64,000 bases of DNA from an uncultured Gammaproteobacteria bacterium (GTDB taxonomy: Bacteria; Patescibacteriota; Microgenomatia; UBA8517), in NCBI GenBank assembly GCA_964395115.1, contig CAYMZX010000006.1, positions 26,041-90,040 of the forward strand. Reading direction: 5' to 3'. Position 1 is the stretch's first letter, and the number at the start of each line of letters is the position of its first letter. The position numbers and the translations under genes are program-made. Below the pieces are notes generated by a model. The model ran no database searches, was not told where the DNA came from, and was given only the letters and a program-made list of their open reading frames with translations. This document shows, in pieces, positions 1 through 64,000 of this stretch.

Positions 1-1647
1 GCCGATGCCATTGAACATGCCTCCAGCGAAATAAAGGACCTGTGGGATGATGGCAAGCTCAAAGAGGTACCGGGAATTGGAGAGTCAATATCCTCGCACT
101 TAGACGAACTTTTCAGAACAGGAAAATCGCGGCATTTTGAAGAGGTGATGAAAGGTTTACCAAAGGAAATGTTTAGACTGATGGAGATACCGGGTATTGG
201 GGCAAAAACAGCCTTTAAGCTGGTTACGAAACTAGGGATAAAAAACATTTCTGATTTGGAAAAAGCGGCAAAAGAAGGAAAAATTGCCTTATTGGAAGGA
301 TTTGGTGAACAATCGCAGAGGGATATTTTAAAATCTATTGAAGAAAGTAGGCAGCGGGCTAAAAGACATTTACTTCCTTACGCACAAACGATCGCCACCC
401 AGATAATCGCTTGGCTGTCAAAAAGTAAATTTGTAGAAAGAGCCGATCCTTTAGGAAGCCTTCGACGCCAAGCAGCGACGGTGGGTGATATTGACATTGC
501 AGTAGCCTCAAATTTCCCCCAAAAAGTAATCGAACATTTTATTCACTATCCTAGAAAAACAAGAATTTTAGAAAAGGGCGACCGAACGGCTTCTATTATT
601 CTGTCCGGGGACGTTCAAGTTGATCTAATGGTTCAAGTGCCAGAGGGTTATGGAGCTCTATTGCAGCATTTTACAGGTTCTAAACATCACAATATTGCTT
701 TGCGAGAATATGCACAAAAGCATGGACTAAGTTTGTCCGAATATGGAATTAAAGAAAATGGCATCTTGCAGAAGTTTTCCAACGAAGAAAGTTTTTATCA
801 AAAACTTAAGATGGAATGGATACCGCCGGAGTTAAGAGAAGATACAGGGGAAATCGAGGCAGCCCTCAAACACAATTTACCGAAACTAGTCGAAGAGAAA
901 GAAATCAAAGGGGATTTACAAATTCATTCCAGCTATGACATCGAAACGAGCCATGACATCGGTCAATCCTCAATGGAAGAAATAATTTTTGAAGCCGACA
1001 AACGAAGGTATGAATATATTGCCTTTACCGAACATAACCCCAGTAAAACAGGGCATACCGAGGAGCAAATATTAGATATTCTCAAACGGAAAAAAGAAAC
1101 AGTTGATGAATTAAATTACTCGATTGTGAAAAGGCAATGTAAAAGTATAAATAAAGTGTTCAATAGCCTTGAAATTGATATCTCGCCTGATGGACGACTG
1201 GCGATACCAGAAAAAGGTCTTGAATTATTAGATTTCGCCCTTGTTTCCATTCACTCTAGTTTTAGGCAAAATCGTGATCAAATGACGCAGCGTATCCTTT
1301 CCGCACTAAGTTATCCAAAAGTAAAAATACTTGCCCACCCCACCGCCCGAAAAATAAACGAGCGCGAAGGGGTTGAAATAAACTGGCCAGAGATTTTCCA
1401 ATGTTGTAGGAAAAATAATATATTTTTAGAAATTAATGCCGATCCATCAAGACTAGATCTGCCAGATCTTATTGTTCGCGAAGCAGTTAAGGAAGGAGTG
1501 ACCTTATCATTAGGTACGGATGCTCATCACAAAGATGGACTAAAAAATATGAAATATGGGTTAGCGGTGGCGAGACGGGGGTGGGCGACCAAAAAAGATA
1601 TTTTAAATACAAGAAGTTTGACTGAAATAGAAAAAATGCTACATTAA
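1..1647 (+). CDS. DNA polymerase X family protein (PolX, HhH + pol-beta NTase + PHP domains). The 5' end is truncated by the window edge.
   Basis: Frame 1 is open from nt 1 with no stop before the listed Met. HhH motif GIGxK, NTase motif GDIDI and a C-terminal PHP phosphoesterase are present. Confidence 0.8.
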   Translation, partial: ADAIEHASSEIKDLWDDGKLKEVPGIGESISSHLDELFRTGKSRHFEEVMKGLPKEMFRLMEIPGIGAKTAFKLVTKLGIKNISDLEKAAKEGKIALLEGFGEQSQRDILKSIEESRQRAKRHLLPYAQTIATQIIAWLSKSKFVERADPLGSLRRQAATVGDIDIAVASNFPQKVIEHFIHYPRKTRILEKGDRTASIILSGDVQVDLMVQVPEGYGALLQHFTGSKHHNIALREYAQKHGLSLSEYGIKENGILQKFSNEESFYQKLKMEWIPPELREDTGEIEAALKHNLPKLVEEKEIKGDLQIHSSYDIETSHDIGQSSMEEIIFEADKRRYEYIAFTEHNPSKTGHTEEQILDILKRKKETVDELNYSIVKRQCKSINKVFNSLEIDISPDGRLAIPEKGLELLDFALVSIHSSFRQNRDQMTQRILSALSYPKVKILAHPTARKINEREGVEINWPEIFQCCRKNNIFLEINADPSRLDLPDLIVREAVKEGVTLSLGTDAHHKDGLKNMKYGLAVARRGWATKKDILNTRSLTEIEKMLH

Positions 1648-1668
1648 TGACTGAAAGGAGGTGAAAAT

Positions 1669-2259
1669 ATGCAATTTATAATATTAATTATTATTTTAGG
1701 GGCACTAATGATTTGGGTAATAGTAACCTATAACTTTTATGTTTCCAGCAAAGCAAGAATTAAGGCCTCTATTCAAGAGATTGGAAACCAGCTTAAGAGA
1801 CAGGCTGAACTGATTCCTAATTTAGTCGAATCTACCAAAGGGTATTTGACTCACGAAAAAGAAATTTTTGCCAAACTAAGTGAGGCTAGAAAAGCGATTG
1901 TTTCGGCAATTAAATCGGGGGCTGTACAGGAGATGTCAGATGCGGGAGCCAAACTAGCAGCAGTTTTACCGTCAATAAAAGTGGCGGTTGAAGATAACCC
2001 GGAAATTAAAGGATCCGAGATAGTATCCAAATTGATGGATGAACTTAGAGACACATCTGATAAAGTAATGTATTCCCGCCGGCTTGTCATCGATCTAACG
2101 GCGGATTACAATGTGCGACGTGTTAGTTTTCCATCGAATATCGTGGCAAAAATATTCCGATTTGAAGAACTGCCGGGAATTATTACTGCTCAAGAAGGAG
2201 AGCATCTTACCGTTTCGGAGGAAGAGTCAAAACCACAAAAAATAAAATTATATAAATAA
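1669..2259 (+). CDS. lemA: LemA family membrane protein
   Basis: N-terminal TM helix plus LemA-like conserved core. It lies directly upstream of htpX, the usual LemA-HtpX pair. Confidence 0.75.
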   Translation: MQFIILIIILGALMIWVIVTYNFYVSSKARIKASIQEIGNQLKRQAELIPNLVESTKGYLTHEKEIFAKLSEARKAIVSAIKSGAVQEMSDAGAKLAAVLPSIKVAVEDNPEIKGSEIVSKLMDELRDTSDKVMYSRRLVIDLTADYNVRRVSFPSNIVAKIFRFEELPGIITAQEGEHLTVSEEESKPQKIKLYK

Positions 2260-3185
2260 TGCTTAACGTTTACGAAGCTACACAGAAGAATAAGCTTAAA
2301 AGTAGTCTTATTGTGGCTGGGTTTATATGTTTCGTTTCCGTGGCGATCTACGTCTTATTAGAGGCTTTTAATTACTATTTGGGATACGAAGCTGGTCCTT
2401 TGGGCCTTTTCGGTCTGGCCCTTGTGATTTCCGGTTTTATGGCTTATCTTGCCTATTATTTCAGTGACCAGATTGTTCTTTCTATTTCAAGCGCTCGACC
2501 AGCGGACCGAAAGAAAGATTTCCTTTTTTACACCGTGGTCGAAAATTTGGCCATAGGGACTGGTCTTCCAAAACCCCGTCTCTTCGTCATTGATGATTCT
2601 GCTCCAAATGCATTTGCCGCCGGCCGTGATCCCGAACACGCCGTCATTTGCGTCACCAGAGGGCTATTAGACAAGTTGTCCCGTACCGAGTTAGAAGGAG
2701 TAATCGCTCACGAGTTTAGTCATATTAGAAACTATGACGCTAGACTGGCAACATTGGTGGCAGTAATGGTTGGGATTGTTGCTCTTCTTGGAGACTGGTT
2801 TTTAAGAAGTGCTTGGGGGGGAACTTCGCGAAGCAATGAAAAGGATAGAGGCGAACGGTTAATAGTTATTTTCGGGCTTGTTTTCGCCATTCTTTCTCCA
2901 CTAATCGCTCGGCTTATTCAGCTGGCCATTTCTCGCCGTCGCGAATTTCTTGCCGATATAGGAAGCGTAGAAATGACAAGACAACCTCAAGCTCTTATTT
3001 CCGCTCTGGAGAAGATTTCCAAAGATATGAACCCTCTCGAATCCGCAAACAAAGCAACCGCTCACTTGTACATAGTTAACCCATTTAAAGAAAAAGGCCA
3101 TGGGGTAGTTAACTGGTTTTCCGGCCTTTTTAACACCCATCCCCCAATTACTGAACGTATTAAAGTTCTTAAACAAATGATGTAA
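2259..3185 (+). CDS. htpX: Zinc metalloprotease HtpX (peptidase M48)
   Basis: HEFSH (HExxH) motif, multiple TM helices, and a start overlapping the lemA stop. Confidence 0.85.
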   Translation: MLNVYEATQKNKLKSSLIVAGFICFVSVAIYVLLEAFNYYLGYEAGPLGLFGLALVISGFMAYLAYYFSDQIVLSISSARPADRKKDFLFYTVVENLAIGTGLPKPRLFVIDDSAPNAFAAGRDPEHAVICVTRGLLDKLSRTELEGVIAHEFSHIRNYDARLATLVAVMVGIVALLGDWFLRSAWGGTSRSNEKDRGERLIVIFGLVFAILSPLIARLIQLAISRRREFLADIGSVEMTRQPQALISALEKISKDMNPLESANKATAHLYIVNPFKEKGHGVVNWFSGLFNTHPPITERIKVLKQMM

Positions 3186-3195
3186 GATTAGGACG

Positions 3196-3510
3196 ATGGG
3201 AAAGTTAGCGGGGATAGAAATTCAATATCTTGGCAGATTAGCTAACCTTCATCTTTCGTCAGCTGAAAAGAAAATATTGGGCCACCAACTTTCGGAGGTC
3301 TTGGCTTTCGTTGGAAAACTGGCAAAAATTAACACCCGAAATATTGAACCAACAAGTCAGACAACTGGTCTTAGTAATCGGCTGAGAAATGATATAAAGA
3401 AGGCAGATTATACGCTAACAACAGAGGAGGCATTATCTGGAACGAACAAAGTTTATAATAATTTCTTTGTTGTCCGCTCTATATTAAGCAAAAGGTCTCA
3501 TAACAAATAA
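3196..3510 (+). CDS. gatC: Asp/Glu-tRNA(Asn/Gln) amidotransferase subunit C
   Basis: ~100 aa with a GatC-like conserved core, sitting upstream of gatA. Confidence 0.7.
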   Translation: MGKLAGIEIQYLGRLANLHLSSAEKKILGHQLSEVLAFVGKLAKINTRNIEPTSQTTGLSNRLRNDIKKADYTLTTEEALSGTNKVYNNFFVVRSILSKRSHNK

Positions 3511-4919
3511 TGAAAACGGCGCCCCTGACTATAAAGGAAACACAAGATGGTCTATTAAAAGGTCGCTTTTCAGCCGTCGATTTAGTAAATTTTTATTTAA
3601 CGCGAATCCAGAAGTTCGACAAAAAGATAAATGCCTACTTAACTGTTTCCGAGGAGATAGCTTTTAAACAAGCAAAAAATGTCGATAAACAAATTGAAAA
3701 TTTCAGAGAGAAAGCCATTGAGGAAAAGCCTCTGTTGGGAGTAGTCGTTAGCCATAAGGATTTATTTTTAACTAAAGGGGTAAGAACAACCGCAGGTTCC
3801 AAGGTTCTTGAGAGTTACATACCCCCATATTCAGCTACAGTTGTTCAGAAGCTGGAAAAAGCTGGTTGCATAATGCTTGGAAAATTAAATTGTGACGCTT
3901 GGGCTCACGGATCCTCTGGGGAAAATTCCGATTTTGGACCGACAAAAAATCCATGGAACCCAAAATATGTACCCGGAGGATCTTCGAGTGGATCCGGAGC
4001 GTCTATGGCGGCGAACTTTACTTTAATAGCAACCGGTACTGATACTTGCGGCTCTGTTCGATTGCCAGCCAATTATTGCGGCCTGTACGGTCTAAAGCCG
4101 ACCTATGGTACTGTTTCAAGATATGGGGTTGTAGCAATGGCGTCGTCTCTAGATTCAATTGGACACTATGGACGATGCGTTGACGACATCCGAAAAGTTT
4201 TCAATGTTACAAAGGGGGAGGATGGGAGAGATTCAACGGTGATAGATGGCGATTACATCAATATTTCCCCGAGACCCAAATTGGGAATTCCCAAGGAATT
4301 TTTTAAAAGCGGTCTGGATGAGGAAGTAGAAAAAACAGTTATGGAAGCAGTAAAAGTTTTTAAAAAAATAGGCTTCGAAATTAAAGAGGTTTCGCTTCCA
4401 AAAAGCGACTACGCGATTGCTGTTTACTACATCATCCAGCCGGCGGAGGTTTCATCTAATTTAGGACGATACGACGGAATAAGGTATGGCAATGGACGTG
4501 ATAATTTTGGCCCTGAGGCCCGGCGAAGGATAATGCTTGGAACCTATGTACTTTCGGCAGGATATTACGATGCATATTATCTCAAAGCGATGAAAGTTCG
4601 ATCTTTGATAATCAAAGAAGTATCAAAAGTTTTTGAAGCAGTAGATGCTCTGATCGCACCAGTGGCGCCAACGCCCCCTTTTGCTTTGGGGGAAAAAATT
4701 AATGACCCTCTTCAAATGTATTTGACTGACATTTTTGCGGCGACGGCGAATCTTTCGGGAATAGCGAGTTTAGCCGTGCCATTCAAATTTTCTTCAAAAG
4801 GGCTTCCTCTCGGTTTCCAACTAATGGGCCCAAGGTTTTCCGAGTATTCTTTATTTGAAATGGCAAGCGCCTTTGAAAAAGAAACTGGGTACACGCCAAG
4901 AGTAGTTGAAAATATTTAA
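3510..4919 (+). CDS. gatA: Glu-tRNA(Gln) amidotransferase subunit A (amidase)
   Basis: Amidase signature GGSSGGSGA with the catalytic Ser-cisSer-Lys context. Confidence 0.9.
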   Translation: MKTAPLTIKETQDGLLKGRFSAVDLVNFYLTRIQKFDKKINAYLTVSEEIAFKQAKNVDKQIENFREKAIEEKPLLGVVVSHKDLFLTKGVRTTAGSKVLESYIPPYSATVVQKLEKAGCIMLGKLNCDAWAHGSSGENSDFGPTKNPWNPKYVPGGSSSGSGASMAANFTLIATGTDTCGSVRLPANYCGLYGLKPTYGTVSRYGVVAMASSLDSIGHYGRCVDDIRKVFNVTKGEDGRDSTVIDGDYINISPRPKLGIPKEFFKSGLDEEVEKTVMEAVKVFKKIGFEIKEVSLPKSDYAIAVYYIIQPAEVSSNLGRYDGIRYGNGRDNFGPEARRRIMLGTYVLSAGYYDAYYLKAMKVRSLIIKEVSKVFEAVDALIAPVAPTPPFALGEKINDPLQMYLTDIFAATANLSGIASLAVPFKFSSKGLPLGFQLMGPRFSEYSLFEMASAFEKETGYTPRVVENI

Positions 4920-4922
4920 ACT

Positions 4923-6194
4923 ATGCTACTGGAATATAAGTCTTTAATTAGAAATACAAATTTTTTGTGTGTCTGGGCATCACAACTTCTTTCCCAGTTA
5001 ACGATAAATATTATGAACTTTTTATTGTTAGTTAGACTTTTCGCCATTACCGGTTCGGCGATAGCCACATCTCTGCTATGGGTGGCTTATGCACTTCCGG
5101 CAATACTAATTGGTCCGTTTGCCGCCGCCACCGTAGACTTAATTGACAGACGAAAAATGCTAATGGTTACCAATCTGCTGCAGGCATCGGTCGTATTAAG
5201 TTACGCCCTTGTTCACGAAACAAAGTTTTTTCTTCTTTATGGAGTAGCGTTTTGCTACTCGTTTCTAAACCAGTTTTATCTGCCAGCCGAATCAGCAACA
5301 TTGCCTTCTGTTGTAGAAAAAAATTTTTTACCGTATGCGAACGGACTATTTTTTATTACCCAGCAAGGAGCCTTGATAATTGGATTCGGGATAGCCGGAA
5401 TTCTTAACCAATTTTTTGGTTATTCGAATTCCCTTTTTCTAGCCGCGGCACTACTTTTTTTGGCGTTTATCGCGGTGAGCTTTTTACCGCCGCTGAAAAT
5501 TGAAAGGGAATTACCCCATACCTATCAGGAGGCGGTAGAACATTTCTTTACCACTATTGTCCAAGGGTATCAATTTATCAAAGAAAATAAGGTAGTTTTA
5601 GCGCCCTTTTTGCTATTGCTCGCTTTACAAGTTGTTTTGGCGATGGTCGCGGTAAATATTCCCATTTTGGCTACCGAACTTTTTCAAATCAGCCCGAATT
5701 CTGCCGGAGTCCTCATAATTGTCCCCGCCGGAATAGGGGCTATTGCTGGGGCGATATTTATACCAAGAATATTACGAGGAGAAGTTAGAAAAAAAACGAT
5801 TATCGATTACGGACTGATGGCGCTAGGTTTTCTTCTTTTGGGCCTCGGCTTTTTAGTTCCTGAGTTAAATGAACCCCTACGAATGATCGTCGGCTTTATT
5901 TTAATAATTTTTACTGGTTTGGCGTTTGTTTCCCTACTTATTCCGGCGCAAACATTTCTTCAAGAAAAAACCCCCGGTGGCCTAAGGGGGCGTGTTTTTG
6001 GAAACTTTTGGTTTCTAACGACAATTGCTACTTTGATGCCGGTGATTTTTTCGGGTGCCCTAACCGAATTGTTGGGCATACACTCTTTGCTGCTTCTATT
6101 ATCAGGACTTTCGTTATCTGCTCTGGTTGTTTCTAAAAGACAAGGGCAAAGATTTATAGAAAAAGTGGAGGAGATTGAAACAAAGCAGATATGA
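4923..6194 (+). CDS. MFS transporter inserted between gatA and gatB
   Basis: About 12 predicted TM helices and an MFS-like N-terminal loop (DLIDRRK). Confidence 0.7.
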
Positions 6195-7516
6195 GTGATC
6201 TTATACCTACTATTGGCTTAGAAGTTCATATTGAACTGGCGACAAAAACGAAAATGTTTTGTCCCTGCTCCGCCGACCACTTCGCTAAACCCCCAAACAG
6301 CCAAACATGCCCCATTTGTCTCGGATTACCCGGGGCTCTTCCTTTCGCTAATAGAACGGCGGTAATCTCAACTATCAGATTAGGACTGGCGTTTAATTGC
6401 CGAATTAACAAACTAGCCAAGTTTGATCGAAAACACTATTTTTACCCAGATTTGCCAAAATCTTATCAAATTAGCCAGTATGATCTACCTCTTTGTGAGT
6501 CAGGTTTTTGGGAAATTGATGGTAAAAAGATAAGAATTCGGAGAATACATCTGGAAGAAGACACCGGAAAACTTGTTCACCAAGTTGTCGAGGGGAAAAG
6601 GGTTACCTTAATTGATTTTAACCGTAGCGGAGTTCCATTGGTAGAACTTGTAACCGAACCGGATTTTGTGGATGTTTCCCAAGTGGCGACTTTTTTGAAA
6701 GAAATTCAGCTAACGGTCAGATATTTAGGGATATCGCAGGCCGATATGGAGAAGGGGTCAATGAGATTAGAAGCAAATGTCTCGCTTCACGAGCCCGAAA
6801 AAGGACTGGCTCCCTATAAAGTAGAGTTAAAGAATATAAATTCCTTTAGATTTTTAGAAAAAGCAATTAGAAGTGAAATTAAGAGGCAAGAAACAATAAT
6901 CAACAAAGGTGGAAAAGTAATTCAGGAAACAAGAGGGTACAACGAAATTTCGGGAGAAACTTTTTCTCAAAGGAGAAAGGAAGAGGTCCAAGATTACCGA
7001 TATTTTCCCGAGCCCGATATTCCGCCCTTAACTATTACAGATGAGGAGATTGAAAAATATAGAGCAACTATTCCGGAGCTACCTGAGCAGAAAAGAAAAC
7101 GGCTTAAGAAGGAATACGGAATCCAATCCCAGTATATAGAACTTCTGGTGGAAAATCTCCAACGGCTAGCTTATTTTGAAGAGGCAACGAAATTGGGAAA
7201 AAGATATGGTTTTTTACCGGAAACGATTGCTGACCTAATGTTAAATAAAGGACTTGATGTCGACTTTCCTGAACCAGCCGGTTTAATTAAGAAAATGGTC
7301 GAACTTTCACGCAGAGAGTTTGCACCACTAAAAGAGGTAAAAAGGGCGGTTGAAGCAGTCATAGAAGAAAACCCCAAACCGGTTCAGGACTATCGTTCTG
7401 GAAAATCAAAAGTTATCGATTACCTAATTGGAATGGTTCAAGCAAGATTAAAAAGCAGTGGAGACCCAAAAGTAATTGCTCAAGAGGTTTTGCTAAAATT
7501 ACAGAATAAAAAATAA
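6191..7516 (+). CDS. gatB: Asp/Glu-tRNA amidotransferase subunit B
   Basis: N-terminal GatB motif IGLEVHIEL...CPCS plus a C-terminal GatB/YqeY domain. Confidence 0.9.
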
Positions 7517-7519
7517 GGC

Positions 7520-10500
7520 ATGGGAAAGAAATTCTATCATCTTCACGTACATACTGAATATTCTTTATTAGACGGCCTTTCTAAAATTAGCGCCTTAATA
7601 AGCCACATTAAAGAACAGGAGATGGATACTGTTGCCATCACCGACCACGGGGCTATGTATGGAGTGATTGAATTTTACAAAAAATGCATAAAAGAAGGCA
7701 TAAAGCCAATAATTGGGATGGAAGGTTATATTACCAATATAAACCATCGACAAAGACCGGAAAGGACGAAGGTTCAGAATTATCATCTTCTGTTACTAGC
7801 AAAAGACAAAGAAGGCTATCAAAATTTAATGAAGTTAACTTCAATAGCTCATTTGGAGGGCTATTACTACCGGCCTAGATTCGACCGAGATACCCTAGCC
7901 AAATATTCTAAGGGTTTAATTTGTACTTCGGCCTGCTTTCTTGGGGAGTTACCCCAGTGGCTTATTTCGGGTGATATTTCGGAAGCAAAAAAAATAGCCG
8001 CTTGGTATCAACAGGTTTTCGGTAAGGACTATTACCTAGAAGTGCAAAGACATCATTACGATAGTTTTATTCCCAAATCTGCAAACCCAGAACTAAAGAG
8101 AGAGCTTAAACTAATGGCGGAAAATGAGAAGGTAGCTATCAATGGAATAATAAAAATAAGTCGCGAATTGGGAATACCAATTGTTGCTACTAATGATGCT
8201 CATTATGTAAAAAAGGAAGATGCGATGGCGCAGGATTCTCTGGTGTGTATCGCTACAGGTAAAAACGTCAACGACATAAACCGCTTAAGGTTCATCGATT
8301 CTCCAACTTTCTATCTTAAGAGTAGCCAAGAAATGGGTCAACTTTTCCAAGACTTACCGGAGGCCATAAGTAACACAGTTGATATTGCAAAGAAATGTGA
8401 TGTGCACTTGACATTGGATAAGTGGTTTTTTCCGAAATACGAACTAACTAAAGGGGAAACCCCCGAAGAAGAGATCGAAATTGAAGCAAAACTTGGCCTT
8501 AAAAAAAAGTTTTCCAAACCGAGCAAGGAAATAAAAAAAAGGCTAAAATACGAATTAGATATTATAAAGACAAAGGGCTATTCAACATATTTTTTAATAA
8601 TTTCCGACGTTGCGAAATGGGCAGTAAAACAAGGAATAATTACGAACACGAGGGGAAGTGCCGCCGGCTCGCTAGTTTCCTATTTACTTGAAATTGTCAA
8701 TATTAACCCATTAGATTACGATTTGCCATTCGAAAGATTTTTAACTCCTTGGAGACCGTCACCACCGGATATTGACTTTGATATTGCGGATGACCGTCGG
8801 GAAGAAGTAATAAATTATATTGGCGAGAAGTACGGGCATAACAGAGTGGCTCAAATCTGTACTTTCGGGAGAATGCTGGCTCGAGCAGCGGTCAGAGACA
8901 CTGCACGAGTTCTGGGTTATCCGTATTCCATCGGCGATAGAATAGCAAAACTTATACCGTTTGGGTCTCAGGGATTTCCTATGAGTATCGCTAAAGCAAT
9001 GCAGATATCTCCCGATTTAAGAAACTTGTACGAGACAGACAGTGATTGCAAAAAAATTATTGACCTTGCCCAGCAAATTGAGGGAAATGCAAGACATATT
9101 TCCGTTCACGCCGCTGGTTTAGTCATTGCACCAGACGAAATTACGGAATATACCCCCGTTCAACTTGATCCGGAAGGAAAAAAGATAATTACTCAATATG
9201 ATATGGATGCCCTTGATCCGAATGTCTCACCTGGAGAAGCTGTCGGGCTATTAAAGTTTGATTTGTTAGGACTAAGAAATCTTTCAATTTTAGGGTCCGC
9301 TATTAAGATTGTAAAAGAAATAACCGGCAAGGAAATAAATATAAGGGAGATTCCTCTTAACGACAAAAAAACCTTTGAGATGTTATCGCGCGGTGATACT
9401 ATGGGTGTTTTTCAGCTATCAGGAAGCGGAATGACCCGATACTTGAAAGAACTTAAGCCGTCAAGGATCGAGGATTTAATGGCTATGGTTGCCTTATATC
9501 GACCTGGGCCAATGGCACAAATACCCGAATATATTGAACGGAAAAATAACCCTGCAAAAATTAAATATTTTGATCCCCGAATGAGAAGTTACTTAGCCAA
9601 ATCTTATGGACTATTAGTATATCAAGATGACGTTTTTGCAACCGCAATCAAAATTGCCGGTTACACTTGGGAAGAGGCGGACAAGTTTAGAAAGGCGGTT
9701 GGCAAAAAAATTCCTGCGGAAATGGAAAGACAAAGGCAAAAGTTTATTGATGGGGCCGTTAAGAACGGTATGGGTAGAGAGAAAGCTGAAGAGTTGTTCA
9801 AACTAATTGAGCCTTTTTCAGGCTATGGATTTAATAAGGCACATGCGGCATCGTATGGAATGTTAGCCTATCAAACGGCCTATATGAAGGCTAACTACCC
9901 AGTTGAATATATGACAGCCCTTTTGACTGCAGAATCGGGAGATACGGAAAAGATTTCGGCGGCGATTGGCGAATGTCGCCGAATGGGTTTGCAGATACTC
10001 CCTCCCGATATTAACGAAAGCGATGTTGGATTTAAAATAGTTTTTAAGAAAGGGTCATTAAATGACCGCGCAATCCGTTTTGGGTTTTCAGCGATAAAAA
10101 ATGTGGGCGACGCGGCAATAGAAGCAATTTTGGTTGCCAGGAAGAAAGGAAAATTTACCTCTTTTGCTGATTTTATCGCCCGCGTTGATCCGAGAAGAGT
10201 GAATAAAAAAGTATTAGAAAGTCTCATAAAAGTGGGCGCTCTTTCTGCTTTTGGGTCTCGAGCAGCCCTGTTATATTCGATTGATGACGTCAAAAATAAA
10301 GTGGGCCGTCCAAAAGCGGGGCCGGGACAACAAGACTTATTTGGATCAGATAAACAAATTGAAAAACCTACTAAAATAGAGGCGATAGTCCGCAACGATG
10401 TAAGCGAATTTTGCGACGAGGAGTTGCAGACACTTGAACGGCAATTGCTAGGATTTTCGTTATCAGCCAGGCCGCTGGGCGATATTATAGCCCCGATTGC

Positions 10501-11017
10501 TCATGAAGCAACCCATAAAATATACGAAATTTCACCCCACGAAAACATCGGCGAGTACGTAAGAATTGCGGCGGTAATTACCAACATTAGAATTGTAGTG
10601 ACAAAAACGTCAGGTTCTGAAATGGCTTTTGTAAGAGCTGAGGATGATACCGGAAGCGTAAATTTAGTTGTTTTTCCTAGACTTTTCCGCGAAACCAAAT
10701 CCTACTGGGTGGATTACAAGCCACTTTTAATCACAGGAAAAGTTGACGCCAAAGAGGACACCCCGACTATAATTGTGGAGGCCATAAAAACTCCCGAGGA
10801 AATAGAAAATAAGGAGAAAAATGTATATATCAAGATCCCGGAAAGTGTTTCAAAACAAAATTTACTAAAATTAAAGTCATTACTGTTGGAAAATCCGGGT
10901 GAAGCATCAGTTTCTCTGGTTTTTAATGGTAATAATAATGAAATAAAGTTGCCTTTCAAAATAACCTGGAACGATTCACTGGCCAGAAAAATATCAAAAA
11001 TCCTTGAAGGTGAATGA
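7520..11017 (+). CDS. dnaE: DNA polymerase III alpha subunit
   Basis: PHP domain HLHVHTEYSLLDG and the 1165-aa DnaE architecture. Confidence 0.9.
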   Translation: MGKKFYHLHVHTEYSLLDGLSKISALISHIKEQEMDTVAITDHGAMYGVIEFYKKCIKEGIKPIIGMEGYITNINHRQRPERTKVQNYHLLLLAKDKEGYQNLMKLTSIAHLEGYYYRPRFDRDTLAKYSKGLICTSACFLGELPQWLISGDISEAKKIAAWYQQVFGKDYYLEVQRHHYDSFIPKSANPELKRELKLMAENEKVAINGIIKISRELGIPIVATNDAHYVKKEDAMAQDSLVCIATGKNVNDINRLRFIDSPTFYLKSSQEMGQLFQDLPEAISNTVDIAKKCDVHLTLDKWFFPKYELTKGETPEEEIEIEAKLGLKKKFSKPSKEIKKRLKYELDIIKTKGYSTYFLIISDVAKWAVKQGIITNTRGSAAGSLVSYLLEIVNINPLDYDLPFERFLTPWRPSPPDIDFDIADDRREEVINYIGEKYGHNRVAQICTFGRMLARAAVRDTARVLGYPYSIGDRIAKLIPFGSQGFPMSIAKAMQISPDLRNLYETDSDCKKIIDLAQQIEGNARHISVHAAGLVIAPDEITEYTPVQLDPEGKKIITQYDMDALDPNVSPGEAVGLLKFDLLGLRNLSILGSAIKIVKEITGKEINIREIPLNDKKTFEMLSRGDTMGVFQLSGSGMTRYLKELKPSRIEDLMAMVALYRPGPMAQIPEYIERKNNPAKIKYFDPRMRSYLAKSYGLLVYQDDVFATAIKIAGYTWEEADKFRKAVGKKIPAEMERQRQKFIDGAVKNGMGREKAEELFKLIEPFSGYGFNKAHAASYGMLAYQTAYMKANYPVEYMTALLTAESGDTEKISAAIGECRRMGLQILPPDINESDVGFKIVFKKGSLNDRAIRFGFSAIKNVGDAAIEAILVARKKGKFTSFADFIARVDPRRVNKKVLESLIKVGALSAFGSRAALLYSIDDVKNKVGRPKAGPGQQDLFGSDKQIEKPTKIEAIVRNDVSEFCDEELQTLERQLLGFSLSARPLGDIIAPIAHEATHKIYEISPHENIGEYVRIAAVITNIRIVVTKTSGSEMAFVRAEDDTGSVNLVVFPRLFRETKSYWVDYKPLLITGKVDAKEDTPTIIVEAIKTPEEIENKEKNVYIKIPESVSKQNLLKLKSLLLENPGEASVSLVFNGNNNEIKLPFKITWNDSLARKISKILEGE

Positions 11018-11041
11018 ACATAAGTAGTAGAATACTGGTCT

Positions 11042-11401
11042 ATGGGGTTAAAAATAATACATAAAGATACCGAGATTGGTGTCGGAGATACGATACGAGT
11101 TTTTCAAAAAATAAAAGAGGAGGGTAAAGACCGCGCCCAAAGCTTTGAAGGAATTCTCATCTCAATAAAAAATAAGGAAGAAGGAAAAACAATTACCGTC
11201 AGAAGAATTGGGGAAGGCAAAATCGGGATTGAAAGAATTTTCCCCCTGAAATCCCCCTTTCTTGAGAAAATTGAGGTTGTAAGAAAAGGAACAAGTGGAG
11301 TAAGACATGCAAAGCTATATTTCATTAGGAAAAAGTCTCCAAGGCAAGTGGCCGAAATTTACACGCGAACGGAAAACTCAAGAAAACTTTCTAAGCCTTA
11401 A
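11042..11401 (+). CDS. rplS: 50S ribosomal protein L19
   Basis: 119 aa with the L19 family core. Confidence 0.8.
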   Translation: MGLKIIHKDTEIGVGDTIRVFQKIKEEGKDRAQSFEGILISIKNKEEGKTITVRRIGEGKIGIERIFPLKSPFLEKIEVVRKGTSGVRHAKLYFIRKKSPRQVAEIYTRTENSRKLSKP

Positions 11402-11446
11402 AAAAGATGAAATCCAAAAAAAGATTAAAACCTTCGGTTTCGGCAG

Positions 11447-12070
11447 ATGCTTAGGATTGAAAAGCTTGTACTTGGACCACTTTATACAAATACCTATATT
11501 GTGTACGAGCAGGAATCGAAAAAAGCTATTATTATTGATCCAGCCGACAGTGGTGAGTTTATCAACAGCCAAATACTTGATAAGCGACTTCAGCCGCTTG
11601 CTATCATCTCTACCCATGGCCATTTTGACCACGTTGGTGCGGTATTGGAGGTAAAACTAGCTTTTAATCTGCCCTTCCTGGCAAATGAGAAGGATAATTT
11701 TCTCATAAGACAGGCCCTGGATTCCAGTTTATTCTTTAGCAAAAATAATATCTTTAAACTACCTCTTCCGGATAAAAACCTGAAAAATAGGGATAGAATC
11801 AGAATTGGGAGCAGTTATCTAGAAGTACTCGAAACTCCAGGCCATACCCCCGGGAGTATCAGTCTCATTTCCCCCAAAATCGCCTTTGTTGGTGACTTGA
11901 TGTTTTCTGGTGGGACTTTTGGACGAGACGATTTTAGCTATTCAGATAAAAAACTGCTTGGACTGTCTGTAAGAAAAATTGAATGTCTTCCTCGGGGAAC
12001 AACTATCTATCCGGGTCACGGGGAAGTATTTAAGTTGCGGAGTAGTTCCAATAAAAATAGGTATTGTTGA
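11447..12070 (+). CDS. MBL-fold metallo-hydrolase (glyoxalase II-like)
   Basis: HGHFDH metal-binding motif and downstream His/Asp ligands. Confidence 0.7.
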   Translation: MLRIEKLVLGPLYTNTYIVYEQESKKAIIIDPADSGEFINSQILDKRLQPLAIISTHGHFDHVGAVLEVKLAFNLPFLANEKDNFLIRQALDSSLFFSKNNIFKLPLPDKNLKNRDRIRIGSSYLEVLETPGHTPGSISLISPKIAFVGDLMFSGGTFGRDDFSYSDKKLLGLSVRKIECLPRGTTIYPGHGEVFKLRSSSNKNRYC

Positions 12071-12099
12071 TTGCTTAAAAAAGGAATAATCTTAAATCA

Positions 12100-12723
12100 A
12101 TGGATAAACTAAAAATAAATGTTTGGAGTTTTCTGCAAAAATCTTTCAGGAAAAGATCAACTAAGATTTCTTTACTAATCCTAGCTTTAGTTGTCGCTTT
12201 TGTTTGGGGGAAATCGCTCCTTTTAGTTGCCTTAGTTAACGGGAAACCTATTACACGTTATCAGGTTATTAGAGAGTTAGAAAAACAAGGAGGAAGTCAA
12301 ATTCTGGACACGATTATCGAGAGAAGTCTTATTTTTCAGCAAGCCCGAAAAGAAGGGGTTGAGATTGAGGAAAAAACAATAAAAGCCCAAATAGAAGAAA
12401 TCGAGAAGACTCTAAGGGCGCAAGATATAACCCTCGAGGATGCTCTTGAGGCTAGAGGCCAGACAAGATCTGATTTGGTTACTCAAATCAGAATTAAAAA
12501 AACGGTTGAAAAATTATTAGCCGACAAAATTAATGTCACCGATGAGGAGGTTTCAAATTATTACAAAGAAAACGACGATTATTTTCAGGGGAAGAAATTT
12601 GATGAAGTAAAGGAGGATATCAGAGCACAGCTTTACCAACAGGAATTGAATGATGAATATCAAAATTGGATGAAAGAATTAAAAGAAAAAGCTAAGATAT
12701 ATTATCTAAAAAAATACATTTGA
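12100..12723 (+). CDS. SurA N-terminal-like chaperone domain protein (no PPIase domain seen)
   Basis: N-terminal TM anchor and a coiled, charged SurA_N-like region. Weak call. Confidence 0.35.
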   Translation: MDKLKINVWSFLQKSFRKRSTKISLLILALVVAFVWGKSLLLVALVNGKPITRYQVIRELEKQGGSQILDTIIERSLIFQQARKEGVEIEEKTIKAQIEEIEKTLRAQDITLEDALEARGQTRSDLVTQIRIKKTVEKLLADKINVTDEEVSNYYKENDDYFQGKKFDEVKEDIRAQLYQQELNDEYQNWMKELKEKAKIYYLKKYI

Positions 12724-12766
12724 AAGACATTTGGAAGGGCGCAATTCTAGATTGGAGGTGAAGTAA

Positions 12767-12997
12767 ATGAACGGGCGATTGCTTTATGGTTCGATATCAA
12801 ACTTTCCTGGCATCCTTTTGTTAATCCTCATCGCCTGGTCGATATTTTGGAAGGGTATTGCTCTTTGGAGATCGGCAAGGAATAGTCAAACCTATTGGTA
12901 TATTGTCATGCTATTATTAAGTACCGGTGGTTTATTAGAAATTATTTACCTGGCTTTTTTCCAAAAAAAGAAAGTGGGGAATAAAAACCGGTCTTAA
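12767..12997 (+). CDS. Small two-TM membrane protein (DUF5652-like, common in CPR)
   Basis: Two hydrophobic helices with a WKGIALWRSARNSQ motif between them. Confidence 0.4.
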   Translation: MNGRLLYGSISNFPGILLLILIAWSIFWKGIALWRSARNSQTYWYIVMLLLSTGGLLEIIYLAFFQKKKVGNKNRS

Positions 12998-13035
12998 AAC
13001 TTCAGGAATAAGTTGATTGAGTATATAATTATTTT

Positions 13036-13533
13036 ATGCTGATTCTTGGAATCGACCCCGGAACGGCCACCACCGGGTTTGGATTAATAGAATTTTCTCA
13101 AAAATCATTAGCCGTCGTTGATTTCGGCCTCATCGAAACTGATAAAAATGGCGAACCGGGTCAAAGACTAGAAAGTATCTACCGAGAAGTCACTAATCTT
13201 TTAGAAAAGTTTTCCCCGGATATTATGGCAGTGGAAAGGTTATTTTTCGCAAACAACGCAAAAACGGCCATGAGCGTGGGGCAAGCGCAAGGAGTAATGA
13301 TATTTGCTGCCGCCCGGTGTAAAATTGATGTTGTAGAGTACGCCCCCGGTACGATTAAAAAAATAATTGCCGGGGATGGACGGGCCGACAAGAAAATGAT
13401 CCAAAAAGCACTTAGGCAGATTCTAGGTCCGAGAATAAAAAGTAAAAAGAAGGCGAAAACACACTTTGATAATGCTGCCGACGCCTTGGCGGTTGCCTTG
13501 TGTCACGCGATCAAAGTAAAAGGAGGTGAATAA
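13036..13533 (+). CDS. ruvC: Holliday junction resolvase RuvC
   Basis: ILGIDPGTATTGFGLIE N-terminus (catalytic Asp) and RNase H-like fold length. Confidence 0.85.
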   Translation: MLILGIDPGTATTGFGLIEFSQKSLAVVDFGLIETDKNGEPGQRLESIYREVTNLLEKFSPDIMAVERLFFANNAKTAMSVGQAQGVMIFAAARCKIDVVEYAPGTIKKIIAGDGRADKKMIQKALRQILGPRIKSKKKAKTHFDNAADALAVALCHAIKVKGGE

Positions 13534-13807
13534 AATGGCTGATGTGAATAATAAAGTTTCGCTGAAAATTGGAAAGGTGACCCATTATTATGACAAGATT
13601 GGTGTTGCCGTGGTTGAATTGGACGGAGACTTAAGTCTGGGAGACAGAATCAAATTTACCCGTGGTGGGGAAGATATTTTTGAAGAAACTGTGGAATCGA
13701 TGCAAGTTGAGCATAAACAAATACAGTCTGCCAAGAAAGGGGATGTAATCGGACTGAAGGTGAACCAGGAAGTCAAAGAGGGTGCGGAAGTATACAAAAT
13801 CTCCTAA
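13526..13807 (+). CDS. Hypothetical small protein, possibly a beta-barrel
   Basis: Only an ORF with good coding periodicity. No recognisable motif. Confidence 0.3.
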   Translation: MNKMADVNNKVSLKIGKVTHYYDKIGVAVVELDGDLSLGDRIKFTRGGEDIFEETVESMQVEHKQIQSAKKGDVIGLKVNQEVKEGAEVYKIS

Positions 13808-14195
13808 AAAAGTGGCGATTGAGTGGATCAAAGCAGCCGACATCAAAAAGCGGTTGAATCAATTAATTGACAGGTTAGAACTTAAATGGGTTCAAAAAGG
13901 GAGAATATTTTGTTACCGAAGCTACCGATCAAGTAGCCGGGCCTACGCGAGGATTTGGGGATTCTCCAGACTTTGGCAAATGGCGCTAAACGAAAAACCG
14001 GCCTATATAATTGAAGTTTTGGCTGAAAAGTTTGATGGCCTTTCTGATTTTGAAAAAGATAAGGTCTTACTCCATGAATTGTCTCATATTCCCAAAAATT
14101 TCTCGGGAAGTCTAGTGCCGCATTTCAAGAGAGGGAAGCGTTCTTTTGACAAGAGGACTAAAATTCTCATTGAAAAGTATTCTAAAGAACGATGA
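13782..14195 (+). CDS. Putative HExxH metallopeptidase-like protein
   Basis: HELSH motif in a ~130-aa basic protein. The start codon is uncertain. Confidence 0.4.
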   Translation: MRKYTKSPKKVAIEWIKAADIKKRLNQLIDRLELKWVQKGRIFCYRSYRSSSRAYARIWGFSRLWQMALNEKPAYIIEVLAEKFDGLSDFEKDKVLLHELSHIPKNFSGSLVPHFKRGKRSFDKRTKILIEKYSKER

Positions 14196-14863
14196 ATGTC
14201 ATTGTTATCCACGGAGATTTTGTTAGCCAATCAACTAAACGGTTATTAAAGTTTATAGAGCTAGGAAAAAAACAAAACCGGGAAATCATCAGAATTGAGG
14301 GAGGCACGTCATTCTCAGAAAACCTTTTAAAAGAAGGCCTATTCCAAAAAGAGCGCCTTGTTGTATTAGAAAAACCCATGCAGCTTCGTAAATCTGATTT
14401 TGACTGGTTGAACAAAAACCATACAAAAATTTACGGCTCGCTAATAATTTATTATCCTGGGAAACTTCCGAAAGAGTTTATAACACGTCTACCTCGACAA
14501 AAGAAAATAGAAGAATTTAAATTGCCCGCAAGTGTTTTTAACTTTCTAGACTCTCTATACCCGGGAAATGCACGCCAGTCATTAAAAATTTTACATAACC
14601 TTTTATCGTCCGAGTCGATAGAATTTATCATGGCTTTGACGGCTCGTCACCTGAGAGATTTGTATCTAGCCAAAATCTCACCATCCAGGCTCCAATATGA
14701 ATCGTGGAGAATCAGTAAATTGAAAAAACAAGCCTCTTTTTTCAGTGAGCAGTTAATAAAAAAAATAATAAAAGAGCTGTCAGAAATTGATGCCGAGGCA
14801 AAGAGATCAGATGTGAATATTGCTGACAGCCTTGACCTATTAATTACCACCCAGCTAGAATAA
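14192..14863 (+). CDS. holA: DNA polymerase III delta subunit (short form)
   Basis: ARQSLKILHNLL...ALTARHLRDL region typical of HolA domain III. Confidence 0.6.
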   Translation: MNVIVIHGDFVSQSTKRLLKFIELGKKQNREIIRIEGGTSFSENLLKEGLFQKERLVVLEKPMQLRKSDFDWLNKNHTKIYGSLIIYYPGKLPKEFITRLPRQKKIEEFKLPASVFNFLDSLYPGNARQSLKILHNLLSSESIEFIMALTARHLRDLYLAKISPSRLQYESWRISKLKKQASFFSEQLIKKIIKELSEIDAEAKRSDVNIADSLDLLITTQLE

Positions 14864-14867
14864 ACTA

Positions 14868-16223
14868 ATGAAGATTGACCCAACAATTTTTAAGGCGTAC
14901 GACATCCGTGGAATTTACCCGAAGAACATTAATGAAGAAATTGCCTATAAAATTGCCCAAGGATATGCAAACTACTGCCGTCCAAAAGGAAAAGTGCTTG
15001 TCGGTAGAGATGTGCGAATCCATTCGCAAAAGCTTCAAGAAGCGGTTATAAATGGCCTTTCTGACGCGGGGGTAAATGTCTGTGACGTTGGGCTTATAAC
15101 CACCGATATGTATTATTTTGGTGTTGGTTTTTACAATTTTTCTGGTGGTATCCAAGTAACCGCTTCGCACAATCCTCCCGAATGGAATGGTTTTAAAATG
15201 GTAAGAGAAAACGTTGCCCCCATTACTCAAGAAACTGGCATTAATCAGATTAAAAGATTCGTCGAAACAAATAAAAAAATTAGGCGGAAAATGGGGCAGG
15301 TCGAAAAAAAAGACCTAACCGATGATTATCTCCTTTATGTGTTGAAATGGCTAGAAGGAGTTAAAATATCTCCCCTAAAAGTTGTAATCAATCCTAATTT
15401 TGGGTATGCCGGGATAATATTTGAAAAACTTGTACATAAGGGAAAACTTCCTATCGAACTTATTAAATTAAATTGCGAACCCGACGGAACCTTTCCTAAA
15501 GGCCGCCCCGACCCTTTTGTACCGGAAAACAGACCTGAATTTGTTCAATTGGTAAAAAAATCCAATTCGGATCTAGGGATTGCTTGGGATGCCGATGCCG
15601 ATAGGGTATTTTTTTGTACAGAGGGGGGTGTTTTTGTAGAGCCTTACTATATAAATACCCTTTTTATTAAAATAATGTTGAAAAAATATCCGAAGCAAAA
15701 AATTATTTATGATCCTCGTTATACATGGGCGCTGCGTGATTCAATTTTAGAAAATGGAGGAATACCAGTTGTCTGTCGGGTAGGGCATTCGTTCATAAAA
15801 GAAAAAATGAGGTCGGAAAATGCCGTTTTTGCCGGGGAATCGAGCGGTCACACATATTATCGGGATTTTTGGTACGCAGATTCAGGTATGATTCCCGTAA
15901 TGCAAATTTTGAGGATACTAAGTTTAACGAAAAAAAAACTTTCTGATTTAATTTTTCCGATAATGAAAAAATATCATATTTCAGGGGAAATAAATAGCGA
16001 GGTAAGAGACAAGGAAAAGGTGATCAAAAATCTATCAGAACTGTATACCGATGGGAAGCAAGATCAATTAGACGGATTAACGGTTGAGTATGAAAATTTC
16101 AGATTTAACGTGAGACCGTCGAATACGGAGCCCCTTCTAAGATTAAATATCGAGGGAAAATCTAAAGAAATAGTTAATCGCAAGAAGGAAGAGATTTTAT
16201 CTGTCATTAGGAACTTCTCATAA
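14868..16223 (+). CDS. Phosphomannomutase/phosphoglucomutase
   Basis: TASHNP phosphoserine motif plus Mg-binding and sugar-binding loops. Confidence 0.85.
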   Translation: MKIDPTIFKAYDIRGIYPKNINEEIAYKIAQGYANYCRPKGKVLVGRDVRIHSQKLQEAVINGLSDAGVNVCDVGLITTDMYYFGVGFYNFSGGIQVTASHNPPEWNGFKMVRENVAPITQETGINQIKRFVETNKKIRRKMGQVEKKDLTDDYLLYVLKWLEGVKISPLKVVINPNFGYAGIIFEKLVHKGKLPIELIKLNCEPDGTFPKGRPDPFVPENRPEFVQLVKKSNSDLGIAWDADADRVFFCTEGGVFVEPYYINTLFIKIMLKKYPKQKIIYDPRYTWALRDSILENGGIPVVCRVGHSFIKEKMRSENAVFAGESSGHTYYRDFWYADSGMIPVMQILRILSLTKKKLSDLIFPIMKKYHISGEINSEVRDKEKVIKNLSELYTDGKQDQLDGLTVEYENFRFNVRPSNTEPLLRLNIEGKSKEIVNRKKEEILSVIRNFS

Positions 16224-17297
16224 ATGTTCAACCTCGATTCATTTGAAGAAATTAAAAAATTAGACACTTTAGACATTTTACAGTCAATAAAATTCCTACC
16301 TAAGCAGATAGCCCAGGCCTGGTACGAGGTACAAAATAATGAAGTTCCCAAAAAATGCTATTTAGCAAAAAACGTTGTCATTTCCGGAATGGGTGGCTCC
16401 GCCCTCGGCGGCAGGGTGGCCGACTCTCTGCTGATTGATCGTTTCCGAACACCAATCGAAATTGTCACAGATTACCAACTGCCGAATTATGTTAACGAAA
16501 ATACACTGGTTATAGTATCTTCATATTCAGGAAATACTGCCGAGACAATATCATCGGCTAAGGAGGCGTTAAACCGAGGGGCAGTTATATATTGTATAGC
16601 TACTGGCGGTGAGTTGGGAGAATTGATGAGGAAAAATAATTTGCCTGGTTATTTGTTTAATCCAAAAGAAAATCCATCGAACCAGCCACGAGCAGGTTTA
16701 GGCTACTCGATTGCCTCGATACTTGCTGTTTTGGCAAAGTGCAAGTTCATAAATATCTTAGATTCAGAAGTAGAAGAAGCAATTAAAACCTCGGAAGAGT
16801 TTATTAGGGATTTTGATGTTGATGTCAGAGAAGATAATAATTTGGCGAAAAAGATTGCCAGAAAATTAAAAGGGAAAATACCAAATATCGTATCTAGCCA
16901 GCACTTGATTGGTATTTGTCACGCTTTTAAGAATCTGCTAAACGAGAACGCAAAAACCTTTGCTTACTTATTCGATCTTCCAGAACTTAACCACCACTTG
17001 ATGGAGGGTTTGAGAAATCCGGCGGTTGTAAGGCCATTTCTCCATTTTTTGTTTATTTATTCGGAACTCTATTCAAAGGAGGTAGCTCGGCGATATCCAA
17101 TTACCTATGAAGTTATTACCCAAAACGATGTTTCCTACGATATATACAAACCCAGAAGTCAGAAGAAACTAGATCAAATTTTTGAAATTTTGATTTTAGG
17201 ATTCTTTGTAAGTTTTTACTTGGCGATGCTAAATGACTGTGATCCGGGGAAAATACCCTGGGTGAACTATTTTAAGAAAAGACTTTCCAAAATCTAG
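16224..17297 (+). CDS. Bifunctional phosphoglucose/phosphomannose isomerase (SIS, archaeal type)
   Basis: Tandem SIS domains with GMGGSALGG. Confidence 0.7.
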   Translation: MFNLDSFEEIKKLDTLDILQSIKFLPKQIAQAWYEVQNNEVPKKCYLAKNVVISGMGGSALGGRVADSLLIDRFRTPIEIVTDYQLPNYVNENTLVIVSSYSGNTAETISSAKEALNRGAVIYCIATGGELGELMRKNNLPGYLFNPKENPSNQPRAGLGYSIASILAVLAKCKFINILDSEVEEAIKTSEEFIRDFDVDVREDNNLAKKIARKLKGKIPNIVSSQHLIGICHAFKNLLNENAKTFAYLFDLPELNHHLMEGLRNPAVVRPFLHFLFIYSELYSKEVARRYPITYEVITQNDVSYDIYKPRSQKKLDQIFEILILGFFVSFYLAMLNDCDPGKIPWVNYFKKRLSKI

Positions 17298-17326
17298 ACA
17301 ATAACCTACAATAAAATAATAAATCA

Positions 17327-19591
17327 ATGTCTGCCCATAAATTCGTAGTCTTTTTTAAGGATATTGACAAAGATGATATTTCCTCGGTTGGTGGCAAGGG
17401 TGCAAATCTCGGAGAAATGTACAGGATGGGTTTTCCCGTTCCCAATGGATTTGCGGTCACCGTAGAAGCTTACGATTTCTTTCTTGCTGAAAATCAGTTC
17501 AAAAAAATAATAGCCGATATTCTCAAAGCGACCAACATCCACAACCCAGACGAGCTTTTATTGGTTTCCCGAAAAATACAAAAATTAATTTCCAACGGAA
17601 AAATTCCTACGGAGGTTGCACAAGAAGTTATAAAAGCTTACAAAAAATTATCGAAATTTTTAAAATTGGCCAGAGTCGCTGCGAGGTCGTCAGCGACGGC
17701 CGAAGATCTCCCGACAGCTTCTTTTGCCGGCCAACAGGCATCCTTTCTAAATATTAAAGGAGAAGCAAATCTTTTAAATTCAGTCAGAAATTGTTGGGCA
17801 TCTCTCTTTACTCCAAGAGCTATTTTTTACCGTGAAGAAAATAAAATACCTCACGATAAGGTCAAAATATCCGTAATTGTTCAAAAAATGGTTCAATCTG
17901 ATGTCTCCGGCGTTGCCTTTAGCATTGATCCAGTAAGCAATGAAAAAGATAAAATTGTCATCGAGGCGGTTTGGGGGTTAGGAGAAATGATTGTACAGGG
18001 TACCGTGATTCCAGACCGATATGTTGTCCAAAAAGAAACATATAACATTCTCTCGAGAGAAATATCAGAGCAGACAATACAATTAAAAATGACCGGTGAT
18101 ACCACCCGGCAAGTGACTGTTCCAATGAAAAGTCGGCAAAAACAAAAATTAGAAGATGACGAGATTATTTACTTGGCTAAGATTGCAGATAGATTGCAAA
18201 AACACTATTACTTCCCTCAAGATTTAGAGTGGGCGAAAGAGGGACCAAAAATTTTTGTTGTCCAAACCAGACCGGTAACCACATTTAAAAAAGTAGAACG
18301 AAAGGAAGGAGAGGGGCAGGAGCTAGCGGTGGCCCAGGCCCCTATTTTAGAAGGGACGCCGGCCTCCCCCGGCTTCGCTACCGGACCAGTTAAGGTCCTA
18401 AAAAGTGCTAAGGAAATTTCCAAGATAAGAAAAGGCGATATCCTTGTGGCTCCAATGACTTCTCCGGATTTTGTTCCGGCAATGAAAAAGGCGCTGGCAA
18501 TAGTTACAGACGAAGGCGGGGCTACTTCTCATGCAGCAATTGTTTCGAGAGAATTAGGAATTCCCTGCGTGGTCGGGACCAAAATCGCCACAAAGACCTT
18601 GATTGAAGGAATGCATGTTAGCGTAGATGGTAGCGAAGGACAAATATTTCTGGCAACAGAAATTATCGAGCGAAAATCTGAAACTAGTATCGAAGATGTT
18701 GAAATCAAAATAAAAACTGCTACGAAGGTATATGTCAACTTAGGAGAACCGCAAAGGGCGAAAGAGATCGCGGGCATGAATGTCGATGGTGTCGGACTTC
18801 TTAGAGCCGAATTTATGATTGCAAATATCGGTTTGCATCCTAAGGAGGCAATTAAAACTAAAAAACAGAATCATTTTATAAACAAGCTGGCGGATGATAT
18901 AACAACTTTTTGTAAAGCCTTTAAACCACGGCCGGTTATTTATCGCGCTACCGACTTTAAAACCAACGAGTATCGTCAGTTGATTGGGGGCAAATATTGG
19001 GAACCACAAGAGCCTAATCCGATGCTAGGATTTAGAGGAGCCTATCGGTATATCACTAATCCGGAGGTTTTTACTTTAGAATTGAAAGCGATTAAACAGG
19101 TGAGAGAGAAGTACAAGAATCTTTGGCTTATGATTCCGTTCGTCCGGTCGCCATCCGAATTGACAAAAGTAAGGCGCCTTGTTGCGGCTGAGGGCCTTTT
19201 TGAGGAAACCACGTTTAAATTCTGGATGATGGTAGAACTTCCGGTCAACGTAATTCTTATTGAAGATTTTATCAAGGTCGGTATCGATGGGGTATCAATA
19301 GGTTCCAACGATTTGACAATGTTGATTGAAGGAACCGACCGTGATAATGTCGAAGTCTCTCAAGCGTATGATGAACGTTCACCGGCAGTCAAATGGGCGA
19401 TTAGAAAAGTAATAAAAGCATGCAGTAAATATGGAATTTCCTCCTCAATTTGCGGCCAGGCTCCATCAACTTACGAGGATCTCGTTAACTATTTAGTAAG
19501 ATTGGGAATAACAAGCATCTCTGTAAATCCCGATGCCATTAACAGGGTAAGAAATGTTATATTAGAAGCAGAGAAGAAATTAGCCTTATGA
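17327..19591 (+). CDS. ppsA: Phosphoenolpyruvate synthase / PEP-utilising enzyme
   Basis: ATP-grasp N-terminus, phospho-His domain GGATSHAAIVSRELGIPCVVG, and a C-terminal PEP-utilising TIM barrel. Confidence 0.8.
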   Translation: MSAHKFVVFFKDIDKDDISSVGGKGANLGEMYRMGFPVPNGFAVTVEAYDFFLAENQFKKIIADILKATNIHNPDELLLVSRKIQKLISNGKIPTEVAQEVIKAYKKLSKFLKLARVAARSSATAEDLPTASFAGQQASFLNIKGEANLLNSVRNCWASLFTPRAIFYREENKIPHDKVKISVIVQKMVQSDVSGVAFSIDPVSNEKDKIVIEAVWGLGEMIVQGTVIPDRYVVQKETYNILSREISEQTIQLKMTGDTTRQVTVPMKSRQKQKLEDDEIIYLAKIADRLQKHYYFPQDLEWAKEGPKIFVVQTRPVTTFKKVERKEGEGQELAVAQAPILEGTPASPGFATGPVKVLKSAKEISKIRKGDILVAPMTSPDFVPAMKKALAIVTDEGGATSHAAIVSRELGIPCVVGTKIATKTLIEGMHVSVDGSEGQIFLATEIIERKSETSIEDVEIKIKTATKVYVNLGEPQRAKEIAGMNVDGVGLLRAEFMIANIGLHPKEAIKTKKQNHFINKLADDITTFCKAFKPRPVIYRATDFKTNEYRQLIGGKYWEPQEPNPMLGFRGAYRYITNPEVFTLELKAIKQVREKYKNLWLMIPFVRSPSELTKVRRLVAAEGLFEETTFKFWMMVELPVNVILIEDFIKVGIDGVSIGSNDLTMLIEGTDRDNVEVSQAYDERSPAVKWAIRKVIKACSKYGISSSICGQAPSTYEDLVNYLVRLGITSISVNPDAINRVRNVILEAEKKLAL

Positions 19592-20859
19592 GTAAAATTA
19601 GTCGGATCGGAGCCAGGGAAATTCTTGATTCGAGGGGAATTCCAACCGTTGAGGCTTGGTGTGTCTTGGACAGCGGTCACGTAACTATCGCTTCATGTCC
19701 AGCGGGTATTTCCACCGGCACTCATGAGGCATTGGAAATAAGGGATAAAGATAACCCGAGATACTTGGGAAAAGGAGTTTTGAAGGCGGTTACCAATGTA
19801 AACACGATTTTTGGCCCAGCAATTATAGGGATGGATCCGATCGACCAATTCAGTATCGACGAAAAGCTCAAAGAAATAGACGGTACTGAAAATAAATCAA
19901 AATACGGTGCTAACGCTATACTGGCCGTTTCGATTGCAGTTTGCAAGGCCGGTGCAATCGCACAAAGTCAAAGCCAGTATTTTTGGATAAATTTCCTATG
20001 TCAAAGAGCCGGATTAAAAATACCACTGCGAATGCCGATACCTCTTTTTAATATGATAAATGGTGGTCTTCACGGGGCGGGAAACTTGGATTTTCAAGAA
20101 TTCCATGTTATACCAGCGTCGAGCAAAACGTGGTCGCAATCGATTCAAATGGGGGTCGAAATTTATTTGACAATCGGCGATTCGTTATCTCGACGAGGAG
20201 CTATTCATTCAGTCGGAAATGAGGGCGGCTATGCTCCTAACTTATTTACCAACGCCGATGCCTTAGAGGTAATTGTGGAATCGATAAAACAAACGCCGTA
20301 TTCGATGGGAAGAGATGTTTTTTTAGGTTTGGATGTAGCCGCCAATTCGTTTTCCAAAGACGGCCAGTACGTGATCAGAGATAAATCTTCACCTCTAGAT
20401 GGAAACCAGATGCTTGAATATTACAAATCCTTGAACGAACAGTATAACCTGGCGATATTAGAAGATCCTTTTTCGGAAGATGCGTGGGAAGACTGGAAGA
20501 AACTTACCGCCGCTTTTGGACACGAAGTCACAGTGGTTGGCGACGATCTACTAGCCACAAATCCCAGGAGGGTAGAAAGGGCCATTTCGGAAAAGGCGTG
20601 TAATTCGATTTTGGTTAAACCAAACCAAATAGGAACAGTTACGGAAACTATTCAAGTTATAAAAATGGCGAGAGAAGCAGGATGGAAAATAGTGGTTTCT
20701 CACCGTTCCGGAGAAACAAACGATACCTTCATTGCCGACTTTGCGGTAGGTACAGGGGCTGAATATTGCAAATTTGGGGCACCGTCAAGGGGCGAACGGG
20801 TAGCAAAATACAACCGCTTATCCGCTATCGAAAACGAACTCCTGCAATATCGAAAATAA
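19588..20859 (+). CDS. eno: Enolase
   Basis: SRGIPTVE N-terminus and the enolase C-terminal barrel. Confidence 0.9.
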   Translation: MSKISRIGAREILDSRGIPTVEAWCVLDSGHVTIASCPAGISTGTHEALEIRDKDNPRYLGKGVLKAVTNVNTIFGPAIIGMDPIDQFSIDEKLKEIDGTENKSKYGANAILAVSIAVCKAGAIAQSQSQYFWINFLCQRAGLKIPLRMPIPLFNMINGGLHGAGNLDFQEFHVIPASSKTWSQSIQMGVEIYLTIGDSLSRRGAIHSVGNEGGYAPNLFTNADALEVIVESIKQTPYSMGRDVFLGLDVAANSFSKDGQYVIRDKSSPLDGNQMLEYYKSLNEQYNLAILEDPFSEDAWEDWKKLTAAFGHEVTVVGDDLLATNPRRVERAISEKACNSILVKPNQIGTVTETIQVIKMAREAGWKIVVSHRSGETNDTFIADFAVGTGAEYCKFGAPSRGERVAKYNRLSAIENELLQYRK

Positions 20860-20861
20860 CG

Positions 20862-22523
20862 ATGGATACACATTCCTCCTTTGTTTGTCTAGCTGTTCTT
20901 GACGGTTGGGGGTTAGCTCCTCCGGGACCTGGAAATGCTGTCGAACTAGCGAATACCATCAACATGGATAGATTCTGGGCTTCGTTTCCTCATACGCAAC
21001 TACACGCCGCTGGTGATGCCGTTGGTCTTCCTAAAGGAGAAGCAGGGAACACTGAAACCGGTCACCTAAATCTTGGTGCCGGGAGAATTGTTTATCAGGA
21101 TTTAGCGAGAATAAACATGGCAATTGCGGATGGGTCTTTTTTTACCAACAGGATTCTTTTAGGAGCCTTTGAACATGCTAAAAATAATAACTCCAGCCTC
21201 CATCTGTTGGGGCTCATGGGAGCGGGCGGCGTTCACTCCAACCTCGAACACTTATTCGCTCTTATCCGAATGGCCGCTCTGAAAAACTTTAAAAAGCTAT
21301 TTCTGCATTTATTTACCGACGGAAGAGACTCCCCCCCTACGGCTGCCAAAACGTATCTGGCAAGAATAAGAGAGGTAATACAAAGAGAGAGGATTGGCAC
21401 AATCGCTTCAATAATGGGAAGGTACTGGGCAATGGATAGAGACTTAAGATGGGATAGAACTGCAAAAGCTTATTTTGCACTGACAAAAGGAGAGGGACAC
21501 TTAGTAAAAACTCCCGAAGAAGCAATCGACTTCTCTTACTCTCAAGGTAAAACTGACGAATTTATTGAACCGGCGATTATTTCATCGGCGCAGGGAATAC
21601 CAATAACGACCATAAAAGACAATGACGCCGTTATTTTTTTTAATTTTAGGGTAGACAGGCCAAGACAGCTTTCAAGAGCTTTTGTTTTAGAAGATTTTTC
21701 GAAGGCAAATTTAGACTTTGCTTATGATCCTTATCTAGTTAAATACACCAAAAAACACCTTATCGAAAGAGCCGTTCCGGCCAGCCCATTTATGCGAGGA
21801 CAAAAGCTGAAAAATCTTTATTTTGTTACTATGACCGAATACGAAAAGGCTCTAGTGGAAAATGGTGCCGTAGTCGCTTTTCCGCCAGAGCTGATAGAAA
21901 TGCCACTTGGTCGAGTTCTGATGGACGCTGGTAAAAAACAGTTGCGAATGGCAGAGTCGGAAAAGGAAAGATTTGTCACCTTTTATTTCAACGGCCAGCA
22001 GGAATTACCTTTCGAGGGCGAGGAACGATATATTGTTCCGTCTCCTAAGGTCCCTACTTATGACCTAAAACCGGAAATGTCCGCTAGAGAATTGACAGAA
22101 GCCCTATTGGGCAGACTTAGAGAAAACAGCCATACCTACGATTTCATATTGGTAAATTATGCGAACCCGGATATGGTTGGTCACACTGGAAGCATAGGGG
22201 CGGCAGTTAAAGCTTGCGAGGTTGTAGATGAATGTGTTGGCAAACTTGCGAATTTCGTTCTGGCTTACGGAGGAACACTTTTAATAACCGCGGATCATGG
22301 AAATGCCGAAGAAATGATTGATGCACACACCGGGGCGATTGAAACAGAACATAGTACAAACATGGTACCATTTATAGCGGTTTCGAGAGAGCTAATGAAT
22401 ATCTCTCAAAACTTACAAGCCGGTATTCTTGCCGATGTGGCGCCAACAGTACTTTCTTTATTCGGGATTCCCATTCCTTCGACGATGACTGGACATAACT
22501 TGCTGGAGGGAATAGAAATGTAA
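20862..22523 (+). CDS. gpmI: 2,3-bisphosphoglycerate-independent phosphoglycerate mutase
   Basis: iPGM metalloenzyme motifs. The internal ATG at 20862 was chosen because the longer ORF overlaps eno. Confidence 0.85.
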   Translation: MDTHSSFVCLAVLDGWGLAPPGPGNAVELANTINMDRFWASFPHTQLHAAGDAVGLPKGEAGNTETGHLNLGAGRIVYQDLARINMAIADGSFFTNRILLGAFEHAKNNNSSLHLLGLMGAGGVHSNLEHLFALIRMAALKNFKKLFLHLFTDGRDSPPTAAKTYLARIREVIQRERIGTIASIMGRYWAMDRDLRWDRTAKAYFALTKGEGHLVKTPEEAIDFSYSQGKTDEFIEPAIISSAQGIPITTIKDNDAVIFFNFRVDRPRQLSRAFVLEDFSKANLDFAYDPYLVKYTKKHLIERAVPASPFMRGQKLKNLYFVTMTEYEKALVENGAVVAFPPELIEMPLGRVLMDAGKKQLRMAESEKERFVTFYFNGQQELPFEGEERYIVPSPKVPTYDLKPEMSARELTEALLGRLRENSHTYDFILVNYANPDMVGHTGSIGAAVKACEVVDECVGKLANFVLAYGGTLLITADHGNAEEMIDAHTGAIETEHSTNMVPFIAVSRELMNISQNLQAGILADVAPTVLSLFGIPIPSTMTGHNLLEGIEM

Positions 22524-22537
22524 AATTATATTTTTGT

Positions 22538-23164
22538 ATGGAAAAACTTACATCGCTTTTTGTTGAACATTTAACGCTACTAATTAGTCAGTATGGAGAA
22601 TGGGCTGTATTCTTGCTTATGACTGCGGAATCGGCTTTGATTCCTATCCCTTCGGAAATAACCATGCCTTTCGCTGGCTTTCTGGCTGGAAGGGGAGTAT
22701 TGAATTTCTGGATTATAGTTACAATTGGGGCCGTTGGCAATGTACTTGGTTCGGTTTTGGCCTATTGGTTGGGATATGCCAAAGGCGAGATCTGGATTCG
22801 GTTAGCCATTAGAAAATGGGGAAAGTGGCTTTTAATCAGAGAATCGGAGTTGGATGTAGGAATGGGGTGGTTACAGAAATATGGTCATGTCGTCGCCTTT
22901 ATTTCCAGACTTCTTCCAGTCGTTAGAACTTTTGTTTCATTACCCGCAGGAATTGCCAAAATTAATCTTTTAAAATTTTCTATTTTAACTTTCGTTGGTT
23001 CTTTCCTCTGGTCTTCAGCACTGGCTTATTTAGGACTTAAATTAGGTCAGAACTGGCTGGCAATAGAGCCTTACTTTAGAAAATTTCAGTTTCTAATTGT
23101 TGGTCTGGGAATCACGGCTGTTATTTTCTATATCTATTCCCACATAAAAAAGAGGGGCGAGTAG
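22538..23164 (+). CDS. DedA/SNARE-associated family membrane protein
   Basis: DedA core with the conserved E and R loop, and TM helices. Confidence 0.8.
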   Translation: MEKLTSLFVEHLTLLISQYGEWAVFLLMTAESALIPIPSEITMPFAGFLAGRGVLNFWIIVTIGAVGNVLGSVLAYWLGYAKGEIWIRLAIRKWGKWLLIRESELDVGMGWLQKYGHVVAFISRLLPVVRTFVSLPAGIAKINLLKFSILTFVGSFLWSSALAYLGLKLGQNWLAIEPYFRKFQFLIVGLGITAVIFYIYSHIKKRGE

Positions 23165-23190
23165 TCCTTCTTCCTTGACAATTATTCGGT

Positions 23191-23814
23191 TTAATTTCTT
23201 CCGTATCGTCGAATCAGTCCTACAACTCTACCTTGGATTCTAACGTTTTTGACAAAAATAGGGCTCATTTTGGCATTGGCAGGCTCTAACCTTATGCGGG
23301 TCGCTTCTCTAAAAATCCTTTTTAAAGTCGCCATCCCATTATCAAGAAGCGCAACAACAATTTCGCCGTCCGAGGCGTCTTCCGTTTGTTCCACTACCAC
23401 GTAATCCCCATCTCTTATTTGTTCTTCGATCATACTCTCACCTCGAACCTGGAGCACATAAACACGTTTTTTCCCGGAGACAAACGCGGATGGAATTACC
23501 ATGGTCGCGTTTGGATCGGTATACGGTTCTATTGGTGTTCCTGCGGCAATAAAACCTAATATAGGGACTTCCATTTCCGAATAAAAAAACTTAATTTCAG
23601 ACTGACTGAGTTCTATAGCTCTAGTTTTCCCTGCCTTTCTCTTTAAAAGTCTTTTATTTTCCAAGGCGGTCAAGTGCTCATGTACGGTTGCCAAGGAAGA
23701 AACCCCAATCGCCTCGGCAATTTGCTTCAGGGTTGGAGCCGTACCATGGGCTTGTATATGCTGTTTTATAAAGTCTAAAATCTGTTTCTGTCTTTTATAT
23801 AATACTGGTGCCAT
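23191..23814 (-). CDS. lexA: LexA repressor (S24 peptidase)
   Basis: N-terminal wHTH, an AG cleavage site, and the Ser/Lys dyad context in the C-terminal S24 domain. The internal Met was chosen as the start. Confidence 0.8.
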   Translation of the reverse strand: MAPVLYKRQKQILDFIKQHIQAHGTAPTLKQIAEAIGVSSLATVHEHLTALENKRLLKRKAGKTRAIELSQSEIKFFYSEMEVPILGFIAAGTPIEPYTDPNATMVIPSAFVSGKKRVYVLQVRGESMIEEQIRDGDYVVVEQTEDASDGEIVVALLDNGMATLKRIFREATRIRLEPANAKMSPIFVKNVRIQGRVVGLIRRYGRN

Positions 23815-23929
23815 TAAATACAAAATACAAATAAAACCCGAAAGTGTCAAGACCTAAATCTATATTCTATATACCTACTGTATTTTTTCCATACTGCCAT
23901 CGCTGAATTTTATTGTTAAACTACTATTA

Positions 23930-25789
23930 ATGAAGAAGCTTTTTGTAGTACTGTGCGTATTTATTCTCTTTTTGTTTTTACCGAAAAATGCGTTTTCGGT
24001 TGACAATTTTTATTCTAATGTCATCGTGGATTACGAGGTTCAAGAATCAGGTATTACGTTAGTTACGCATAGGGTTGCAGTCCAAAATTTAATCTCCGAG
24101 ATTTATGCTACCTCATATACCCTTACTCTAGATAATATCAATCCTCAAAAATTAAACGTTTACGAAGGATCTAATCGATCATCATTTTCAGTTAAAAAGG
24201 AGGGGGAAAGAACCTCAATAATTGTTCAGTTTCAAAACCCAGTTGTTGGTAAAGGAAAATCGAAGGAGTTTAGCATAGTTTATGAGGTCGAGAATTTAGC
24301 TGTCAGGACGGGGGAGGTTTGGGAAATTTCAATACCACGTCTTTCCCCAAATGAAAGTTCTCAAAATTATCAAGTTCGGCTTTCGGTACCACGCTCTTTT
24401 GGTACTGAAGCATATATTTACCCATCCCCACAGGAAGTTTTTCGTTCCGACTCAAGCATACAGTACACCTTTGATAGATCATCGATAAGTAAAAATAGCA
24501 TCGTCGCCGCTTTCGGATCATTCCAAATTTTTTCTTTTGTCTTAAATTATCATTTAGAAAACCCCTTACCCAAAATCGTTACAACCGAAATAGCCTTGCC
24601 GCCTGATACCCATCTCCAGCGGGTTTATTACCACTTCCTTAATCCTAAACCGAACAACGTCTATTTGGATCCTGACGGAAACTGGTTGGCTGTATATATA
24701 TTGAGGCCTAGAGAAAGAGTTGATATTGAAGCTCGCGGAACCGTTCAAATTTTTTCCGGACCTAGAACATTCCTAACTCCTAGCCCGGATACTCTCCAAG
24801 CCAATCTGCAGCCAACAAAATACTGGCAGTCAGATAACGAAAAGATTCAGTCACTGGCGAAAAAATTAGTCAAACCTAGAAACATTTATGATTTCGTCTG
24901 GCAAAATCTATCCTACAACTATTCCCGAGTTAAACCGAATGTCGAAAGGCTCGGAGCCGAAAAAGCACTAGAAGAGCCGCAAAATGCGATCTGTATGGAA
25001 TTTACCGATCTTTTTATAGCTCTTGCTCGGGCAGCCGGCACCCCGGCACGAGAAATAAATGGTTTTGCCTACACCGAAAATCCTAATATACAACCACTTA
25101 GTCTAGTGGCTGATGTTCTTCATTCGTGGCCAGAATATTGGGATTCCGAGAAGAAGGTCTGGGTAGCAATCGATCCTACCTGGGCATCCACGACAAAAGG
25201 GGTAGATTTTTTCTCAAAGCTGGATTTACGACACTTTACTTTTGTAATTCATGGTCGGGACGACCAGAAACCTTTTCCTCCCGGATCGTATAAGTTGGGT
25301 CCGAATCCCCAAAAAGATGTCTTTGTAAGCTTTGGTTCCCTTCCTGAAGAAAGAATTAGCTATCCGATAATCGAAGTCCACAGTATTAAAAGATTTCCAT
25401 TTACAAGCCCCAAGTATAAAGTAAGGATCACCAACCCGGGTCCGGTTGCTCTGTATAATTTACCAACTTCTATCTTTTTTGATGACAAAACCCAAAAAAT
25501 AGATAATCTTGAAGCCCTTCTACCATTTGCAAGTGTCGAAAATGTTATTTCTATCCCCTATAGTTTTCTGGGTAGCAAAACACCAGAAAAAATAACCGTT
25601 ATTGCCGGAGACAGGCAATTTCAAATGCTCACCGAAAAAAACCAAATTATAAACGAGTGGCTGATTGTCGTTTCTGTGGTCGTTTTCACTCTTCTTTTAT
25701 TCGCTTTGTTTAAGCTTAAAGGTGTAAATTTAAAGATTTGGTTACAAAAATTCATTAAAGCTGTTAGAAAACAAAAAGAAATCGATTAA
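23930..25789 (+). CDS. Secreted transglutaminase-like cysteine protease domain protein with a C-terminal TM anchor
   Basis: Signal peptide, transglutaminase core CMEFTDLFIALARAAGTPAR, and a C-terminal hydrophobic helix. Confidence 0.6.
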   Translation: MKKLFVVLCVFILFLFLPKNAFSVDNFYSNVIVDYEVQESGITLVTHRVAVQNLISEIYATSYTLTLDNINPQKLNVYEGSNRSSFSVKKEGERTSIIVQFQNPVVGKGKSKEFSIVYEVENLAVRTGEVWEISIPRLSPNESSQNYQVRLSVPRSFGTEAYIYPSPQEVFRSDSSIQYTFDRSSISKNSIVAAFGSFQIFSFVLNYHLENPLPKIVTTEIALPPDTHLQRVYYHFLNPKPNNVYLDPDGNWLAVYILRPRERVDIEARGTVQIFSGPRTFLTPSPDTLQANLQPTKYWQSDNEKIQSLAKKLVKPRNIYDFVWQNLSYNYSRVKPNVERLGAEKALEEPQNAICMEFTDLFIALARAAGTPAREINGFAYTENPNIQPLSLVADVLHSWPEYWDSEKKVWVAIDPTWASTTKGVDFFSKLDLRHFTFVIHGRDDQKPFPPGSYKLGPNPQKDVFVSFGSLPEERISYPIIEVHSIKRFPFTSPKYKVRITNPGPVALYNLPTSIFFDDKTQKIDNLEALLPFASVENVISIPYSFLGSKTPEKITVIAGDRQFQMLTEKNQIINEWLIVVSVVVFTLLLFALFKLKGVNLKIWLQKFIKAVRKQKEID

Positions 25790-25846
25790 ACAATTAGACT
25801 TTAAAATATATCTCGCTGCTTGATTTGACAATTTATACTCCTAACT

Positions 25847-26263
25847 GTGATACTGAAACTAATGAAAGCAATCCTGAGACAGTACGTGTTTGAAACAGTC
25901 ACCCTATATATATCTTCCCAGGTAGCCTCGGGTATGGTTTTTGAAAAAGGAACAGCAACCATATTAATGGCTGGAATTGGATTAACAATCGCAACGCTCA
26001 TTGTTAGACCACTTGTCAATATTCTCATTCTCCCTTTAAATTTAATAACCTTCGGTCTCTTTAAATGGGTTTCTTCCGCGGTTGCTCTTTATTTGGTTAC
26101 TCTTATCGTTCCGGGGTTCAAAATAACCTTATTTTTTTTCGAGGGGTTTTCTAGCAAATGGATAGATATACCATCCTTTCAATTAGAAGGTGTTTTGGCC
26201 TATATTGCCTATTCTTTTTTGATATCCTTCATTGCTTCCTTATTACATTGGCTTGTCAAGTAG
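25847..26263 (+). CDS. Membrane protein of the PF04020 (holin-4_2-like) family
   Basis: Four TM helices with the RPLVNILILPLNLITFGLF...LIVPGF pattern. Confidence 0.5.
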   Translation: MILKLMKAILRQYVFETVTLYISSQVASGMVFEKGTATILMAGIGLTIATLIVRPLVNILILPLNLITFGLFKWVSSAVALYLVTLIVPGFKITLFFFEGFSSKWIDIPSFQLEGVLAYIAYSFLISFIASLLHWLVK

Positions 26264-26295
26264 CTTTTCGCTATAATTAGAGCATTAATCGAACC

Positions 26296-26508
26296 GTGGC
26301 TACCACTTTATTGATTTTACAGATAATCGTATCCATTCTTCTAATTAGTTTGATATTGGTCCAAAGCAAAGGTACAGGCTTTGGACGCGTTTGGGGATCT
26401 TCTAATGTAAGTTTCGCCCGAAGGGGTCTAGAAAAATTAGTTTTTCGGGCAACATTTATCCTTTCGGGTATTTTTTTAATAATATCCTTGCTGCAAATCC
26501 TTGTTTAA
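26296..26508 (+). CDS. secG: Preprotein translocase subunit SecG
   Basis: 70 aa, two TM helices and an LVQSKGTGFG motif. Confidence 0.7.
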   Translation: MATTLLILQIIVSILLISLILVQSKGTGFGRVWGSSNVSFARRGLEKLVFRATFILSGIFLIISLLQILV

Positions 26509-27831
26509 ATGCGCACTATCCGATATTTGTTCCGATTAATTTTTACCTTTTTGGCAAGGTTTAAAGGAGTTATTTTGATCGGAGTTATTTTAGGCGTAAT
26601 TATCTTTATCTTTGTCCACCTTTTTGGAAAAACATGGTTCTTTCGAAAAACAGAAAAAATTGGAATTGTTGGGAAATACCACTTAGACAACCTTCCTATC
26701 GGCATAACTACATTAATAGCCAACGGGCTAGCAAAGATAAATAGCGATGGTTCGGTCGAGCCGGATTTAGCCAAATCTTGGGAGACGGCCGACAATGGAA
26801 AAACGTGGATATTTACCCTAAAAGATCATTTGCGATGGCAAGACGGGAAAAGACTGACAAGCTTGGATATCAACTATCAATTTTCAGACGCTGAGATAGA
26901 AAAACCCGATGAAAATACTATAATTTTCAAACTCCAGAGCCCTTTCGCTCCCTTTCCTGCCGTTGTTTCTAAACCAATTTTTAAAAAGGGTTTGCTTGGG
27001 ACCGGCGAGTGGAAGGTGGATAAAGCTAGTACGTTGGGCGGATTTGTCCAGAAAATTGTATTGATAAACGGCCAAGGAAATAAGAAAATATTCAAATTCT
27101 ACCCTACCGAGGAAAGAGCTAAATTAGGGTTTAAACTAGGAGAAATCGACATACTCGCCGAAATTTTTAATCCCACACCTTTTACTTCATGGAAAACAGT
27201 AGATGTTGAAGCAAATATTCAGAAGCGCCGGATTGTGGCAATATTTTTAAATACCCAAGATAAATTACTTGCCGAAAAAAGCTTCAGGCAGGCATTGGCA
27301 TACGGCATCAACAAAGAAAAGTTTGAAGGTCCAAGAGCCATAAGTTGTATTTCGCCCGATTCGTGGGCATATAACCCTCAGGTTAAACCATATAACTATG
27401 ACGAAAATAAGGCCAAAAAATTATTATCTGAGCTCCCCGACGAATTAAAGGAAAACCCTACTTTAGTATTGGATACAACCTCCGTTCTCTTGCCAATTGC
27501 CGAGGCAGTAGTTAAAGATTGGCAGGCGATCGGCATAAATGCTTCAATTAAAGTAAATTCGGCAATTCCAGCGGACTATCGGGCATTGTTAGTAATAGTG
27601 GAAATTCCGCAAGATCCAGACCAGTATTCGCTTTGGCATTCTACCCAGATCGCCTCAAATATATCCAAGTATTCTAATCCAAGAATAGATAAATTACTAG
27701 AAGAAGGTCGGTCGCAGTTAAATATTGAAGAAAGAAGAAAGATTTACCTAGACTTCCAAAGGTTTCTTCTTGAAGACTCGCCAGCAATTTTTCTTTACCA
27801 CCCACCCCTTTACACTATTAGGAGAAAATAA
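26509..27831 (+). CDS. ABC transporter substrate-binding protein, family 5-like (short)
   Basis: N-terminal TM/signal anchor and SBP_bac_5-like N-terminal segments. Confidence 0.6.
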   Translation: MRTIRYLFRLIFTFLARFKGVILIGVILGVIIFIFVHLFGKTWFFRKTEKIGIVGKYHLDNLPIGITTLIANGLAKINSDGSVEPDLAKSWETADNGKTWIFTLKDHLRWQDGKRLTSLDINYQFSDAEIEKPDENTIIFKLQSPFAPFPAVVSKPIFKKGLLGTGEWKVDKASTLGGFVQKIVLINGQGNKKIFKFYPTEERAKLGFKLGEIDILAEIFNPTPFTSWKTVDVEANIQKRRIVAIFLNTQDKLLAEKSFRQALAYGINKEKFEGPRAISCISPDSWAYNPQVKPYNYDENKAKKLLSELPDELKENPTLVLDTTSVLLPIAEAVVKDWQAIGINASIKVNSAIPADYRALLVIVEIPQDPDQYSLWHSTQIASNISKYSNPRIDKLLEEGRSQLNIEERRKIYLDFQRFLLEDSPAIFLYHPPLYTIRRK

Positions 27832-27884
27832 ATCGTGTAAAGACAGAAAAAGGCAGATTAAACTTAGGGCCACCCGAGGCATCG

Positions 27885-27959
27885 GGGTGGCTGACGCGAT
27901 TCGAACGCGCAACCTCAAGGTCCACAACCTCGCGCTCTAGCCATTGAGCTACAGCCACC
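27885..27959 (-). tRNA. tRNA-His (GTG) with an encoded G-1; no CCA
   Basis: Cloverleaf parsed by hand: G-1 pairs with C73, U8, anticodon loop TTGTGGA, T-loop TTCGAAT. Confidence 0.8.
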
Positions 27960-28060
27960 AAATTGAGGATGCTAAATAATATTATAGCAAAACCTAATTA
28001 AAAAAATTAGAAAATCGCTTCCCGGGCGAGGATTTAATTTAACAACCTTTCCAGGGGGGA

Positions 28061-28561
28061 TTATTGAAGCTTCGATTTGGGGTTTACCCAAAGCATCCAT
28101 CCATCAACCCATGTTCGACCATGAACATCCAGAGTGTCGTACCAGCGTTTATTAAATTCATTTTTACCTATCTGCCAAATTCCTTTACGTGACGTAGAAG
28201 GATCAACAAGGGTTAACACTTTAGCCTTTTTGTCGTAATCGCCGACTATCGAATAATGTCCGCAAGGTTCGTCTTCATCTAAGTCATCGGTCCAGTTTAC
28301 AATAACAATATTTCCTTTATTTAAATGATGTTCAATGTCGGCAAAAATGGCATTTATTTTGTAGTTTACGATCTTGAAAAATTTACTTAGGTAGGACAGC
28401 ATGATTTGCTGATTGGTACCCCACCAATCTTTGTAAATCGCCCTGGCTATTTCCTTCTGAGTTTTTTTTATCCCCACGGCAAGGAGAACCATTTGAACCA
28501 CCGCCGGTCCGCACCAGCCGGGTTTTTCCTGAAAACGGTGATATTTATTCCATGAAATCAT
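28061..28561 (-). CDS. Papain-like cysteine peptidase (C39_2/BtrH-like)
   Basis: GWCGPAVVQM catalytic Cys context and a downstream CGHYSIV His. Confidence 0.55.
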   Translation of the reverse strand: MISWNKYHRFQEKPGWCGPAVVQMVLLAVGIKKTQKEIARAIYKDWWGTNQQIMLSYLSKFFKIVNYKINAIFADIEHHLNKGNIVIVNWTDDLDEDEPCGHYSIVGDYDKKAKVLTLVDPSTSRKGIWQIGKNEFNKRWYDTLDVHGRTWVDGWMLWVNPKSKLQ

Positions 28562-28563
28562 AA

Positions 28564-28634
28564 GAGCGGGGTACGGGAGTCGAACCCGTCTTCTCAGCTT
28601 GGAAAGCTGATGTTGAACCGCTCAACTAACCCCG
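28564..28634 (-). tRNA. tRNA-Gly (TCC)
   Basis: Hand-folded cloverleaf: acceptor GCGGGGT/ACCCCGC, anticodon loop TTTCCAA. Confidence 0.8.
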
Positions 28635-28642
28635 CTAATGGT

Positions 28643-28719
28643 TTGGTCGGGGAGGGCGGACTCGAACCGCCGACCTCACGCTCCCAAAGCGCGCACTCTA
28701 ACCAACTGAGCTACTCCCC
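28643..28719 (-). tRNA. tRNA-Pro (TGG), CCA encoded
   Basis: Acceptor CGGGGAG/CTCCCCG, anticodon loop TTTGGGA, T-loop TTCGAGT. Confidence 0.85.
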
Positions 28720-28736
28720 GTTAATTTCCCGCGATT

Positions 28737-28822
28737 GTGCCGGGAGGGAGACTCGAACTCCCACGCTACATTCGTAGCAACAGATTTTAAGTCTGTCCTG
28801 TCTACCGTTCCAGCATCCCGGC
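28737..28822 (-). tRNA. tRNA-Leu (TAA), type II long variable arm
   Basis: Acceptor GCCGGGA/TCCCGGC, anticodon loop CTTAAAA, long variable stem-loop. Confidence 0.8.
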
Positions 28823-28917
28823 CCACCTGCAAGTGATATTTTACTATATAATTGACATTTCTTCAGCTTTTCTCTAGTCTAAAATTAATAGCGTTTAGGA
28901 GGGGAGGTGATATAAAG

Positions 28918-29304
28918 GTGAGAAAGCCGGTGGCTTTATTAATTTTCTGGATGTTAAACTGCATAATTCTTTACGTCGCCTCTGTTATTTTCCCGCAAAG
29001 TTATGAATTGGGTACCTATCGAATTAGCGAGTTATCGTCAGCGATCTTTGCTGGTTTTTCCTGGACGGCCCTTGTGTGGATAGGCAAGCAAATATTAAAG
29101 CGGTTTGGAGTGAAGCTAGCCAAGGAAAAAGAACGAGTAGTCTATTATTATATTCCCGCCAACTTCATTGCTCTGTGGCTAATATCTAGATTCAGCTACT
29201 TTTTCGGATTCGGAATTGTTAGTTTCTGGTGGGCCCTATTGCTTGGAGTTGCGGCCGCTTTTTTGCAGTTTGGTGTCTGGAGGCTAGTAAAAAAAGGTAA
29301 ATAG
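28918..29304 (+). CDS. Hypothetical 4-TM membrane protein (GTG start after a GGAGGTGA RBS; a longer alternative starts at 28852)
   Basis: ORF plus hydrophobic helices. There is no RBS before the upstream ATG. Confidence 0.4.
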   Translation: MRKPVALLIFWMLNCIILYVASVIFPQSYELGTYRISELSSAIFAGFSWTALVWIGKQILKRFGVKLAKEKERVVYYYIPANFIALWLISRFSYFFGFGIVSFWWALLLGVAAAFLQFGVWRLVKKGK

Positions 29305-29309
29305 ATCAA

Positions 29310-29384
29310 TGGCGCCCCTGGAAGGAATCGAACCCTCACCTCATGGTCCGAAGCCATGCGCTCTATCCGTTAAGCCACAGGGGC
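29310..29384 (-). tRNA. tRNA-Arg (TCG), CCA encoded
   Basis: Acceptor GCCCCTG/CAGGGGC, anticodon loop CTTCGGA. Confidence 0.85.
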
Positions 29385-29419
29385 ATTAAATTATTTTCGC
29401 TATAATTATACCTCATAAA

Positions 29420-30493
29420 ATGAGTTTTACCCAAACAGTCAACGCCCTCGAAGAAGAAATACGAAAAACTCCTTACAATAAGGCAACGGAACATCATATT
29501 GGCAAACTCCGAGCGAGATTAGCCCGAATTAAAGAAAAACAACTGGAAAAAGAAAATAGGTCGGTGGGGGGCGGAACTGGATTTGCCGTCAAAAAACAAG
29601 GCGATGCCACTGTTGTTTTAATCGGACCTCCTTCGGTCGGAAAATCAACTCTTTTAAACCGTCTGACTAATGCTAAATCAAAAGTGGCACCATATATTTT
29701 TTCTACCGTCTCGGTTATACCGGGAATGCTTCTTTACCGAAATGCCCATATCCAGATTTTGGATCTTCCTGGTCTGATTGAGGGAGCCCGTCAGGGTAAA
29801 GGATTGGGGAAAGAGGTTATTTCGGTAGCCCGCGTTGCTGACCTACTTGTTATTATGTCTGAAATTGGAAAGGAGGACTCGAGTAAGACTATTTTGAACG
29901 AATTAGAGAAAGCCGGCATTCGTATAAACAAGGAAAGACCTAAGATTAAAATTCAAAAAAAAATTTCCGGAGGAATAGTCATCTGTTCCAATACCAAACA
30001 ATTATTATCCAAGGAGACAATTAGAGATGTTGTTTCGGAATTTGGAATTAAAAATGCTACAGTAACACTGGAGGAAAATATTACATTAGATCAATTACTG
30101 GACTGTCTCTCTCAAAGCACGGTTTATTTGCCTGCGATTTTTGTTGTCAACAAAGCCGATAAGATAAAAAAACGAACCCAACTTACTTATGATGATATTC
30201 TATATATTAGTGCAAAAGACGGCTCTGGTCTCGAACAGTTAAAAGAAAAAATTTGGGAAAAATTAAAACTAGTGGAATTATATTTGATCAAGCCCGGCGA
30301 ACCCATGGGAAGACATACACCAATTATTATGAAAAAAGGCGAAACTCTTTACGATATAACCTTGAAAATAGGGTCTGAATTTGCTAGGAGTAAAAAGCTA
30401 GCTAAAATCTGGGGCGGTTCTGCTAGTTTTCCTGGGCAGTCGGTACCTTTAACAAGGGTAGTTGAACAAGATCTGATGGTTATGTTTATATGA
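29420..30493 (+). CDS. DRG/Rbg1-like OBG-family GTPase with a C-terminal TGS domain
   Basis: DRG-type N-terminus (NKATEHHIGKLRARLARIK), G1 GPPSVGKST, G3 DLPGL, G4 NKAD, and a TGS-like C-terminus. Confidence 0.75.
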   Translation: MSFTQTVNALEEEIRKTPYNKATEHHIGKLRARLARIKEKQLEKENRSVGGGTGFAVKKQGDATVVLIGPPSVGKSTLLNRLTNAKSKVAPYIFSTVSVIPGMLLYRNAHIQILDLPGLIEGARQGKGLGKEVISVARVADLLVIMSEIGKEDSSKTILNELEKAGIRINKERPKIKIQKKISGGIVICSNTKQLLSKETIRDVVSEFGIKNATVTLEENITLDQLLDCLSQSTVYLPAIFVVNKADKIKKRTQLTYDDILYISAKDGSGLEQLKEKIWEKLKLVELYLIKPGEPMGRHTPIIMKKGETLYDITLKIGSEFARSKKLAKIWGGSASFPGQSVPLTRVVEQDLMVMFI

Positions 30494-30504
30494 AGCAGTG
30501 TTTT

Positions 30505-30513
30505 TGATATAAT
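30505..30513 (+). promoter_or_regulatory. Extended -10 element TGaTATAAT about 12 nt upstream of the tRNA array
   Basis: Sequence TGATATAAT at 30505-30513; the first tRNA starts at 30525. Confidence 0.35.
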
Positions 30514-30524
30514 CTACACGTACT

Positions 30525-30608
30525 GCAGACGTGGCGGAATGGTAGACGCGTACGGTTCAGGGCCGTATGAGGTTTACCCTCGTAGAGGTTCAAATCCTCT
30601 CGTCTGCA
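30525..30608 (+). tRNA. tRNA-Leu (CAG), type II
   Basis: Acceptor GCAGACG/CGTCTGC+A, anticodon stem TACGG/CCGTA with loop TTCAGGG, T-loop TTCAAAT. Confidence 0.85.
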
Positions 30609-30609
30609 C

Positions 30610-30685
30610 TCGCAGCTCGTGAGAGATCGGATTTGAAAGTGCCAAGTAAGGAAAACGCTTTGCACACAAATCCTCTCGTCTGCAC
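30610..30685 (+). repeat. 57-nt insert (30610-30666) followed by an exact 19-nt direct repeat (30667-30685) of the tRNA-Leu(CAG) 3' end (30591-30609)
   Basis: Direct string identity caaatcctctcgtctgcac at both positions. Confidence 0.85.
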
Positions 30686-30692
30686 CCGACAA

Positions 30693-30775
30693 GCACTCGT
30701 GGCGGAATTGGCATACGCGATAGCTTGAGGAGCTATGCCCGTAAGGGCGTGGGAGTTCGAGTCTCCCCGAGTGCA
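30693..30775 (+). tRNA. tRNA-Leu (GAG), type II
   Basis: Acceptor GCACTCG/CGAGTGC+A, anticodon stem ATAGC/GCTAT with loop TTGAGGA. Confidence 0.85.
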
Positions 30776-30776
30776 C

Positions 30777-30858
30777 TCACATACGTTCGTGCTCACGTGG
30801 ATGCTCGATAGTGCCAAGTAAGGTAAGAGGCTTTGCACACGAGTCTCCCCGAGTGCAC
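30777..30858 (+). repeat. 63-nt insert (30777-30839), related to the previous insert, followed by an exact 19-nt direct repeat (30840-30858) of the tRNA-Leu(GAG) 3' end (30758-30776)
   Basis: Identity cgagtctccccgagtgcac at both positions. The inserts share ctc.ca..cg.tcgtg at the start and agtgccaagtaagg.aa...gctttgcacac at the end. Confidence 0.85.
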
Positions 30859-30868
30859 AAAAACAGTT

Positions 30869-30942
30869 GGTCGCTTAGCTCAGCCGGTTAGAGCGTGCGG
30901 TTTACATCCGCAAGGTCGCAGGTTCGATTCCTGCAGCGACCA
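30869..30942 (+). tRNA. tRNA-Val (TAC)
   Basis: Acceptor GGTCGCT/AGCGACC, anticodon loop TTTACAT. Confidence 0.85.
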
Positions 30943-30947
30943 CAAAT

Positions 30948-31020
30948 GCTGGGATAGCCAAGGTGGTCACGGCGGGCGCCTGAAGAGCGTCAGATGTGTG
31001 TTCGACTCACACTCCCAGCA
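30948..31020 (+). tRNA. tRNA-Phe (GAA)
   Basis: Acceptor GCTGGGA/TCCCAGC, anticodon loop CTGAAGA, T-loop TTCGACT. Confidence 0.75.
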
Positions 31021-31025
31021 CCTAA

Positions 31026-31097
31026 GCGGGCGTAGTTTACCGGCAAAACGCTTCCTTGCCAAGGAAGAGAAAGTGGGTTCAATTCCCATCGCCCGCT
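31026..31097 (+). tRNA. tRNA-Gly (GCC)
   Basis: Acceptor GCGGGCG/CGCCCGC, anticodon loop TTGCCAA. Confidence 0.85.
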
Positions 31098-31101
31098 CTG
31101 C

Positions 31102-31175
31102 GCCCCCGTAGCTCAATTGGACAGAGCATATCGGTTCTAACGATGCGGTTGAGCGTTCGAGTCGCTCCGGGGGCA
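31102..31175 (+). tRNA. tRNA-Arg (TCT)
   Basis: Acceptor GCCCCCG/CGGGGGC, anticodon loop GTTCTAA, T-loop TTCGAGT. Confidence 0.8.
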
Positions 31176-31179
31176 CTTG

Positions 31180-31226
31180 GGGCCTGTAGCTTAACGGTAG
31201 AGCGATTAACTCTTTAGATTGAAAAT
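31180..31226 (+). pseudogene. Truncated tRNA-like 5' fragment (acceptor + D-arm + anticodon-loop-like CTCTTTA), homologous to the 5' half of the following tRNA-Lys. No 3' half.
   Basis: GGGCCTGTAGCTTAACGGTAGAGCG aligns with GGGCCGCTAGCTCAACGGTAGAGCG. No T-arm or 3' acceptor strand was found downstream. Confidence 0.45.
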
Positions 31227-31317
31227 GGGCCGCTAGCTCAACGGTAGAGCGGCGCCCTCTTAAGGCGACGGTTCCGAGTTCGAATCTCGGGCGGCTCACA
31301 GAAGCCCATTTTCAATC
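31217..31317 (+). repeat. 14-bp perfect inverted repeat GATTGAAAATGGGC / GCCCATTTTCAATC (31217-31230 and 31304-31317) bracketing tRNA-Lys(CTT)
   Basis: Exact reverse complement. The last 4 nt of the left arm are the first 4 nt of the tRNA. Confidence 0.8.
31227..31298 (+). tRNA. tRNA-Lys (CTT). The anticodon stem has one G.A mismatch.
   Basis: Acceptor GGGCCGC/GCGGCTC (one GU pair), D-arm GCTC/GAGC, anticodon loop CTCTTAA, T-arm CCGAG-TTCGAAT-CTCGG. Confidence 0.6.
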
Positions 31318-31410
31318 GCACGCTTCAGCGGGTAGGAAGCGGTTGTTAGTCTCTCCAAATTCTTGACTTCGCTTCCTTTGATGTGGCATGCTATTGAAGG
31401 ATCGGTATAA

Positions 31411-32049
31411 ATGGACTTGCCTTCACATATTATTGAAGAAGGGGCATTTTCTTTTTGGAAAAATTTATTGATGGTATTTATTTTTTTTACCATCACCCCC
31501 ATCGTAATCGGGACTAGTCTATTTGCACTTGTTTTACTTAATGATTCCCCGAAAGCAGAGTCGGATTCTGCAAGTATGCAGTTAAATGTTTATTCGAAAT
31601 CCGGAGTTAGAATATTTGCCTCATTGCCAACGTCTGTTCCTTCCATTGGCGATAAAATAGAGTCGGCCGATGCCCGAGCTGAACTTATCAGACAATACTT
31701 AGCTGACTTCAACTCCCCGCTAGAACCTTATGCTTATTTAATAGTCGCCGCCGCAGATAAATACAAACTGGATTTTCGCTTAACTACCGCTATCGCGCAA
31801 AAAGAATCTAATCTCTGCAAAGTTATTCCCCCAGGGAGTTTTAATTGCTGGGGATGGGGAATTCATAGCCAGGGAACTTTGGGTTTTGATTCTTTCGAAG
31901 AAGGAATTGAAGTAGTTTCGCGAGGGTTACGGGAAGAATATTTAAATAAAGGATATCTAACGATCGAGGAAATAATGTCTAAATATACTCCCTTGTCCAA
32001 GGGCTCCTGGGCTTCGGGAGTTACAAAATTCATGAACGATATACAATAA
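31411..32049 (+). CDS. Membrane-anchored putative peptidoglycan hydrolase (glucosaminidase/lysozyme-like); paralog of 32926-33501
   Basis: N-terminal TM helix. Shares the motifs SPLEPYAY..AAD.YKLD.RL..AI..ES and NCWGWG with its paralog, with weak resemblance to the FlgJ-type glucosaminidase domain. The start codon is uncertain. Confidence 0.4.
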   Translation: MDLPSHIIEEGAFSFWKNLLMVFIFFTITPIVIGTSLFALVLLNDSPKAESDSASMQLNVYSKSGVRIFASLPTSVPSIGDKIESADARAELIRQYLADFNSPLEPYAYLIVAAADKYKLDFRLTTAIAQKESNLCKVIPPGSFNCWGWGIHSQGTLGFDSFEEGIEVVSRGLREEYLNKGYLTIEEIMSKYTPLSKGSWASGVTKFMNDIQ

Positions 32050-32092
32050 ATTTTGCCTTCTTATGGACTTAATGATATCCTGATCAGACTTA

Positions 32093-32875
32093 ATGAGTGC
32101 ACACTATGATACATATGATTACCCGACTTACTGGGAAGGTCGCGATTATGAACACCGGTCAGAAATTATCGCCATAAAATCCTTCTTGGATCGCATACCC
32201 AAGACAGATCGACTACTCGAAATTGGGGCCGGCTATGGCAGATTAATACCTGTTTATATCTATCGGGCCAAAAGAGTGATAATTACTGACCCCTCGGCAA
32301 AACTTTTGTGTCTGGCTAGAAGGAAGTTCGCAGGTCAGAAAAAAATAAAAATAATTCAGTCCACCGCTGAAAATTTGGGCAAAAAAATTTCGTCGAAATC
32401 CGTAGATTTAATAATAGTCGTCAGGGTTTTGCACCATATTCAAAATCTCGATCATTTCTTTCGCCTGGTCTATAAATTGCTGAAACCAGGCGGTTACCTT
32501 ATTTTAGAATTTCCAAACAAGGTTCATCTTAAGGCTACTATCAGAGAATTCGCAAGTGGTAATTTTACATATCCGCTGGAAATTTTTACGAAGAATTTTG
32601 CTGAAAAAAAACGGAAGAAAAAGTTTATTCCTTTCCAAAATTTTCACCCGGACTTGATAAGACATAAATTAAAAGAATCCTCTTTTATAATTATGGAAGG
32701 ACGTTCTGTTTCTAATATAAGAATTCCCATAATTAAGAAGATCATTCCTGTTGATTTCCTTTTGTTTTTGGAAAAATATCTCCAAAAACCTCTTTATTTC
32801 ATTGGATTTGGGCCATCGATTTTTTTACTGGCCAGAAAAAGAGGAAATAATTCTAAAGTCTTGACAACCCTATAA
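32093..32875 (+). CDS. Class I SAM-dependent methyltransferase
   Basis: Motif I LLEIGAGYGRL, plus post-I acidic and motif II/III spacing. Confidence 0.7.
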   Translation: MSAHYDTYDYPTYWEGRDYEHRSEIIAIKSFLDRIPKTDRLLEIGAGYGRLIPVYIYRAKRVIITDPSAKLLCLARRKFAGQKKIKIIQSTAENLGKKISSKSVDLIIVVRVLHHIQNLDHFFRLVYKLLKPGGYLILEFPNKVHLKATIREFASGNFTYPLEIFTKNFAEKKRKKKFIPFQNFHPDLIRHKLKESSFIIMEGRSVSNIRIPIIKKIIPVDFLLFLEKYLQKPLYFIGFGPSIFLLARKRGNNSKVLTTL

Positions 32876-32925
32876 CTTTGTGCTATAGTATCGCCAGATC
32901 CTAAGGCAAGCAAGCTTTTAGCTTC

Positions 32926-33501
32926 GTGAGCGTTAGGATTTTTTCTTGGGGGTCGCCTAACGGCGACCCTCTTTTTTGTCCGTCTATGAAAAACCTGTTA
33001 CTTGCTTTTATATTTGGATTACTTTTTTTTAGGTTCGCCAGTCCTGTTCTGGCTGAGCCGATAGTCGCCGAATCCTCGGCTATTACCCAAAAAAACACAA
33101 TCCCGAAGGATATACGGGTTAAAATTCTTCAGACTTTTTTAAGAAAACAAAATTCTCCATTAGCCGAATACGCTTATGAATTCATTCTAGTGGCAGATCG
33201 CTACAAACTTGATTGGAGATTAGTACCGGCAATTTCAGGAGTTGAGTCAACGTTCGGGAAAAAAATCCCGGCTAACTCATATAATGCCTATGGTTGGGCA
33301 AATGGCAACTATAGTTTCCAATCGTGGAAGGATTCTATAGAAATCGTTTCCAGGAAACTTAAAAATAACTACATTAACAAAGGCGCCGGTTCGATTGCAA
33401 AAATTGGTAAAATATATGCGCCACCGAGTCACACATGGGTAAAAAAGGTAAAATATTTTATGAGAAAAATAGAACCAATTCCTGTTGAGTTTACCATCTA
33501 A
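32926..33501 (+). CDS. Secreted putative peptidoglycan hydrolase (glucosaminidase-like), paralog of 31411-32049
   Basis: Signal peptide. Shares SPLAEYAY...ADRYKLDWRL..AISGVEST and NAYGWANG with its paralog. Confidence 0.4.
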   Translation: MSVRIFSWGSPNGDPLFCPSMKNLLLAFIFGLLFFRFASPVLAEPIVAESSAITQKNTIPKDIRVKILQTFLRKQNSPLAEYAYEFILVADRYKLDWRLVPAISGVESTFGKKIPANSYNAYGWANGNYSFQSWKDSIEIVSRKLKNNYINKGAGSIAKIGKIYAPPSHTWVKKVKYFMRKIEPIPVEFTI

Positions 33502-33522
33502 GTGGTAAAATAAGAGTTAACT

Positions 33523-33608
33523 GCCGAGGTGGCGAAATGGTAGACGCGCATGGTTTAGGACCATGTCCACATTAAATGTGGGTGGGGGTTCGAATCCCTT
33601 CCTCGGCA
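33523..33608 (+). tRNA. tRNA-Leu (TAG), type II
   Basis: Acceptor GCCGAGG/CCTCGGC+A, anticodon stem CATGG/CCATG with loop TTTAGGA, T-loop TTCGAAT. Confidence 0.85.
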
Positions 33609-33778
33609 CACGAAAGTATCAGATGGGTATGCGCGAGCCGCGAATGGACGCGCGACGAGCGCATCGTGCGGTGGATTCGGGCAAAATTCAATCCGTTTAT
33701 TCTGCAGTAAGAAGTTCGAGCCGACCTTTTTTGCGATGACTGAAAGTTCATCGCAATTATTTTTTCTGCGCACAATTT
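33609..33778 (+). repeat. 170-bp repeat, copy 1, starting immediately after the tRNA-Leu(TAG) discriminator base
   Basis: Near-identical to 38105-38274 (reverse complement). Its first ~100 nt also occur at 36655-36755. Confidence 0.85.
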
Positions 33779-34370
33779 AACTGGCTTCGCCAGCTTTAGC
33801 CCGCTTTGCGGGCACTTCTTCCTCCCCAAGCTTTGATACTATATCACACTTGTATGCATCCTCATCCAAAATCGGATCCCAGAGATGATCCTTATCAGGA
33901 ACAATATGGATATGGAAATGATCCGGCCTTACTGTTCCAGAAACTGGATCAAAGCGATCAGCTCTAAATCTCCAAAAATGAACGATCTTTTTAACATCGG
34001 AGCCATCTGCTCGCTTTAGTTTTGCGTCAAGCATTTTTCGCTTAACATGAGAAAGAACATCAAGAAGCTCGGCATTTTCTTTATAGGTTTGCTCATCAAA
34101 TTCAACAAAGTGCCTTTTTGAAATGACCATAGTATGCCACCACCAATACGGGGCAAGATTAGCTATCCAAACACAATGCTGAAACTCCTTCAGTACAATT
34201 TGATATTTATTCCAATGACAAAAGGTGCAGACGTCCTTTGGGATGCTCGGAATAAAAACCTTATCATACTCCTCACGGCTGAGAAGCCTTGTAGGAGGAG
34301 TTTCTACTTTCTCCAACTTTTTTGGGTTGTCTTTTTGCATAATTAACCATATTTTAGCACGAAGTGCCAA
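33777..34370 (-). CDS. HIT-family nucleotide hydrolase/transferase with an N-terminal CxxC (GalT/Ap4A-phosphorylase-like branch)
   Basis: Histidine triad DHFHIHIVP and an upstream CTFCHW. Paralog of 35973-36443. The start may be the internal MQKDNP. Confidence 0.65.
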   Translation of the reverse strand: MALRAKIWLIMQKDNPKKLEKVETPPTRLLSREEYDKVFIPSIPKDVCTFCHWNKYQIVLKEFQHCVWIANLAPYWWWHTMVISKRHFVEFDEQTYKENAELLDVLSHVKRKMLDAKLKRADGSDVKKIVHFWRFRADRFDPVSGTVRPDHFHIHIVPDKDHLWDPILDEDAYKCDIVSKLGEEEVPAKRAKAGEAS

Positions 34371-34377
34371 GCTTCGC

Positions 34378-34954
34378 TTACAACTCGACCTCTATTACTT
34401 GCAAATTATCCCATTTTAATTTTCTTAGCACATCAAAAATTAGTTGAGGGTACTCTGTCCAGGGAACATCCGCAACTTTCAAAAGAAAATGCCTAAAAAA
34501 GGTGCCATGCCCAACAATAGCGATCTTTTGATATTTCTTTGTTTTTTTCTCCTTGAGCAAAAATTGATAAAGCCTTTCAACTCTATTAGCAACAGAAGCA
34601 AAAGACTCTCCCCCCTTTAGGCTCCCAATATATATTCATCTTGTCTTTTTTGTGTTTGACTTCCCAAAAATCCGTTGCAAATTTCCTTGGCTTGCCGATG
34701 ATTTCTTTTGGAGTCCCATATTCTTTTATGAAATTAAGAATCTTGTAATTTTCTTTTCCGAAAATTAAATCTGCAGTCTCTTTAGCCCTCTGCATGGGAG
34801 AACAAAAAACAAAGTCTACTTCTCCAATCTTATTCTTGACTTGTTCCACTTTATCTAAAGTTTCAGAGTCTATAACAATCGGAGTTACATGTCTTTGAGT
34901 TAGCAGATCTTCCGCATCTCTTGTTCTTGCGTGCCTGATGAGATAGATTTTCAT
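34378..34954 (-). pseudogene. Histidine phosphatase (phosphoglycerate-mutase family) gene split by a frameshift in a C7/G7 homopolymer (34610-34616)
   Basis: The N-terminal ORF (LIRHARTRD, catalytic RHG) and the C-terminal ORF (IVGHGTFFRHFL) are in different frames. A 1-nt shift in the G7 run gives the continuous ...EPKGGESFASVANRVERLYQFL... Confidence 0.7.
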
Positions 34955-35352
34955 TAGCCAGTTTGTCCTAATCTTGGCCTCCTACCGGTACTGCCTAGAT
35001 AACTAAAATCTCTGTAAAACCTTCGCAAACTGCCTCCTTCGTCTCTTATCCCCGGTCTTACATTTCTTAGTAACTCTGCTACCTCCGGTTTTCGGGCATA
35101 CTCGACAACTTCCTCCCAATTTACTGGGGTACTGATTAGTGGGTACTGAGGATTTACCCCATCTACAAAAATTACAGAAATTTGTTCTCCCAAGCGTCTT
35201 GCCAAAGCACATCTATGTAATCCATCCACTATTGCCGGTACACCATCGCTTATTTCGATAACTGGTGGTGCAACAGTATATTTTAAGTTATAGTAAATGT
35301 GGTCGAGTTTAAAAATATCAACACCATCCTCGCTTAATATATCTTCACGCAT
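34954..35352 (-). CDS. ParB/sulfiredoxin-fold (ParB-like nuclease domain) protein
   Basis: IVDGLHRCALARRLG resembles the ParB N-terminal DGxHR...LG motif. 132 aa; its stop is adjacent to the start of the next gene. Confidence 0.45.
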   Translation of the reverse strand: MREDILSEDGVDIFKLDHIYYNLKYTVAPPVIEISDGVPAIVDGLHRCALARRLGEQISVIFVDGVNPQYPLISTPVNWEEVVEYARKPEVAELLRNVRPGIRDEGGSLRRFYRDFSYLGSTGRRPRLGQTG

Positions 35353-35560
35353 CGAGGCTACAAATTGAAGGTTACTTGTTAGAACATATTTCGCGATTGG
35401 ATATAAATCGTTTGGGTCAAATGTTCTTATTGATATCTCTGCGCTTCTGTAAAGCGAACCCTGCCATCTAAGGTTCTAGTGTCACGAACAGCCTCTAATA
35501 GTTGTAACTTTGGCTCGGTTTCTAGTTCGAATATCGCTTCATTCATTCTTTCTATATTGG

Positions 35561-35923
35561 TTATAAGAAGTATTTAGAGATATCAGTCCAGTTAGTAAAT
35601 CTCAGAGCCCTATCATCAATGTAAACCAAAGCATTGGGCTTTACGGCTGTTATATCGTGATAATGCTTATTTAGTTCGAATCCATTTTCCGATAGCCATT
35701 TAGTCATTTTATTTTTCTCAAGGTTTGTATCCTCATTCACCTCTGGGTTTAGTCGGATTGTAAAGATTACTACCTTATAACCTTTCTCAACCATTCTTTC
35801 CATTTGATCCCTAGCTCCTTTCATCGGAGGATCATAAATGGAACCGTCCTGCCAACCTTTGCTGTATCGATGGATCACACCATCAAAATCAATACAAATA
35901 GCTTTTTGCTTCATGATAGTCAA
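35561..35923 (-). CDS. Small HAD-superfamily phosphatase (5' nucleotidase / PNK 3'-phosphatase-like)
   Basis: Motif I ICIDFDGVI (DxDG), motif III K, and a C-terminal YIDDR acidic motif. Confidence 0.45.
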   Translation of the reverse strand: MTIMKQKAICIDFDGVIHRYSKGWQDGSIYDPPMKGARDQMERMVEKGYKVVIFTIRLNPEVNEDTNLEKNKMTKWLSENGFELNKHYHDITAVKPNALVYIDDRALRFTNWTDISKYFL

Positions 35924-35972
35924 AGTATATCAAAAACTTGTAAAAATTGACAACAAACGAACGCGGTTGGTT

Positions 35973-36443
35973 TTATTGGAGCAAACCCAATATCTTCTTT
36001 TTAAGCTCATTAGGAGACATGCGAACTGTATGGATGTTGGCAATAAAACCCGCAAAGCCGTTTATCGGTTGGTGGTGAACTCTGGGGATTATTTGCCAGT
36101 GAAGATGTTTCACAGATGAACCAGATTCTGGGCCAACATTGAAGCCGATGTTAAAGGATTTTGTGTCAAAGATTTTTAAAAGAATTGTTTTTGTCTGTTC
36201 AGTCAGTCCCTGAAGTTCTCCCCACTCGTTTTTGTTAAGATCTGATGTATCTTCAGCGTGGCGTTTTAATACCAACATCAAGTTCCCATCGAAAATGGGG
36301 TATTGATTGACAAAAATCATCCAGCTTTTCCCTTCCAGAGGTTTGATATTTTGTTTCTCGATTATTTGTCTGTCACAAAAGGGGCAATTTTTATTGTGGT
36401 AGTTGTGATTGTATTTTAATCTGTATGGATTATAAACTTTCAT
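35973..36443 (-). CDS. HIT-family protein with an N-terminal CxxC (HxHxQ variant)
   Basis: CPFCDR and KHLHWQIIPR. Paralogous to 33777-34370. Confidence 0.7.
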   Translation of the reverse strand: MKVYNPYRLKYNHNYHNKNCPFCDRQIIEKQNIKPLEGKSWMIFVNQYPIFDGNLMLVLKRHAEDTSDLNKNEWGELQGLTEQTKTILLKIFDTKSFNIGFNVGPESGSSVKHLHWQIIPRVHHQPINGFAGFIANIHTVRMSPNELKKKILGLLQ

Positions 36444-36537
36444 AGCGTCAATTCAATAATGCTTAAGAATATCATAATTTGCTATACTGAAAACATATTT
36501 AAAATTTTTGCCTTTTTATTTCTGCCTAGAGGTGGTG

Positions 36538-36755
36538 TTCGAGCCGACTTTTTTTGCGATGCCATCAGGACGAGCTAGAAATGGTGCGGCTGTCTGTAGC
36601 GGGCGGCAGCCGCTCCGCTTTGAAATACGTTCGAATTTGAACATATACAGAGCACACGAAAGTATCAGATGGGTATGCGCGAGCCGCGACAGGCCGCGCG
36701 GCGAGCGCATCGTGCGGTGGATTCGGGCAAAATTCAATCCGTTTATCTGAATAAG
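36538..36755 (+). repeat. Permuted copy 2 of the 170-bp repeat: distal segment (36538-36563), ~90 nt unique with palindromes, then proximal 100-nt segment (36655-36755)
   Basis: String matches to copy 1: gttcgagccgac(c)tttttgcgatg and cacgaaagtatcag...caatccgtttat. Confidence 0.75.
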
Positions 36756-36786
36756 AAAAACTAAAAACGCAAAAATTTTAAACACC

Positions 36787-38313
36787 ATGAAATATATAGC
36801 TTACTGTAGAAAATCAACAGATGAGAAGGAAAAACAAATTCTTTCCATTGATCAGCAAATTTATGAATTAAAGCAGTTTGCGCAAAAAGAGAATTTAGAG
36901 ATAGTTGAGTTTTTGACAGAAGCGCAAACTGCTAAGATTCCAGGCAGAAAAGTATTTTCAAACCTGGTGAAGCTGTTAGAAAATGGATATGCTGACGGAA
37001 TTGTTGCGTGGCATCCAGATAGACTAGCAAGAAATTCAATAGATGGTGGTAAAATTATTTATTTGCTAGATGAAGGAAAATTACAGTCCCTGAAATTTCC
37101 TACTTTCTGGTTTGAAAATACTCCACAGGGGAAATTTATGCTTAATATTGCCTTTGGCCAAGCGAAATACTATGTTGATAATTTAAGCGAAAATGTCAAA
37201 AGAGGTTTGCATTTTAAAGCCAGACAAGGTGAGTGGCCTGGCATGGCTCCATTTGGTTATTTCAACGACAAAAATACCCGTTCCATCAAAATTATGCCTG
37301 AACAAGCTAAACTAGTAGAAACAGTTTTTAATAAATTTGCTGACAACGAATTTTCTTCCTTGAGAGAAATCAGAGACTATTTGTTCAGGCACAGTGTAAA
37401 AAGAAAGGACGACAGGCCACTTCACTACAATCAAATTCGTGATATGTTGACGCGTAATCTGTATTACGGAGTTTTTACTTATGCAGGAGAAACTTACGAG
37501 GGTAAACATGAGCCAATAATCTCCAAGAAATTATTTGACCAAGTTCAAGAAGTCATAGCTAGTAAATACAACTCTAAGCCCCAAAAACACGAATTTGATT
37601 TTACTGGTTTTATTAAATGCAAAAATTGCGATTCTTTTATCACTGCAGAACGCCACAAAAAATATTACAAAAAGACTGACAGACACGCAGAATACACTTA
37701 TTACCGTTGTGTCAAAAAGAAAGGGTTTTGTGATCAGCCATATGTCAGAGAGAAAGAGGTTGAATCGCAATTAAGGGAACTTGTGGACAGCGTTGCGCTG
37801 TCTGAGGCGTGGGCTAGGAAAATGTTTGAACTACTTGAAAAAGACGAAATCAGAGAGAAAGGAAAAATCAAGATTGGGCTTGTCCGTCTCACAACTTCCC
37901 TTGAAGTGGTTGAGAAGAAGCTAGACAAACTTCTTGAGTCTTATTTAGAAGAAATTGTTGATACCGAAAGTTATCAAGTCAAAAAGGATCAACTGCTTCA
38001 ACAAAAAATAATTCTCAAAGAGAAAATTGAGGAGATTAAGACCAAAGGAAGTGTTTGGCTCGAACCTATGAGGGAATTTATAAATATGGCCGCTGATGCG
38101 GCCAAAATTGTGCGCAGAAAAAATAATTGCGATGAACTTTCAGTCATCGCAAAAAAGGTCGGCTCGAACTTCTTACTGCAGAATAAACGGATTGAATTTT
38201 GCCCGAATCCACCGCACGATGCGCTCGCCGCGCGGCCTGTCGCGGCTCGCGCATACCCATCTGATACTTTCGTGTGCCGCCAGAGAGATTCGAACTCTCG
38301 ATTTTCTGGTTGA
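36787..38313 (+). CDS. Large serine recombinase (resolvase/invertase catalytic domain + recombinase domain + zinc ribbon); the C-terminal ~70 aa are encoded by repeat copy 3
   Basis: N-terminal YCRKSTDEKEKQ..SIDQQ (catalytic Ser context), DRLARN, and a Cys-rich CKNCDS...YYRCVKKKGFC zinc ribbon. The ORF has no stop until 38313, inside tRNA-Glu. Confidence 0.85.
   Translation: MKYIAYCRKSTDEKEKQILSIDQQIYELKQFAQKENLEIVEFLTEAQTAKIPGRKVFSNLVKLLENGYADGIVAWHPDRLARNSIDGGKIIYLLDEGKLQSLKFPTFWFENTPQGKFMLNIAFGQAKYYVDNLSENVKRGLHFKARQGEWPGMAPFGYFNDKNTRSIKIMPEQAKLVETVFNKFADNEFSSLREIRDYLFRHSVKRKDDRPLHYNQIRDMLTRNLYYGVFTYAGETYEGKHEPIISKKLFDQVQEVIASKYNSKPQKHEFDFTGFIKCKNCDSFITAERHKKYYKKTDRHAEYTYYRCVKKKGFCDQPYVREKEVESQLRELVDSVALSEAWARKMFELLEKDEIREKGKIKIGLVRLTTSLEVVEKKLDKLLESYLEEIVDTESYQVKKDQLLQQKIILKEKIEEIKTKGSVWLEPMREFINMAADAAKIVRRKNNCDELSVIAKKVGSNFLLQNKRIEFCPNPPHDALAARPVAARAYPSDTFVCRQRDSNSRFSG
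38105..38274 (-). repeat. 170-bp repeat, copy 3 (inverted relative to copies 1 and 2), starting immediately after the tRNA-Glu discriminator base
   Basis: Reverse complement of copy 1 with a few substitutions. Its GC hairpin is identical to that of copy 2. Confidence 0.85.
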
Positions 38314-38348
38314 GAACCAGACGTCCTGGGCCACTAGACGATGGCGGC
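38275..38348 (-). tRNA. tRNA-Glu (CTC)
   Basis: Acceptor GCCGCCA/TGGCGGC+A, D-arm GTCTAGTGGCCCAGGAC, anticodon loop TTCTCAA, T-loop TTCGAAT. Confidence 0.85.
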
Positions 38349-38385
38349 TAAAAACACAGTTTCCGGGTATATTCTACCTTAATAC

Positions 38386-40878
38386 TTAAACCGTGGCAAT
38401 TAGAGGCTGGGGGGAAACTGCGCGATCAGCTTTGATCTTTGGAGGCCAAGTCGTCAAAGCAGTCTTCAGAACCGTCTCAACATTATCGACAAAGATAAAG
38501 TTTATACCCTCTTGAACCTTCTTTGGAATATCTTCCATATCTTTTTTATTATCCTTCGGCATCACGATAGTCTTAAGACCTGCCCTGTGGCCAGCTACAA
38601 CTTTCTCTTTAACCCCACCTATTTCAAGCACCCTACCTCGCAGGGTAATTTCTCCGGTCATACCTACATCCTTTTTAACTGCGACACCTGTCAGGGCTGA
38701 TACAAGTGCGGTTGTTATGGCGATACCGGCCGAAGGCCCATCTTTGGGAACAGCGCCTTCTGGTACATGAATGTGAACATCAATTTTTTGAGAAAAATTC
38801 TCTTTTAATCCCAAAGCTCTCCAGTGGGATTTTGCCCATGTAAAGGCCGCCATGGCTGATTCTTTCATCACATCACCCAGTTGTCCTGTTAAGGTTAGTT
38901 TACCTTTACCCGGCATAAGAGATACCTCAATAAAAAGAATCTCTCCCCCAGCCGCCGTCACTGCCAAACCGGTAGCCATCCCAACCTCGTCTTTTTTCTC
39001 AGCCAATTGAGAAGTATATCTATAAGGGCCAAGGAATTTCCTAACATCTACAGAACCTAAATTTTTGGGATATTTTTTCTTTTCGGCAACTTGACGGGCA
39101 ATTTTTCTACAAATAGTTGCCAAATTCCTTTCTAAGTCCCTAACCCCAGCCTCTTTGGTGTAACGCCTGATTATCTCTAGGAAAATAGATTCTGATACTT
39201 TAATTTTTTTATCCTCGAGACTGTGAAGTCTTAATTGTTTTGGCCAAAGATATTTTTTGGCAATATGATACTTTTCATCTTCAATATAGCCTGCAAATTT
39301 AATTATTTCCATACGGTCAAGAAGAGGAGCAGGTATGGTATCAGTCACATTTCCTGTACAAATAAACATAACTTCACTTAAATCAAAAGGAACCTCTAGA
39401 TAGTGATCTGAAAACTCTCTATTTTGTTCTGGATCCAGGGCTTCCAATAAAGCCGAAGACGGATCTCCCCTAAAATCAACCCCGATTTTATCAATCTCAT
39501 CAAGCATAAATACGGGGTTTTTGCTCCCTGCATTTTTGATTCCCTGGATAATTCTGCCCGGAAGAGCTCCCACATAAGTTCTTCGGTGTCCTCTTATTTC
39601 TGCCTCATCTCGAATCCCACCAAGAGACACTCTGACAAACTTTCTTCCCAAGGCCCTGGCAATTGATTTTCCAATTGAAGTCTTACCCACACCGGGCGGA
39701 CCTATAAAGCACAAAATTGTAGGATGATGCTCTCCGTTTTCACCAACTTTTCCTTTCTTGTGATTTCTTTGAGTCTCTTTTTTCAACTTCATCACTGCCA
39801 AAAACTCCAAAATTCTTTCTTTGACTTTGTCCAAACCATAATGATCCTCATCTAAAGTCTTTTCGGCCCGTTTAATCGAGGCGTTATCGGATGTAACCTT
39901 GCTCCAAGGCATATCACAAAGCCAATCTAAATAATTTCGGATATAACCACCTTCAGGGTTGTTGATCGAGAGTTGCTGGAGTCTTTTGAGTTCCTTTTGT
40001 GCTTTCTCACGAATCTCTTTTGGCATTTTTGCTTTTTTAATTTTCTGTTTATATTCATTTATTTCATCTGTCATAATACCCGATTCATCCTCACCCAACT
40101 CTTCCTCTATCGTGCGTTTCTTTTCTCGAAGCATAGCCTTGCGCATCTGATCTTCAAAGCGTTTGTGGGTTTTAATCGATATAGTTCTTTCTATATCCAA
40201 AATATTAACCTCCCGTCCCAAAAGCTCAAGCACTCTCTCAGTTCTTCTCAAGACAGAAATGGTCTCAAGTAGTTTTTGTTTTTCGGAAGTCTTTACATCA
40301 AGAAGTGATGCTATCGAATCCACTATCTCAATGGGATCTGCCTCCCCTGAAAGGATGCGCATCAAAGTCGTTATCTCCACAGCTTTTCCCAAATTTACCG
40401 ATTTTTTGAAAAGCTCAATAAGTTGTTTAGAAAGGGCTATAAGCTTATCACTTTTGGTTTCTTCTTCGGCAATTTCTTCAACCTTTGCCATAAGATAAGG
40501 CTTATCTGTTACCCACTCTACAACCCTAATTCTTATTTGTCCCCTAACCATAGCATTAATCTCCTCCCCCGAAGACATCATCTGAGTAATTGTTGCCAAA
40601 GTCCCAATTTTATAAAGATCATCAAATACTGGGTTAGACAGCCGCGGATCCTTTTGGGTAAGAATTCCAATCACTCTGTCTTTCTCAAAAGCTGTGTTAA
40701 CTGCCGCCACCGACTTTGGCCTTCCAAAGGAAAGAATTGAGTCTGTATGTGGAAAAACTACAGAACCCCGAATCGCAACAATTGGAATTGTCCGAAATAT
40801 TTTATTATTTTCTTGTATTTTTGTATCCTGCATGGCCTTGATTCTTAGCAGTCTAGCAATAAGAGTGCTATATGTCAA
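38386..40878 (-). CDS. lon: ATP-dependent protease Lon (La)
   Basis: LON N-domain, Walker A GPPGVGKTS, and a proteolytic domain with KDGPSAG catalytic Ser. Confidence 0.9.
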   Translation of the reverse strand: MTYSTLIARLLRIKAMQDTKIQENNKIFRTIPIVAIRGSVVFPHTDSILSFGRPKSVAAVNTAFEKDRVIGILTQKDPRLSNPVFDDLYKIGTLATITQMMSSGEEINAMVRGQIRIRVVEWVTDKPYLMAKVEEIAEEETKSDKLIALSKQLIELFKKSVNLGKAVEITTLMRILSGEADPIEIVDSIASLLDVKTSEKQKLLETISVLRRTERVLELLGREVNILDIERTISIKTHKRFEDQMRKAMLREKKRTIEEELGEDESGIMTDEINEYKQKIKKAKMPKEIREKAQKELKRLQQLSINNPEGGYIRNYLDWLCDMPWSKVTSDNASIKRAEKTLDEDHYGLDKVKERILEFLAVMKLKKETQRNHKKGKVGENGEHHPTILCFIGPPGVGKTSIGKSIARALGRKFVRVSLGGIRDEAEIRGHRRTYVGALPGRIIQGIKNAGSKNPVFMLDEIDKIGVDFRGDPSSALLEALDPEQNREFSDHYLEVPFDLSEVMFICTGNVTDTIPAPLLDRMEIIKFAGYIEDEKYHIAKKYLWPKQLRLHSLEDKKIKVSESIFLEIIRRYTKEAGVRDLERNLATICRKIARQVAEKKKYPKNLGSVDVRKFLGPYRYTSQLAEKKDEVGMATGLAVTAAGGEILFIEVSLMPGKGKLTLTGQLGDVMKESAMAAFTWAKSHWRALGLKENFSQKIDVHIHVPEGAVPKDGPSAGIAITTALVSALTGVAVKKDVGMTGEITLRGRVLEIGGVKEKVVAGHRAGLKTIVMPKDNKKDMEDIPKKVQEGINFIFVDNVETVLKTALTTWPPKIKADRAVSPQPLIATV

Positions 40879-41399
40879 CTGGGAAAATGCATTTCCTTAA
40901 AAAAGACCGCTATTAAAAAGCCCACTAAACCTCCTAAAAAAATATCCAAAGGATAGTGAACATTTGCAATGATTCTTCCTACACCAATGATAAGAGCAGT
41001 AATTATTAAAAAACTCCCCAATTTTTTTTGATAGAAAATAACTGTTGTGGCAAGTGCAAAGGCGACGGCTGAGTGTAAAGAAGGAAAACTAGCAGGGGTA
41101 AAATATCCTGCTTTGGGAGTTAGGGCAGAAAAATAAAACGGTCTTGGAAGACCATAAAGTTCCTTAAGAACAATTATAATTGCCGCAGCGAAAAAAGTTG
41201 CCAAGAAAACATGCATTGCTTCCTTTTTATTCTTTTCTATAAACCAAAGATATACAAGAACTGATAAAAAAAGAACAAAAACTCCATAAGTATTTAAAAA
41301 CGCCAAAAGTGAAAAGTCAATCATGGATGACAACTTTACTTCCGGGATTATCGGCAGAGGCATAAACAATTGGTTTACCATCAAGCACCAAGGGTCCAA
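40875..41399 (-). CDS. PAP2-family phosphatase (undecaprenyl-PP/lipid phosphatase-like)
   Basis: KxxxxxxRP, SFPSLHS and SRxxxxxHxxxD-like motifs, with TM helices. Confidence 0.7.
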   Translation of the reverse strand: MDPWCLMVNQLFMPLPIIPEVKLSSMIDFSLLAFLNTYGVFVLFLSVLVYLWFIEKNKKEAMHVFLATFFAAAIIIVLKELYGLPRPFYFSALTPKAGYFTPASFPSLHSAVAFALATTVIFYQKKLGSFLIITALIIGVGRIIANVHYPLDIFLGGLVGFLIAVFFKEMHFPS

Positions 41400-41979
41400 G
41401 CCAATAAAAAAGTTCCTCAGCTTTTTGTGTCGGCAAATTCACACAGCCGTGGCTTCTTGGATTTCCAAAATCATTGTGCCAATAAGTTCCATGCAATCCA
41501 TAACCTCTCCATTTGGGAATCTCGTTATTATCAAAATACATTACATAAGGAACGTTGGGTAAATTGTAATAATATCTGCCCTGCCCCCCTTCCATTCGAG
41601 CATAACGAAGTTTGACCCAAATCCAAAATTCGCCTTTGGGGGTTGGATACCATCTAAGTCCCGTTGATACCGGAGTCTCCAAAAAAAGATTATCCCCGTC
41701 CCAAGCCGTAAGCCGCTGATCGGAAAGATCAATCTCAACCCAACGATTCCTAGCCGAGTTAGTGCCTAAAACTTTTTGATTAGCCTTAGAATCAGCAGTA
41801 ATTTCAGGTGGTAAGGAAACCCTTTTACCTTCAAAAATTCCTGCCACTTCTGCTTTAAAAAGACCAGAAAAATCACTTGTGCTGCAGGCAGGTGGCGGAG
41901 AGAATTTACGAGCTGAGGCAATAAGCACTCCAAATCCCAAAAGAACTATTATTGGCACCAAAAAAATAAACCTTCCCAT
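41317..41979 (-). CDS. L,D-transpeptidase (YkuD domain), membrane anchored
   Basis: SHGCVNLP catalytic motif. Paralog of 50976-51641. Confidence 0.75.
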   Translation of the reverse strand: MGRFIFLVPIIVLLGFGVLIASARKFSPPPACSTSDFSGLFKAEVAGIFEGKRVSLPPEITADSKANQKVLGTNSARNRWVEIDLSDQRLTAWDGDNLFLETPVSTGLRWYPTPKGEFWIWVKLRYARMEGGQGRYYYNLPNVPYVMYFDNNEIPKWRGYGLHGTYWHNDFGNPRSHGCVNLPTQKAEELFYWLGPLVLDGKPIVYASADNPGSKVVIHD

Positions 41980-42040
41980 CTAAAAAATCCTATCACACTC
42001 ATTGTTTGCCAAACAATGAGTGCGCTATACTTAAATTAAG

Positions 42041-42400
42041 GTGAGTAAGAAAAATCCAGTTTCCACAAGTTTTAAGTTTGCGCTTGAAGGATTAAAATTG
42101 GCATTTCTAAGCGAACCTAACTTTAGGGTACATACCTTGTTTGCTATTACAGTCCTGATTCTTGCACTTATTTTGGGGTTTAATTTAGCAGAGTGGACTA
42201 TCCTTCTTTTTACAATCTCTTTTGTTATTGTTATGGAACTTTTTAATACAGCAGTGGAAGCCATTGTTGATTTAGTAAGCCCTGAAATAAAACCAAAAGC
42301 AAAAATTGCCAAAGACGTTGCAGCAGCAGCCGTACTCATCTCAGCCATGGTTGCCGTGATTATCGGGTTTGTCCTTTTTATTCCAAAAATTTTCTCCTAA
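42041..42400 (+). CDS. dgkA: Diacylglycerol kinase (prokaryotic DgkA family)
   Basis: 119 aa, three TM helices, and the conserved N-terminal amphipathic segment and E/N residues. Confidence 0.7.
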   Translation: MSKKNPVSTSFKFALEGLKLAFLSEPNFRVHTLFAITVLILALILGFNLAEWTILLFTISFVIVMELFNTAVEAIVDLVSPEIKPKAKIAKDVAAAAVLISAMVAVIIGFVLFIPKIFS

Positions 42401-43134
42401 GCAAGAAGTGCGATAATTCCGATAACTAAACAATAGAAAGAAAAATATTTAAACTTTTCTTGGGTCAAAAGTTTAATAACCAAATAAATCGCTAAATATC
42501 CAACAAAAAATGAGGTGATAAAGCCAAGAAAGTATAAAGAAAAATTTATACTGTCATTAAAACCATTCCTAAAAAACTCCAGCGCATTTGCTCCAATGAT
42601 AGCCGGGACTGAAAGTAAAAATGAAAATTCAGCCGCAGTTTTTTTATCAATTCCCCTTTTAACACCTGCAAAAATAGTCGATCCTGACCGGGAAATACCC
42701 GGAACAATGGCTATAGCCTGAAAAAGACCAACAAAAAAGGAATCTGCTAAAGAAATGTTTTTTTTGTTACTTGCAGTTTGGTTTGTAATATAATTAAAGC
42801 AAGCTGTAATAAAAAACGCCAAGCCAACAGCGGCAGTTTTTTCAAAAAGATTTTCAAAAAAAGACTGAAATAAAAATCCGATAACAAACGCAGGTATATT
42901 TCCAATAATTATCAGGATTAGACACTTTTTTGTTAGTCTTACTAGCTTTTTTCTAAAATAGATTAATATAGCAAGCATGGTACCGGCATGAAGAAAAACT
43001 TCGAATAAAATTCCCGGCTCTTTAAAAGAAGGTAAAACCTTACCAATCAAAACCAAATGCCCCGAGGAGGAAACCGGTAAAAATTCGGTTAGACCTTGAA
43101 CAATTCCTAAAACAATACTTTCAAATATCCCCAT
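42397..43134 (-). CDS. uppP: Undecaprenyl-diphosphatase
   Basis: N-terminus GxxQGLTEFLPVSSSGH and the BacA fold length. Confidence 0.85.
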   Translation of the reverse strand: MGIFESIVLGIVQGLTEFLPVSSSGHLVLIGKVLPSFKEPGILFEVFLHAGTMLAILIYFRKKLVRLTKKCLILIIIGNIPAFVIGFLFQSFFENLFEKTAAVGLAFFITACFNYITNQTASNKKNISLADSFFVGLFQAIAIVPGISRSGSTIFAGVKRGIDKKTAAEFSFLLSVPAIIGANALEFFRNGFNDSINFSLYFLGFITSFFVGYLAIYLVIKLLTQEKFKYFSFYCLVIGIIALLA

Positions 43135-43795
43135 CTTTTTTAATCAAAGCTTTTAAATCAGTAAGGCTCACCGCCTCTGAAAGATTATAGTCACCAATTT
43201 TAGTTCTTCTTAGCTCTTTTAAGTATGCCCCACAACCCAGTTTTCTGCCAATATCCCGAGCCAAAGCTCTAATATAAGTTCCGCTACTCACAAGACACGA
43301 AATACGCAACACAGGATACGAGTAACTAAGTAGTTTAATAGAATAAATAACCACCTTCCTCGGTTGAAGTACGACTTTCTTCCCCTCTCTTGCCAGTTTA
43401 TAGGCTTTCTTACCTTTTATCTTAATTGCCGAGTACAACGGCGGCACCTGCTCTTGAACCCCAAGAAAAAAATTTAATACTTTGATAATTTGAATTTTTG
43501 AGATTTGGGAATTGATTGAAAATTGAGAATTGAAAATTGCTAATTTACGACCCTCTGAGTCGTCGGTGTCTCTTTCTTCCCCCAGCACTATCTCCGCCTC
43601 ATATTCCTTTTTATTTTTTGCAATCTGTCCCAACTTCTTGGTGCTTTCCCTGCCAACTCCAACTATTAATAGTCCTGTTGCGTTGGGATCCAAAGTTCCT
43701 CCATGCCCCACCCGTTTTTCGCCAGTGATTCTTCTCACCTCATCCACCACATCGTGGCTGGTCATCCCCTTTGGTTTGTCTATAAGAATTAACAT
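43121..43795 (-). CDS. truB: tRNA pseudouridine(55) synthase
   Basis: KPKGMTSHDVV...GHGGTLDPNATGLL catalytic Asp motif. Confidence 0.85.
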   Translation of the reverse strand: MLILIDKPKGMTSHDVVDEVRRITGEKRVGHGGTLDPNATGLLIVGVGRESTKKLGQIAKNKKEYEAEIVLGEERDTDDSEGRKLAIFNSQFSINSQISKIQIIKVLNFFLGVQEQVPPLYSAIKIKGKKAYKLAREGKKVVLQPRKVVIYSIKLLSYSYPVLRISCLVSSGTYIRALARDIGRKLGCGAYLKELRRTKIGDYNLSEAVSLTDLKALIKKDGDI

Positions 43796-43811
43796 TAAAC
43801 CTTATTGTAGG

Positions 43812-44429
43812 CTATTGAAGGGATTTCTTGAAGTTTTCCTCAACTTGTGGCCAGTTCACCACATTCCAAAACGCCTCAACATACTCATTCCTTCTATTTT
43901 GGTACTTTAAATAATACGCATGTTCCCATACATCCAGTCCCAAAATCGGTATTTCAGAATTTGATAGAGGAGTGTCTTGATTGGGTAAACTTTTGACTTC
44001 TAACTTTGAATTTTTAACTACCAACCACGCCCATCCACTGCCAAAATGCCCAACTGCAACACTTGTGAATTTTTCTTTAAAACTGTCAAAACTGCCAAAT
44101 GCAGAATCTAAAGCTTCCTTTAGTTGACCGGGGATTTTATCCTTTACTACTTGACCGGAAGGAGCCATCATCTTCCAAAAAATACTGTGATTATAATGCC
44201 CCCCTCCATGATTTCTAACAGCCATTCTTATTTCCTCTGGAATTTTATTCAAATCCTTAAGTATTTCATCAATTGGTTTCTGCAGAAGATAAGACTTTCC
44301 CTCCAAGGCAGCATTCAACTTATCAACATAGGCCTGATGATGTTTAGTATGATGAATCCTCATCGTCTCCTCATCAATATAAGGCTCTAAAGCATTGTAA
44401 GGATATGAAAGCTTGGGTAGTTCGAACAT
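43812..44429 (-). CDS. Superoxide dismutase (Fe/Mn family)
   Basis: [10 protein letters not shown] and a C-terminal DVWEHAYY metal-ligand motif. Confidence 0.9.
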
Positions 44430-44505
44430 AATAAGATTACTTTACAGGGTGAAAACGGATTGTCAATAAGTTTTTCCGTCAAAAGCACAAGATTTGATAT
44501 AATAA

Positions 44506-44580
44506 GTAGCCTTATTGCCCGGTGGTGTAATGGTAGCACGCCACGCTCTGGACGTGGAAACTGGGGTTCGAGTCCCTGCC
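44506..44580 (+). tRNA. tRNA-Gln (CTG), U1-A72, CCA encoded
   Basis: Acceptor TGCCCGG/CCGGGCA, anticodon stem CCACG/CGTGG with loop CTCTGGA, T-loop TTCGAGT, then GCCA. Confidence 0.8.
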
Positions 44581-44608
44581 GGGCAGCCAGTAAGAATCGG
44601 AAGACCGC

Positions 44609-44657
44609 GAAGAGGTAGCGCTTGCCGCTCGCGCCTGAGCGGCAAGCGCGTCAAATC
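44609..44657 (+). terminator. Perfect 13-bp GC-rich hairpin (GCGCTTGCCGCTC / GAGCGGCAAGCGC) followed 12 nt later by TTTTT. A terminator-like element downstream of tRNA-Gln.
   Basis: Direct inspection. The U-run is not immediately adjacent to the stem. Confidence 0.4.
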
Positions 44658-44680
44658 CGCTTTTTAACACACCCCAGGGG
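44657..44680 (+). repeat. 24-nt direct repeat, left copy (22/24 identical to 47459-47482)
   Basis: aacacaccccaggggtgggtagta versus aacacaccccaggagtgggtaata. Confidence 0.7.
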
Positions 44681-44782
44681 TGGGTAGTAGCAAACCTACC
44701 CATGTTTGGCAAAGATAATGAATATTGTAGAAAAACATTCTTTACAAAAATTATCAAAAGTCCTGCTGAATTGATTGAGGGG

Positions 44783-45202
44783 TTAAAATAGAGTGAACGC
44801 CTTTTTTATGACTTCTCGCGTTTCTTTGCTTAGATTGTAACTATCCAAATCCCTCTTTGTGACCCAGGCAAAATTTTGGTGTTCGGGACTTAATCTAACT
44901 TTGGGTCTCCCAAGACGTTTGCATAAAAAGGATATCTGGGTTGCGTCCCTAATTTCATCATCTTTTTCAACTCTAAATTCAAAAACATCAACGGGAACAA
45001 GTGGTTTAACATCAATCCCCACTTCTTCTTTTACCTCGCGGATGAGTGCTTTTTTGGAAGTTTCAAAATGCTCGCGCTTTCCACTTGGAATTTCCCAAAG
45101 ATTTGGGAAAACATCTTCATCAGCGCTTCTTTGAATTATAAGTATTTTTCCCCGATACTCAATTATTCCGGCAACAACTATTTTTTGGACAACCTTTTTC
45201 AT
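44783..45202 (-). CDS. NUDIX hydrolase
   Basis: Nudix box GKREHFETSKKALIREVKEEVGI. The internal Met (MKKVVQKIVVAG) was chosen as the start. Confidence 0.7.
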   Translation of the reverse strand: MKKVVQKIVVAGIIEYRGKILIIQRSADEDVFPNLWEIPSGKREHFETSKKALIREVKEEVGIDVKPLVPVDVFEFRVEKDDEIRDATQISFLCKRLGRPKVRLSPEHQNFAWVTKRDLDSYNLSKETREVIKKAFTLF

Positions 45203-45240
45203 GTTCAGATTATACCCAATAATTTGATACAATACCAAAA

Positions 45241-45879
45241 ATGAAACTCTATCTAGTTCGCCACGGTGTAACCGTAGAATACGAGAACCAAAAATCTCAA
45301 AAGCCCGAAAGTCCCCTATCAAAAGAAGGTATAAAACAGGCAAAACTTTTGGCTCAAAGGATCAAAAGAAATGGTCTTAAATTTGACGTGGTATTTGCAA
45401 GCCCGTTTGAAAGAGCCAAAAAAACTGCAGAAATAATCTGCAAAGAACTAAATTTTCCTTTTGAAGAAACGGAACTACTTCAAGAAAGACTAAAGCCTGC
45501 CTTTATTGTGGGTCTGGGACCTGGAGACAGCCTTTATGACAAATATTTTGAAGAATTAAAAAAACACTGGAATGACATTGATTGGAAGTATAACAACGAG
45601 GGAGAATCAATAGCCGATGTCCTCGCCCGTGCGCAAAATTTTGAGAAGCATCTTTTCGAAAGACATTTGAATCAGGATATTTTGGTCGTCTCTCATGGAA
45701 TTTTTGGCAGATGTTTTATAGCCAATTGTATCTTGGGCGGAAATTCTAACAAGGATGTCTTTATGAACTTATTTCATGCCATAAAAATTGAAAACACCGG
45801 CTTTAGCTTTTTAGAATACGATGAAGATGATAATAGATGGAAAATCCATTTTCTCAATGACCACAGCCACCTGATGTAA
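45241..45879 (+). CDS. Histidine phosphatase (phosphoglycerate-mutase superfamily)
   Basis: LVRHGVT (RHG), FASPFERAKKTA, and a C-terminal VVSHG. Confidence 0.75.
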   Translation: MKLYLVRHGVTVEYENQKSQKPESPLSKEGIKQAKLLAQRIKRNGLKFDVVFASPFERAKKTAEIICKELNFPFEETELLQERLKPAFIVGLGPGDSLYDKYFEELKKHWNDIDWKYNNEGESIADVLARAQNFEKHLFERHLNQDILVVSHGIFGRCFIANCILGGNSNKDVFMNLFHAIKIENTGFSFLEYDEDDNRWKIHFLNDHSHLM

Positions 45880-45897
45880 AATAAAAAATTAAATAAG

Positions 45898-46419
45898 ATG
45901 AAATCTTCTGAGGTAATCAGTATTTACAAAATGCTAAAAGACAATGAAATTGATGTTTGGCTGGACGGCGGCTGGGGAGTCGATGCCCTTTTGGGTCATC
46001 AAACCCGTGAGCACAAAGATATTGATATCGTAATTCAACAAAAAGATGTATTAAAACTAAGGAAAATACTAGAAGAGGAAGGACTCAAGGAAGTAAAAAG
46101 AGTCGATACAAGTGATTGGAATTTCGTTTTGGGGAAAGCTAATCTTCTACTTGATGTCCACGTAGTAACTTTTGACGAGAAAGGAAACGGTATTTATGGG
46201 CCAAGAAAAAGGGGCATTTTCTATCCTGCATATTCTTTTAAAAGAACAGGAAAGATTGAAGGTTTTCCGGTCAAATGTTTGACTGCAGATTACCAAGTGG
46301 AATCTCACAGAGGATATGAAATTGACGAAAATGACATCAATGATGTTTTTGCTTTGTGTAAGAAATTTGGTATCGCGCTTCCAAAAGAGTACATCAAATA
46401 CAAAACCGGAAAAAAGTAG
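45898..46419 (+). CDS. Nucleotidyltransferase of the ANT(2'')/aminoglycoside-2''-adenylyltransferase-like family
   Basis: WLDGGWGVDALLGHQTREHKDIDI pol-beta-type NTase motif (G-G...D.D), ~173 aa. Confidence 0.5.
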   Translation: MKSSEVISIYKMLKDNEIDVWLDGGWGVDALLGHQTREHKDIDIVIQQKDVLKLRKILEEEGLKEVKRVDTSDWNFVLGKANLLLDVHVVTFDEKGNGIYGPRKRGIFYPAYSFKRTGKIEGFPVKCLTADYQVESHRGYEIDENDINDVFALCKKFGIALPKEYIKYKTGKK

Positions 46420-46471
46420 CTATAAGATTCACACTGTAAATTTATTACTTTAACTGATATAAGCTTTTAGA

Positions 46472-46975
46472 ATGGGAGATTTTAGTAAATATACAGATTA
46501 TAAAACCGTGCTTTCGGTGAATGCTCTTATTTGGTGTAAGGATAAAATCCTGATGCTAAAAAGAGCCGATACTAAAAAGGTCGATCCGGGGTTATATGCT
46601 GGTATTGGTGGAAAAGTAGAACCTCATGAGAGTTTTTATGACGCTTTAATTAGAGAAATTAAAGAGGAAACTGGACTTAATAAATTTGAGATTATAAGAC
46701 CTTACTCTATAACCCAACATCCATATCCTCCAACAGATTCGGAGTGGGTAAATGTCTACTTTATTATACATATTACCAAACAGGTAAAAATAGAGCCAAC
46801 AGAAGACGGAACTTTTCACTGGATTGACCCAAAAGACGTCGATAAATTACCGATGCCTACAGATTTAAAAGAGTATATTAAGATTCTTTCAGAAAACCCC
46901 AAAGCGTTTATTTTTGGTTTTTTTGACCATGACAAAGAGGGAAAACTGATAAGTAAAACAATTAAGGTTATATAA
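46472..46975 (+). CDS. NUDIX hydrolase
   Basis: Nudix box GIGGKVEPHESFYDALIREIKEETGL. Confidence 0.75.
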   Translation: MGDFSKYTDYKTVLSVNALIWCKDKILMLKRADTKKVDPGLYAGIGGKVEPHESFYDALIREIKEETGLNKFEIIRPYSITQHPYPPTDSEWVNVYFIIHITKQVKIEPTEDGTFHWIDPKDVDKLPMPTDLKEYIKILSENPKAFIFGFFDHDKEGKLISKTIKVI

Positions 46976-47097
46976 AAAAAATTTTTTTTGTTTTGGGAAT
47001 TTATCAGTTAATTATCTTGTACTCATAATATTGTTCTTGAGATAAGGTTTCTTACAACCGGTCTTATCAGGGAGTTCTTATCCTCTATAATTGAGGT

Positions 47098-47460
47098 ATG
47101 ACAAAACAAATTCTTGTCATTGGCGGAGGAACATCTTTTGTGTCTCATAAAAGTTATTTGGATTTCCTAAAAACAAGAAAGCTTACTTTGGATAATTTAA
47201 AAGTATCATTCTGATTGGTCACTCTCTTGGGGGAATATTTCTTGCAAAATATCTATCTGAAAATATTTTTCCCAAAAAGTTAAAGGCAACGATACTAGTT
47301 GCGGCACCCTACACCTCGAATAAAGATCTTGTGGATTTTAAGTTTAAAGAAGTATAAGAAAAGACTGCCTTTTGCCAAGACATTAACTTTTGAAGATCGT
47401 GGTCACTTTAACAAAGAATCATTCCCTGAAATTATCAAATTAATTAAGTCCATCAAATAA
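47098..47460 (+). pseudogene. Degraded alpha/beta-hydrolase (serine esterase) gene in three short frames
   Basis: MTKQILVIGGGTSF..., then after a stop GHSLGG (nucleophile elbow GxSxG), then FEDRGHF (catalytic His region). The middle of the protein is missing. Confidence 0.5.
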
Positions 47461-47482
47461 CACACCCCAGGAGTGGGTAATA
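47459..47482 (+). repeat. 24-nt direct repeat, right copy
   Basis: Matches 44657-44680 with 2 mismatches. Confidence 0.7.
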
Positions 47483-47527
47483 AACGAAAAACAAAGTATT
47501 TATAAATCACTTTAAGAATAAATTTAT

Positions 47528-48049
47528 TTAAGGAGTGTAGCGGAAGGATTGGACTATCTTCTCAAGATCATCATAAAGTTCTTTTGAGTCGGTGGAAAAA
47601 ACATATACCCAATCATCAACATAAATATAAAAAAGCTTAGCATAAATCTTACCCCTCAATTCCACTCGCGAGATAGCCGGAAAGCTATTTATTTTTAAGT
47701 CTCTCATCTCCGAAATATCTTTTATTTCATTTTTCTCATCAAAATTTATAAGAAAATGTTTCAAATCTCCATCCCCACTTGCATCATTCCTACCAAAATC
47801 AATAGTACCACCCTTTCCATGAAACTCTATATAGGATAATCCTTCTTTTACTTCAAATTCATGGGGCAAGTTAACAATAAAATCAAAGTTTTTTGATTGA
47901 AAAGTTTTCAACTGGGATTTTGTTGGAGTAGGGCTTTGAAACGACGAAGTTTCTTTATTATTCTTTTGAAAACCAGATAAATAAATAACCACGACAAAGA
48001 CAGCGACTAAACCAAGGATTAATACTAACAATAACTTTTTATTTTTCAT
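47528..48049 (-). CDS. Hypothetical membrane-anchored/secreted protein
   Basis: N-terminal TM/signal. Its stop adjoins the start of the downstream M23 gene. Confidence 0.3.
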   Translation of the reverse strand: MKNKKLLLVLILGLVAVFVVVIYLSGFQKNNKETSSFQSPTPTKSQLKTFQSKNFDFIVNLPHEFEVKEGLSYIEFHGKGGTIDFGRNDASGDGDLKHFLINFDEKNEIKDISEMRDLKINSFPAISRVELRGKIYAKLFYIYVDDWVYVFSTDSKELYDDLEKIVQSFRYTP

Positions 48050-50811
48050 TCGTATCCAAATTCCAGATTAGCATTATTTGTCCTTACATACAATAAAACC
48101 AACCCTTGTTTGGCTTCCTTTTGTATCTTCTCGCCTTTATCTTTTTTGTAGATTCTGCTTTCATCGTTTTTGGCGTTGTAGATTATTGAAAGAAGTGTTT
48201 CTCCTTTATCATACCAGCTTTGAATTACCTCATTAAATTCTCCCGACTTTCTATCTAAACTAAAACCCGCAAAGTAAAAATTTCTATCAAATGCAAAGAC
48301 CTCACCATCGTTATACCTTATTGTTTCTATTGAGTAAGTATCAAGTTTTTCGAATTTTCTAAATCTTCCTTCAAGTTCTAGTGTGTTTCCTGATTTATCC
48401 TTAATTATTATCTTATCTAACTTAGAAGCATCTACCTTATCTTCAAAATTTACTTCAGTTTCATTTTCGTCAATACCAACCACCACCACATCTTTTTGGT
48501 TAGGACTAAATTCTATCTTAGCTTCGGGAGGAGTTTTATCTATGTGAAAGGTGATAGTTTTAATCTCTTCAATATTTTCAGCATTATCAACTGAATAAAA
48601 CTCAACTTTGTGTTCCCCCTCGCTAGAAATAATGAAAGGCTCGGTATACTCTTTAAAGTAAGTATCATCAATATTTACACCGGTGTAATAAACTCCTAAG
48701 CCGTCCTCATTATCCTGCGGATCAAGAGTTATTTTTACATCGGATCTAAACCAGTTTTCTTCCCCCTCATCTCCTTCCAATATTATCTGGGTCTGGGGAG
48801 GAATTGTATCTATCTTCTCACCTGCCAAAATAAAGTAGCTGGTGTGATTTAGGCTTGCTGTTGCTAGTTTATTCCCAAAATCAACGCTTGTTTCTTCTTT
48901 TTGCCAGTTTATACCGTCCTCACTTGAATAAATAGAAATCGAACTCAAAAGATATTTGGAAATATCAAAATTGCTAAAATCAACGCTCAAAATAAAGTTT
49001 TGAAAAAAGCTGGTAATAGGGTTTCCTGTTGAATCAATTAACTTTAGTAAAAGTACAGGTCCTATTGATTCCAAAAAATCTGAAATTCTGACAATAGGTG
49101 AATAATTCATACTCACGGTAAGTGGTTCTTCTGAAAAGCCTTGGGGAAAATCAACCTGGAAATTCTCAAGCCTAAAATAACCTGCGTTTGAAGTAAGTTT
49201 TTCCGATAAATTAGGAATGGGCTTTGTCCAAAGATAATAACTTTTGTTTCCTGTTCTTTGTACCCCTTTGTATTCAAAAGAGTAGTCTGGCCAGGGATCC
49301 ACCTCTTGACTTTGCCAGCCAAATGGATCTGTCATACCATCCGGTCTATTATCGTCAAAATCTCCATCTCCATCCTTATCCTGAATAACCGAGAAATGAA
49401 TATGCGGAGCGCTTGATTTCCCGGTTGAACCAACCCTGCCAATCATTTCCCCCTGATTTACAAATCTTGAGGTCGCAAAACTTTGCGAAACCGGGTCATT
49501 ATCCTGAAGATGGTAGTATCTTGTTTGATATCCATTTTGGTGGTCAATAACAATTACATTTCCACAGGCAGAAGAACCACAAGCGGCATTATTTTTACCG
49601 GCGGGGTAAAAAGTCGCAATTCCAGAAGCTGCGGCTAAAACAGGATCACCTTCAAATACTTTTGCTTTCTTAAGCCAATCATAACCATCATGACCAGAAT
49701 AACTTATTGTTAAATCTCGAAATCTTCCTTCATAATTTGTAACAGAATTTTTAGCCTCTTCTGGTTCCCTCAATACACTTCCCACATCGGAAAATGGATA
49801 CTCATGGTCAAAATACGAGCCAATTGCCAGAGCAGCCTGAGAAAAAGTCAGGCCCTTTCCCTTATAATCCCAAGGTAAATCTAAAAACGGGGCAGGAGGA
49901 GAATCTCCACTTTCTTTACAAGCCAGAGAGAATAAATTCAGAAAATATTTTTCTTTTTCCGGCGAATAATCTGTATAAAGATAAAGAGGTTCTCCAGAAA
50001 CTGAAAGATAACCCTGTCCAAATCTACCTTCAGCAAGAATAGTCCTATTGTTATTTCCACTATTTTCAGAGAGTGTAAAGGCTCCCTCTGAACCCAATGA
50101 CAGACCAATAAAACAAAGCTCATCAAAACCAGTAGCAACACTTTTTAAGCTTGATGTGTTTATGGGGTTGAATACAAAGTGATCCAAAGGTCCAACTCTC
50201 CCAAAAGGACCATTTGTAATATTTGTCTCAATAGGATTAGATGTCGTACCGCAGAGATAAAAATCTATTACCTCTCCCTCTGGGAAACCATCGGCTATAC
50301 CCAATACTTCAAAAAGCTTGTTGTAATACCAGCCATCGTATCCCTGATAACCTGATCTTAAAGAGTCGGAATATCCACCTGAAGATATATAAACGACTCC
50401 ACCAGCTCGAATAAAATTTGCCAGTTCCCACGCCTCATTGTTTGTTAGTTCAGAATCAGTCAAACCCGCAAAAAACACATCTGCCGTTCTTTTTCCTGCC
50501 TGTACTAAACTTCCGGGTACTATTTGATCAACAAAGGGTTTAAACTCAATTGGGCAGCTAACAGTTCCATTTGGGCCAAATTTATTAACGTCCAGTAAAG
50601 ATTGTCTAAGGTGTTCGTTTGGGTCATTCTCAAAATAGTAGTTTGGTGAAAAACCAACAAGCGGAGCCGGATTTCTCGGAGAAGAAAAACCAGACACTTT
50701 AATTGTATCTACTGCTTTAGCTTCGGACTCTGGAAGAATAAAAAAAATTAAAAATGGAGAAAGCAAAATTATTAAAAATTTAAATAGAAATTTTTTTATT
50801 ATCATCTTCAC
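48046..50811 (-). CDS. Large secreted multidomain protein with a peptidase M23 (LytM) domain and a C-terminal Ig-like/chitobiase-type domain
   Basis: Signal peptide, and M23 motifs YHLQ...GSTGKSSAPHIHFSV (HxH). Confidence 0.7.
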   Translation of the reverse strand: MKMIIKKFLFKFLIILLSPFLIFFILPESEAKAVDTIKVSGFSSPRNPAPLVGFSPNYYFENDPNEHLRQSLLDVNKFGPNGTVSCPIEFKPFVDQIVPGSLVQAGKRTADVFFAGLTDSELTNNEAWELANFIRAGGVVYISSGGYSDSLRSGYQGYDGWYYNKLFEVLGIADGFPEGEVIDFYLCGTTSNPIETNITNGPFGRVGPLDHFVFNPINTSSLKSVATGFDELCFIGLSLGSEGAFTLSENSGNNNRTILAEGRFGQGYLSVSGEPLYLYTDYSPEKEKYFLNLFSLACKESGDSPPAPFLDLPWDYKGKGLTFSQAALAIGSYFDHEYPFSDVGSVLREPEEAKNSVTNYEGRFRDLTISYSGHDGYDWLKKAKVFEGDPVLAAASGIATFYPAGKNNAACGSSACGNVIVIDHQNGYQTRYYHLQDNDPVSQSFATSRFVNQGEMIGRVGSTGKSSAPHIHFSVIQDKDGDGDFDDNRPDGMTDPFGWQSQEVDPWPDYSFEYKGVQRTGNKSYYLWTKPIPNLSEKLTSNAGYFRLENFQVDFPQGFSEEPLTVSMNYSPIVRISDFLESIGPVLLLKLIDSTGNPITSFFQNFILSVDFSNFDISKYLLSSISIYSSEDGINWQKEETSVDFGNKLATASLNHTSYFILAGEKIDTIPPQTQIILEGDEGEENWFRSDVKITLDPQDNEDGLGVYYTGVNIDDTYFKEYTEPFIISSEGEHKVEFYSVDNAENIEEIKTITFHIDKTPPEAKIEFSPNQKDVVVVGIDENETEVNFEDKVDASKLDKIIIKDKSGNTLELEGRFRKFEKLDTYSIETIRYNDGEVFAFDRNFYFAGFSLDRKSGEFNEVIQSWYDKGETLLSIIYNAKNDESRIYKKDKGEKIQKEAKQGLVLLYVRTNNANLEFGYE

Positions 50812-50975
50812 ATAATTTATTTTTAATAAGGACTACATATTTTTAGAATATTTGAGAAATTTTAAAATTTGCAAGAGGTAAAATTAACAAGAAGTAAAAC
50901 TCCAAACCAAGTCAAGTACCTTCCTATCGAATTTTATACTTCACCTTCAGCCACAGTTATGAGAACATATTTAAT

Positions 50976-51641
50976 ATGAGGCTTTTTACATTAGCTTTTG
51001 TACTTTTTCTGGTTTCTTTTGGCCTCGGCTTGGTAATCTTTTCCAAAAATCCAAGCTGTGCCAACACAATTTCCTGTAAAGAAAATCCCAGAGTTAAAAT
51101 CGAAAACAACACAATAGGTATATTCATGGGACGAGAAGTCCCAGTCCCAACAATCGACACGCTAGCCGATACCGCAACACCCAATATCTTGGGGGTCGAT
51201 GCCGCCGAAGGAGAAAAGCATATTTATGTTGACCTTGCCACCCAAACTCTCTATGCCTACCAAGGAAATACCCTTGTTATGAAAACTCCTATCTCCTCGG
51301 GCAGATGGGGTAGAACCCCAGTTGGAAACTTTAATATCTGGATAAAACTTCGCGCCACACGCATGTCCGGGGGAAGTGGAGCTGATTACTACAATCTCCC
51401 CAATGTCCCATGGGTAATGTACTTTTACCGTGATTTTGGTTTGCATGGAGCCTATTGGCATAATAATTTCGGCTACACCATGAGCCACGGATGTGTAAAT
51501 ATGCGTCCTATCGATGCCCGAGATTTATTCGCATGGGCAGATGGACCCGAGAAAGGGAAAAAAGGAACACCCGTTTCAATTTGTGATAGCTTCATTGAAC
51601 CAAATACTTGTATTCAGAAAAACCCCGTAAAAATAAAATGA
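50976..51641 (+). CDS. L,D-transpeptidase (YkuD), paralog of 41317-41979
   Basis: SHGCVNMRP, plus the shared WIKLRATRMSGG...YYNLPNVPWVMYF block. Confidence 0.75.
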   Translation: MRLFTLAFVLFLVSFGLGLVIFSKNPSCANTISCKENPRVKIENNTIGIFMGREVPVPTIDTLADTATPNILGVDAAEGEKHIYVDLATQTLYAYQGNTLVMKTPISSGRWGRTPVGNFNIWIKLRATRMSGGSGADYYNLPNVPWVMYFYRDFGLHGAYWHNNFGYTMSHGCVNMRPIDARDLFAWADGPEKGKKGTPVSICDSFIEPNTCIQKNPVKIK

Positions 51642-52255
51642 AAATACAAAATCTCATCATAATTTTGGCTTTTTTGGCTTTAGTCGTTGCCGGTCTAACC
51701 GCTAGCTACATGGTTGTAAAAAACATAGAGGGCCAAGAAACCCAATCTTCAGCTACACCACACGTTACCCAAGTTCAAAGCATTCCCCCCAATATTGAAA
51801 CATCCTCCCAAATATCCCCCGATGGAACAAAATTGCTTTCAATGCAAATAACCCTCAATGCCAATAAGACCAAAACCATAGAATTTACAACAACAGATGA
51901 GGACAACTCAAATCGCAAAAAAATTTATACAGCATTTGCAAAAGAAAATGAAACCTATACTCTTCCCTTCAATGCATGGTCACCAGACAATAAATACGTC
52001 TTTATCTTCAAAAACGGTCAAGAAGCTTTGGTTTTCATGGCAGACGGCGAACCTATTCTTGAAGACAAATTATATCTTGATATCCCAAAGATATTTGCAG
52101 AAAAAATCAAAGAATATTTTTATAAAGAAACGACCGGTTGGGCATCTAATAACTTACTGATAGTCAACACAGTCAAGCAAGACAGTTCTAAAGGACCATC
52201 TTTCTGGTTCGAAGTCCCCTCAAAAGCCATAATCCAATTATCGTCGCAATTTTAA
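51608..52255 (+). CDS. Hypothetical secreted protein
   Basis: N-terminal TM/signal. No motif. Confidence 0.3.
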   Translation: MYSEKPRKNKMKIQNLIIILAFLALVVAGLTASYMVVKNIEGQETQSSATPHVTQVQSIPPNIETSSQISPDGTKLLSMQITLNANKTKTIEFTTTDEDNSNRKKIYTAFAKENETYTLPFNAWSPDNKYVFIFKNGQEALVFMADGEPILEDKLYLDIPKIFAEKIKEYFYKETTGWASNNLLIVNTVKQDSSKGPSFWFEVPSKAIIQLSSQF

Positions 52256-52347
52256 ATCAGTTTGCGGTAAATTTGGTACGTTTTTAAAACCAAATTCAAC
52301 TATTAAATGATACGGTTATGAATAAGGATTTGAGAAACTTAAACTAT

Positions 52348-53250
52348 TCAAATCTCAATATTCAGAAATTTTCTCACAATAAAACCAATTCCAAAAGTTA
52401 AAGCAGAAACACCCAAACTAATGCTTGCCATTTCTAAAAAGCGCCTTTTAAACGGCAGATCTTGCGCTACTGAAATATAGAAAGTAAAAAGAAGAATAAT
52501 AAAAATTGCAATTGCAAGTGTCAAACCCAAAGCAAGATAGACGTTAGCCGAAAGATAAAAAGGAATTACAAGAAAAAGAACAGTTACAATATACATTCCT
52601 GCTGTGTACAAAGATGCTTTTAACGGATTTTTACTTTGCATTTCAGCCTTGGTTGATAAATATTCAGAAGCCCCCATAGAAAGCGATGCGGCAATACCGG
52701 TTATAAGACCAATGACAGCGATAAGACGGGCGTTTTGCAAGGCCAAAGTTAAACCAGCTAGAGCGCCTGTCAATTCCACCAAGGCGTCATTAACTCCCAA
52801 AACCATAGAACCCACATATTTTAGCTTTTCCTCGTCCAAAAGCCCCAAAAGTCTTTTTTCGTGTTCATCCTCTTCTTTTTTAATTTTTTCTGCCTCGGGA
52901 ATTTCTTTTGAGATTTCCTGATAATTCACCTGAGCTGCCTCTTCACCCTTTTCCATAAGTTTTACTGAAAACGTAAAACCTAAAAGTCTTGCAACCAAGG
53001 AATGGAAAAAAACCTTAAAAGGTCTGGGTTTTATATCCTCTTTTGTGAAGTTTTGCCAAAACAAAGCGTGTCTTTTCTCATCCGCTGCAATATGCTTTAG
53101 TACTTCTTTATTCTTTTTTTCTTTTGTTCTTTCGGCAAGTTTGGAATAAACAAAATACTCAGTAATTTCTGTTTCTTGGGCCCGTTTAAGCTGTTCCATT
53201 ATTCGCCGGCCCAACTTTATTCTGTGCCTTCTTCTTAATCTTTCTCTCAT
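52348..53250 (-). CDS. Ferritin-like (rubrerythrin/ER-type) domain fused to a VIT1/CCC1 iron transporter domain (MbfA-like)
   Basis: N-terminal EExxH-type diiron motifs (ADEKRHA, EDEHEKR), and a C-terminal VIT family region with TM helices. Confidence 0.6.
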   Translation of the reverse strand: MRERLRRRHRIKLGRRIMEQLKRAQETEITEYFVYSKLAERTKEKKNKEVLKHIAADEKRHALFWQNFTKEDIKPRPFKVFFHSLVARLLGFTFSVKLMEKGEEAAQVNYQEISKEIPEAEKIKKEEDEHEKRLLGLLDEEKLKYVGSMVLGVNDALVELTGALAGLTLALQNARLIAVIGLITGIAASLSMGASEYLSTKAEMQSKNPLKASLYTAGMYIVTVLFLVIPFYLSANVYLALGLTLAIAIFIILLFTFYISVAQDLPFKRRFLEMASISLGVSALTFGIGFIVRKFLNIEI

Positions 53251-53280
53251 TTGAGTTAATTTACTACTTTTTTATACTAT

Positions 53281-54087
53281 TTACCCAAACTTTTCAGTAA
53301 TTAATTTGTAAATCCTGTGACCCCTTGGAGAGGTTTCTAAAAAACTTTTATCTATTTTCTTTTTTGAGATAATTTTCCTTGCCTCATTTTTAGTCACTTT
53401 TTTTGAATGAACTAAATTCTCGTACTTTATGATTCCTTCCATTAATGAATTTTTAACTAGTTGGCTCTCGTGCTGATACATATACTGCCTTAAAAATAAT
53501 TCTAAATCTTTGGTCTCTAAAGGGTTGGGAAGTTTAACCAAATCAATTACAACTGAGTTTGATTTTGGTATCGGATAAAATTTTTCCTTTGGGATATGCA
53601 TTTTGATTTTTGCTTTAAAAAATGAACTAAAAACCCCATGTTCTTCAATCTTTCTGATAAATTTAAGTGGGACCAAAAGAATTACCTTTTGGTAGTCTAA
53701 AAAGGTGAGATTATGAAGAAACTGTTCAATAAATGAGTAAGGAGGATTTGAAATAATCTTATTATATTCTCTTTTTTGTCTGAACTTACCGTGAAGCTGA
53801 ATATACTTCCAAGCGTTTTCCCAGTGAATTTCAACATTTTTCGGAAGTCTTTGTAAAAAAGGCCTAAATCTTTTGTCTATTTCAAAGGCAATAACCCTAC
53901 CAGCCTTTTTGGCAATCTCAGCTGTCAAACCTCCAGCTCCTGCTCCTATTTCCAAAACCACATCATTTTGGTTTAAATTCGCAAAGCCGACAACCCTTCT
54001 AATAATTTTTTCATCCGTCAAAAAAAATTGATCCCTGAAAGCATCTTGCACGATTTTATACTTTGCCAGCTCTTTCTGAATATCCAT
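53281..54087 (-). CDS. rRNA adenine N6-dimethyltransferase family (KsgA/RsmA or Erm-like)
   Basis: Motif I VLEIGAGAGGLT and the NPPY catalytic motif (ISNPPYS). The internal Met was chosen as the start. Confidence 0.7.
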   Translation of the reverse strand: MDIQKELAKYKIVQDAFRDQFFLTDEKIIRRVVGFANLNQNDVVLEIGAGAGGLTAEIAKKAGRVIAFEIDKRFRPFLQRLPKNVEIHWENAWKYIQLHGKFRQKREYNKIISNPPYSFIEQFLHNLTFLDYQKVILLVPLKFIRKIEEHGVFSSFFKAKIKMHIPKEKFYPIPKSNSVVIDLVKLPNPLETKDLELFLRQYMYQHESQLVKNSLMEGIIKYENLVHSKKVTKNEARKIISKKKIDKSFLETSPRGHRIYKLITEKFG

Positions 54088-54188
54088 ATTCGTATTATAA
54101 TTGAAAATGCGAAGAAAAGATTCCAATAATTTGGACAAAATATCAACAATCCTATTATTATTGTAGGGATGATGGATAATAAAATAAT

Positions 54189-54713
54189 ATGAAAGAAAGG
54201 CCTTACCAAGAGCAAATCTATCAAAGCAATTTAAAAAGGGCAAGAAAGGAAGCAGTCGCTTCGCTGATACTTGGATTTGGTATTTTGGTAGGAGAAACAA
54301 TTCAGGGTATTAACCCATCTGACTACAAAGCCTTCGCAGAAAACCTCTCAAATCTAGCCAGTCAATTGGGAATTACACTAGACCCTTATTTTTTTAGGAA
54401 TCAATTATCTGGATTTTTTACGGCTCCTTTCTATCCATGTGCTGCTTCAGCTGTAATACATATTTCATCAATTTATAAACCTTGGGAAGATAAAAAACCT
54501 CTGGAAAGAAACCCAAGAAAAATACTAATACCGGCTTTTGCCTTAACATTAACACTTTTTGAAGCTGCTCAGGCAGCTACCCAAAATACGTCACTTGATA
54601 TCCATGACCTTGCAGCTTACGCGGGAGGCATAATCACTCTTTTAGTAGGTGAAAGAATTTGGGACTTTTATCGAAATTTTAATAAGCAACTAGGTGGCGA
54701 AGATTTAGGTTAA
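54189..54713 (+). CDS. Hypothetical protein
   Basis: ORF only. Confidence 0.25.
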   Translation: MKERPYQEQIYQSNLKRARKEAVASLILGFGILVGETIQGINPSDYKAFAENLSNLASQLGITLDPYFFRNQLSGFFTAPFYPCAASAVIHISSIYKPWEDKKPLERNPRKILIPAFALTLTLFEAAQAATQNTSLDIHDLAAYAGGIITLLVGERIWDFYRNFNKQLGGEDLG

Positions 54714-54831
54714 CCCATATTATTTAGTTTCTCCAGAATAATCTTTTCTGTTTTGCAAATAGCCAAAATTACACACACTAAGAATAAATATTCAAAAATG
54801 AGAAATATGTTACACTGGTAAAAAAATTAAT

Positions 54832-57255
54832 ATGTATGAACAAGGACTATCAGAATCCCAAGCACGAAAACTTTTACTCAAATACGGACTAAATATCCTA
54901 CCTGAAAAGCCCCCGCCCGGAAATTTTGCCACCTTCATCTCCCAATTCAAAAATCCTCTTGTTTATGTCTTGGTTGTAGCTGGAACCATCACTACCATTC
55001 TTGGACACTTTCCTGACACCATTCTTATTTTTTTGGCGGTCATAGTCAACTCAATTTTAGGATTTGTTCAAGAAAAGAAAGCAAATACTGCCCTTTATTC
55101 CTTAAAGAAATTTATTTCCCAGAAAACAGAGGTTATAAGAAATGGAAAACGCAAGAAAATTGACGTTTCCAAGGTCGTCCCCGGCGATATTATCATCCTT
55201 TCCCAGGGATCAAAAGTGCCTGCCGACGGCCAACTTACTTTTGCCAATAGAATCTGTTTTGATGAAGCAATTATCAGTGGTGAAAGTGTTCCGGCTACCA
55301 AAAGAGAGAACGAACCTGTTTTTATGGGAACAACAGTTGTATCAGGACAAGGTGTTATGAAAGTAATTACCACTGGTAAAAATACAAAAGTAGGAAGGAT
55401 TGCCCTAACTATCCAAGAAACTAAAGAGGATACACCACTCAAACGGCAACTCTCCAATTTTAGTAAAAAACTGGTTTATATCATCTTAGTCTTGACATTT
55501 TTTGTTTTTATAATTGGTTTAGCACGGGGAGAGAAAGTAGTAGATATTTTTAAAATCTCTATTGCCCTTTCAGTTTCGAGCATCCCCGAAGGCCTTATTG
55601 TTTCTATGACAGCGGTTTTGGCAATCGGCATGCAAAGAATTCTCAAAAGAAAAGGGTTGGTCCGAAAGCTGGTTTCAGCTGAAACACTAGGAGGAGTAAC
55701 CACCATTTGCCTTGATAAAACCGGAACCTTAACTGAGGGAAAAATGAAAGTCACCAACTTCTCAGGAAATCAAAATGAGTTGGCACAACAAATTACTTTG
55801 GCAAACGATTTAGACGATCCACTGGTTATCGCCGGATTTGAATGGGGTCGGGCAATTATCAAGGATTCTATCCAAAAACACCTTCGGCTCGATAGCATCC
55901 CCTTCTCCCCAAAAGAGCGCTTTTTCGCAAGCCTGCATAAGTGGGATAATAATAAAAATATAATCTTTGTCAACGGAGCTCCCGATATCCTTTTGAAATG
56001 GTGTGATATAAGCCATGCTGAAGCCGTAAAAATTCAAAAAGATATCAAAAACTCAACTTCACAAGGAGAAAGAGTAATAGGATTGGCAAAAAAGGCAGTT
56101 TCAAAAGACAAAACTAGATTGACTCTAAATGACGCAAAGAAAAATTTAACTTGGGTTGGTATGCTTTCTTTTTCAGATCCAGTTAGACACGGGGTCAAAG
56201 ATGCTCTTGATAAAGCCCATAAAGCAGGAATAAAACTTATGGTTATAACCGGTGATTATCCACAAACCGCTAGACATGTTCTAAACCAACTTGGAATCTT
56301 TGTAAAACCTCAAGAAATTATGCTTGGGGACAGTCTTGAAAAATATTCAGAAGAAGAAATTTCCAAAAAAATAAGAAAGATTAAACTCTTTGCAAGAACT
56401 ACTCCTGAACAAAAGTCAAAAATAGTCAAAGCCCTCAAGAAAAATAATGAAATTGTAGCGATGATGGGGGATGGGGTTAACGACGCTTCTGCTCTTCATG
56501 AATCTGATATTGGTATTGTAGTAGCGGAGGCCAGCGACGTCGCCCGCGAGACCGCAGACTTGGTTCTTTTGGATTCCAATTTCTCAACAGTTGTTGCTGC
56601 AATTGAAGAAGGCAGGGGAATTTTTGATAATATCAGAAAAATTATTCTTTATCTTATGAGTGATGCTTTCGGGGAAATTGTGGTGGTAATCGGAGGAATT
56701 TTTATGGGACTACCACTGCCAATAACCGCTGTCCAGATACTTTGGATTAATTTAGTTTCAGATGGATTTCCATTTCTCGCCTTGACAGTTGATCCTAAAA
56801 GAAAAGATATTATGCAAACCAAACCTCGCTCTCCGAAGGAAAAGTTAGTCAATAATTGGATGATAAGCCTGATTGGAATTGTAAGTCTTGTTTCTGGAAT
56901 ATTCGCTCTTTTATTTTTTATTTGGGTATATTCCCATACTCAAAATACAATCCTTGCCCGTTCAATTGCCTTCATAACTTTGGGTTTCAACTCCCTAATT
57001 TATGTATTTTCAATAAGAACACTTCTTTCACCCTTCTGGCTTACTAATCACCTTGAAAACAAATGGCTTATAGCAGGGGTGATGGCGGGTTTTGGATTAC
57101 AAATTCTTCCTTTCACTCACCCAATTCTACGGTCATTTTTCAATATCACCACACCCTCAATTATCTATTGGATTGGGGCACTTTTTCTAGCAATAGCTTT
57201 GTTTTTTATAGTCGAAGCCTTCAAACTTGTTTACAGATTCAGGTTGATTAAATAA
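54832..57255 (+). CDS. P-type cation-transporting ATPase (type II, Ca2+/Mg2+-like)
   Basis: DKTGTLT phosphorylation motif, TGES, GDGVNDASAL, and 8-10 TM helices. Confidence 0.85.
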   Translation: MYEQGLSESQARKLLLKYGLNILPEKPPPGNFATFISQFKNPLVYVLVVAGTITTILGHFPDTILIFLAVIVNSILGFVQEKKANTALYSLKKFISQKTEVIRNGKRKKIDVSKVVPGDIIILSQGSKVPADGQLTFANRICFDEAIISGESVPATKRENEPVFMGTTVVSGQGVMKVITTGKNTKVGRIALTIQETKEDTPLKRQLSNFSKKLVYIILVLTFFVFIIGLARGEKVVDIFKISIALSVSSIPEGLIVSMTAVLAIGMQRILKRKGLVRKLVSAETLGGVTTICLDKTGTLTEGKMKVTNFSGNQNELAQQITLANDLDDPLVIAGFEWGRAIIKDSIQKHLRLDSIPFSPKERFFASLHKWDNNKNIIFVNGAPDILLKWCDISHAEAVKIQKDIKNSTSQGERVIGLAKKAVSKDKTRLTLNDAKKNLTWVGMLSFSDPVRHGVKDALDKAHKAGIKLMVITGDYPQTARHVLNQLGIFVKPQEIMLGDSLEKYSEEEISKKIRKIKLFARTTPEQKSKIVKALKKNNEIVAMMGDGVNDASALHESDIGIVVAEASDVARETADLVLLDSNFSTVVAAIEEGRGIFDNIRKIILYLMSDAFGEIVVVIGGIFMGLPLPITAVQILWINLVSDGFPFLALTVDPKRKDIMQTKPRSPKEKLVNNWMISLIGIVSLVSGIFALLFFIWVYSHTQNTILARSIAFITLGFNSLIYVFSIRTLLSPFWLTNHLENKWLIAGVMAGFGLQILPFTHPILRSFFNITTPSIIYWIGALFLAIALFFIVEAFKLVYRFRLIK

Positions 57256-57318
57256 TTAAATTCTTGTGTTTGTTTCCTTAAAGACTTAACTTGAAGTATG
57301 ATATGATAGTTTGAAAAC

Positions 57319-58092
57319 ATGCAAGACTTTTTTTTACTGCTTATTTACTCTTTTATAGGAAGTGTAGCGGGATTAATTGGCGGCGTTATCTTGCTGATTC
57401 GGGCAGACTGGGCCAAGAAACTTGCTTCAGTGGCTATTCCTTTGGCAGCAGGTGTTCTTCTTTCTCTTTCATTTCTTGATCTATTACCAGAAGCCTATGA
57501 GGAGGCGGGGAGAGTTGCTTTCAGTATAATTTTGATAGTTTTTGTTGTACTTTTTTTGATAGAAAGATTTTTACTTTATCTTCATCACCACCAAGAGTAT
57601 GGTGAAAAACATACGGGCCATGGGCATACCATTGGTGAGGAAGTGGTTCCCTTGGTTATTTTTGGCGACACAATTCATAATTTTTTGGACGGAGTGGTTA
57701 TTGGCACAAGCTTCCTGGTCAACCCGGGCCTCGCCATGCTTGTTGCTTTCTCAACTTTTTTGCATGAAACCCCTCATGAAATTGCTGACTTTGGAATCTT
57801 ACTAGCTAAGGGTTGGAGTAGAAAAAAAACCTTTATAGCAAATTTTCTCTCCTCGCTAACAACTTTCCCGGGGGCGATTCTTACTTTCTACTTTGCAGAG
57901 CAAATTGAAAATGGAGTCGGTATACTTCTAGCTCTTGCAGCCGGATTTTTCCTTTACGTTGCAACCACCGATTTCTTGCCAGAGGCAACCCACGCACCCA
58001 AAAAATATTTGGGTAATCAAGCCGTCTTTTTGATTCTTGGTATTCTGGCAATTGTTGCCATGCACACCCTTTTTCCAGAGATTGGGCACTAA
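57319..58092 (+). CDS. ZIP family metal (zinc) transporter
   Basis: HNFLDGV and HETPHEIADFGIL motifs, and TM helices. Confidence 0.8.
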   Translation: MQDFFLLLIYSFIGSVAGLIGGVILLIRADWAKKLASVAIPLAAGVLLSLSFLDLLPEAYEEAGRVAFSIILIVFVVLFLIERFLLYLHHHQEYGEKHTGHGHTIGEEVVPLVIFGDTIHNFLDGVVIGTSFLVNPGLAMLVAFSTFLHETPHEIADFGILLAKGWSRKKTFIANFLSSLTTFPGAILTFYFAEQIENGVGILLALAAGFFLYVATTDFLPEATHAPKKYLGNQAVFLILGILAIVAMHTLFPEIGH

Positions 58093-58198
58093 ATGACATC
58101 AAATGATCACAATAAAAATTACTTAGATATTGAGAAAGTTAAAAAAATCTCTTCACTTCGCACAGTTTTAGCTTCGGGATAGTGTTTTTTGGACAGCT

Positions 58199-58447
58199 TC
58201 ACAGACCCATCTTCAACCTTTTGTACTCATCAAGAACTTTTTCAGCCCAGTAAGAATTTTTAAAAACATCGCTTTTCACTATTTTATTTATATTTAAACT
58301 CAACTTTTTTCCCAACTTTTTTTGCGATTTCAAAAGAAATAGTATCCCCATTTTTTTTGAATTTTTGGCTAGATAATAAGACGCACGATAAAGGTCGGCA
58401 AGACAATCAGACAAAGGATCAAATTTATTTAGTGCCATAACCAACAA
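58199..58447 (-). CDS. Hypothetical protein
   Basis: ORF, overlapping the upstream gene by 23 nt (operon-like). Confidence 0.25.
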   Translation of the reverse strand: MLVMALNKFDPLSDCLADLYRASYYLAKNSKKMGILFLLKSQKKLGKKLSLNINKIVKSDVFKNSYWAEKVLDEYKRLKMGL

Positions 58448-58766
58448 AATATTTCTTTATAATAGCATGAAATTTCTTGCGGATTTTTGGACTCAAAATT
58501 TCCATACTGTCGTTACCAAGGCGAGGTCGAATATTAAGAACAGCCATTGTGTCAACTTGGTTATCAATCAAATTAACTCCGCCACCCCAAATATCATCCC
58601 CTCTGCTTCCTTTTTCAAGTAAAATCTGTTCGGCATCTGCATGTAACTTACCCCCAGCAACAACCCATTTTTTTTCGACATCAATCGTCAATTTGATGTA
58701 ATCACCATATTTTCTGCGCAATCTTGATATATCCTCTTTAGTAAGTTTTTTATCTATAAAATCCAC
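58425..58766 (-). CDS. Hypothetical protein (possibly a DUF5674-like CPR family)
   Basis: ORF with a conserved-looking IWGGGVNLIDNQVD segment. Recalled from memory, unverified. Confidence 0.3.
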   Translation of the reverse strand: MDFIDKKLTKEDISRLRRKYGDYIKLTIDVEKKWVVAGGKLHADAEQILLEKGSRGDDIWGGGVNLIDNQVDTMAVLNIRPRLGNDSMEILSPKIRKKFHAIIKKYFVGYGTK

Positions 58767-58827
58767 ACCCAGATTTTACCACAATTTTTAAAGAAGCTAA
58801 TCCAAAGAATCGATAACAAATTACAAG

Positions 58828-59166
58828 TTACCGATATGATTTTCTGCCTCTTGGTTGTCTGTAATCTCTTCGCTGGTTTCCGCCTCTGTAAGAACTAAAA
58901 AAACCGCTATCTCTTGCCTGAAGCGGACGAGCTTGGCTAACCACAACAGCTCTTTCGTCTAACTTTTTGCCATTTAATTTTGCAATGGCTTCTTGAGCTT
59001 CCTTTTCTGATCCCATTTCCACAAAACCAAAACCCTTTGACTTTCCACTAAACTTATCTACTATAATTTTCACAGAAACAATATTCCCAATCTCTGAGAA
59101 AAAGTTTCTTAGCGAATCCTCAGTGGTACTCCAAGAAAGTCCCCCAACAAATAATTTTGTTGCCAT
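58828..59166 (-). CDS. RRM-type RNA-binding protein with a Gly/Arg-rich tail
   Basis: RNP2 LFVGGL and RNP1 KGFGFVEM. Confidence 0.8.
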   Translation of the reverse strand: MATKLFVGGLSWSTTEDSLRNFFSEIGNIVSVKIIVDKFSGKSKGFGFVEMGSEKEAQEAIAKLNGKKLDERAVVVSQARPLQARDSGFFSSYRGGNQRRDYRQPRGRKSYR

Positions 59167-59252
59167 ATTTTATTCACCTCCAATCTTCGTTGATAATCCG
59201 TACTCTCTGTTTCTATCTCTTAGCTTACAACTTCCATTAAGTTTAATTACCC

Positions 59253-59612
59253 TTACTCTGATTGCGGCACTTCTGGTTCTCTTATCTCAACTTCTTCAGT
59301 TTTGGGACTTTGAGGCTCAGTTTCCTCTTGTACCGCAGGTACTGGCGAAGTGGCAGGAACCGCAGGCTGCTCTCGAGCATCACTGACATTAACCGGTCTT
59401 CCTTCTAATTCTTTTTTGTTTAGCTTTGTTTTGGCTTCTTCAGCTTCGGCGTCTGTAGACATTTCAACAAAACCAAAACCCTTAGACCTATCTGAATATT
59501 TGTCCCTAACCACCCTGGCTGAAACTACCTTACCAACTTGTCCAAAGAAATTTGCTAGCGATTCATCGGTCACTGACCACGCTAAATTACCAACAAAAAG
59601 TTTTTTGGCCAT
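59253..59612 (-). CDS. RRM-type RNA-binding protein (paralog) with an acidic/Pro-rich tail
   Basis: RNP2 LFVGNL and RNP1 KGFGFVEM. Confidence 0.8.
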   Translation of the reverse strand: MAKKLFVGNLAWSVTDESLANFFGQVGKVVSARVVRDKYSDRSKGFGFVEMSTDAEAEEAKTKLNKKELEGRPVNVSDAREQPAVPATSPVPAVQEETEPQSPKTEEVEIREPEVPQSE

Positions 59613-59973
59613 TTATTTTTGAAGCACCCCCTTTCTCATCAATTTCTTGAAGCAAACAGTCGAGAAGGACTTCGCATACCGAAGAAAATTTTCCCTTCAC
59701 GTATCTACTTCAATAAAATGATTGTATCACAAATATTTAAATTTTATAAGACAAAATAACTTTACGGGTATGATACAATAAGTTATATACAAGGATTTGA
59801 CAACTGATAAGCTCATTAATATCTTTTTGGAAAAAGGTGGTCGTATTAATGAGTATTATCTTAATAATCTGAAAAGTAGGCCAGTTTTAGTTTATTTGAA
59901 AGGCTGGTTCCGCGGTCAGAATATCCGCGACGCAGTGCTTCGTGCACTTGATGGCCGTTAAAAATTACCCTTA

Positions 59974-61050
59974 ATGGCAAGGTTAACTTACCAAGAACTT
60001 ATTGATAAACACATCAAAATTCTCAAAAGTCTGAAAACCAAGTCAGGACTTTTTATCGCCTCAAAAAGGGGAGTCCCAACCGGTTATGATAAAAGCTGGC
60101 TTAGAGATAATTTTTACGAAACAATTGCTTTTGAAATTATCGGGGATTGGAAGACAGTTGAGAAAACATATCGTGCAATATTGAAAATTTTCTTAAAACA
60201 CGAGCATAAAATTGACGAGGCAATTGTCGAGAAGCCCAAAAACACCTACCAATATATTCACGCAAGATTTCATCCTGAAACTTTTGATGAATTCTGGGAA
60301 GAATGGGGTAATAAGCAAAATGACGCGGTGGGGTGCATTCTCTTCCGCCTGGGTGAACTTGAAATTAACCAAAAGCGCTCTATTTTAAAAACAGAAGACC
60401 ACTTCAGGATTGTCAATAAGCTGGTTAAATATCTAGCCTCTATTGAATATTGGCAGGATAAAGACTCTGGCATGTGGGAGGAAGATGAAGAACTTCATGC
60501 TTCCTCAGTTGGAGCGTGTGTGGCTGGTTTAAAGTCAATTGCCCGCGTTCCAAGAATTGAAGTTCCTTTGTGGCTAATTAGAAAAGGAGAAAAGACTCTT
60601 AATGAACTTTTACCCAGAGAATCACAAAAGAAATTTGTTGATTTGGCACTTTTGTCTTTAATTTGGCCATATGATATTGTAAGCGACAAGATGCGTGAGC
60701 AAATTTTGGAAAATGTTGAGTATCATCTTCTTAAAGAAAGGGGGGTTATTCGTTACAAGGGTGATAAATACTACAACAAAAACCCCGACGGAGTAAGTGA
60801 AGAAGCAGAGTGGACTTTTGGTCTTTCCTGGCTTGCAATTATTTACCAGAAACTGGGCAGAGATGACAAAGCTCAAGAGCTTATCAAAAACCTTATAGCA
60901 GATGATACTCAAGCTGGCATGCCCGAGCTTTATTTTAGTAACTCTCCTGAATACAACGAAAATACTCCCCTTGGCTGGGCAGAGTCACTTTTTATTGTTG
61001 CTCTTTGGGAAATGAACGAAAGAATAGAAAAAAAGACTACGCAGAAGTAG
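59974..61050 (+). CDS. Glycoside hydrolase family 15-like (glucoamylase/glucodextranase-type (alpha/alpha)6 barrel)
   Basis: GYDKSWLRDN, WEEDEELHASSVGACVAGL and GMPELY segments typical of GH15. Confidence 0.6.
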   Translation: MARLTYQELIDKHIKILKSLKTKSGLFIASKRGVPTGYDKSWLRDNFYETIAFEIIGDWKTVEKTYRAILKIFLKHEHKIDEAIVEKPKNTYQYIHARFHPETFDEFWEEWGNKQNDAVGCILFRLGELEINQKRSILKTEDHFRIVNKLVKYLASIEYWQDKDSGMWEEDEELHASSVGACVAGLKSIARVPRIEVPLWLIRKGEKTLNELLPRESQKKFVDLALLSLIWPYDIVSDKMREQILENVEYHLLKERGVIRYKGDKYYNKNPDGVSEEAEWTFGLSWLAIIYQKLGRDDKAQELIKNLIADDTQAGMPELYFSNSPEYNENTPLGWAESLFIVALWEMNERIEKKTTQK

Positions 61051-61076
61051 TAAAAATCTATTGTTATAATCCTACC

Positions 61077-61283
61077 ATGGAGAGATTATGTTTTAATTGT
61101 TGGTTTCATGGACTCAAAGAATGTGATTTTGCAAAAATTGCACAAGAGATAGCCGACAATCCAAATCTATCTCCTCAAGAAAAACATCAACGAATATCTG
61201 ATGCAAGGTCTAACGCAAGAGAAAAAGGATGCCCTCGTATTAACGAAGTAGATCCATACTATGAAGGTAGAGAAAATCTTTGA
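61077..61283 (+). CDS. Small Cys-rich hypothetical protein
   Basis: ORF starting at an internal ATG after the GH15 stop. CFNCWFHGLKEC. Weak. Confidence 0.25.
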   Translation: MERLCFNCWFHGLKECDFAKIAQEIADNPNLSPQEKHQRISDARSNAREKGCPRINEVDPYYEGRENL

Positions 61284-61696
61284 AACAAAGCCAAAAAAAC
61301 TCTATCAGAAAACTTATTCGATTACTATATTGTCATTGGCTGAGCCAGTGGGGATTTTTGGAAAATATTTACAAACATAAAAAGGTATTTTACCAAGAAC
61401 CTGCTATAATTTCCTCAGTGACTAAAAAATACTGGTCGGCAAAGGTAACTAAAACTTCAATTGCCCTAGATTTGGAAGAAGGGGTTTTTACTTGGGATGA
61501 TCCCAAAAAAATAGCCCAATCTCTAAAACACTCGGCTGAGGTTAGCACTAGGAAAAAAGCCAAAACCCCTTACCAATCTGCCATGAGCATGCTTAATTTC
61601 TACATCAACCGCGCTGGTAAAAACTTACCTCCTGACAGGAGAAAAATTTTGGAGAGGGCAAAAGTTGAATTAAGAATTCTTTGCGGTAAAAAATAA
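61280..61696 (+). CDS. DUF3175-like protein
   Basis: Segment LDLEEGVFTWDDPKKIAQSLKHSAE...SAMSMLNFYINRAGKNL resembles DUF3175, recalled from memory. The start codon is uncertain. Confidence 0.35.
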   Translation: MKQSQKNSIRKLIRLLYCHWLSQWGFLENIYKHKKVFYQEPAIISSVTKKYWSAKVTKTSIALDLEEGVFTWDDPKKIAQSLKHSAEVSTRKKAKTPYQSAMSMLNFYINRAGKNLPPDRRKILERAKVELRILCGKK

Positions 61697-61697
61697 G

Positions 61698-62159
61698 CTA
61701 GTCAATTTCTTCAACCCTCAATTTAGTACTTTTTTCACCCGATGGATATTCAACTGTCTCTCCAATTCTTTTTCCAACCAGACTTGCTCCCAGTGGCGAA
61801 GTTGGAGTAATAATTTGTATTCCCGCCAAAAGAACTTGATTTTTTGCAAGAAAATATTCGTACTTTACACCTGCTTCATCCGCAAGAACAACATGGCAAG
61901 GAACAGTTATCACTTCTGGATTAACTGAATCAAGACAAACCCGGACTTCAGAAAGTAATCCCTCAAGCGCCATAAGTCTTTGTTTATTTAAGTCCGCTTG
62001 TGTCTCTGCGAAATACCTATCTCCACTTGCAGACGGTGAAGCAAATGCCGCCTGACTAGAAATTTTAAAATCCTGGTCAGAAGTTGCCGCAAATTTTTTG
62101 GCCATAGCAAGCTCTTTCTCAATAAGCTCTTTCAATCTTTCAATCTTTTCCCTCGCCAT
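61698..62159 (-). CDS. greA: Transcription elongation factor GreA-like
   Basis: N-terminal coiled-coil and a C-terminal FKBP-like domain with conserved acidic tip residues. Confidence 0.7.
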   Translation of the reverse strand: MAREKIERLKELIEKELAMAKKFAATSDQDFKISSQAAFASPSASGDRYFAETQADLNKQRLMALEGLLSEVRVCLDSVNPEVITVPCHVVLADEAGVKYEYFLAKNQVLLAGIQIITPTSPLGASLVGKRIGETVEYPSGEKSTKLRVEEID

Positions 62160-62180
62160 AAAACTAATTATACTTTTAAT

Positions 62181-62717
62181 ATGAAAAAATTGCCTCTTAT
62201 CAATTTTTCAAAGCCCCAGAAAAATTTGGGAGGAGCTACAGCCGTTATATTTAACAAGGCAAAAAACAAAATTCTTTTGGCCAAAAGAAGAGATTTGCCT
62301 GTCTGGGTAACCCCGGGTGGAATGATAGAAGATGGCGAATTACCCGAACAAGCTGTTCTAAGAGAAGTTTTTGAGGAAACTGGTGTTAAAGCTAAAATAG
62401 TCAGGAAGGTCGCAGAATATTTCAAAAAAAATTCTCAGAAAAAAATTTATCTTTTTGAATGCAAGATAATATCAGGTAAACCTTCTCCCCAACTTGAATC
62501 AAAAGAGGTCAGATTTTGGGATTATAAAAAATTACCAGAATTAATCGACCCAAGGGTCCACATTTATCTAAGAGATAGCTTACTGGCCAAAAAGACTTTA
62601 ATAAAAAGGAATCTTCCGAGTATAAAAAGTTTTCTGGATAAAAAATTTATAATAAAACACCCCTTTATTGCTTTTCGCTATAAACTCATGAAGCTTGGCA
62701 TTCACATAAATATTTAA
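62181..62717 (+). CDS. NUDIX hydrolase
   Basis: Nudix box GGMIEDGELPEQAVLREVFEETGV. Confidence 0.7.
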   Translation: MKKLPLINFSKPQKNLGGATAVIFNKAKNKILLAKRRDLPVWVTPGGMIEDGELPEQAVLREVFEETGVKAKIVRKVAEYFKKNSQKKIYLFECKIISGKPSPQLESKEVRFWDYKKLPELIDPRVHIYLRDSLLAKKTLIKRNLPSIKSFLDKKFIIKHPFIAFRYKLMKLGIHINI

Positions 62718-62718
62718 A

Positions 62719-63771
62719 TTATTTAAGATTTTCTTGAATATATTTATGGATGCCCTCCCATTTATCCACCCCATCTTTTGGTAAAAGAATAAATTGTCCA
62801 TCCGAGCTTCTGGACTCTATTAAAACATCCTCTGTTGTCAAATAAATCGAATTAAGAGAAACATTGGGGATTTGCTCATAAGTTTTTGCCAACTCAATAA
62901 GAGAGCTAATATCCAAATCGGTCTGAACATATTCAGCAATTTTATTGACAAGAGGAATAATTCTGGGAACTGTCTCAAAAGACAAAATTTTATTTTTGAT
63001 CCCTTTTAGAACAGCGTGTTGTCTTATCATCCTACCAAAGTCACCCCCATTTACCTCCGAGTGGCGAGAACGAACAAATTTCAAGGCAGTATCGGGCTTC
63101 ATTAAAGTCTTGCCTTTGTCAAAGTGGACAGTTTCATAGCGGCACTTAAATTGCTGCTCAAGTTTATAACCTGACAGTGTTTTTGTAAGCTGGGCTATCT
63201 CCTCACCCGTTTTGCCACAAGAATCATTTTCGCGCCCGGCAATGGGATAAAACTCATCACTAAATTCAAATGGCACATCAACTTCAACTCCTCCCAAAAT
63301 GTCTATAACGTGCTTAAAGCCTCCAAAATTTGCCGCAATAAAATAATCAACTGGCAAATTAGTAATTTTTGAAATTGTTTTTTTGGCCAAATCCCCTCCA
63401 CCTTTTGCAAAAGCCCAGTTAACTTTGTAGTGGTGGTTTCCGGTTTCCTCATCAGGCAATTCTACCCATAGATCTCTTGGGATTGAAATAAGATTAACTT
63501 TCTTTTCCTTTTCATTAATTTGTGCCAAGATAATGCTGTCGCTTAAAAGCCCTCCCGAGTGCCCCTCACCCCCATAGCCAATTAGCAAAATACTTTTAGG
63601 ACCGCCTGGAATTGGAGTGGGGGTTGGAAAAAGCCTTTGTTCCGGCAATGGATTTGCCTTATTTTCAGTGTGTATTTTTTTATAAGTAAAAATACTGTAA
63701 GAAAGTGCCAAAGATAAGACAAATATAAAAATGTAAAAACCCACCAATAAGGCAAGCCACTTTCTTCCCAT
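62719..63771 (-). CDS. LytR-CpsA-Psr (LCP) family cell-envelope phosphotransferase
   Basis: N-terminal TM, plus GYGGEGHSGGLLSDSIILAQIN...ISIPRDLWV motifs. Confidence 0.8.
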   Translation of the reverse strand: MGRKWLALLVGFYIFIFVLSLALSYSIFTYKKIHTENKANPLPEQRLFPTPTPIPGGPKSILLIGYGGEGHSGGLLSDSIILAQINEKEKKVNLISIPRDLWVELPDEETGNHHYKVNWAFAKGGGDLAKKTISKITNLPVDYFIAANFGGFKHVIDILGGVEVDVPFEFSDEFYPIAGRENDSCGKTGEEIAQLTKTLSGYKLEQQFKCRYETVHFDKGKTLMKPDTALKFVRSRHSEVNGGDFGRMIRQHAVLKGIKNKILSFETVPRIIPLVNKIAEYVQTDLDISSLIELAKTYEQIPNVSLNSIYLTTEDVLIESRSSDGQFILLPKDGVDKWEGIHKYIQENLK

Positions 63772-63790
63772 ACTTCATTGTAGAACAAAT

Positions 63791-64000
63791 TTACTTCAAG
63801 GAATAACCAAGATCTTTGAGTGTGGCTTTGATTTTATTTTCAGAAATATTTTTGGGGTCAAACTCCACTTTTGCCTGACCTTTGGCATAGCTGGTTTTGG
63901 AAGAAATTACTCCATCTAAATTCTCAAGTGCTCCATCAATATTCATAGAACAGCTAATACAATGCATACCTTTCACCTTCAGAACTAAAACTTTACCCTT
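63791..64000 (-). CDS. Heavy-metal-associated (HMA) domain protein. Partial: the frame stays open to the window edge, so it could be the C-terminal piece of a larger protein or a CopZ-like chaperone.
   Basis: GMHCISC metal-binding motif. No stop upstream in frame before nt 64000. Confidence 0.55.
   Translation of the reverse strand, partial: KGKVLVLKVKGMHCISCSMNIDGALENLDGVISSKTSYAKGQAKVEFDPKNISENKIKATLKDLGYSLK

Follow-up and report, generated by a model that had tools for sequence, protein, structure and literature searches.

A family of short hairpin elements at tRNA 3′ ends in Microgenomates-like Patescibacteria, with arms matched to the adjacent tRNA gene

Results

Two tRNA-Leu genes followed by an exact copy of their own 3′ end

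The stretch of DNA analysed here (the window, 64,000 nucleotides) carries a tRNA array in which ARAGORN and Rfam place a tRNA-Leu(CAG) gene at 30525-30608/9 and a tRNA-Leu(GAG) gene at 30693-30775/6. CCA is absent from both genes. The flanking genes code for an OBG/DRG-type GTPase, a methyltransferase and Lon. Named homologues assign the window to the Patescibacteria, close to the Woesebacteria/Microgenomates type, and the closest homologues of the GTPase are only about 60% identical.

Both tRNA-Leu genes are followed by the same layout. In unit A, the 19 nt at 30591-30609 (CAAATCCTCTCGTCTGCAC) recur exactly at 30667-30685, separated by a 57-nt insert (30610-30666), and in unit B the 19 nt at 30758-30776 (CGAGTCTCCCCGAGTGCAC) recur exactly at 30840-30858 after a 63-nt insert (30777-30839). 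The repeats span the tRNA from C56 in the T-loop to C74, one base beyond the discriminator, that is, tRNA positions 56-74. The first copy is referred to as X1 and the second as X2, and the two are identical (19/19) in both units. AGTGCCAAGTAAGG and GCTTTGCACA are exactly common to both inserts. A preliminary description of this DNA had reported these layouts and the homology of the inserts at both ends; its coordinates are right and both observations are confirmed. It had overlooked that the 5′ part of each insert, termed X′, is an imperfect antisense of the 19 nt of the same tRNA, which the present analysis adds. The features of the two units are as follows.

30485..30513, +, promoter-like site preceding the tRNA array, TTTATA-17-TATAAT with TG (from a consensus scan only)
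30525..30609, +, tRNA-Leu(CAG) through C74, CCA not encoded
30591..30609, +, X1-A, first repeat copy, tRNA positions 56-74
30610..30618, +, linker A (TCGCAGCTC), family pattern TCR...CTC
30619..30635, +, X′-A, left arm, imperfect antisense of X (pairing GGATTTG:CAAATCC and GAGAG:CTCTC)
30636..30638, +, internal-loop triplet AAA of unit A (ATA in most family members)
30639..30666, +, apical hairpin H-A (GTGCCAAGTAAGG AAAAC GCTTTGCAC) and junction A
30667..30685, +, X2-A, exact second copy of positions 56-74, right hairpin arm
30693..30776, +, tRNA-Leu(GAG) through C74
30758..30776, +, X1-B, tRNA positions 56-74
30777..30788, +, linker B (TCACATACGTTC)
30789..30807, +, X′-B, 19-nt left arm, 14/19 identical to the perfect complement of X-B
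30808..30810, +, internal-loop triplet ATA of unit B
30811..30839, +, apical hairpin H-B (GTGCCAAGTAAGG TAAGAG GCTTTGCAC) and junction A
30840..30858, +, X2-B, exact second copy of positions 56-74

The terminal 19-mers of the other 13 tRNAs in the window reach only 8-12/19 in their best ungapped match within 200 nt downstream, so the repeats are not due to chance. The region is identical in L005-L007, three JGI assemblies made independently from the same organism, which shows that the layout is real and no assembly artefact; throughout the 918-nt tRNA array, the sole difference is a single-T indel in the tRNA-Leu(CAG) variable loop.

Since X′ is antisense to X2 and an apical hairpin (GUGCC...GCAC) lies between them, the three segments fold into a single long hairpin in both units. 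Its arms follow the tRNA to which they are attached, with GGAUUUG/CAAAUCC pairing in unit A and GCUCG/CGAGU in unit B. X′-A reads GGATTTG where the sense strand of the T-arm has AGAGGTTCA, and the arm is thus truly antisense.

Further features were seen elsewhere in the array. A decayed copy of the first ~25 nt of tRNA-Lys(CTT) (22/25) is located within 31180-31226, 22 nt upstream of that gene, and a perfect 14-bp inverted repeat (GATTGAAAATGGGC/GCCCATTTTCAATC; 31217-31230/31304-31317) brackets the gene, including its first 4 nt. Positions 31128-31239, spanning tRNA-Arg(TCT) and the pseudo-copy of the tRNA-Lys 5′ end, gave a weak full-length match to the Rfam family YrlA (Y RNA-like; 27.4 bits, compared to a gathering score of 69), which most likely reflects tRNA-likeness only.

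The window inserts belong to a family in related Patescibacteria

The census covered 85 related Patescibacteria loci. An alignment-based scan contributed 80 further loci, and a single-protein scan of genome contigs yielded one useful relative. Every tRNA in these loci was examined by script for a downstream copy of its 3′ end. Among the 504 tRNAs of all loci the longest shared substring was mostly 9 nt or shorter, with a separate spike at exactly 19. The family repeats correspond to the last 19 nt of the tRNA call, placed 45-66 nt downstream. The layout was found at 15 of 381 distinct tRNA genes and concerns tRNA-Leu-CAG, Leu-GAG, Leu-UAA, Lys, Pro and Gly-GCC. The same architecture occurs on six tRNA species in at least eight distant lineages. 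By tRNA, it was carried by 9 of 111 Leu genes and by none of the Arg-UCG (0/54), Val (0/36) and Phe (0/33) genes. Outside the window the copies are distributed as follows.

L033, L035 and L036: tRNA-Leu-CAG
L036: also tRNA-Lys
L048: tRNA-Leu-UAA
L053: tRNA-Lys
L055: tRNA-Leu-CAG
L084: tRNA-Leu-UAA and tRNA-Pro
L091: tRNA-Leu-UAA and tRNA-Pro
L066: tRNA-Leu-GAG and tRNA-Gly-GCC (variant subfamily)

The window inserts therefore belong to a family of non-coding hairpin elements, 45-66 nt in length, of Microgenomates-like Patescibacteria, which we call the H-type family. All are positioned directly 3′ of tRNA position 74, with the anatomy tRNA(1-74), linker TCR...CTC, X′, AUA, GUGCC...GCAC hairpin, A or GG, and X2. 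The family consensus reads TCR...(A)CTC, GTG...X′, (G)ATA, GTGCCAAGTAAGG...GCAC, A or GG, X2. The left boundary of the repeat lies at 55/56 in 15 of 15 copies and the right boundary at 74/75; the exceptions on the right are L048 (+5 nt), four copies with one extra matching base and the tandem in L066. The repeat is 19 nt long in 14 of 15 copies, one of its two copies doubling as the right hairpin arm, and X2 matches X1 exactly in 13 of 14 H-type copies.

A covariance model, R1, was built from the alignment A4 of the family (see below). Run over 588 kb, it matched these copies only, all of them at tRNA 3′ ends, to which the H motif is likewise confined apart from one match in L046 in the antisense strand of tRNA genes. 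The exact motif GTGCCAAGTAAGG N3-10 GCTTTGCAC had no match in genome, metagenome and viral collections; in this exact form the motif is too narrowly tied to the window species, and its contig is missing from these collections. Rfam 15 returned matches for the tRNAs alone and none over the inserts, even at E-values up to 10, apart from a chance match of 11 bits. The layout is not described in the literature that we searched, where the nearest work concerns group I introns in tRNAs of Patescibacteria. Hence, a ~60-nt tRNA-adjacent hairpin family in CPR bacteria apparently has not been described so far.

Several candidate identities were rejected. Against an intron (group I or other) speak the small size of the insert and the intact tRNAs called by ARAGORN and Rfam; no Rfam match points to a known self-cleaving ribozyme, and an intrinsic terminator lacks its U tract. 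X′ is no sense copy of tRNA 5′ strands, given that it is antisense. The apical hairpin is unconserved or fits poorly when regarded as a D-arm-like structure or a K-turn, and the peptides of a mini-ORF behind the SD-like UAAGG loop are not conserved.

The hairpin is maintained by compensatory changes

The same fold was obtained for all family copies. The structure was tested on A4, a MAFFT alignment made from sequence only and fitted to no structure, with a 26-pair model. In this model 76.7% of the cells were paired, compared to 34-49% with slid partners. Changes on both sides were observed at 19 of the 26 pairs, and the covariation score was 0.372 (shuffle mean, 0.163). The observed percentage of paired cells, the both-sided pairs and cells, and the covariation score were not reached in any of 500 shuffles. 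The base pairs are thus maintained by compensatory change, as in a structured RNA or ssDNA element.

The arms are preferentially matched to their own tRNA. The mean duplex energy of X′ was −16.3 kcal/mol with the cognate X and −10.2 kcal/mol with non-cognate ones, and the cognate X was the top-ranked partner in 7 of 12 cases. All 13 copies tested have Watson-Crick pairs at tRNA positions 56-59 and 62. A G.U pair is frequent at position 60, and interruptions of the stem are concentrated at 60-61, 63-66 and 70-71. These recurrent mismatch positions suggest a selected shape, which we count against the reading as an insertion element that is developed below. As a test for which strand folds, G.T and A.C counts in the stem were compared (20 versus 13, p = 0.3).

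Other tRNA-end hairpins in the arrays of relatives

The arrays of the relatives contain further hairpins that are built from tRNA ends. A second family of small elements is characterised by the mini-hairpin AGCAWAGCTTG, in which an exact copy of tRNA positions 1-20/21 (or a 9-11-nt end copy) is followed by the hairpin and an antisense stretch. It is located upstream of the tRNA, occasionally downstream, and mirrors the H-type family at the 3′ end. Its copies were found at the following positions.

L080:523-596
L067:4745-4830
L091:1815-1901
L066:3812-3885
L014:3713-3785
L033:1527-1600
L073:2774-2806
L048:2005-2045

A Y-shaped structured trailer (z = −3.6) follows tRNA-Leu(CAG) at L014:5207-5292 and L094:1741-1835. 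Its closing stem, GCAGACAAGC/GCTTATCTGC, terminates with 8 nt copied from the 3′ end of the tRNA (ATCTGCAC), and a similar sequence is present after X2 in L033. A third hairpin type (CCCGCCTGC...GCTATCGC...GCGAT...GCGGGCAGG) occurs at L056:5539-5616, where a 17-nt repeat made up of tRNA positions 63-74 and 5 nt of the trailer flanks it, and in L041 upstream of position 809, where it adjoins a 15-nt copy of a D-arm segment. Finally, a stable hairpin (z = −4.3) lies between tRNA-Val and tRNA-Phe at L014:5516-5577. On the 5′ side this hairpin reproduces the 9 nt with which tRNA-Phe begins (GCCGAGATA), and on the 3′ side it is similar to the acceptor 3′ strand and discriminator of the same tRNA.

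Patchy distribution and intragenomic similarity

The syntenic relatives L009 and L013 contain both tRNA-Leu genes without inserts, with a gap of 1 nt between the genes in L013. Consequently, the inserts are later additions to two pre-existing genes. This comparison of orthologous loci had been proposed in the preliminary description, and it overturns the tandem duplication of a tRNA, insert and repeat unit considered there, as the relatives have both genes in the same place and insert-free; this form of duplication is already refuted. More broadly, a local tandem duplication of the unit, or of the tRNA followed by internal decay, could have been kept uniform by gene conversion. The window units are adjacent, their apical hairpins are 90% identical, and tandem amplification is known in L066. 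Nevertheless, we regard such an origin as extremely improbable: Leu(CAG) and Leu(GAG) are separate orthologous genes that are adjacent and insert-free in many relatives, the same element is present on unlinked tRNAs (Lys, Pro, Gly), and X′ is antisense to the tRNA and no degenerate sense copy, reading GGATTTG where the sense strand has AGAGGTTCA.

Over the tree of the host GTPase the bearers are dispersed, with mutual identities of 53-65%, and every bearer has closer relatives whose fetched locus shows no element. The cores of the elements are most alike inside one genome, even on different tRNAs. This holds for the hairpins of window units A and B (90%), for the linkers of L033 Leu and L036 Lys (90%) and of L084 Pro and L084 Leu-UAA (82%), and for the L066 pair, which has a distinctive hairpin in common. 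Across genomes, cores on the same tRNA are 77% (Pro) and 71% (Leu-UAA) similar, resulting in a mosaic pattern. One copy, at Gly-GCC in L084, is decayed, with an X2 of 17/19 and a diverged hairpin, and the Leu-GAG copy of L066 is tandemly amplified (X-E-X-E-X plus 14 nt of a third E). The tRNA-Pro genes of L084 and L091 differ at two positions within 56-74; both differences appear in X1 as well as X2, and X′ compensates one of them. That the identity of X2 and X1 tracks changes of the tRNA would also be explicable by selection or concerted evolution.

Within species, no polymorphism between filled and empty sites was observed: the four assemblies of the window organism carry identical elements, and so do the four from the L033 group. 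A search for close relatives with empty sites returned only members of the same species (98% identical) or relatives with at most 75% identity.

The tRNA array of the relatives is otherwise compact, and tRNA order and orientation near the GTPase gene vary widely by lineage. In L009 (1488-2690) and L013 (2423-2734 and 3013-4437), protein genes without a Pfam match (400, 103 and 474 aa) are located between tRNAs of the array.

No larger element or mobilising enzyme found with the family

The preliminary description had pointed out that a partial 3′-end copy next to a tRNA resembles the attL/attR footprint of site-specific integration. This resemblance is supported, and direct repeats that begin in the T-loop and cover the tRNA 3′ end are indeed the classic att footprint. 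It could be explained by a phage or ICE that integrated in each tRNA-Leu and was later reduced to ~60 bp, and a larger example is available in a relative: a ~740-bp insertion after tRNA-Lys (L042:1325-2156), bounded by a ~35-nt imperfect copy of the tRNA 3′ part and containing one 209-aa ORF without Pfam match, looks like an ordinary att-type footprint. For the H-type elements, such a scar is highly improbable. Independent deletions would not yield the same linker, X′ and hairpin at 15 places on six tRNA species, and the repeat starts at 56 in 15 of 15 copies and ends at 74 or a few nt beyond. Furthermore, the content of the insert is conserved in sequence and structure over 15 sites and is not arbitrary. 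A search for full-length elements with the same ends, suggested earlier, gave none in the 85 loci, and the different case of L042 was the only long-range copy of a 19-mer there. In viral contigs, no copy of the element was detected; relaxed scans produced chance matches in coding DNA, with no tRNAs and no R1 matches. With this, the deletion remnant of the preliminary description is largely refuted. Its alternative of a minimal attachment-site unit is close to the data insofar as the ~60-nt unit itself recurs, but neither an integrase nor a parent element was found.

The scan of window ORFs revealed neither a transposase, integrase or reverse transcriptase linked to the element nor a tyrosine integrase, IntI, Cas12, TnpB, IscB or Argonaute; apart from a serine recombinase (see below), the ORFs scanned are housekeeping genes. 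An autonomous transposase-coding relative was found neither in these ORFs nor in the loci.

A large serine recombinase is encoded at 36787-38313 and had been pointed out in the preliminary description. It is unrelated to the inserts, as it has its own inverted repeats of 95-191 nt and its homologues occur in loci without an H-type element. Sites of large serine recombinases have a short (2-bp) crossover and no long direct repeats; the H-type elements show neither an association with the recombinase nor a 2-bp crossover free of long repeats. The 3′ end of the recombinase gene (38105-38295) is repeated twice in inverted orientation, with 191 nt at 95% identity (33588-33778) and 95 nt at 100% (36652-36746), and these copies abut tRNA-Leu(TAG) and tRNA-Glu. 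The repeats may bound an invertible or recombinase-bounded segment of 4.3 kb with HIT, His_Phos and ParB-CE-like genes.

The lack of Cas12, TnpB, IscB and Argonaute among the scanned ORFs also bears on a guide function of the transcript, either as a crRNA- or omega-RNA-like guide or as a pre-miRNA-like hairpin that releases a 19-nt small RNA for a nuclease or Argonaute directed against tRNA genes or elements with tRNA-like att sites. A conserved hairpin directly 5′ of an exact 19-nt target-identical segment, a genomic target preceded by the invariant T-loop GGTT and a stem that forms an imperfect ~19-bp duplex with an apical loop are in line with this idea. However, known omega or tracr RNAs have far longer scaffolds, the guide segment is engaged in pairing with X′, and a self-targeting nuclease guide would be lethal. 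We therefore consider a guide RNA very unlikely.

Discussion

Insertion element or structured trailer

We favour, with a probability of roughly 45%, the reading that each insert is a small non-autonomous insertion element whose target is the tRNA 3′ end and whose arms are matched to that target. This reading accounts for the patchy distribution, the intragenomic likeness across different tRNAs, the decayed and tandem copies, the contrast between an exact X2 and an imperfect X′, and the restriction to tRNA ends. With the 19 nt present on both sides of the insert, the tRNA is left intact, and tRNA-targeting integrative elements likewise preserve their target. Against it stand the facts that no enzyme is tied to the element and that no polymorphism is observed within species; in addition, we know of no mechanism that re-specifies an internal antisense arm.

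For the insertion itself, we infer a mechanism in which the element would home to the segment from the T-loop to the 3′ end by homology or base pairing with the 19 nt, so that the arms of a core moving to another tRNA of the same genome would become matched to the new target. It may be conjectured that a single-stranded linker-X′-H-X2 molecule enters at a nick after position 74, where X2 would replace X1 on the bottom strand and X′ would capture the displaced X1. A more specific version regards X′ as a reprogrammable guide that pairs with positions 56-74 of the tRNA gene, and the family as a nucleic-acid-guided miniature mobile element. The conserved bases 56-59 of the T-loop, paired in all copies, would act as the seed, and the ends of the duplex would set the joining point, so that the length of the 19-nt duplication equals that of the guide. 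Movement could possibly proceed via a processed trailer RNA or folded ssDNA. This version is, in our view, unlikely.

The transcription context bears on the insertion element as well as on its main rival. Leu(CAG) is closely preceded by the promoter-like site, and the array has no called terminator, so both inserts are probably part of a polycistronic pre-tRNA. In the minimum-free-energy fold of each whole unit the 5′ acceptor strand of the tRNA pairs with the distal X2; this prediction suggests that X2 is a real competitor of the true 3′ end, and sequestering the duplicate would be useful. On the insertion-element reading, X′ would zip up the displaced copy X2 in the pre-tRNA, leaving X2 unable to rival the true 3′ end for the tRNA 5′ strands, and the hairpin would be discarded as a spacer.

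According to the main rival, the hairpin would be a functional 3′ trailer RNA selected by the host, a module for pre-tRNA processing or insulation that was spread by duplication; we judge this somewhat unlikely. It might serve, for example, as an endonuclease site freeing the upstream 3′ end, as a fold that prevents misfolding, or as a small RNA or decoy mimicking the 3′ third of the tRNA. Several observations speak for a trailer: the strong covariation and the conserved apical hairpin, the co-transcription from one predicted promoter, the fixation and identity across assemblies of the same species, and the stem interruptions at recurrent positions. Moreover, X2 and X′ follow tRNA changes between lineages (Pro, L084 versus L091), and other hairpins built from tRNA ends exist in these arrays. 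On the other hand, only 15 of 381 tRNA genes carry the hairpin, it is absent from the fetched loci of the bearers' closest relatives, and most lineages manage with these tRNAs and no hairpin. For processing, a hairpin has no need of arms that match the adjacent tRNA exactly, and the decayed and tandem copies as well as the missing Rfam match do not fit either. The preliminary description had held that a conserved structure at every tRNA-Leu locus of the relatives, with no larger element anywhere, would favour a functional trailer. Conservation at the level of structure and the lack of a larger element are indeed found, but most of the relatives' tRNA-Leu loci do not carry the insert, and hence a purely functional trailer is not established. 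The trailer and the insertion element are compatible, since both sets of features would be expected from an insertion whose survival depends on an arm that neutralises the duplicate.

If the elements are mobile, they represent a harmless way of inserting into essential tRNA genes by means of a target-matched ~60-nt hairpin and may point to a homology- or guide-directed insertion activity in CPR bacteria; a guide-directed mechanism, if true, would be categorically new. If they are host RNAs, they constitute a new class of tRNA-linked structured spacer in organisms about whose RNA processing little is known. In both cases, tRNA fragments and att sites can be misannotated because of them, and with the covariance model R1 the H-type family becomes searchable.

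Comparison with known systems

The family partly resembles att footprints, CIMEs, MITEs and folded att sites, while defining features of each are missing. Integrative elements that target tRNA genes reportedly use sublocations such as the T-loop and are flanked by attL/attR repeats. As in these, the H-type elements show an exact direct repeat of the tRNA 3′ end from the T-loop, and the insert supplies a replacement 3′ end. They differ in their size of 45-66 nt, in the lack of a detected integrase or large relatives, and in their fixed start at position 56 (15/15), their antisense arm and their conserved hairpin. CIMEs are cis-mobilisable elements with att sites but without recombination genes, and represent kb-sized deletion derivatives of ICEs. 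They share with the H-type family the organisation as a non-autonomous unit between att-like repeats that presumably depends on a trans factor, whereas the H-type unit is a structured ~60-nt hairpin for which no parent element is known.

Like MITEs and REPINs, which are small palindromic repeats mobilised in trans, the H-type elements are short and non-coding, form hairpins from imperfect inverted arms and occur several times in a genome. However, the H-type arms differ with the neighbouring tRNA and are not conserved throughout the family, the right arm is a direct repeat as well, copies are found only at tRNA 3′ ends, and no cognate transposase or RAYT was seen. A functional external transcribed spacer of a tRNA is known from E. 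coli, 3′ETS-leuZ, which likewise is a structured, co-transcribed RNA directly 3′ of tRNA-Leu in a polycistronic transcript. There is no sequence relation, and known 3′ETS RNAs neither carry a duplicate of the tRNA end nor its antisense.

Folded single-strand attachment sites are exemplified by integron attC and CTX-phi attP. The H-type elements lack the RYYYAAC/GTTRRRY (R″/R′) boxes of attC and an integron or Xer context, their stem copies a segment of a tRNA gene, and single-strand recombination is a conjecture here. Still, they share with these sites an imperfect hairpin with mismatches or extrahelical bases, a stem that mimics the duplex target, and a size similar to that of attC.

Follow-up and report, generated by a model that had tools for sequence, protein, structure and literature searches.

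The large serine recombinases (LSRs, or integrases) of phages and ICEs, among them A118/LI, SPbeta SprA, phiC31 and Bxb1, are the closest described systems to the locus analysed here. Their attachment sites share a short common core, and the recognition motif lies 4–5 bp farther from the centre in attP than in attB; the published rule is that the zinc-ribbon motif of a half-site sits about 5 bp closer to the centre in attB than in attP (PMC3783163). A 2020 paper presented serine integrases that use tRNA genes, 14 of 297 cases, as not previously reported (PMC7192596). The ‘suicidal’ archaeal tyrosine integrases of the SSV1 type have their attP in the integrase reading frame and target tRNA genes, and therefore change the integrase gene upon integration (PMC7253208); they have about 44 bp in common with the tRNA, and their gene is split into two inactive parts. 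The tycheposons of Prochlorococcus, which we compared by description, are small cargo-carrying integrative elements at the tRNA genes of streamlined genomes. Most rely on a tyrosine recombinase and often also have partial tRNA repeats and genes for replication or packaging; a large serine recombinase is found in a minority, 27 of 937 (bioRxiv 10.1101/2020.12.28.424599). Neither an inverted duplicate attP nor an integrase-embedded attP is among their described features. In architecture alone, the yeast 2-micron plasmid and Hin-type segments are also similar, with a recombinase gene between long inverted repeats, each containing a recombination site; their enzymes are a tyrosine recombinase (Flp) and a small serine recombinase (Hin), respectively.

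We analysed a 64-kb stretch of DNA (the window), in which tRNA-Leu(tag) (33523–33609, plus strand; ARAGORN, Rfam tRNA 58.1 bits) and tRNA-Glu(ctc) (38274–38348, minus strand; ARAGORN, Rfam 66.3 bits) are both intact. ARAGORN, Rfam and the repeat arms bore out the first-pass annotation in that these genes converge and that each is directly followed by the same sequence of about 170 nt. Together with the tRNA 3' ends, which make up the initial ~22 nt of each arm, this sequence forms an outer inverted repeat of 191 nt (33588–33778 and 38105–38295; 95% complementary). The likely explanation is that a small integrative element, by now partly decayed, has inserted here; it would belong to an LSR-driven family whose members insert at the 3' ends of tRNA genes.

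The LSR gene (36787–38313, plus strand) encodes 508 aa and was identified from Pfam matches, alignment invariants and translation. The three Pfam families anticipated for this ORF were all matched: Resolvase (PF00239, E 4.6e-22, residues 4–150), Recombinase (PF07508, E 5e-16) and Zn_ribbon_recom (PF13408, E 2.9e-8). This is the same set as in the phage and ICE enzymes, a coiled coil being expected in addition, and the catalytic, Recombinase and zinc beta-ribbon domains place the protein among the serine integrases. Every residue invariant in its family is kept in the window copy, among them R8 and S10, which do not vary in 32 family members. In sequence the protein is very far removed from the known LSRs; the closest solved structure is that of the SPbeta integrase (E 6e-15, with an alignment spanning residues 4–418). 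Two other kinds of serine recombinase could be ruled out. Hin/Gin invertases are small (~190 aa), with a C-terminal HTH, short inverted sites and an enhancer; the window protein has 508 aa and LSR domains, and scored 17.9 bits with the Mpi invertase model against a cutoff of 272. IS607-family transposases have an N-terminal MerR-like HTH followed by the catalytic domain, in about 190–220 aa; the NCBIfam IS607 model gave 32 bits against a cutoff of 110 and covered the catalytic core only.

The 170-bp repeats had been taken for att repeats that bound the island. They are instead copies of the 3' end of the integrase gene, corresponding to the P arm of attP, and they are not intergenic. Copy 3 (38105–38277, plus strand; repeat and translation comparison) is the genuine 3' end of the gene, comprising the last ~70 codons of the ORF, and it ends with the crossover core, TGC, at the 3' end of tRNA-Glu. 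By translation, the last 11 codons of the LSR are antisense tRNA-Glu, within which the ORF stops. Copy 1 (33606–33778, minus strand; 95% identity to 38105–38295) is an orphan copy of the terminal ~170 nt of the integrase gene, integrase-sense on the minus strand; it is fused to the 3' end of tRNA-Leu and begins precisely at the stop codon of the cargo gene HIT2. Three repeat copies are present as first described, but copy 2 (36652–36757, minus strand) measures 95–108 nt rather than 170, being 100% identical to copy 3 over 95 nt and 97% over 108 nt. Its core (36652–36746) is direct relative to copy 1 and 100% complementary to 38183–38277, and copy 2 forms the left arm of an inverted repeat around the integrase gene, just upstream of the 508-aa ORF. 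No additional copies were found within the 64-kb window, where the chance expectation is also none.

Copy 2 and the adjacent ~90 nt would together make up an internal, inverted attP site (attP'), with copy 2 as its P arm. The T arm of this intact site (36537–36651, minus strand) is integrase-sense on the minus strand and encodes a ‘native’ tail, SVYVQIRTYF..., which matches the T-type tails of P0003 and P0007. Among LSR homologues, the C-terminus is of one of two kinds: an antisense-tRNA tail, or a conserved native tail identical to that beside copy 2. Compared with the tRNA, the T arm of attP' has its TCGAAC motif displaced outward by 5 bp, and the arm ends in a 25-nt piece, B' (36537–36561), copied from the integrase 3' region. 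A repeat search found a 31-nt A/T-rich inverted repeat bracketing attP' (36498–36528 and 36752–36782), and the same bracket, over 22 nt, surrounds attP' in loci L002 and L004. Its right arm lies directly upstream of the integrase ATG, and its left arm is probably one of two divergent promoter regions. A consensus scan placed terminator-like, tRNA-sense hairpins in both copies 1 and 3: a hairpin H followed by TTATTTTTTC downstream of tRNA-Leu (33731–33756, plus strand), to which we assign a terminator function by inference, and hairpin H with a T-run in the sense of tRNA-Glu, inside the integrase coding sequence (38127–38152, minus strand).

From this arrangement we propose that attP lies inside the last integrase codons, with the integrase 3' end as its P arm and the native tail as its T arm, and that attB would be the 3' end of a tRNA gene with its downstream flank. 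Judging from motif position alone, the integrase probably uses its zinc-ribbon domain to recognise the T-loop sequence, which is universal (antisense ATTCGAAC), and the T arm of attP would mimic this motif (TCGAAC) at a position 4–5 bp farther from the crossover. Strand exchange would take place at a 2–6-bp core at the tRNA 3' terminus (GCA, or antisense TGC, in the window) and leave the tRNA intact. After integration the integrase ORF would end in antisense tRNA, and the hairpin in its 3' end would serve as the tRNA terminator. In the window, copy 3 would thus represent attR at tRNA-Glu, of which the tRNA is the attB-derived half, and copy 1 an orphan attR-type junction at tRNA-Leu(tag) in place of the normal left end. 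This scheme resembles that of the SSV1-type integrases in placing attP inside the ORF, but the window enzyme is a serine recombinase that retains all conserved domains after integration, which rules out an SSV-type element; only a non-conserved C-terminal tail of about 10–30 codons is swapped and the enzyme stays whole.

To place the window copy in context we surveyed 84 distinct related loci, nearly all from CPR MAGs. A convergent tRNA was fused to the LSR 3' end in 61 of the 84, covering 30 isoacceptors, and in another 18 the LSR 3' end coincided with a contig end. About 45 loci (2.4–9.3 kb) had the layout X|T–cargo–(inverted intact attP)–int–P|tRNA, in which the left end begins exactly at the crossover with the T arm. 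Relative to its position in the tRNA, TCGAAC in the T arm was displaced outward by 4 bp in 19 distinct loci and by 5 bp in 22 (41 of 41 in all), matching the published shift of the zinc-ribbon motif between attP and attB (PMC3783163), as would be expected of serine integrase half-sites. The common cores were 2–11 nt long, and exactly GC in L023 and L040; dyad symmetry of attP was weak overall (8.8 versus 7.95 matches of 21). An inverted repeat around the integrase gene was present in 67 of 84 loci (median 99 nt, 99% identity). The inner pair formed by copies 2 and 3 is a hallmark of the whole family, since copy 2 is part of a second attP that is intact and inverted. The arms of this site are about 100% identical to the outer ones, which leaves ~100-nt inverted repeats on both sides of the integrase gene and likewise of the cargo. 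Repeat arms were 100% identical within genomes and 59–93% identical between genomes. The family is common in CPR/Patescibacteria and almost confined to their genomes. Our literature search found no paper describing this integrase or element family. The LSR domain set and the att logic are those of the phage and ICE integrases; the loci compared differ from these in the targeting of many different tRNA 3' ends, in an attP embedded in the integrase ORF and in the inverted second attP. A further difference from the phage and ICE systems is that no directionality factor or phage genes were found, and no candidate directionality factor was conserved among the minimal elements.

Comparison with near relatives indicates that the element moves. 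In L009 the 4.66-kb element recurs at tRNA-Leu(taa) with all five cargo genes, and in L002 these cargo genes adjoin the integrase at tRNA-Arg(tct). Between the window and either locus, island proteins are 71–95% identical and backbone proteins 48–53%; the different tRNA sites and this contrast argue for mobility and are what horizontal transfer would be expected to leave. In L047 an element is precisely inserted between tRNA-Leu(gag) and tRNA-Val with a core of GTGC, and the window has the empty site there, a filled and empty pair consistent with an integrative element of tRNA genes. These observations sustain the initial suggestion of an LSR-driven integrative mobile element using tRNA-adjacent sites. 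A locus fixed in all relatives, with repeats spread genome-wide, had been named as the pattern that would speak against it, and this is not what the relatives display. An empty tRNA-Leu/tRNA-Glu site matching the window's own copy was not found among relatives, nor were a circular form or recombination junction reads of the window copy.

Both the outer and the inner repeats are inverted and their arms evolve in concert, as they would if the recombinase flipped the 4.3-kb segment or its own gene through the 170-nt or 95-nt repeats to control expression, in a locus that is not mobile. Such a switch could also account for the presence of the tRNA to either side of the integrase gene in L008, the upstream tRNA in L084 and the many contigs that break at the repeat, all of which may be assembly artefacts. 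We consider it unlikely, however: the outer inverted pair occurs in the window only, its sister elements L002 and L009 ending with a T arm; site differences between near relatives, empty sites and identity patterns point to horizontal transfer; and in place of a small Hin/Gin-type enzyme the locus encodes a large serine integrase, with a motif shift of the attP/attB type. Flipping of the inner cassette may nevertheless be a secondary property of the mobile element. The window element also differs from the 2-micron plasmid in having no replication function and a different enzyme family.

Slightly less probable still is a fixed, domesticated chromosomal locus, in which a recombinase and repeats belonging to CPR tRNA clusters, such as tRNA-trailer or terminator repeats, are vertically inherited with no current mobility. 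It would suit the terminator-like and GC hairpins that the P arm places downstream of tRNAs, the persistence of orphan P arms without an integrase, and the decaying cargo and missing canonical left end of the window. Against it, LSRs that are 71–85% identical occupy at least six different tRNAs, island identity is far above backbone identity, the cargo varies, and only three repeat copies exist in the 64 kb, each tied to integrase sequence. The window copy itself may nonetheless be immobile. A remnant of a prophage or conjugative element is highly improbable: this class of integrase is typically met in temperate phages and ICEs (PMC3783163), but the island and about 45 delimited relatives (2.4–9.3 kb) contain no phage or conjugation genes, and the P-arm pattern occurred in none of 2.9 million viral contigs, where only 6 loci with LSR relatives were found versus more than 582 in genomes.

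The left end of the window copy departs from the integrative element described above. Canonical members begin there with a different sequence, the T arm, and about 45 relatives have both recombinant ends. The window has attR (P|tRNA-Glu), but in place of attL an orphan integrase 3' fragment adjoins a second tRNA, tRNA-Leu(tag), as an attR-type junction without an integrase (P|tRNA-Leu); it has no X|T and therefore could not be excised by the standard attL x attR route. Orphan P arms also lie 3' of tRNA-Leu(gag) in L009 and of tRNA-Leu(tag) in L094, and tRNA-Leu(tag) in L002 and L004 has no adjoining P arm. Copy 1 was most likely left behind by a second insertion that has since lost its integrase by deletion; our attempts to derive it from a canonical element in one site-specific step did not succeed. 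More tentatively, the universal T-loop and acceptor end might act as a generic landing pad, with the obligatory inverted attP keeping integrated copies recombinogenic; one lineage of the integrase, of at least 71% identity, uses at least seven different tRNAs ending in GCA. If so, integrase and cargo segments could flip-flop; further tRNA sites could be captured, giving cassettes flanked by two tRNAs, orphan P arms and scrambled CPR tRNA clusters; and essentially every genome would hold a natural attB for the enzyme.

The cargo lies on the minus strand. HIT2 (33777–34370; Pfam HIT, tblastn), a HIT-family gene, is intact and 94–96% identical in amino acids to its L009 and L002 copies. It is followed by a histidine phosphatase (His_Phos_1) pseudogene with one frameshift (34378–34954), supported by Pfam and by tblastn, in which the 191-aa L009 and L002 orthologues align in two segments that lie in different frames. 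A ParB-CE domain gene (34954–35561) is frameshifted near codon 35, as judged from two tblastn segments in different frames against 203-aa orthologues; its domain match is weak in the window, and the L009 copy matches PF24392 with E 7.7e-12. An intact gene for a small HAD-type phosphatase-like protein of 117–120 aa with a DFDGV motif (35561–35923; NCBIfam and orthologues) is 77% identical to its orthologues; its NCBIfam match to the BT0820-family HAD (E 9e-6) is below cutoff, and the 120-aa window ORF was recognised as HAD-like solely via its orthologue. The last gene, also intact, encodes a HIT-family protein like Ap4A phosphorylase/ATP adenylyltransferase (35973–36443; Pfam HIT and DcpS_C, NCBIfam). 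The gene families of the five-gene operon with a frameshifted His-phosphatase thus agree with the first-pass annotation, and the frameshift in the ParB-CE gene brings the pseudogenes to two of five. In PADLOC, one cargo protein gave a generic HIT match, to ThsC (E 4.8e-7), and the other four gave none, so the cargo does not qualify as a known anti-phage defence system; with two of its five genes decayed in the window, the suggestion that it forms a previously undescribed accessory system is likewise unproven. We read the HIT/HAD/ParB-CE/His-phosphatase/HIT module as passenger cargo, and at other loci the same integrase family travels with unrelated genes, including an MFS transporter and HTH regulators.

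Both convergent tRNA genes that flank the island are complete according to ARAGORN and Rfam, tRNA-Leu(tag) at 33523-33609 on the plus strand and tRNA-Glu(ctc) at 38274-38348 on the minus strand. As the first-pass annotation had proposed, the two are joined to one common repeat. A repeat finder returned the outer inverted pair as 33588-33778 and 38105-38295 (191 nt, 95% complementary), to which both tRNAs contribute the first ~22 nt, their generic T-arm and acceptor ends. Pattern searches found exactly three copies in the 64 kb, with 0 expected by chance, and we number them from left to right. Copy 2 (36652-36746) has the same orientation as copy 1 and pairs with 38183-38277 at 100% complementarity, reaching 108 nt at 97%. 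An Rfam scan of 33000-39000 at E<=1 gave the two tRNAs and nothing else, so the repeat is not explained by a known RNA family. Pfam identified the 508-aa ORF at 36787-38313 as a large serine recombinase (LSR) with Resolvase, Recombinase and Zn_ribbon_recom domains, in agreement with its earlier assignment, and matched minus-strand island genes to HIT, His_Phos_1, ParB-CE (weakly) and HIT; a Lon protease gene lies on the far side of tRNA-Glu. The recombinase gene does sit between inverted copies 2 and 3, as annotated, but copy 2 is 95-108 nt long and copy 3 is not intergenic: it constitutes the last ~70 codons of the ORF, which stops 11 codons into antisense tRNA-Glu (...FVC from the repeat, then RQRDSNSRFSG and the stop codon). 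The minus strand beside copy 2 encodes the native tail of the homologues described next (SVYVQIRTYFKAERLPP...).

We searched 5.8 billion proteins for homologues of this integrase and examined the closest 120, named by their source as Woesebacteria, Gottesmanbacteria, Daviesbacteria and Parcubacteria. They have a common C-terminal region (...KKVGSNYFL.NKRLEF...LC), past which one type of tail is a translated antisense T-arm (RGWDSNPH, GREDLNLH, GFEPxx) and the other a 'native' S(V/L)Y.(Q/K)(I/T)RTYF. Denoting the integrase 3' end as P and the native tail arm as T, we found the T-type tail in about one fifth of family ORFs. The two tail types, together with the native tail beside copy 2, indicate that P-T is the unrecombined attP and P-tRNA is attR. 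Judged from its sequence, the window is predicted to hold an attR at tRNA-Glu (copy 3), an intact inverted attP directly upstream of the integrase gene (attP', copy 2 plus 36537-36651), and a second attR-type junction, lacking an integrase, at tRNA-Leu (copy 1).

This architecture recurs across the family. A scan of one genome per species yielded >582 integrase relatives, nearly all from metagenome-assembled genomes (MAGs) of Patescibacteria (CPR), and 84 distinct loci were analysed. A convergent tRNA abuts or overlaps the integrase 3' end in 61 of the 84, in constant orientation and with 30 anticodons represented, and at 18 further loci the contig stops within 250 nt of that end. An inverted repeat surrounds the integrase gene in 67/84 (median 99 nt, 99% identity). 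At ~45 loci the upstream T-arm copy starts exactly at the crossover position, which delimits elements of 2.4-9.3 kb. In locus L002, whose integrase is 85% identical to that of the window, the order is X-T (the canonical left end), cargo, inverted T-P, integrase and P-tRNA-Arg(tct), with HIT2, His_Phos, ParB-CE, a 117-aa product and HIT among the cargo; loci L004-L007 (integrase 80% identical) have X-T, an MFS transporter, inverted T-P, integrase and P-tRNA-Leu(cag). Cargo elsewhere is varied and includes HTH regulators, membrane proteins, radical SAM enzymes and glycosyltransferases. Minimal elements contained no conserved small gene that could be a candidate directionality factor, and contig L003, checked for circularity, had no terminal overlap. 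One contig (L099; GCA_040960765.1, JBFOMR010000799.1, 6000-16500) bears three family integrases within 18 kb. Many CPR-like loci (L015, L016, L022 and others) are labelled 'uncultured Gammaproteobacteria' or 'Pseudomonadales' in binchicken co-assemblies, and these labels look unreliable.

Next, we aligned P-tRNA and P-T junctions at the end of the common P arm. In 41/41 distinct loci, the T arm places the antisense T-loop motif TCGAAC at a greater distance from the crossover than the tRNA does, the outward shift being 4 bp (n=19) or 5 bp (n=22). In serine integrases, the motif for the zinc-ribbon domain is 5 bp nearer the centre in attB than in attP (Rutherford et al., PMC3783163); measured from the GC of the TGC core, the motif occupies positions ~12-19 in the tRNA half and ~17-24 in the T arm, which fits this model. 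We infer that the zinc ribbon may read the T-loop. The sequence common to X-T, P-T and P-tRNA is 2-11 nt (GTGC in the window's lineage, exactly GC in loci L023 and L040) and spans the last acceptor bases, the discriminator and, where encoded, CCA. Because the common core is limited to this terminus, the tRNA stays intact. Some lineages show clear attP dyad symmetry; family-wide it is only weakly above shuffled controls, and we therefore dropped it as evidence. A near-perfect GC-rich hairpin ~25-35 nt from the crossover (33646-33681, 36692-36727 and 38202-38237) is found in nearly all family P arms (43 loci) with differing stem sequences, despite lying in a coding region (ALAA..AA), and the T arm bears an analogous hairpin.

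The proposal that the island is an integrative mobile element at tRNA-adjacent sites gained support from an empty site, from the range of tRNAs occupied and from a contrast in protein identity. A 2.8-kb element in locus L047 lies precisely between tRNA-Leu(gag) and tRNA-Val, while the same spacer in the window is uninterrupted, with the same ...TGAG-TGC-tRNA junction. LSRs sharing at least 71% identity with the window enzyme reside at Glu(ctc), Arg(tct), Leu(cag), Leu(gag), Leu(taa) and Met(cat), with orphan P arms at Leu(tag) and Leu(gag), and all of these tRNAs end in GCA. The complete Woesebacteria genome L009 carries a canonical 4.66-kb element with the same set of five cargo genes at tRNA-Leu(taa). 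Island proteins of the window share 71-95% identity with those of L002 or L009, versus 48-53% for flanking housekeeping proteins. Among 2.9 million viral contigs, family members are almost lacking, and a P-arm pattern search gave 0 matches. The first-pass annotation had looked to an empty tRNA-Leu(TAG)/tRNA-Glu(CTC) site; the 10 metagenome-contig loci with the P-arm pattern included orphan P arms and no such site.

The window also has a dense cluster of 12 tRNA genes (27884-31299), whose order varies among the window, L002, L004, L009 and L047, with breakpoints that adjoin family elements. Homologous spacers of ~65 nt (..GTGCCAAGTAAGG..GCTTTGCACAC) follow tRNA-Leu(cag) and tRNA-Leu(gag) at 30610-30692 and 30777-30868, and after each comes a duplicated 18-nt stretch of the preceding tRNA's 3' end; these may be footprints of past integration or excision. 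A 38-nt 5' half of a tRNA-Lys-like pseudo-tRNA (31180-31217) lies between tRNA-Arg(tct) and the real tRNA-Lys(ctt).

The left end of the island departs from the family pattern. A canonical left end reads X-T, then TTTTTTCTGCGCACAATT, then the HIT2 stop; in the window, tRNA-Leu(tag) instead runs into a full 170-nt P arm in reverse complement, which ends at the same TTTTTTCTGCGCACAATT. Contrary to the initial reading, then, the 170-bp repeats do not bound the element: they are the integrase 3' end (copy 3) and an orphan arm, the canonical left end being X-T. Copies 2 and 3 match each other fully, whereas copy 1 shares 95% identity with copy 3, which fits an origin of copy 1 that was separate or is no longer homogenised. 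It is possible that two elements once occupied the convergent tRNAs and that a deletion later occurred between short direct 'A' repeats (20-28 nt, TTTTTTCTGCGCACAATT), which sit after the HIT2 stop in L002 and L009; gene conversion is also possible. One-step origins by attP' x attB deletion or inversion, by flips of the integrase or cargo segment, by attL x attR recombination between two elements, or by unequal sister exchange were rejected, as none yields two long P arms. L009 and L094 likewise have integrase-free orphan P arms of ~95-125 nt, placed after tRNA-Leu(gag) in the former (16834-16990) and after tRNA-Leu(tag) in the latter (9009-9190); L094 is a closer relative of the window (backbone 59-65% identical), and its arm precedes a DDE (rve) transposase fragment. 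A second P-arm hairpin, distinct from the GC-rich one and bearing a T-run, lies downstream of both window tRNAs in tRNA-sense orientation; if it is selected as a tRNA terminator, this could account for the persistence of orphan arms.

The inverted attP' might allow flip-flop inversion, preserve an intact attP once the element has integrated, or serve as an operator between two 31-nt repeats (36498-36528 and 36752-36782, from the repeat finder) that resemble divergent promoters. P arms are 100% identical over 90 nt within genomes and 59-93% identical between genomes, and T arms follow the same pattern, which argues that the arms swap sequence frequently. Four loci hint indirectly at flipping or at additional recombination: in L008, tRNA-Leu(cag) flanks the integrase gene left and right, and the arms differ by two SNPs; L084 has a co-oriented tRNA upstream of the gene; L066 (9796-11582) has an integrase cassette between tRNA-Glu(ttc) and tRNA-Glu(ctc), with a P arm fused to either tRNA and both attPs thus consumed; and L099 has a tandem array, int1-P-T-cargo-(inverted T-P)-int2-P-tRNA-Leu(cag). 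Many family contigs also break at the repeat.

tRNA genes are classic targets of tyrosine integrases. According to a genomic-island survey, serine integrases were not known to target them, with candidate cases in 14/297 (PMC7192596). A large phylum-wide serine-integrase family devoted to tRNA 3' ends would fill this gap, and T-loop mimicry at attP spacing would explain the targeting concretely at the level of sequence. The window enzyme is an LSR, yet distant from solved ones (SPbeta integrase, E 6e-15). An attP within the integrase ORF is common to this family and archaeal SSV-type tyrosine integrases (PMC7253208), and tycheposons offer a conceptual parallel; the literature searched held no description of the CPR family. 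Family-wide tRNA 3'-end targeting, T-loop mimicry in attP, an integrase-embedded attP and an obligatory inverted second attP stand out. To our knowledge, CPR mobile elements are poorly known; the family would be a main vehicle of CPR gene exchange and might account for the rearranged tRNA clusters of CPR MAGs and for their frequent contig breaks. Serine integrases are leading genome-engineering tools, and, provided that the specificity rules hold, an enzyme reading a motif found in every tRNA gene could be of use.

The cargo had been put forward as a candidate undescribed accessory system, and it stays a putative one: PADLOC and NCBIfam matched the cargo proteins to no defined system or defence system, family matches were generic (Ap4A phosphorylase/ATP adenylyltransferase-like HIT, BT0820-type HAD, CobC-like phosphatase), and two of the five genes are frameshifted. 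Comparison with orthologues confirmed the annotated frameshift in His_Phos_1 and added one in ParB-CE, with HIT2, the HAD-like gene and HIT intact. Literature searches gave no relevant description of ParB-CE. The cargo may plausibly act in nucleotide or RNA-end metabolism. A second His_Phos_1 paralogue, ~30% identical to the island's, lies at ~44900-46700 amid NUDIX and nucleotidyltransferase genes. Farther along the window, a 114-nt direct repeat (58928-59041 and 59374-59487) has copies that are 71% identical and 446 nt apart.

What the first reader, a model, noticed from the sequence alone, without database searches (positions are those of the whole stretch)
33609..38274. 170-bp repeat family starting exactly at tRNA 3' ends, with a structured GC hairpin showing compensatory variation
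Copies 1 and 3 both begin with cacgaaagtatcagatgggtatgcgcgagccgcg... directly after the tRNA discriminator A. Copy 2 begins after agagcA, with no intact tRNA upstream. The repeat contains a GC-rich hairpin with symmetric arms. In copies 2 and 3 it reads GCGC-GAG-CCGCG-(acaggccg)-CGCGG-CGA-GCGC. Copy 1 has different loop and inner-stem bases that still allow pairing. The repeat also has a second 9-bp hairpin (TTGCGATGA ctgaaagt TCATCGCAA) and a GGATT...AATCC hairpin followed by a T-rich run. Conservation of the stems despite loop changes suggests either a structured RNA transcribed as a tRNA trailer or a protein-recognised recombination site.
Basis: seen in the sequence. Interest (0 to 1): 0.6.

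Follow-up and report, generated by a model that had tools for sequence, protein, structure and literature searches.

The report
Serine-recombinase element ends at tRNA genes
The 170-bp repeat is the tRNA-side end of a small mobile element, doubling as the last ~55 codons of its serine recombinase gene, and it belongs to a widespread, apparently undescribed family in candidate-phyla bacteria that inserts at the 3' end of almost any tRNA gene.

Summary
They are not a free-standing RNA gene. Copy 3 (38105-38274, minus) is the 3' end of an intact 508-aa large serine recombinase (LSR) ORF that reads through the repeat into the antisense of tRNA-Glu. Copy 2 (36655-36746) lies just upstream of that gene and is 100% identical to copy 3. 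Together with a 94-nt 'p arm' on its left it forms an intact attP-like site. Copy 1 (33609-33778) is an orphan end of a second element at tRNA-Leu whose recombinase body is gone.

About 65 related loci from Patescibacteria share one architecture: flank|p' – cargo – p|a – LSR – a'|tRNA. Both inverted-repeat pairs are near-perfect. The junctions share only a 3-7-nt core at the discriminator base. A TTCGAA motif lies 5 bp further from the core in the p arm than the T-loop does in the tRNA, which matches the known attP/attB geometry of LSRs.

The within-window 'compensatory' change is not compensatory; it breaks a base pair. Across the family, the GC hairpin and the 9-bp palindrome do covary. The palindrome looks like an antisense terminator for the tRNA transcript. 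The role of the spare inverted attP is unexplained.

The parts
33523..33608 (+). tRNA-Leu(tag); its 3' part (T-loop to discriminator) is the B-type half-site 't' of an occupied attachment site
   Evidence: ARAGORN; Rfam (58.1 bits)
33609..33700 (+). copy 1, module 'a1': orphan element-side arm (P' half-site, GC hairpin 33629-33664, GGATT/AATCC hairpin 33673-33694)
   Evidence: 96% identical to copies 2 and 3; the hairpin is weakened by a G>A change
33701..33778 (+). copy 1, module 'B1': antisense relic of recombinase codons ~440-465, including palindrome H plus T-run (33731-33756), which is terminator-like on this strand
   Evidence: (ORF 33555..33773 gives MRRKNNCDELSVIAKKVGSNFLLQNKRIEF...). 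Homology to the gene ends at 33778, where the cargo begins as it does in L002 and L081
33777..36443 (-). cargo: HIT-family, His_Phos (frameshifted), ParB-CE-like (frameshifted), HAD-like and HIT-family genes; the same cargo travels with the recombinase in L002 and L081
36498..36560 (+). AT-rich region (36498-36528, an inverted copy of 36752-36782) plus a relic of the recombinase '..IAKKVGSN' coding segment (BL', 36529-36560)
   Evidence: I3; ORF 36516..36788 ends ..IAKKVGSNTTSRQK
36561..36654 (+). 'p arm': P-type half-site with TTCGAAT 15 nt from the core and its own GC hairpin. On the minus strand it encodes the alternative recombinase C-terminus CSVYVQIRTYFKAERLPPATDSRTISSSS*
36655..36746 (+). 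copy 2, module 'a2'. With the p arm it forms an intact attP-like site (core GCAC at 36652-36655), inverted relative to copy 3 and 100% identical to it
   Evidence: (I2)
36787..38313 (+). large serine recombinase ORF, 508 aa (Resolvase, Recombinase and Zn-ribbon domains). Residues ~440-496 are encoded by copy 3, and the last 13 codons are antisense tRNA-Glu
38105..38182 (-). copy 3, module 'B3', with palindrome H (38127-38152) plus T-run on the minus strand (the tRNA-sense strand)
38183..38274 (-). copy 3, module 'a3': element-side arm joined to tRNA-Glu (attL-type junction t|a)
38275..38348 (-). tRNA-Glu(ctc), the target gene; intact up to the discriminator
   Evidence: 66.3 bits

Best explanation
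The repeat is the tRNA-proximal end of a large-serine-recombinase (LSR) integrative element.

Reading away from the tRNA, the repeat contains:
- the element-side (P') half-site of the recombinase's attachment site;
- a GC hairpin and a second small hairpin;
- a palindrome followed by a T-run.
On the other strand the same 170 nt are the last ~55 codons of the recombinase gene.

Inferred mechanism. The recombinase binds an attP made of the 'p arm' plus 'a'. It binds an attB made of the 3' part of a tRNA gene, reading the conserved T-loop GGTTCGAAT as its zinc-ribbon-domain motif. It exchanges strands within the 3-4 nt around the discriminator base. The tRNA stays intact. The element supplies a new trailer (including CCA in lineages that encode it) and probably a terminator. 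The recombinase ORF loses its native tail and runs into antisense tRNA.

In this window:
- Copy 3 is the attL-type junction at tRNA-Glu.
- Copy 2 is the family's standard spare, inverted, intact attP just upstream of the recombinase gene.
- Copy 1 is what remains of a second element at tRNA-Leu(tag). It was fused to the cargo of the first element by a deletion between two 21-28-bp direct copies of the T-run segment.

Shown: the anatomy, the family-wide architecture, the core position, the 5-bp motif shift, and the open reading frame. Inferred: catalysis, the exact crossover dinucleotide, the terminator function, and the deletion history.
For: 1. Recombinase ORF. ORF 36787-38313 has Resolvase (E 4.6e-22), Recombinase (5e-16) and Zn-ribbon (2.9e-8) domains. 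It matches SPbeta integrase over residues 4-418 (E 5.9e-15). It reads through copy 3 into tRNA-Glu antisense.

2. Homologue tails. Homologues at 50-85% identity end ...AKKVGSN..L..KR.EF.P...LAA...A(A/S)......C. This is followed either by R(G/E)xDSNPH, which is antisense T-arm, or by xLYxKxRTYF, which is p-arm-encoded. The window's p arm encodes the second type, 76% identical to the C-terminus of P0003.

3. tRNA linkage. In most of the 80 genome loci the gene converges on a tRNA gene, covering 15 tRNA identities.

4. Shared architecture. Nearly all loci have a 75-177-nt inverted repeat ('a') flanking the gene, mostly 100% identical, and a 90-118-nt inverted repeat ('p') flanking the cargo.

5. 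Motif shift. TTCGAAY lies 15 nt (34 loci) or 14 nt (10 loci) from the junction in p, against 10 nt (30 loci) in the tRNA. The per-locus difference is +5 in 30 loci and +4 in 8 of 40. This matches the attP/attB ZD-motif shift of LSRs (PMC3783163).

6. Core. In ~40 loci the junctions p|a, t|a and p|f share only a 3-7-nt core corresponding to N72-discriminator-C74.

7. Empty site. The window's own tRNA-Leu(taa)->Pro junction is the empty form of the site occupied in L002 and L029.

8. Coding. The recombinase frame is open through 'a' in 71 of 72 modules. Other frames carry stops in 27-45 of 72.

9. Terminator. Palindrome H is terminator-like on the tRNA-sense strand and covaries.

10. Mobility as a unit. 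L002 and L081 carry the same cargo and recombinase at other tRNAs, with a p' left end where the window has tRNA-Leu|a1-B1.
Against: - There is no direct evidence of activity.
- The window's element lacks the p|f (attR-type) end, and two cargo genes are frameshifted, so this copy may be stranded.
- The right half-sites ('a' and f) show no clear inverted ZD motif.
- The exact crossover dinucleotide is not resolved.
- No conserved directionality-factor ORF was found among cargo regions.
- The model does not explain why every element keeps a spare inverted attP, or why both repeat pairs stay ~100% identical.
- Terminator-like hairpins on the tRNA-sense strand were found in only 33 of 72 loci under strict criteria, against 17 and 10 of 72 in controls.
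Confidence: 0.8

Rival explanations
1. The repeat encodes a stand-alone structured RNA, for example a functional tRNA trailer or small RNA. Its hairpins are the functional unit, and the recombinase overlap is secondary.
For: The GC hairpin with a symmetric 2x2 internal loop occurs in 28 of 72 'a' modules, against 1.3 in shuffles, with many different complementary stems. Palindrome H has 3 pairs changed on both sides, and 96% of cells are paired against 22-46% for slid controls. The tail encoded by the repeat is predicted to be disordered (pLDDT 33-46 for residues 459-508), so nucleic-acid constraints may dominate.
Against: There is no Rfam family. The 150-nt repeat folds no better than shuffles. 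The recombinase frame is kept open in 71 of 72 modules. The repeat always travels with the recombinase gene and its boundary is a recombination core. Because the repeat occurs in both orientations in each element, no single strand is singled out.
Confidence: 0.07
2. Copies 2 and 3 are the inverted repeats of an invertible cassette. The recombinase gene flips between them, switching its own C-terminus (tRNA-antisense tail versus p-arm tail) and its promoter context.
For: Perfect 95-bp inverted repeats bracket the gene here and in nearly all relatives. Both tail types exist among database proteins. L088 has a real a'|p' at the gene end; its two copies differ at 7 of 198 positions, so it is not an assembly collapse. 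L087 has tRNA|a on the upstream side.
Against: Among the window-lineage junctions seen in metagenome contigs there were 7 t|a-B, 9-10 p|a-u, 1 p|a-B and 0 t|a-u. Among the genome loci with a detected repeat (~65), none has the flipped arrangement with its own p arm. L088 and L090 are explained by tandem insertion. Inversion at these sites would leave all junction sequences unchanged, so it is hard to see but also hard to require.
Confidence: 0.08
3. The 1.6-kb unit a2-recombinase-a3 is an IS-like transposon whose terminal inverted repeats are the 'a' modules. It inserted between two tRNA-like targets.
For: It has perfect terminal inverted repeats with a recombinase between them. Both outer flanks end in ..GCA and contain TTCGAA.
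Against: The left flank (p arm) co-varies and travels with the element across genomes and different tRNAs, and has its own inverted partner beyond the cargo. There is no target duplication. IS607-type serine transposase models score far below cut-off (32 against 110 bits). There is no match to plasmid or phage records.
Confidence: 0.03
4. The copies are plain segmental duplications or recombination debris with no present function.
For: Copy 1 is clearly a relic: the gene body is missing and the hairpin is weakened. Cargo genes are frameshifted.
Against: The same arrangement recurs, with near-perfect repeats, in ~65 loci whose recombinases are only 41-85% identical. That requires maintenance, not decay.
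Confidence: 0.02

Closest known systems
Phage and ICE large serine integrases (phiC31, Bxb1, A118/LI integrase, SPbeta SprA)
   Same: They share the resolvase, recombinase and zinc-ribbon domains with a coiled coil. Identity between sites is limited to a short core. The distal DNA motif lies 5 bp further out in attP than in attB.
   Different: The target is the 3' end of many different tRNA genes, read through the universal T-loop. The attP lies inside the recombinase's own 3' coding end, so integration rewrites its C-terminus. Every element keeps a second, inverted, intact attP upstream of the gene. The cargo is 0.8-7 kb of unrelated genes bracketed by a second perfect inverted repeat. No conserved directionality factor was found. 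No NCBIfam equivalog reaches its cut-off.
tRNA-targeting islands and viruses with tyrosine integrases (P4-type islands; SSV1-type, in which attP lies inside the int gene) - from established knowledge
   Same: Insertion is at the 3' end of tRNA genes with the tRNA kept functional. As in SSV1, the attachment site lies inside the integrase ORF, so the gene is altered by integration.
   Different: The enzyme is a serine, not a tyrosine, recombinase. There is no 15-50-bp direct repeat of the tRNA 3' part at the two ends; only 3-7 nt are shared. Only the C-terminal tail is replaced, and the gene is not split.
Clostridial LSR transposons Tn4451/Tn5397 (TnpX/TndX) - from memory
   Same: An LSR is the only mobility protein of a small element. 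Both excision and insertion are presumed to proceed without a separate factor, via a circle whose joint is the insertion substrate.
   Different: Those elements insert at GA dinucleotides in loosely defined targets. They are not tRNA-specific and have no nested inverted-repeat architecture.
Recombinase genes bracketed by inverted copies of their own site (yeast 2-micron FLP/FRT; Hin/Gin-type invertible segments) - from established knowledge
   Same: The recombinase gene, or an adjacent segment, is flanked by perfect inverted repeats that contain the enzyme's recombination site.
   Different: Both orientations are abundant in those systems. Here only one orientation is seen. The two sites are also not equivalent, being attP-type and attL-type.

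Membership tests
Large serine recombinase (serine integrase) | N-terminal resolvase catalytic domain with the catalytic serine in an R-x-S context | tested here: met
   PF00239 E 4.6e-22 over residues 4-150. Y6-C7-R8-K9-S10-T11 is nearly invariant in 49 homologues.
Large serine recombinase (serine integrase) | Recombinase domain plus zinc-ribbon domain with four Cys and a coiled-coil insertion | tested here: met
   PF07508 5e-16 and PF13408 2.9e-8. C278, C281, C308 and C315 are invariant. Long helices 340-387 and 393-420 appear in the model. It aligns to SPbeta integrase at 4-418.
Large serine recombinase (serine integrase) | attP and attB share only a short core, and the distal (ZD) motif lies ~5 bp closer to the centre in attB than in attP | tested here: met
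   Core of 3-7 nt in ~40 loci. Motif offset 15 against 10 nt, with a per-locus difference of +5 in 30 and +4 in 8 of 40. Reference geometry from PMC3783163.
Large serine recombinase (serine integrase) | Strand exchange at a 2-bp central dinucleotide; attP x attB recombination catalysed by the protein | not testable with these tools
   Only the 3-4-nt window N72-discriminator-C74 can be delimited.
Large serine recombinase (serine integrase) | A separate recombination directionality factor for excision | tested here: inconclusive
   No ORF is conserved among cargo regions: 87 of 100 ORFs of at least 140 aa are singletons. A host-encoded or very small factor is not excluded.
tRNA-integrating islands of the tyrosine-integrase type | Tyrosine recombinase, with direct repeats of the tRNA 3' segment at both ends | tested here: not met
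   The enzyme is a serine recombinase, and the junctions share only 3-7 nt.
Invertible DNA segment (Hin/Gin-type switch) | Inverted repeats flanking a segment that is found in both orientations | tested here: not met
   Inverted repeats are present. The flipped junction t|a-u was seen 0 times among window-lineage junctions in metagenome contigs, and no flipped arrangement with its own p arm was seen among the ~65 genome loci with a detected repeat. L087 is the one odd contig.
IS607-type or other IS with terminal inverted repeats | Small serine transposase or DDE enzyme, ends that move as one unit, usually with a target duplication | tested here: not met
   IS607 model 32 bits against a cut-off of 110. 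The p arm and cargo move with the gene. There is no target duplication.
Known RNA families (Rfam 15) | A match to a covariance model at or near its gathering score | tested here: not met
   Only the two tRNAs passed. Nothing was found in the repeat at E up to 1.
Intrinsic (rho-independent) terminator | GC-containing hairpin followed directly by a T-run on the transcribed strand | tested here: met
   33731-33756 (+) and 38152-38127 (-): 9-bp stem, 8-nt loop, then TTATTTTTTC. The stem covaries. The family-wide scan gave 33 of 72 loci against 17 and 10 of 72 in controls. Actual termination was not tested.

The most novel reading that the evidence does not exclude
The nested architecture may be a mechanistic requirement and not just history. 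Every element carries, internally and inverted, an exact copy of its own joined ends (p|a).

Two readings remain open:
(i) The free form is a circle with two inverted attP sites, and integration through the one inside the recombinase ORF swaps the enzyme's C-terminal tail. That would give directionality control without a separate factor.
(ii) In single-stranded DNA the internal p|a pairs with both termini and rebuilds a duplex attP. This would be comparable to folded attC or CTX-phage sites, but for a serine recombinase.

Either would be a new way of running a serine integrase.
Probability: 0.15. Interest if true: 0.85.

Novelty: new variant of a known kind. Interest (0 to 1): 0.6.

Why it matters
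It resolves an odd-looking 'tRNA-linked structured repeat' into a defined anatomy: a large family of minimal integrative elements in Patescibacteria, with homologous proteins in the thousands. Their serine integrase appears to read the universal tRNA T-loop and cut at the discriminator base.

This matters in three ways:
1. It identifies a likely driver of the tRNA-gene reshuffling and tandem island build-up seen between related genomes.
2. It shows a gene whose 3' end serves at once as coding sequence, recombination site and antisense terminator, with amino-acid pairs that covary because their codons must base-pair.
3. Serine integrases are genome-engineering tools. A natural clade that targets a motif conserved in every organism's tRNA genes, works at many different tRNAs, and tolerates almost any sequence on the far side of the core would be a useful starting point if it is active.

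No description was found in seven full-text searches.

Tried and rejected
- Rfam scan at E up to 1: only tRNAs passed.
- BLASTN of p|a plus the gene against plasmid and phage collections: no match.
- IMG/VR scan: only 3 weak or partial relatives, not informative.
- Seven literature searches: no prior description.
- MAFFT alignment of 27 'a' modules (A2): stems of different length were not aligned in register, so it was not used for pair counting. A motif search with a shuffle control was used instead.
- Search for a conserved small cargo ORF (a candidate directionality factor): none found.
- Looked for near-identical elements at different tRNAs as proof of recent movement: none above 90% identity apart from strain duplicates.
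- Hypothesis that the p arm is a degenerate tRNA: rejected. ARAGORN and Rfam are negative, and no acceptor or T-stem pairing is visible.
- Hypothesis that the recombinase cassette flips frequently: not supported.
- An attempt to derive the window's arrangement from a single canonical element by attP x attB inversion failed. A two-element deletion fusion fits better.

Full report
**1. Observation**

The window has tRNA-Leu(tag) at 33523-33608 (+) and tRNA-Glu(ctc) at 38275-38348 (-). A 170-nt sequence starts at the first base after each discriminator. Copy 1 is 33609-33778 (+) and copy 3 is 38105-38274 (-). They differ at 4 of 170 positions.

A third copy, 36655-36746 (+), holds only the first 92-95 nt. 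It is 100% identical to copy 3 and follows '..agagcA' with no tRNA upstream. A 21-nt core occurs three times, against none in 100 shuffles.

The claimed compensatory variation does not. Three of the four differences in copy 1 are in the loop. The fourth breaks a C-G pair, changing the hairpin energy from -23.3 to -16.1 kcal/mol.

**2. What the repeat overlaps**

Copy 3 is the 3' end of a 508-aa ORF (36787-38313, +). The ORF has Resolvase, Recombinase and zinc-ribbon domains. Its best solved relative is the SPbeta large serine integrase (E 5.9e-15, residues 4-418).

The ORF reads through the whole repeat. It continues for 13 codons on the antisense of tRNA-Glu (..YPSDTFVC|RQRDSNSRFSG*).

Copy 1 read on the minus strand gives the same tail (ORF 33555..33773). 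It has no gene body, so it is a relic.

Homologues at 50-85% identity carry the same tail. They then end in one of two ways:
- 'R(G/E)xDSNPH', which is the translation of an antisense T-arm.
- 'xLYxKxRTYF..', a non-tRNA ending.

The 94 nt to the left of copy 2 (36561-36654, the 'p arm') encode the second ending in the recombinase frame. The match to the C-terminus of P0003 is 76%.

**3. Family-wide architecture**

I fetched 80 loci from species-representative genomes. Most are labelled Patescibacteria or Candidate Phyla Radiation lineages, and their recombinases are 41-81% identical to the window's. I also fetched seven close relatives and 27 metagenome contigs.

In most loci the gene converges on a tRNA gene. 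The partners cover Leu, Gln, Pro, Ser, Ala, Arg, Gly, Asn, Trp, Tyr, Lys, His, Val, Glu and Phe.

In nearly every locus with enough sequence, two inverted-repeat pairs are present:
- The last 75-177 nt before the tRNA ('a'') recur, inverted and mostly 100% identical, 30-150 nt upstream of the start codon ('a').
- The ~100 nt left of that upstream copy ('p') recur, inverted and again ~100% identical, 0.8-7 kb further left ('p'').

The canonical element, in recombinase orientation, is therefore: flank|p' – cargo – p|a – leader – recombinase – a'|tRNA.

The repeats differ strongly between genomes but not within a genome.

**4. Nature of the junctions**

In ~40 loci I compared p|a, tRNA|a and p|flank. 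They share only 3-7 nt (GCAC, CCAC, CAGC, CCGC...). These correspond to the last acceptor base(s), the discriminator and the first C of CCA. Strand exchange must therefore occur at the discriminator. This explains why the repeat starts 'exactly' at the tRNA end. There is no duplication of tRNA sequence.

The p arm always carries a GTTCGAA or GTTCGGA motif. It lies 15 nt (34 loci) or 14 nt (10 loci) from the junction. The T-loop TTCGAAT lies 10 nt from it (30 loci). The per-locus difference is +5 in 30 loci and +4 in 8 of 40.

For serine integrases, the zinc-ribbon-domain motif sits at positions 16-24 in attP half-sites and 11-19 in attB half-sites, a 5-bp shift (Rutherford et al. 2013, PMC3783163). 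On this basis:
- p|a is an attP.
- tRNA|flank is an attB.
- tRNA|a is attL.
- p|flank is attR.

The window's own Leu(taa)->Pro(tgg) junction (28720-28737) is the empty form of the site occupied in L002 and L029.

Several loci show insertion next to an already occupied tRNA. Examples are L090 with a1'|p2', and L053, L023 and L082, whose 'flank' is an 'a' remnant. This suggests that the tRNA half-site carries most of the target recognition.

**5. The window's three copies**

- Copy 3 is attL at tRNA-Glu.
- Copy 2 plus the p arm is the family's standard internal attP.
- Copy 1 is an orphan attL at tRNA-Leu(tag).

In L002 and L081 the same cargo (HIT, His_Phos, ParB-CE-like, HAD-like, HIT) and the same recombinase lie between p' and a tRNA. 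In the window the p' end is replaced by tRNA-Leu|a1-B1. The join falls in a 21-28-nt segment (..TCGCAATTATTTTTTCTGCGCACAATTT) that is present both at the canonical left end and inside the gene's 3' end.

The simplest history is two elements at two convergent tRNAs, fused by a deletion between these direct repeats. This is inference.

The window's element has no attR, and two cargo genes are frameshifted. It may therefore be immobile, although its recombinase ORF and both 'a' copies are intact.

**6. Coding versus structure**

The recombinase frame is open through 'a'' in 71 of 72 distinct modules. The other five frames carry stops in 27-45 of 72. The tail is therefore translated.

The AlphaFold model gives pLDDT 33-46 for residues 459-508, and the peptide is poorly conserved.

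The nucleic-acid features are conserved:
- A GC hairpin with a symmetric 2x2 internal loop (TC/TC, or GA/GA in the window's clade) lies 25-35 nt from the junction. It is found in 28 of 72 modules against 1.3 in shuffles, with many different complementary stems. Most other modules have a plain GC hairpin there.
- The 9-bp palindrome H lies in the codons for N-N-C-x-x-L-x-x-x-A-K-K. It has five different but fully complementary stems in the window's clade. Three pairs change on both sides, 96% of cells pair, and slid controls give 22-46%. Homologue protein tails show the matching residue pairs K/F, H/M, S/R, T/S, D/I, D/V and N/V; these are consistent with reverse-complementary codons, which is my inference because no DNA was available for those proteins.

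On the tRNA-sense strand H is followed by TTATTTTTT and scores as an intrinsic terminator. A family-wide scan finds such sites within 300 nt of the junction in 33 of 72 loci, against 17 and 10 of 72 in controls.

My reading is that the element carries, antisense within its recombinase gene, a replacement trailer and terminator for the tRNA it has cut off from its own. There is no Rfam family and no overall fold signal.

**7. What remains unexplained**

It is not clear why each element keeps a spare, inverted, intact attP next to the recombinase promoter region, or why both repeat pairs stay ~100% identical.

Frequent flipping of the recombinase cassette is not supported. Among window-lineage junctions in metagenomes I counted 7 tRNA|a-B, 9-10 p|a-leader, 1 p|a-B and 0 tRNA|a-leader.

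Two contigs are odd:
- L088 has a true a'|p' at the gene end (its two copies differ at 7 of 198 positions). It could be a tandem array or a free circle with two attPs.
- L087 has a slightly different tRNA-Leu(cag) copy on the upstream side.

Cargo genes are unrelated between elements, and no conserved directionality-factor candidate exists.

Possible roles for the spare attP are autoregulation (as with resolvase at res), a two-attP circular intermediate, or a fold-back 'splint' that juxtaposes the two ends. Gene conversion alone could keep the repeats identical.

**8. Comparison and verdict**

The enzyme meets the sequence-level criteria of a large serine recombinase, and the sites meet the attP/attB geometry. 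The element is not a tyrosine-integrase tRNA island, an IS607-type IS, a Hin-type switch or a known RNA family; the membership table gives the tests.

The following features are not in any paper I could find:
- T-loop-directed targeting of many different tRNAs.
- An attP inside the integrase ORF.
- A spare inverted attP.
- Cargo bracketed by a perfect inverted repeat.
- No conserved directionality factor.

I rate it a new variant of a known kind. The finding as written is explained as a mobile-element end, but the family behind it deserves experimental follow-up.

Noticed in passing
window 30610-30686 and 30777-30858: After tRNA-Leu(cag) and tRNA-Leu(gag) there is a related ~60-65-nt insert (..agtgccaagtaagg.aa...gctttgcacac), followed by a direct copy of the last 18 nt of the same tRNA. 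It looks like the footprint of a different, miniature tRNA-targeting element that duplicates its target.
   Followed up: no
window 31180-31226: The 5' half of a tRNA-like sequence (gggcctgtagcttaacggtagagcgattaactctttag) sits directly before tRNA-Lys(ctt). It is not called by ARAGORN.
   Followed up: no
window 34378-34954 and 34954-35560: The His_Phos and ParB-CE-like cargo genes are each split by a frameshift relative to the intact 191-aa and 203-aa versions in L081. This could be decay or a MAG consensus error.
   Followed up: partly
window 38087-38104 (-): A second terminator-like palindrome, TGGCCGCATCAGCGGCCA plus TATTTATAAA, lies antisense inside the recombinase codons for MAADAAK. Homologue tails show variants such as AVETAK whose likely codons would also be palindromic; their DNA was not examined.
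   Followed up: partly
window 36498-36528 vs 36752-36782: A 31-nt AT-rich inverted repeat (84%) brackets the internal attP block. One arm leads into the HIT gene (-) and the other into the recombinase (+). These may be divergent promoter regions controlled from the attP.
   Followed up: no
window 27884-31299 compared with L081, L083, L002: The order and orientation of the clustered tRNA genes differ between these related genomes, and the breakpoints lie at tRNA 3' ends next to the elements. This suggests recombinase-driven rearrangements.
   Followed up: partly
L087:1-176 vs 1605-1780: A 1.8-kb contig has the recombinase flanked on both sides by tRNA-Leu(cag)|a. The upstream tRNA copy carries 2 SNPs, one of them in the anticodon stem. 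This is either a real rearrangement through the internal attP or an extended gene conversion.
   Followed up: partly
L090:6291-15940: Three recombinase genes of this family lie within 16 kb. The first gene's 3' end is joined to the p' arm of the second element, forming a tandem array at tRNA-Leu(cag).
   Followed up: partly
proteins P0008, P0009, P0012, P0013, P0040, P0041: Some relatives are 817-883 aa long. They are ~50% identical over 82-97% of the query and have ~350 extra residues. The nature of the extension was not examined.
   Followed up: no
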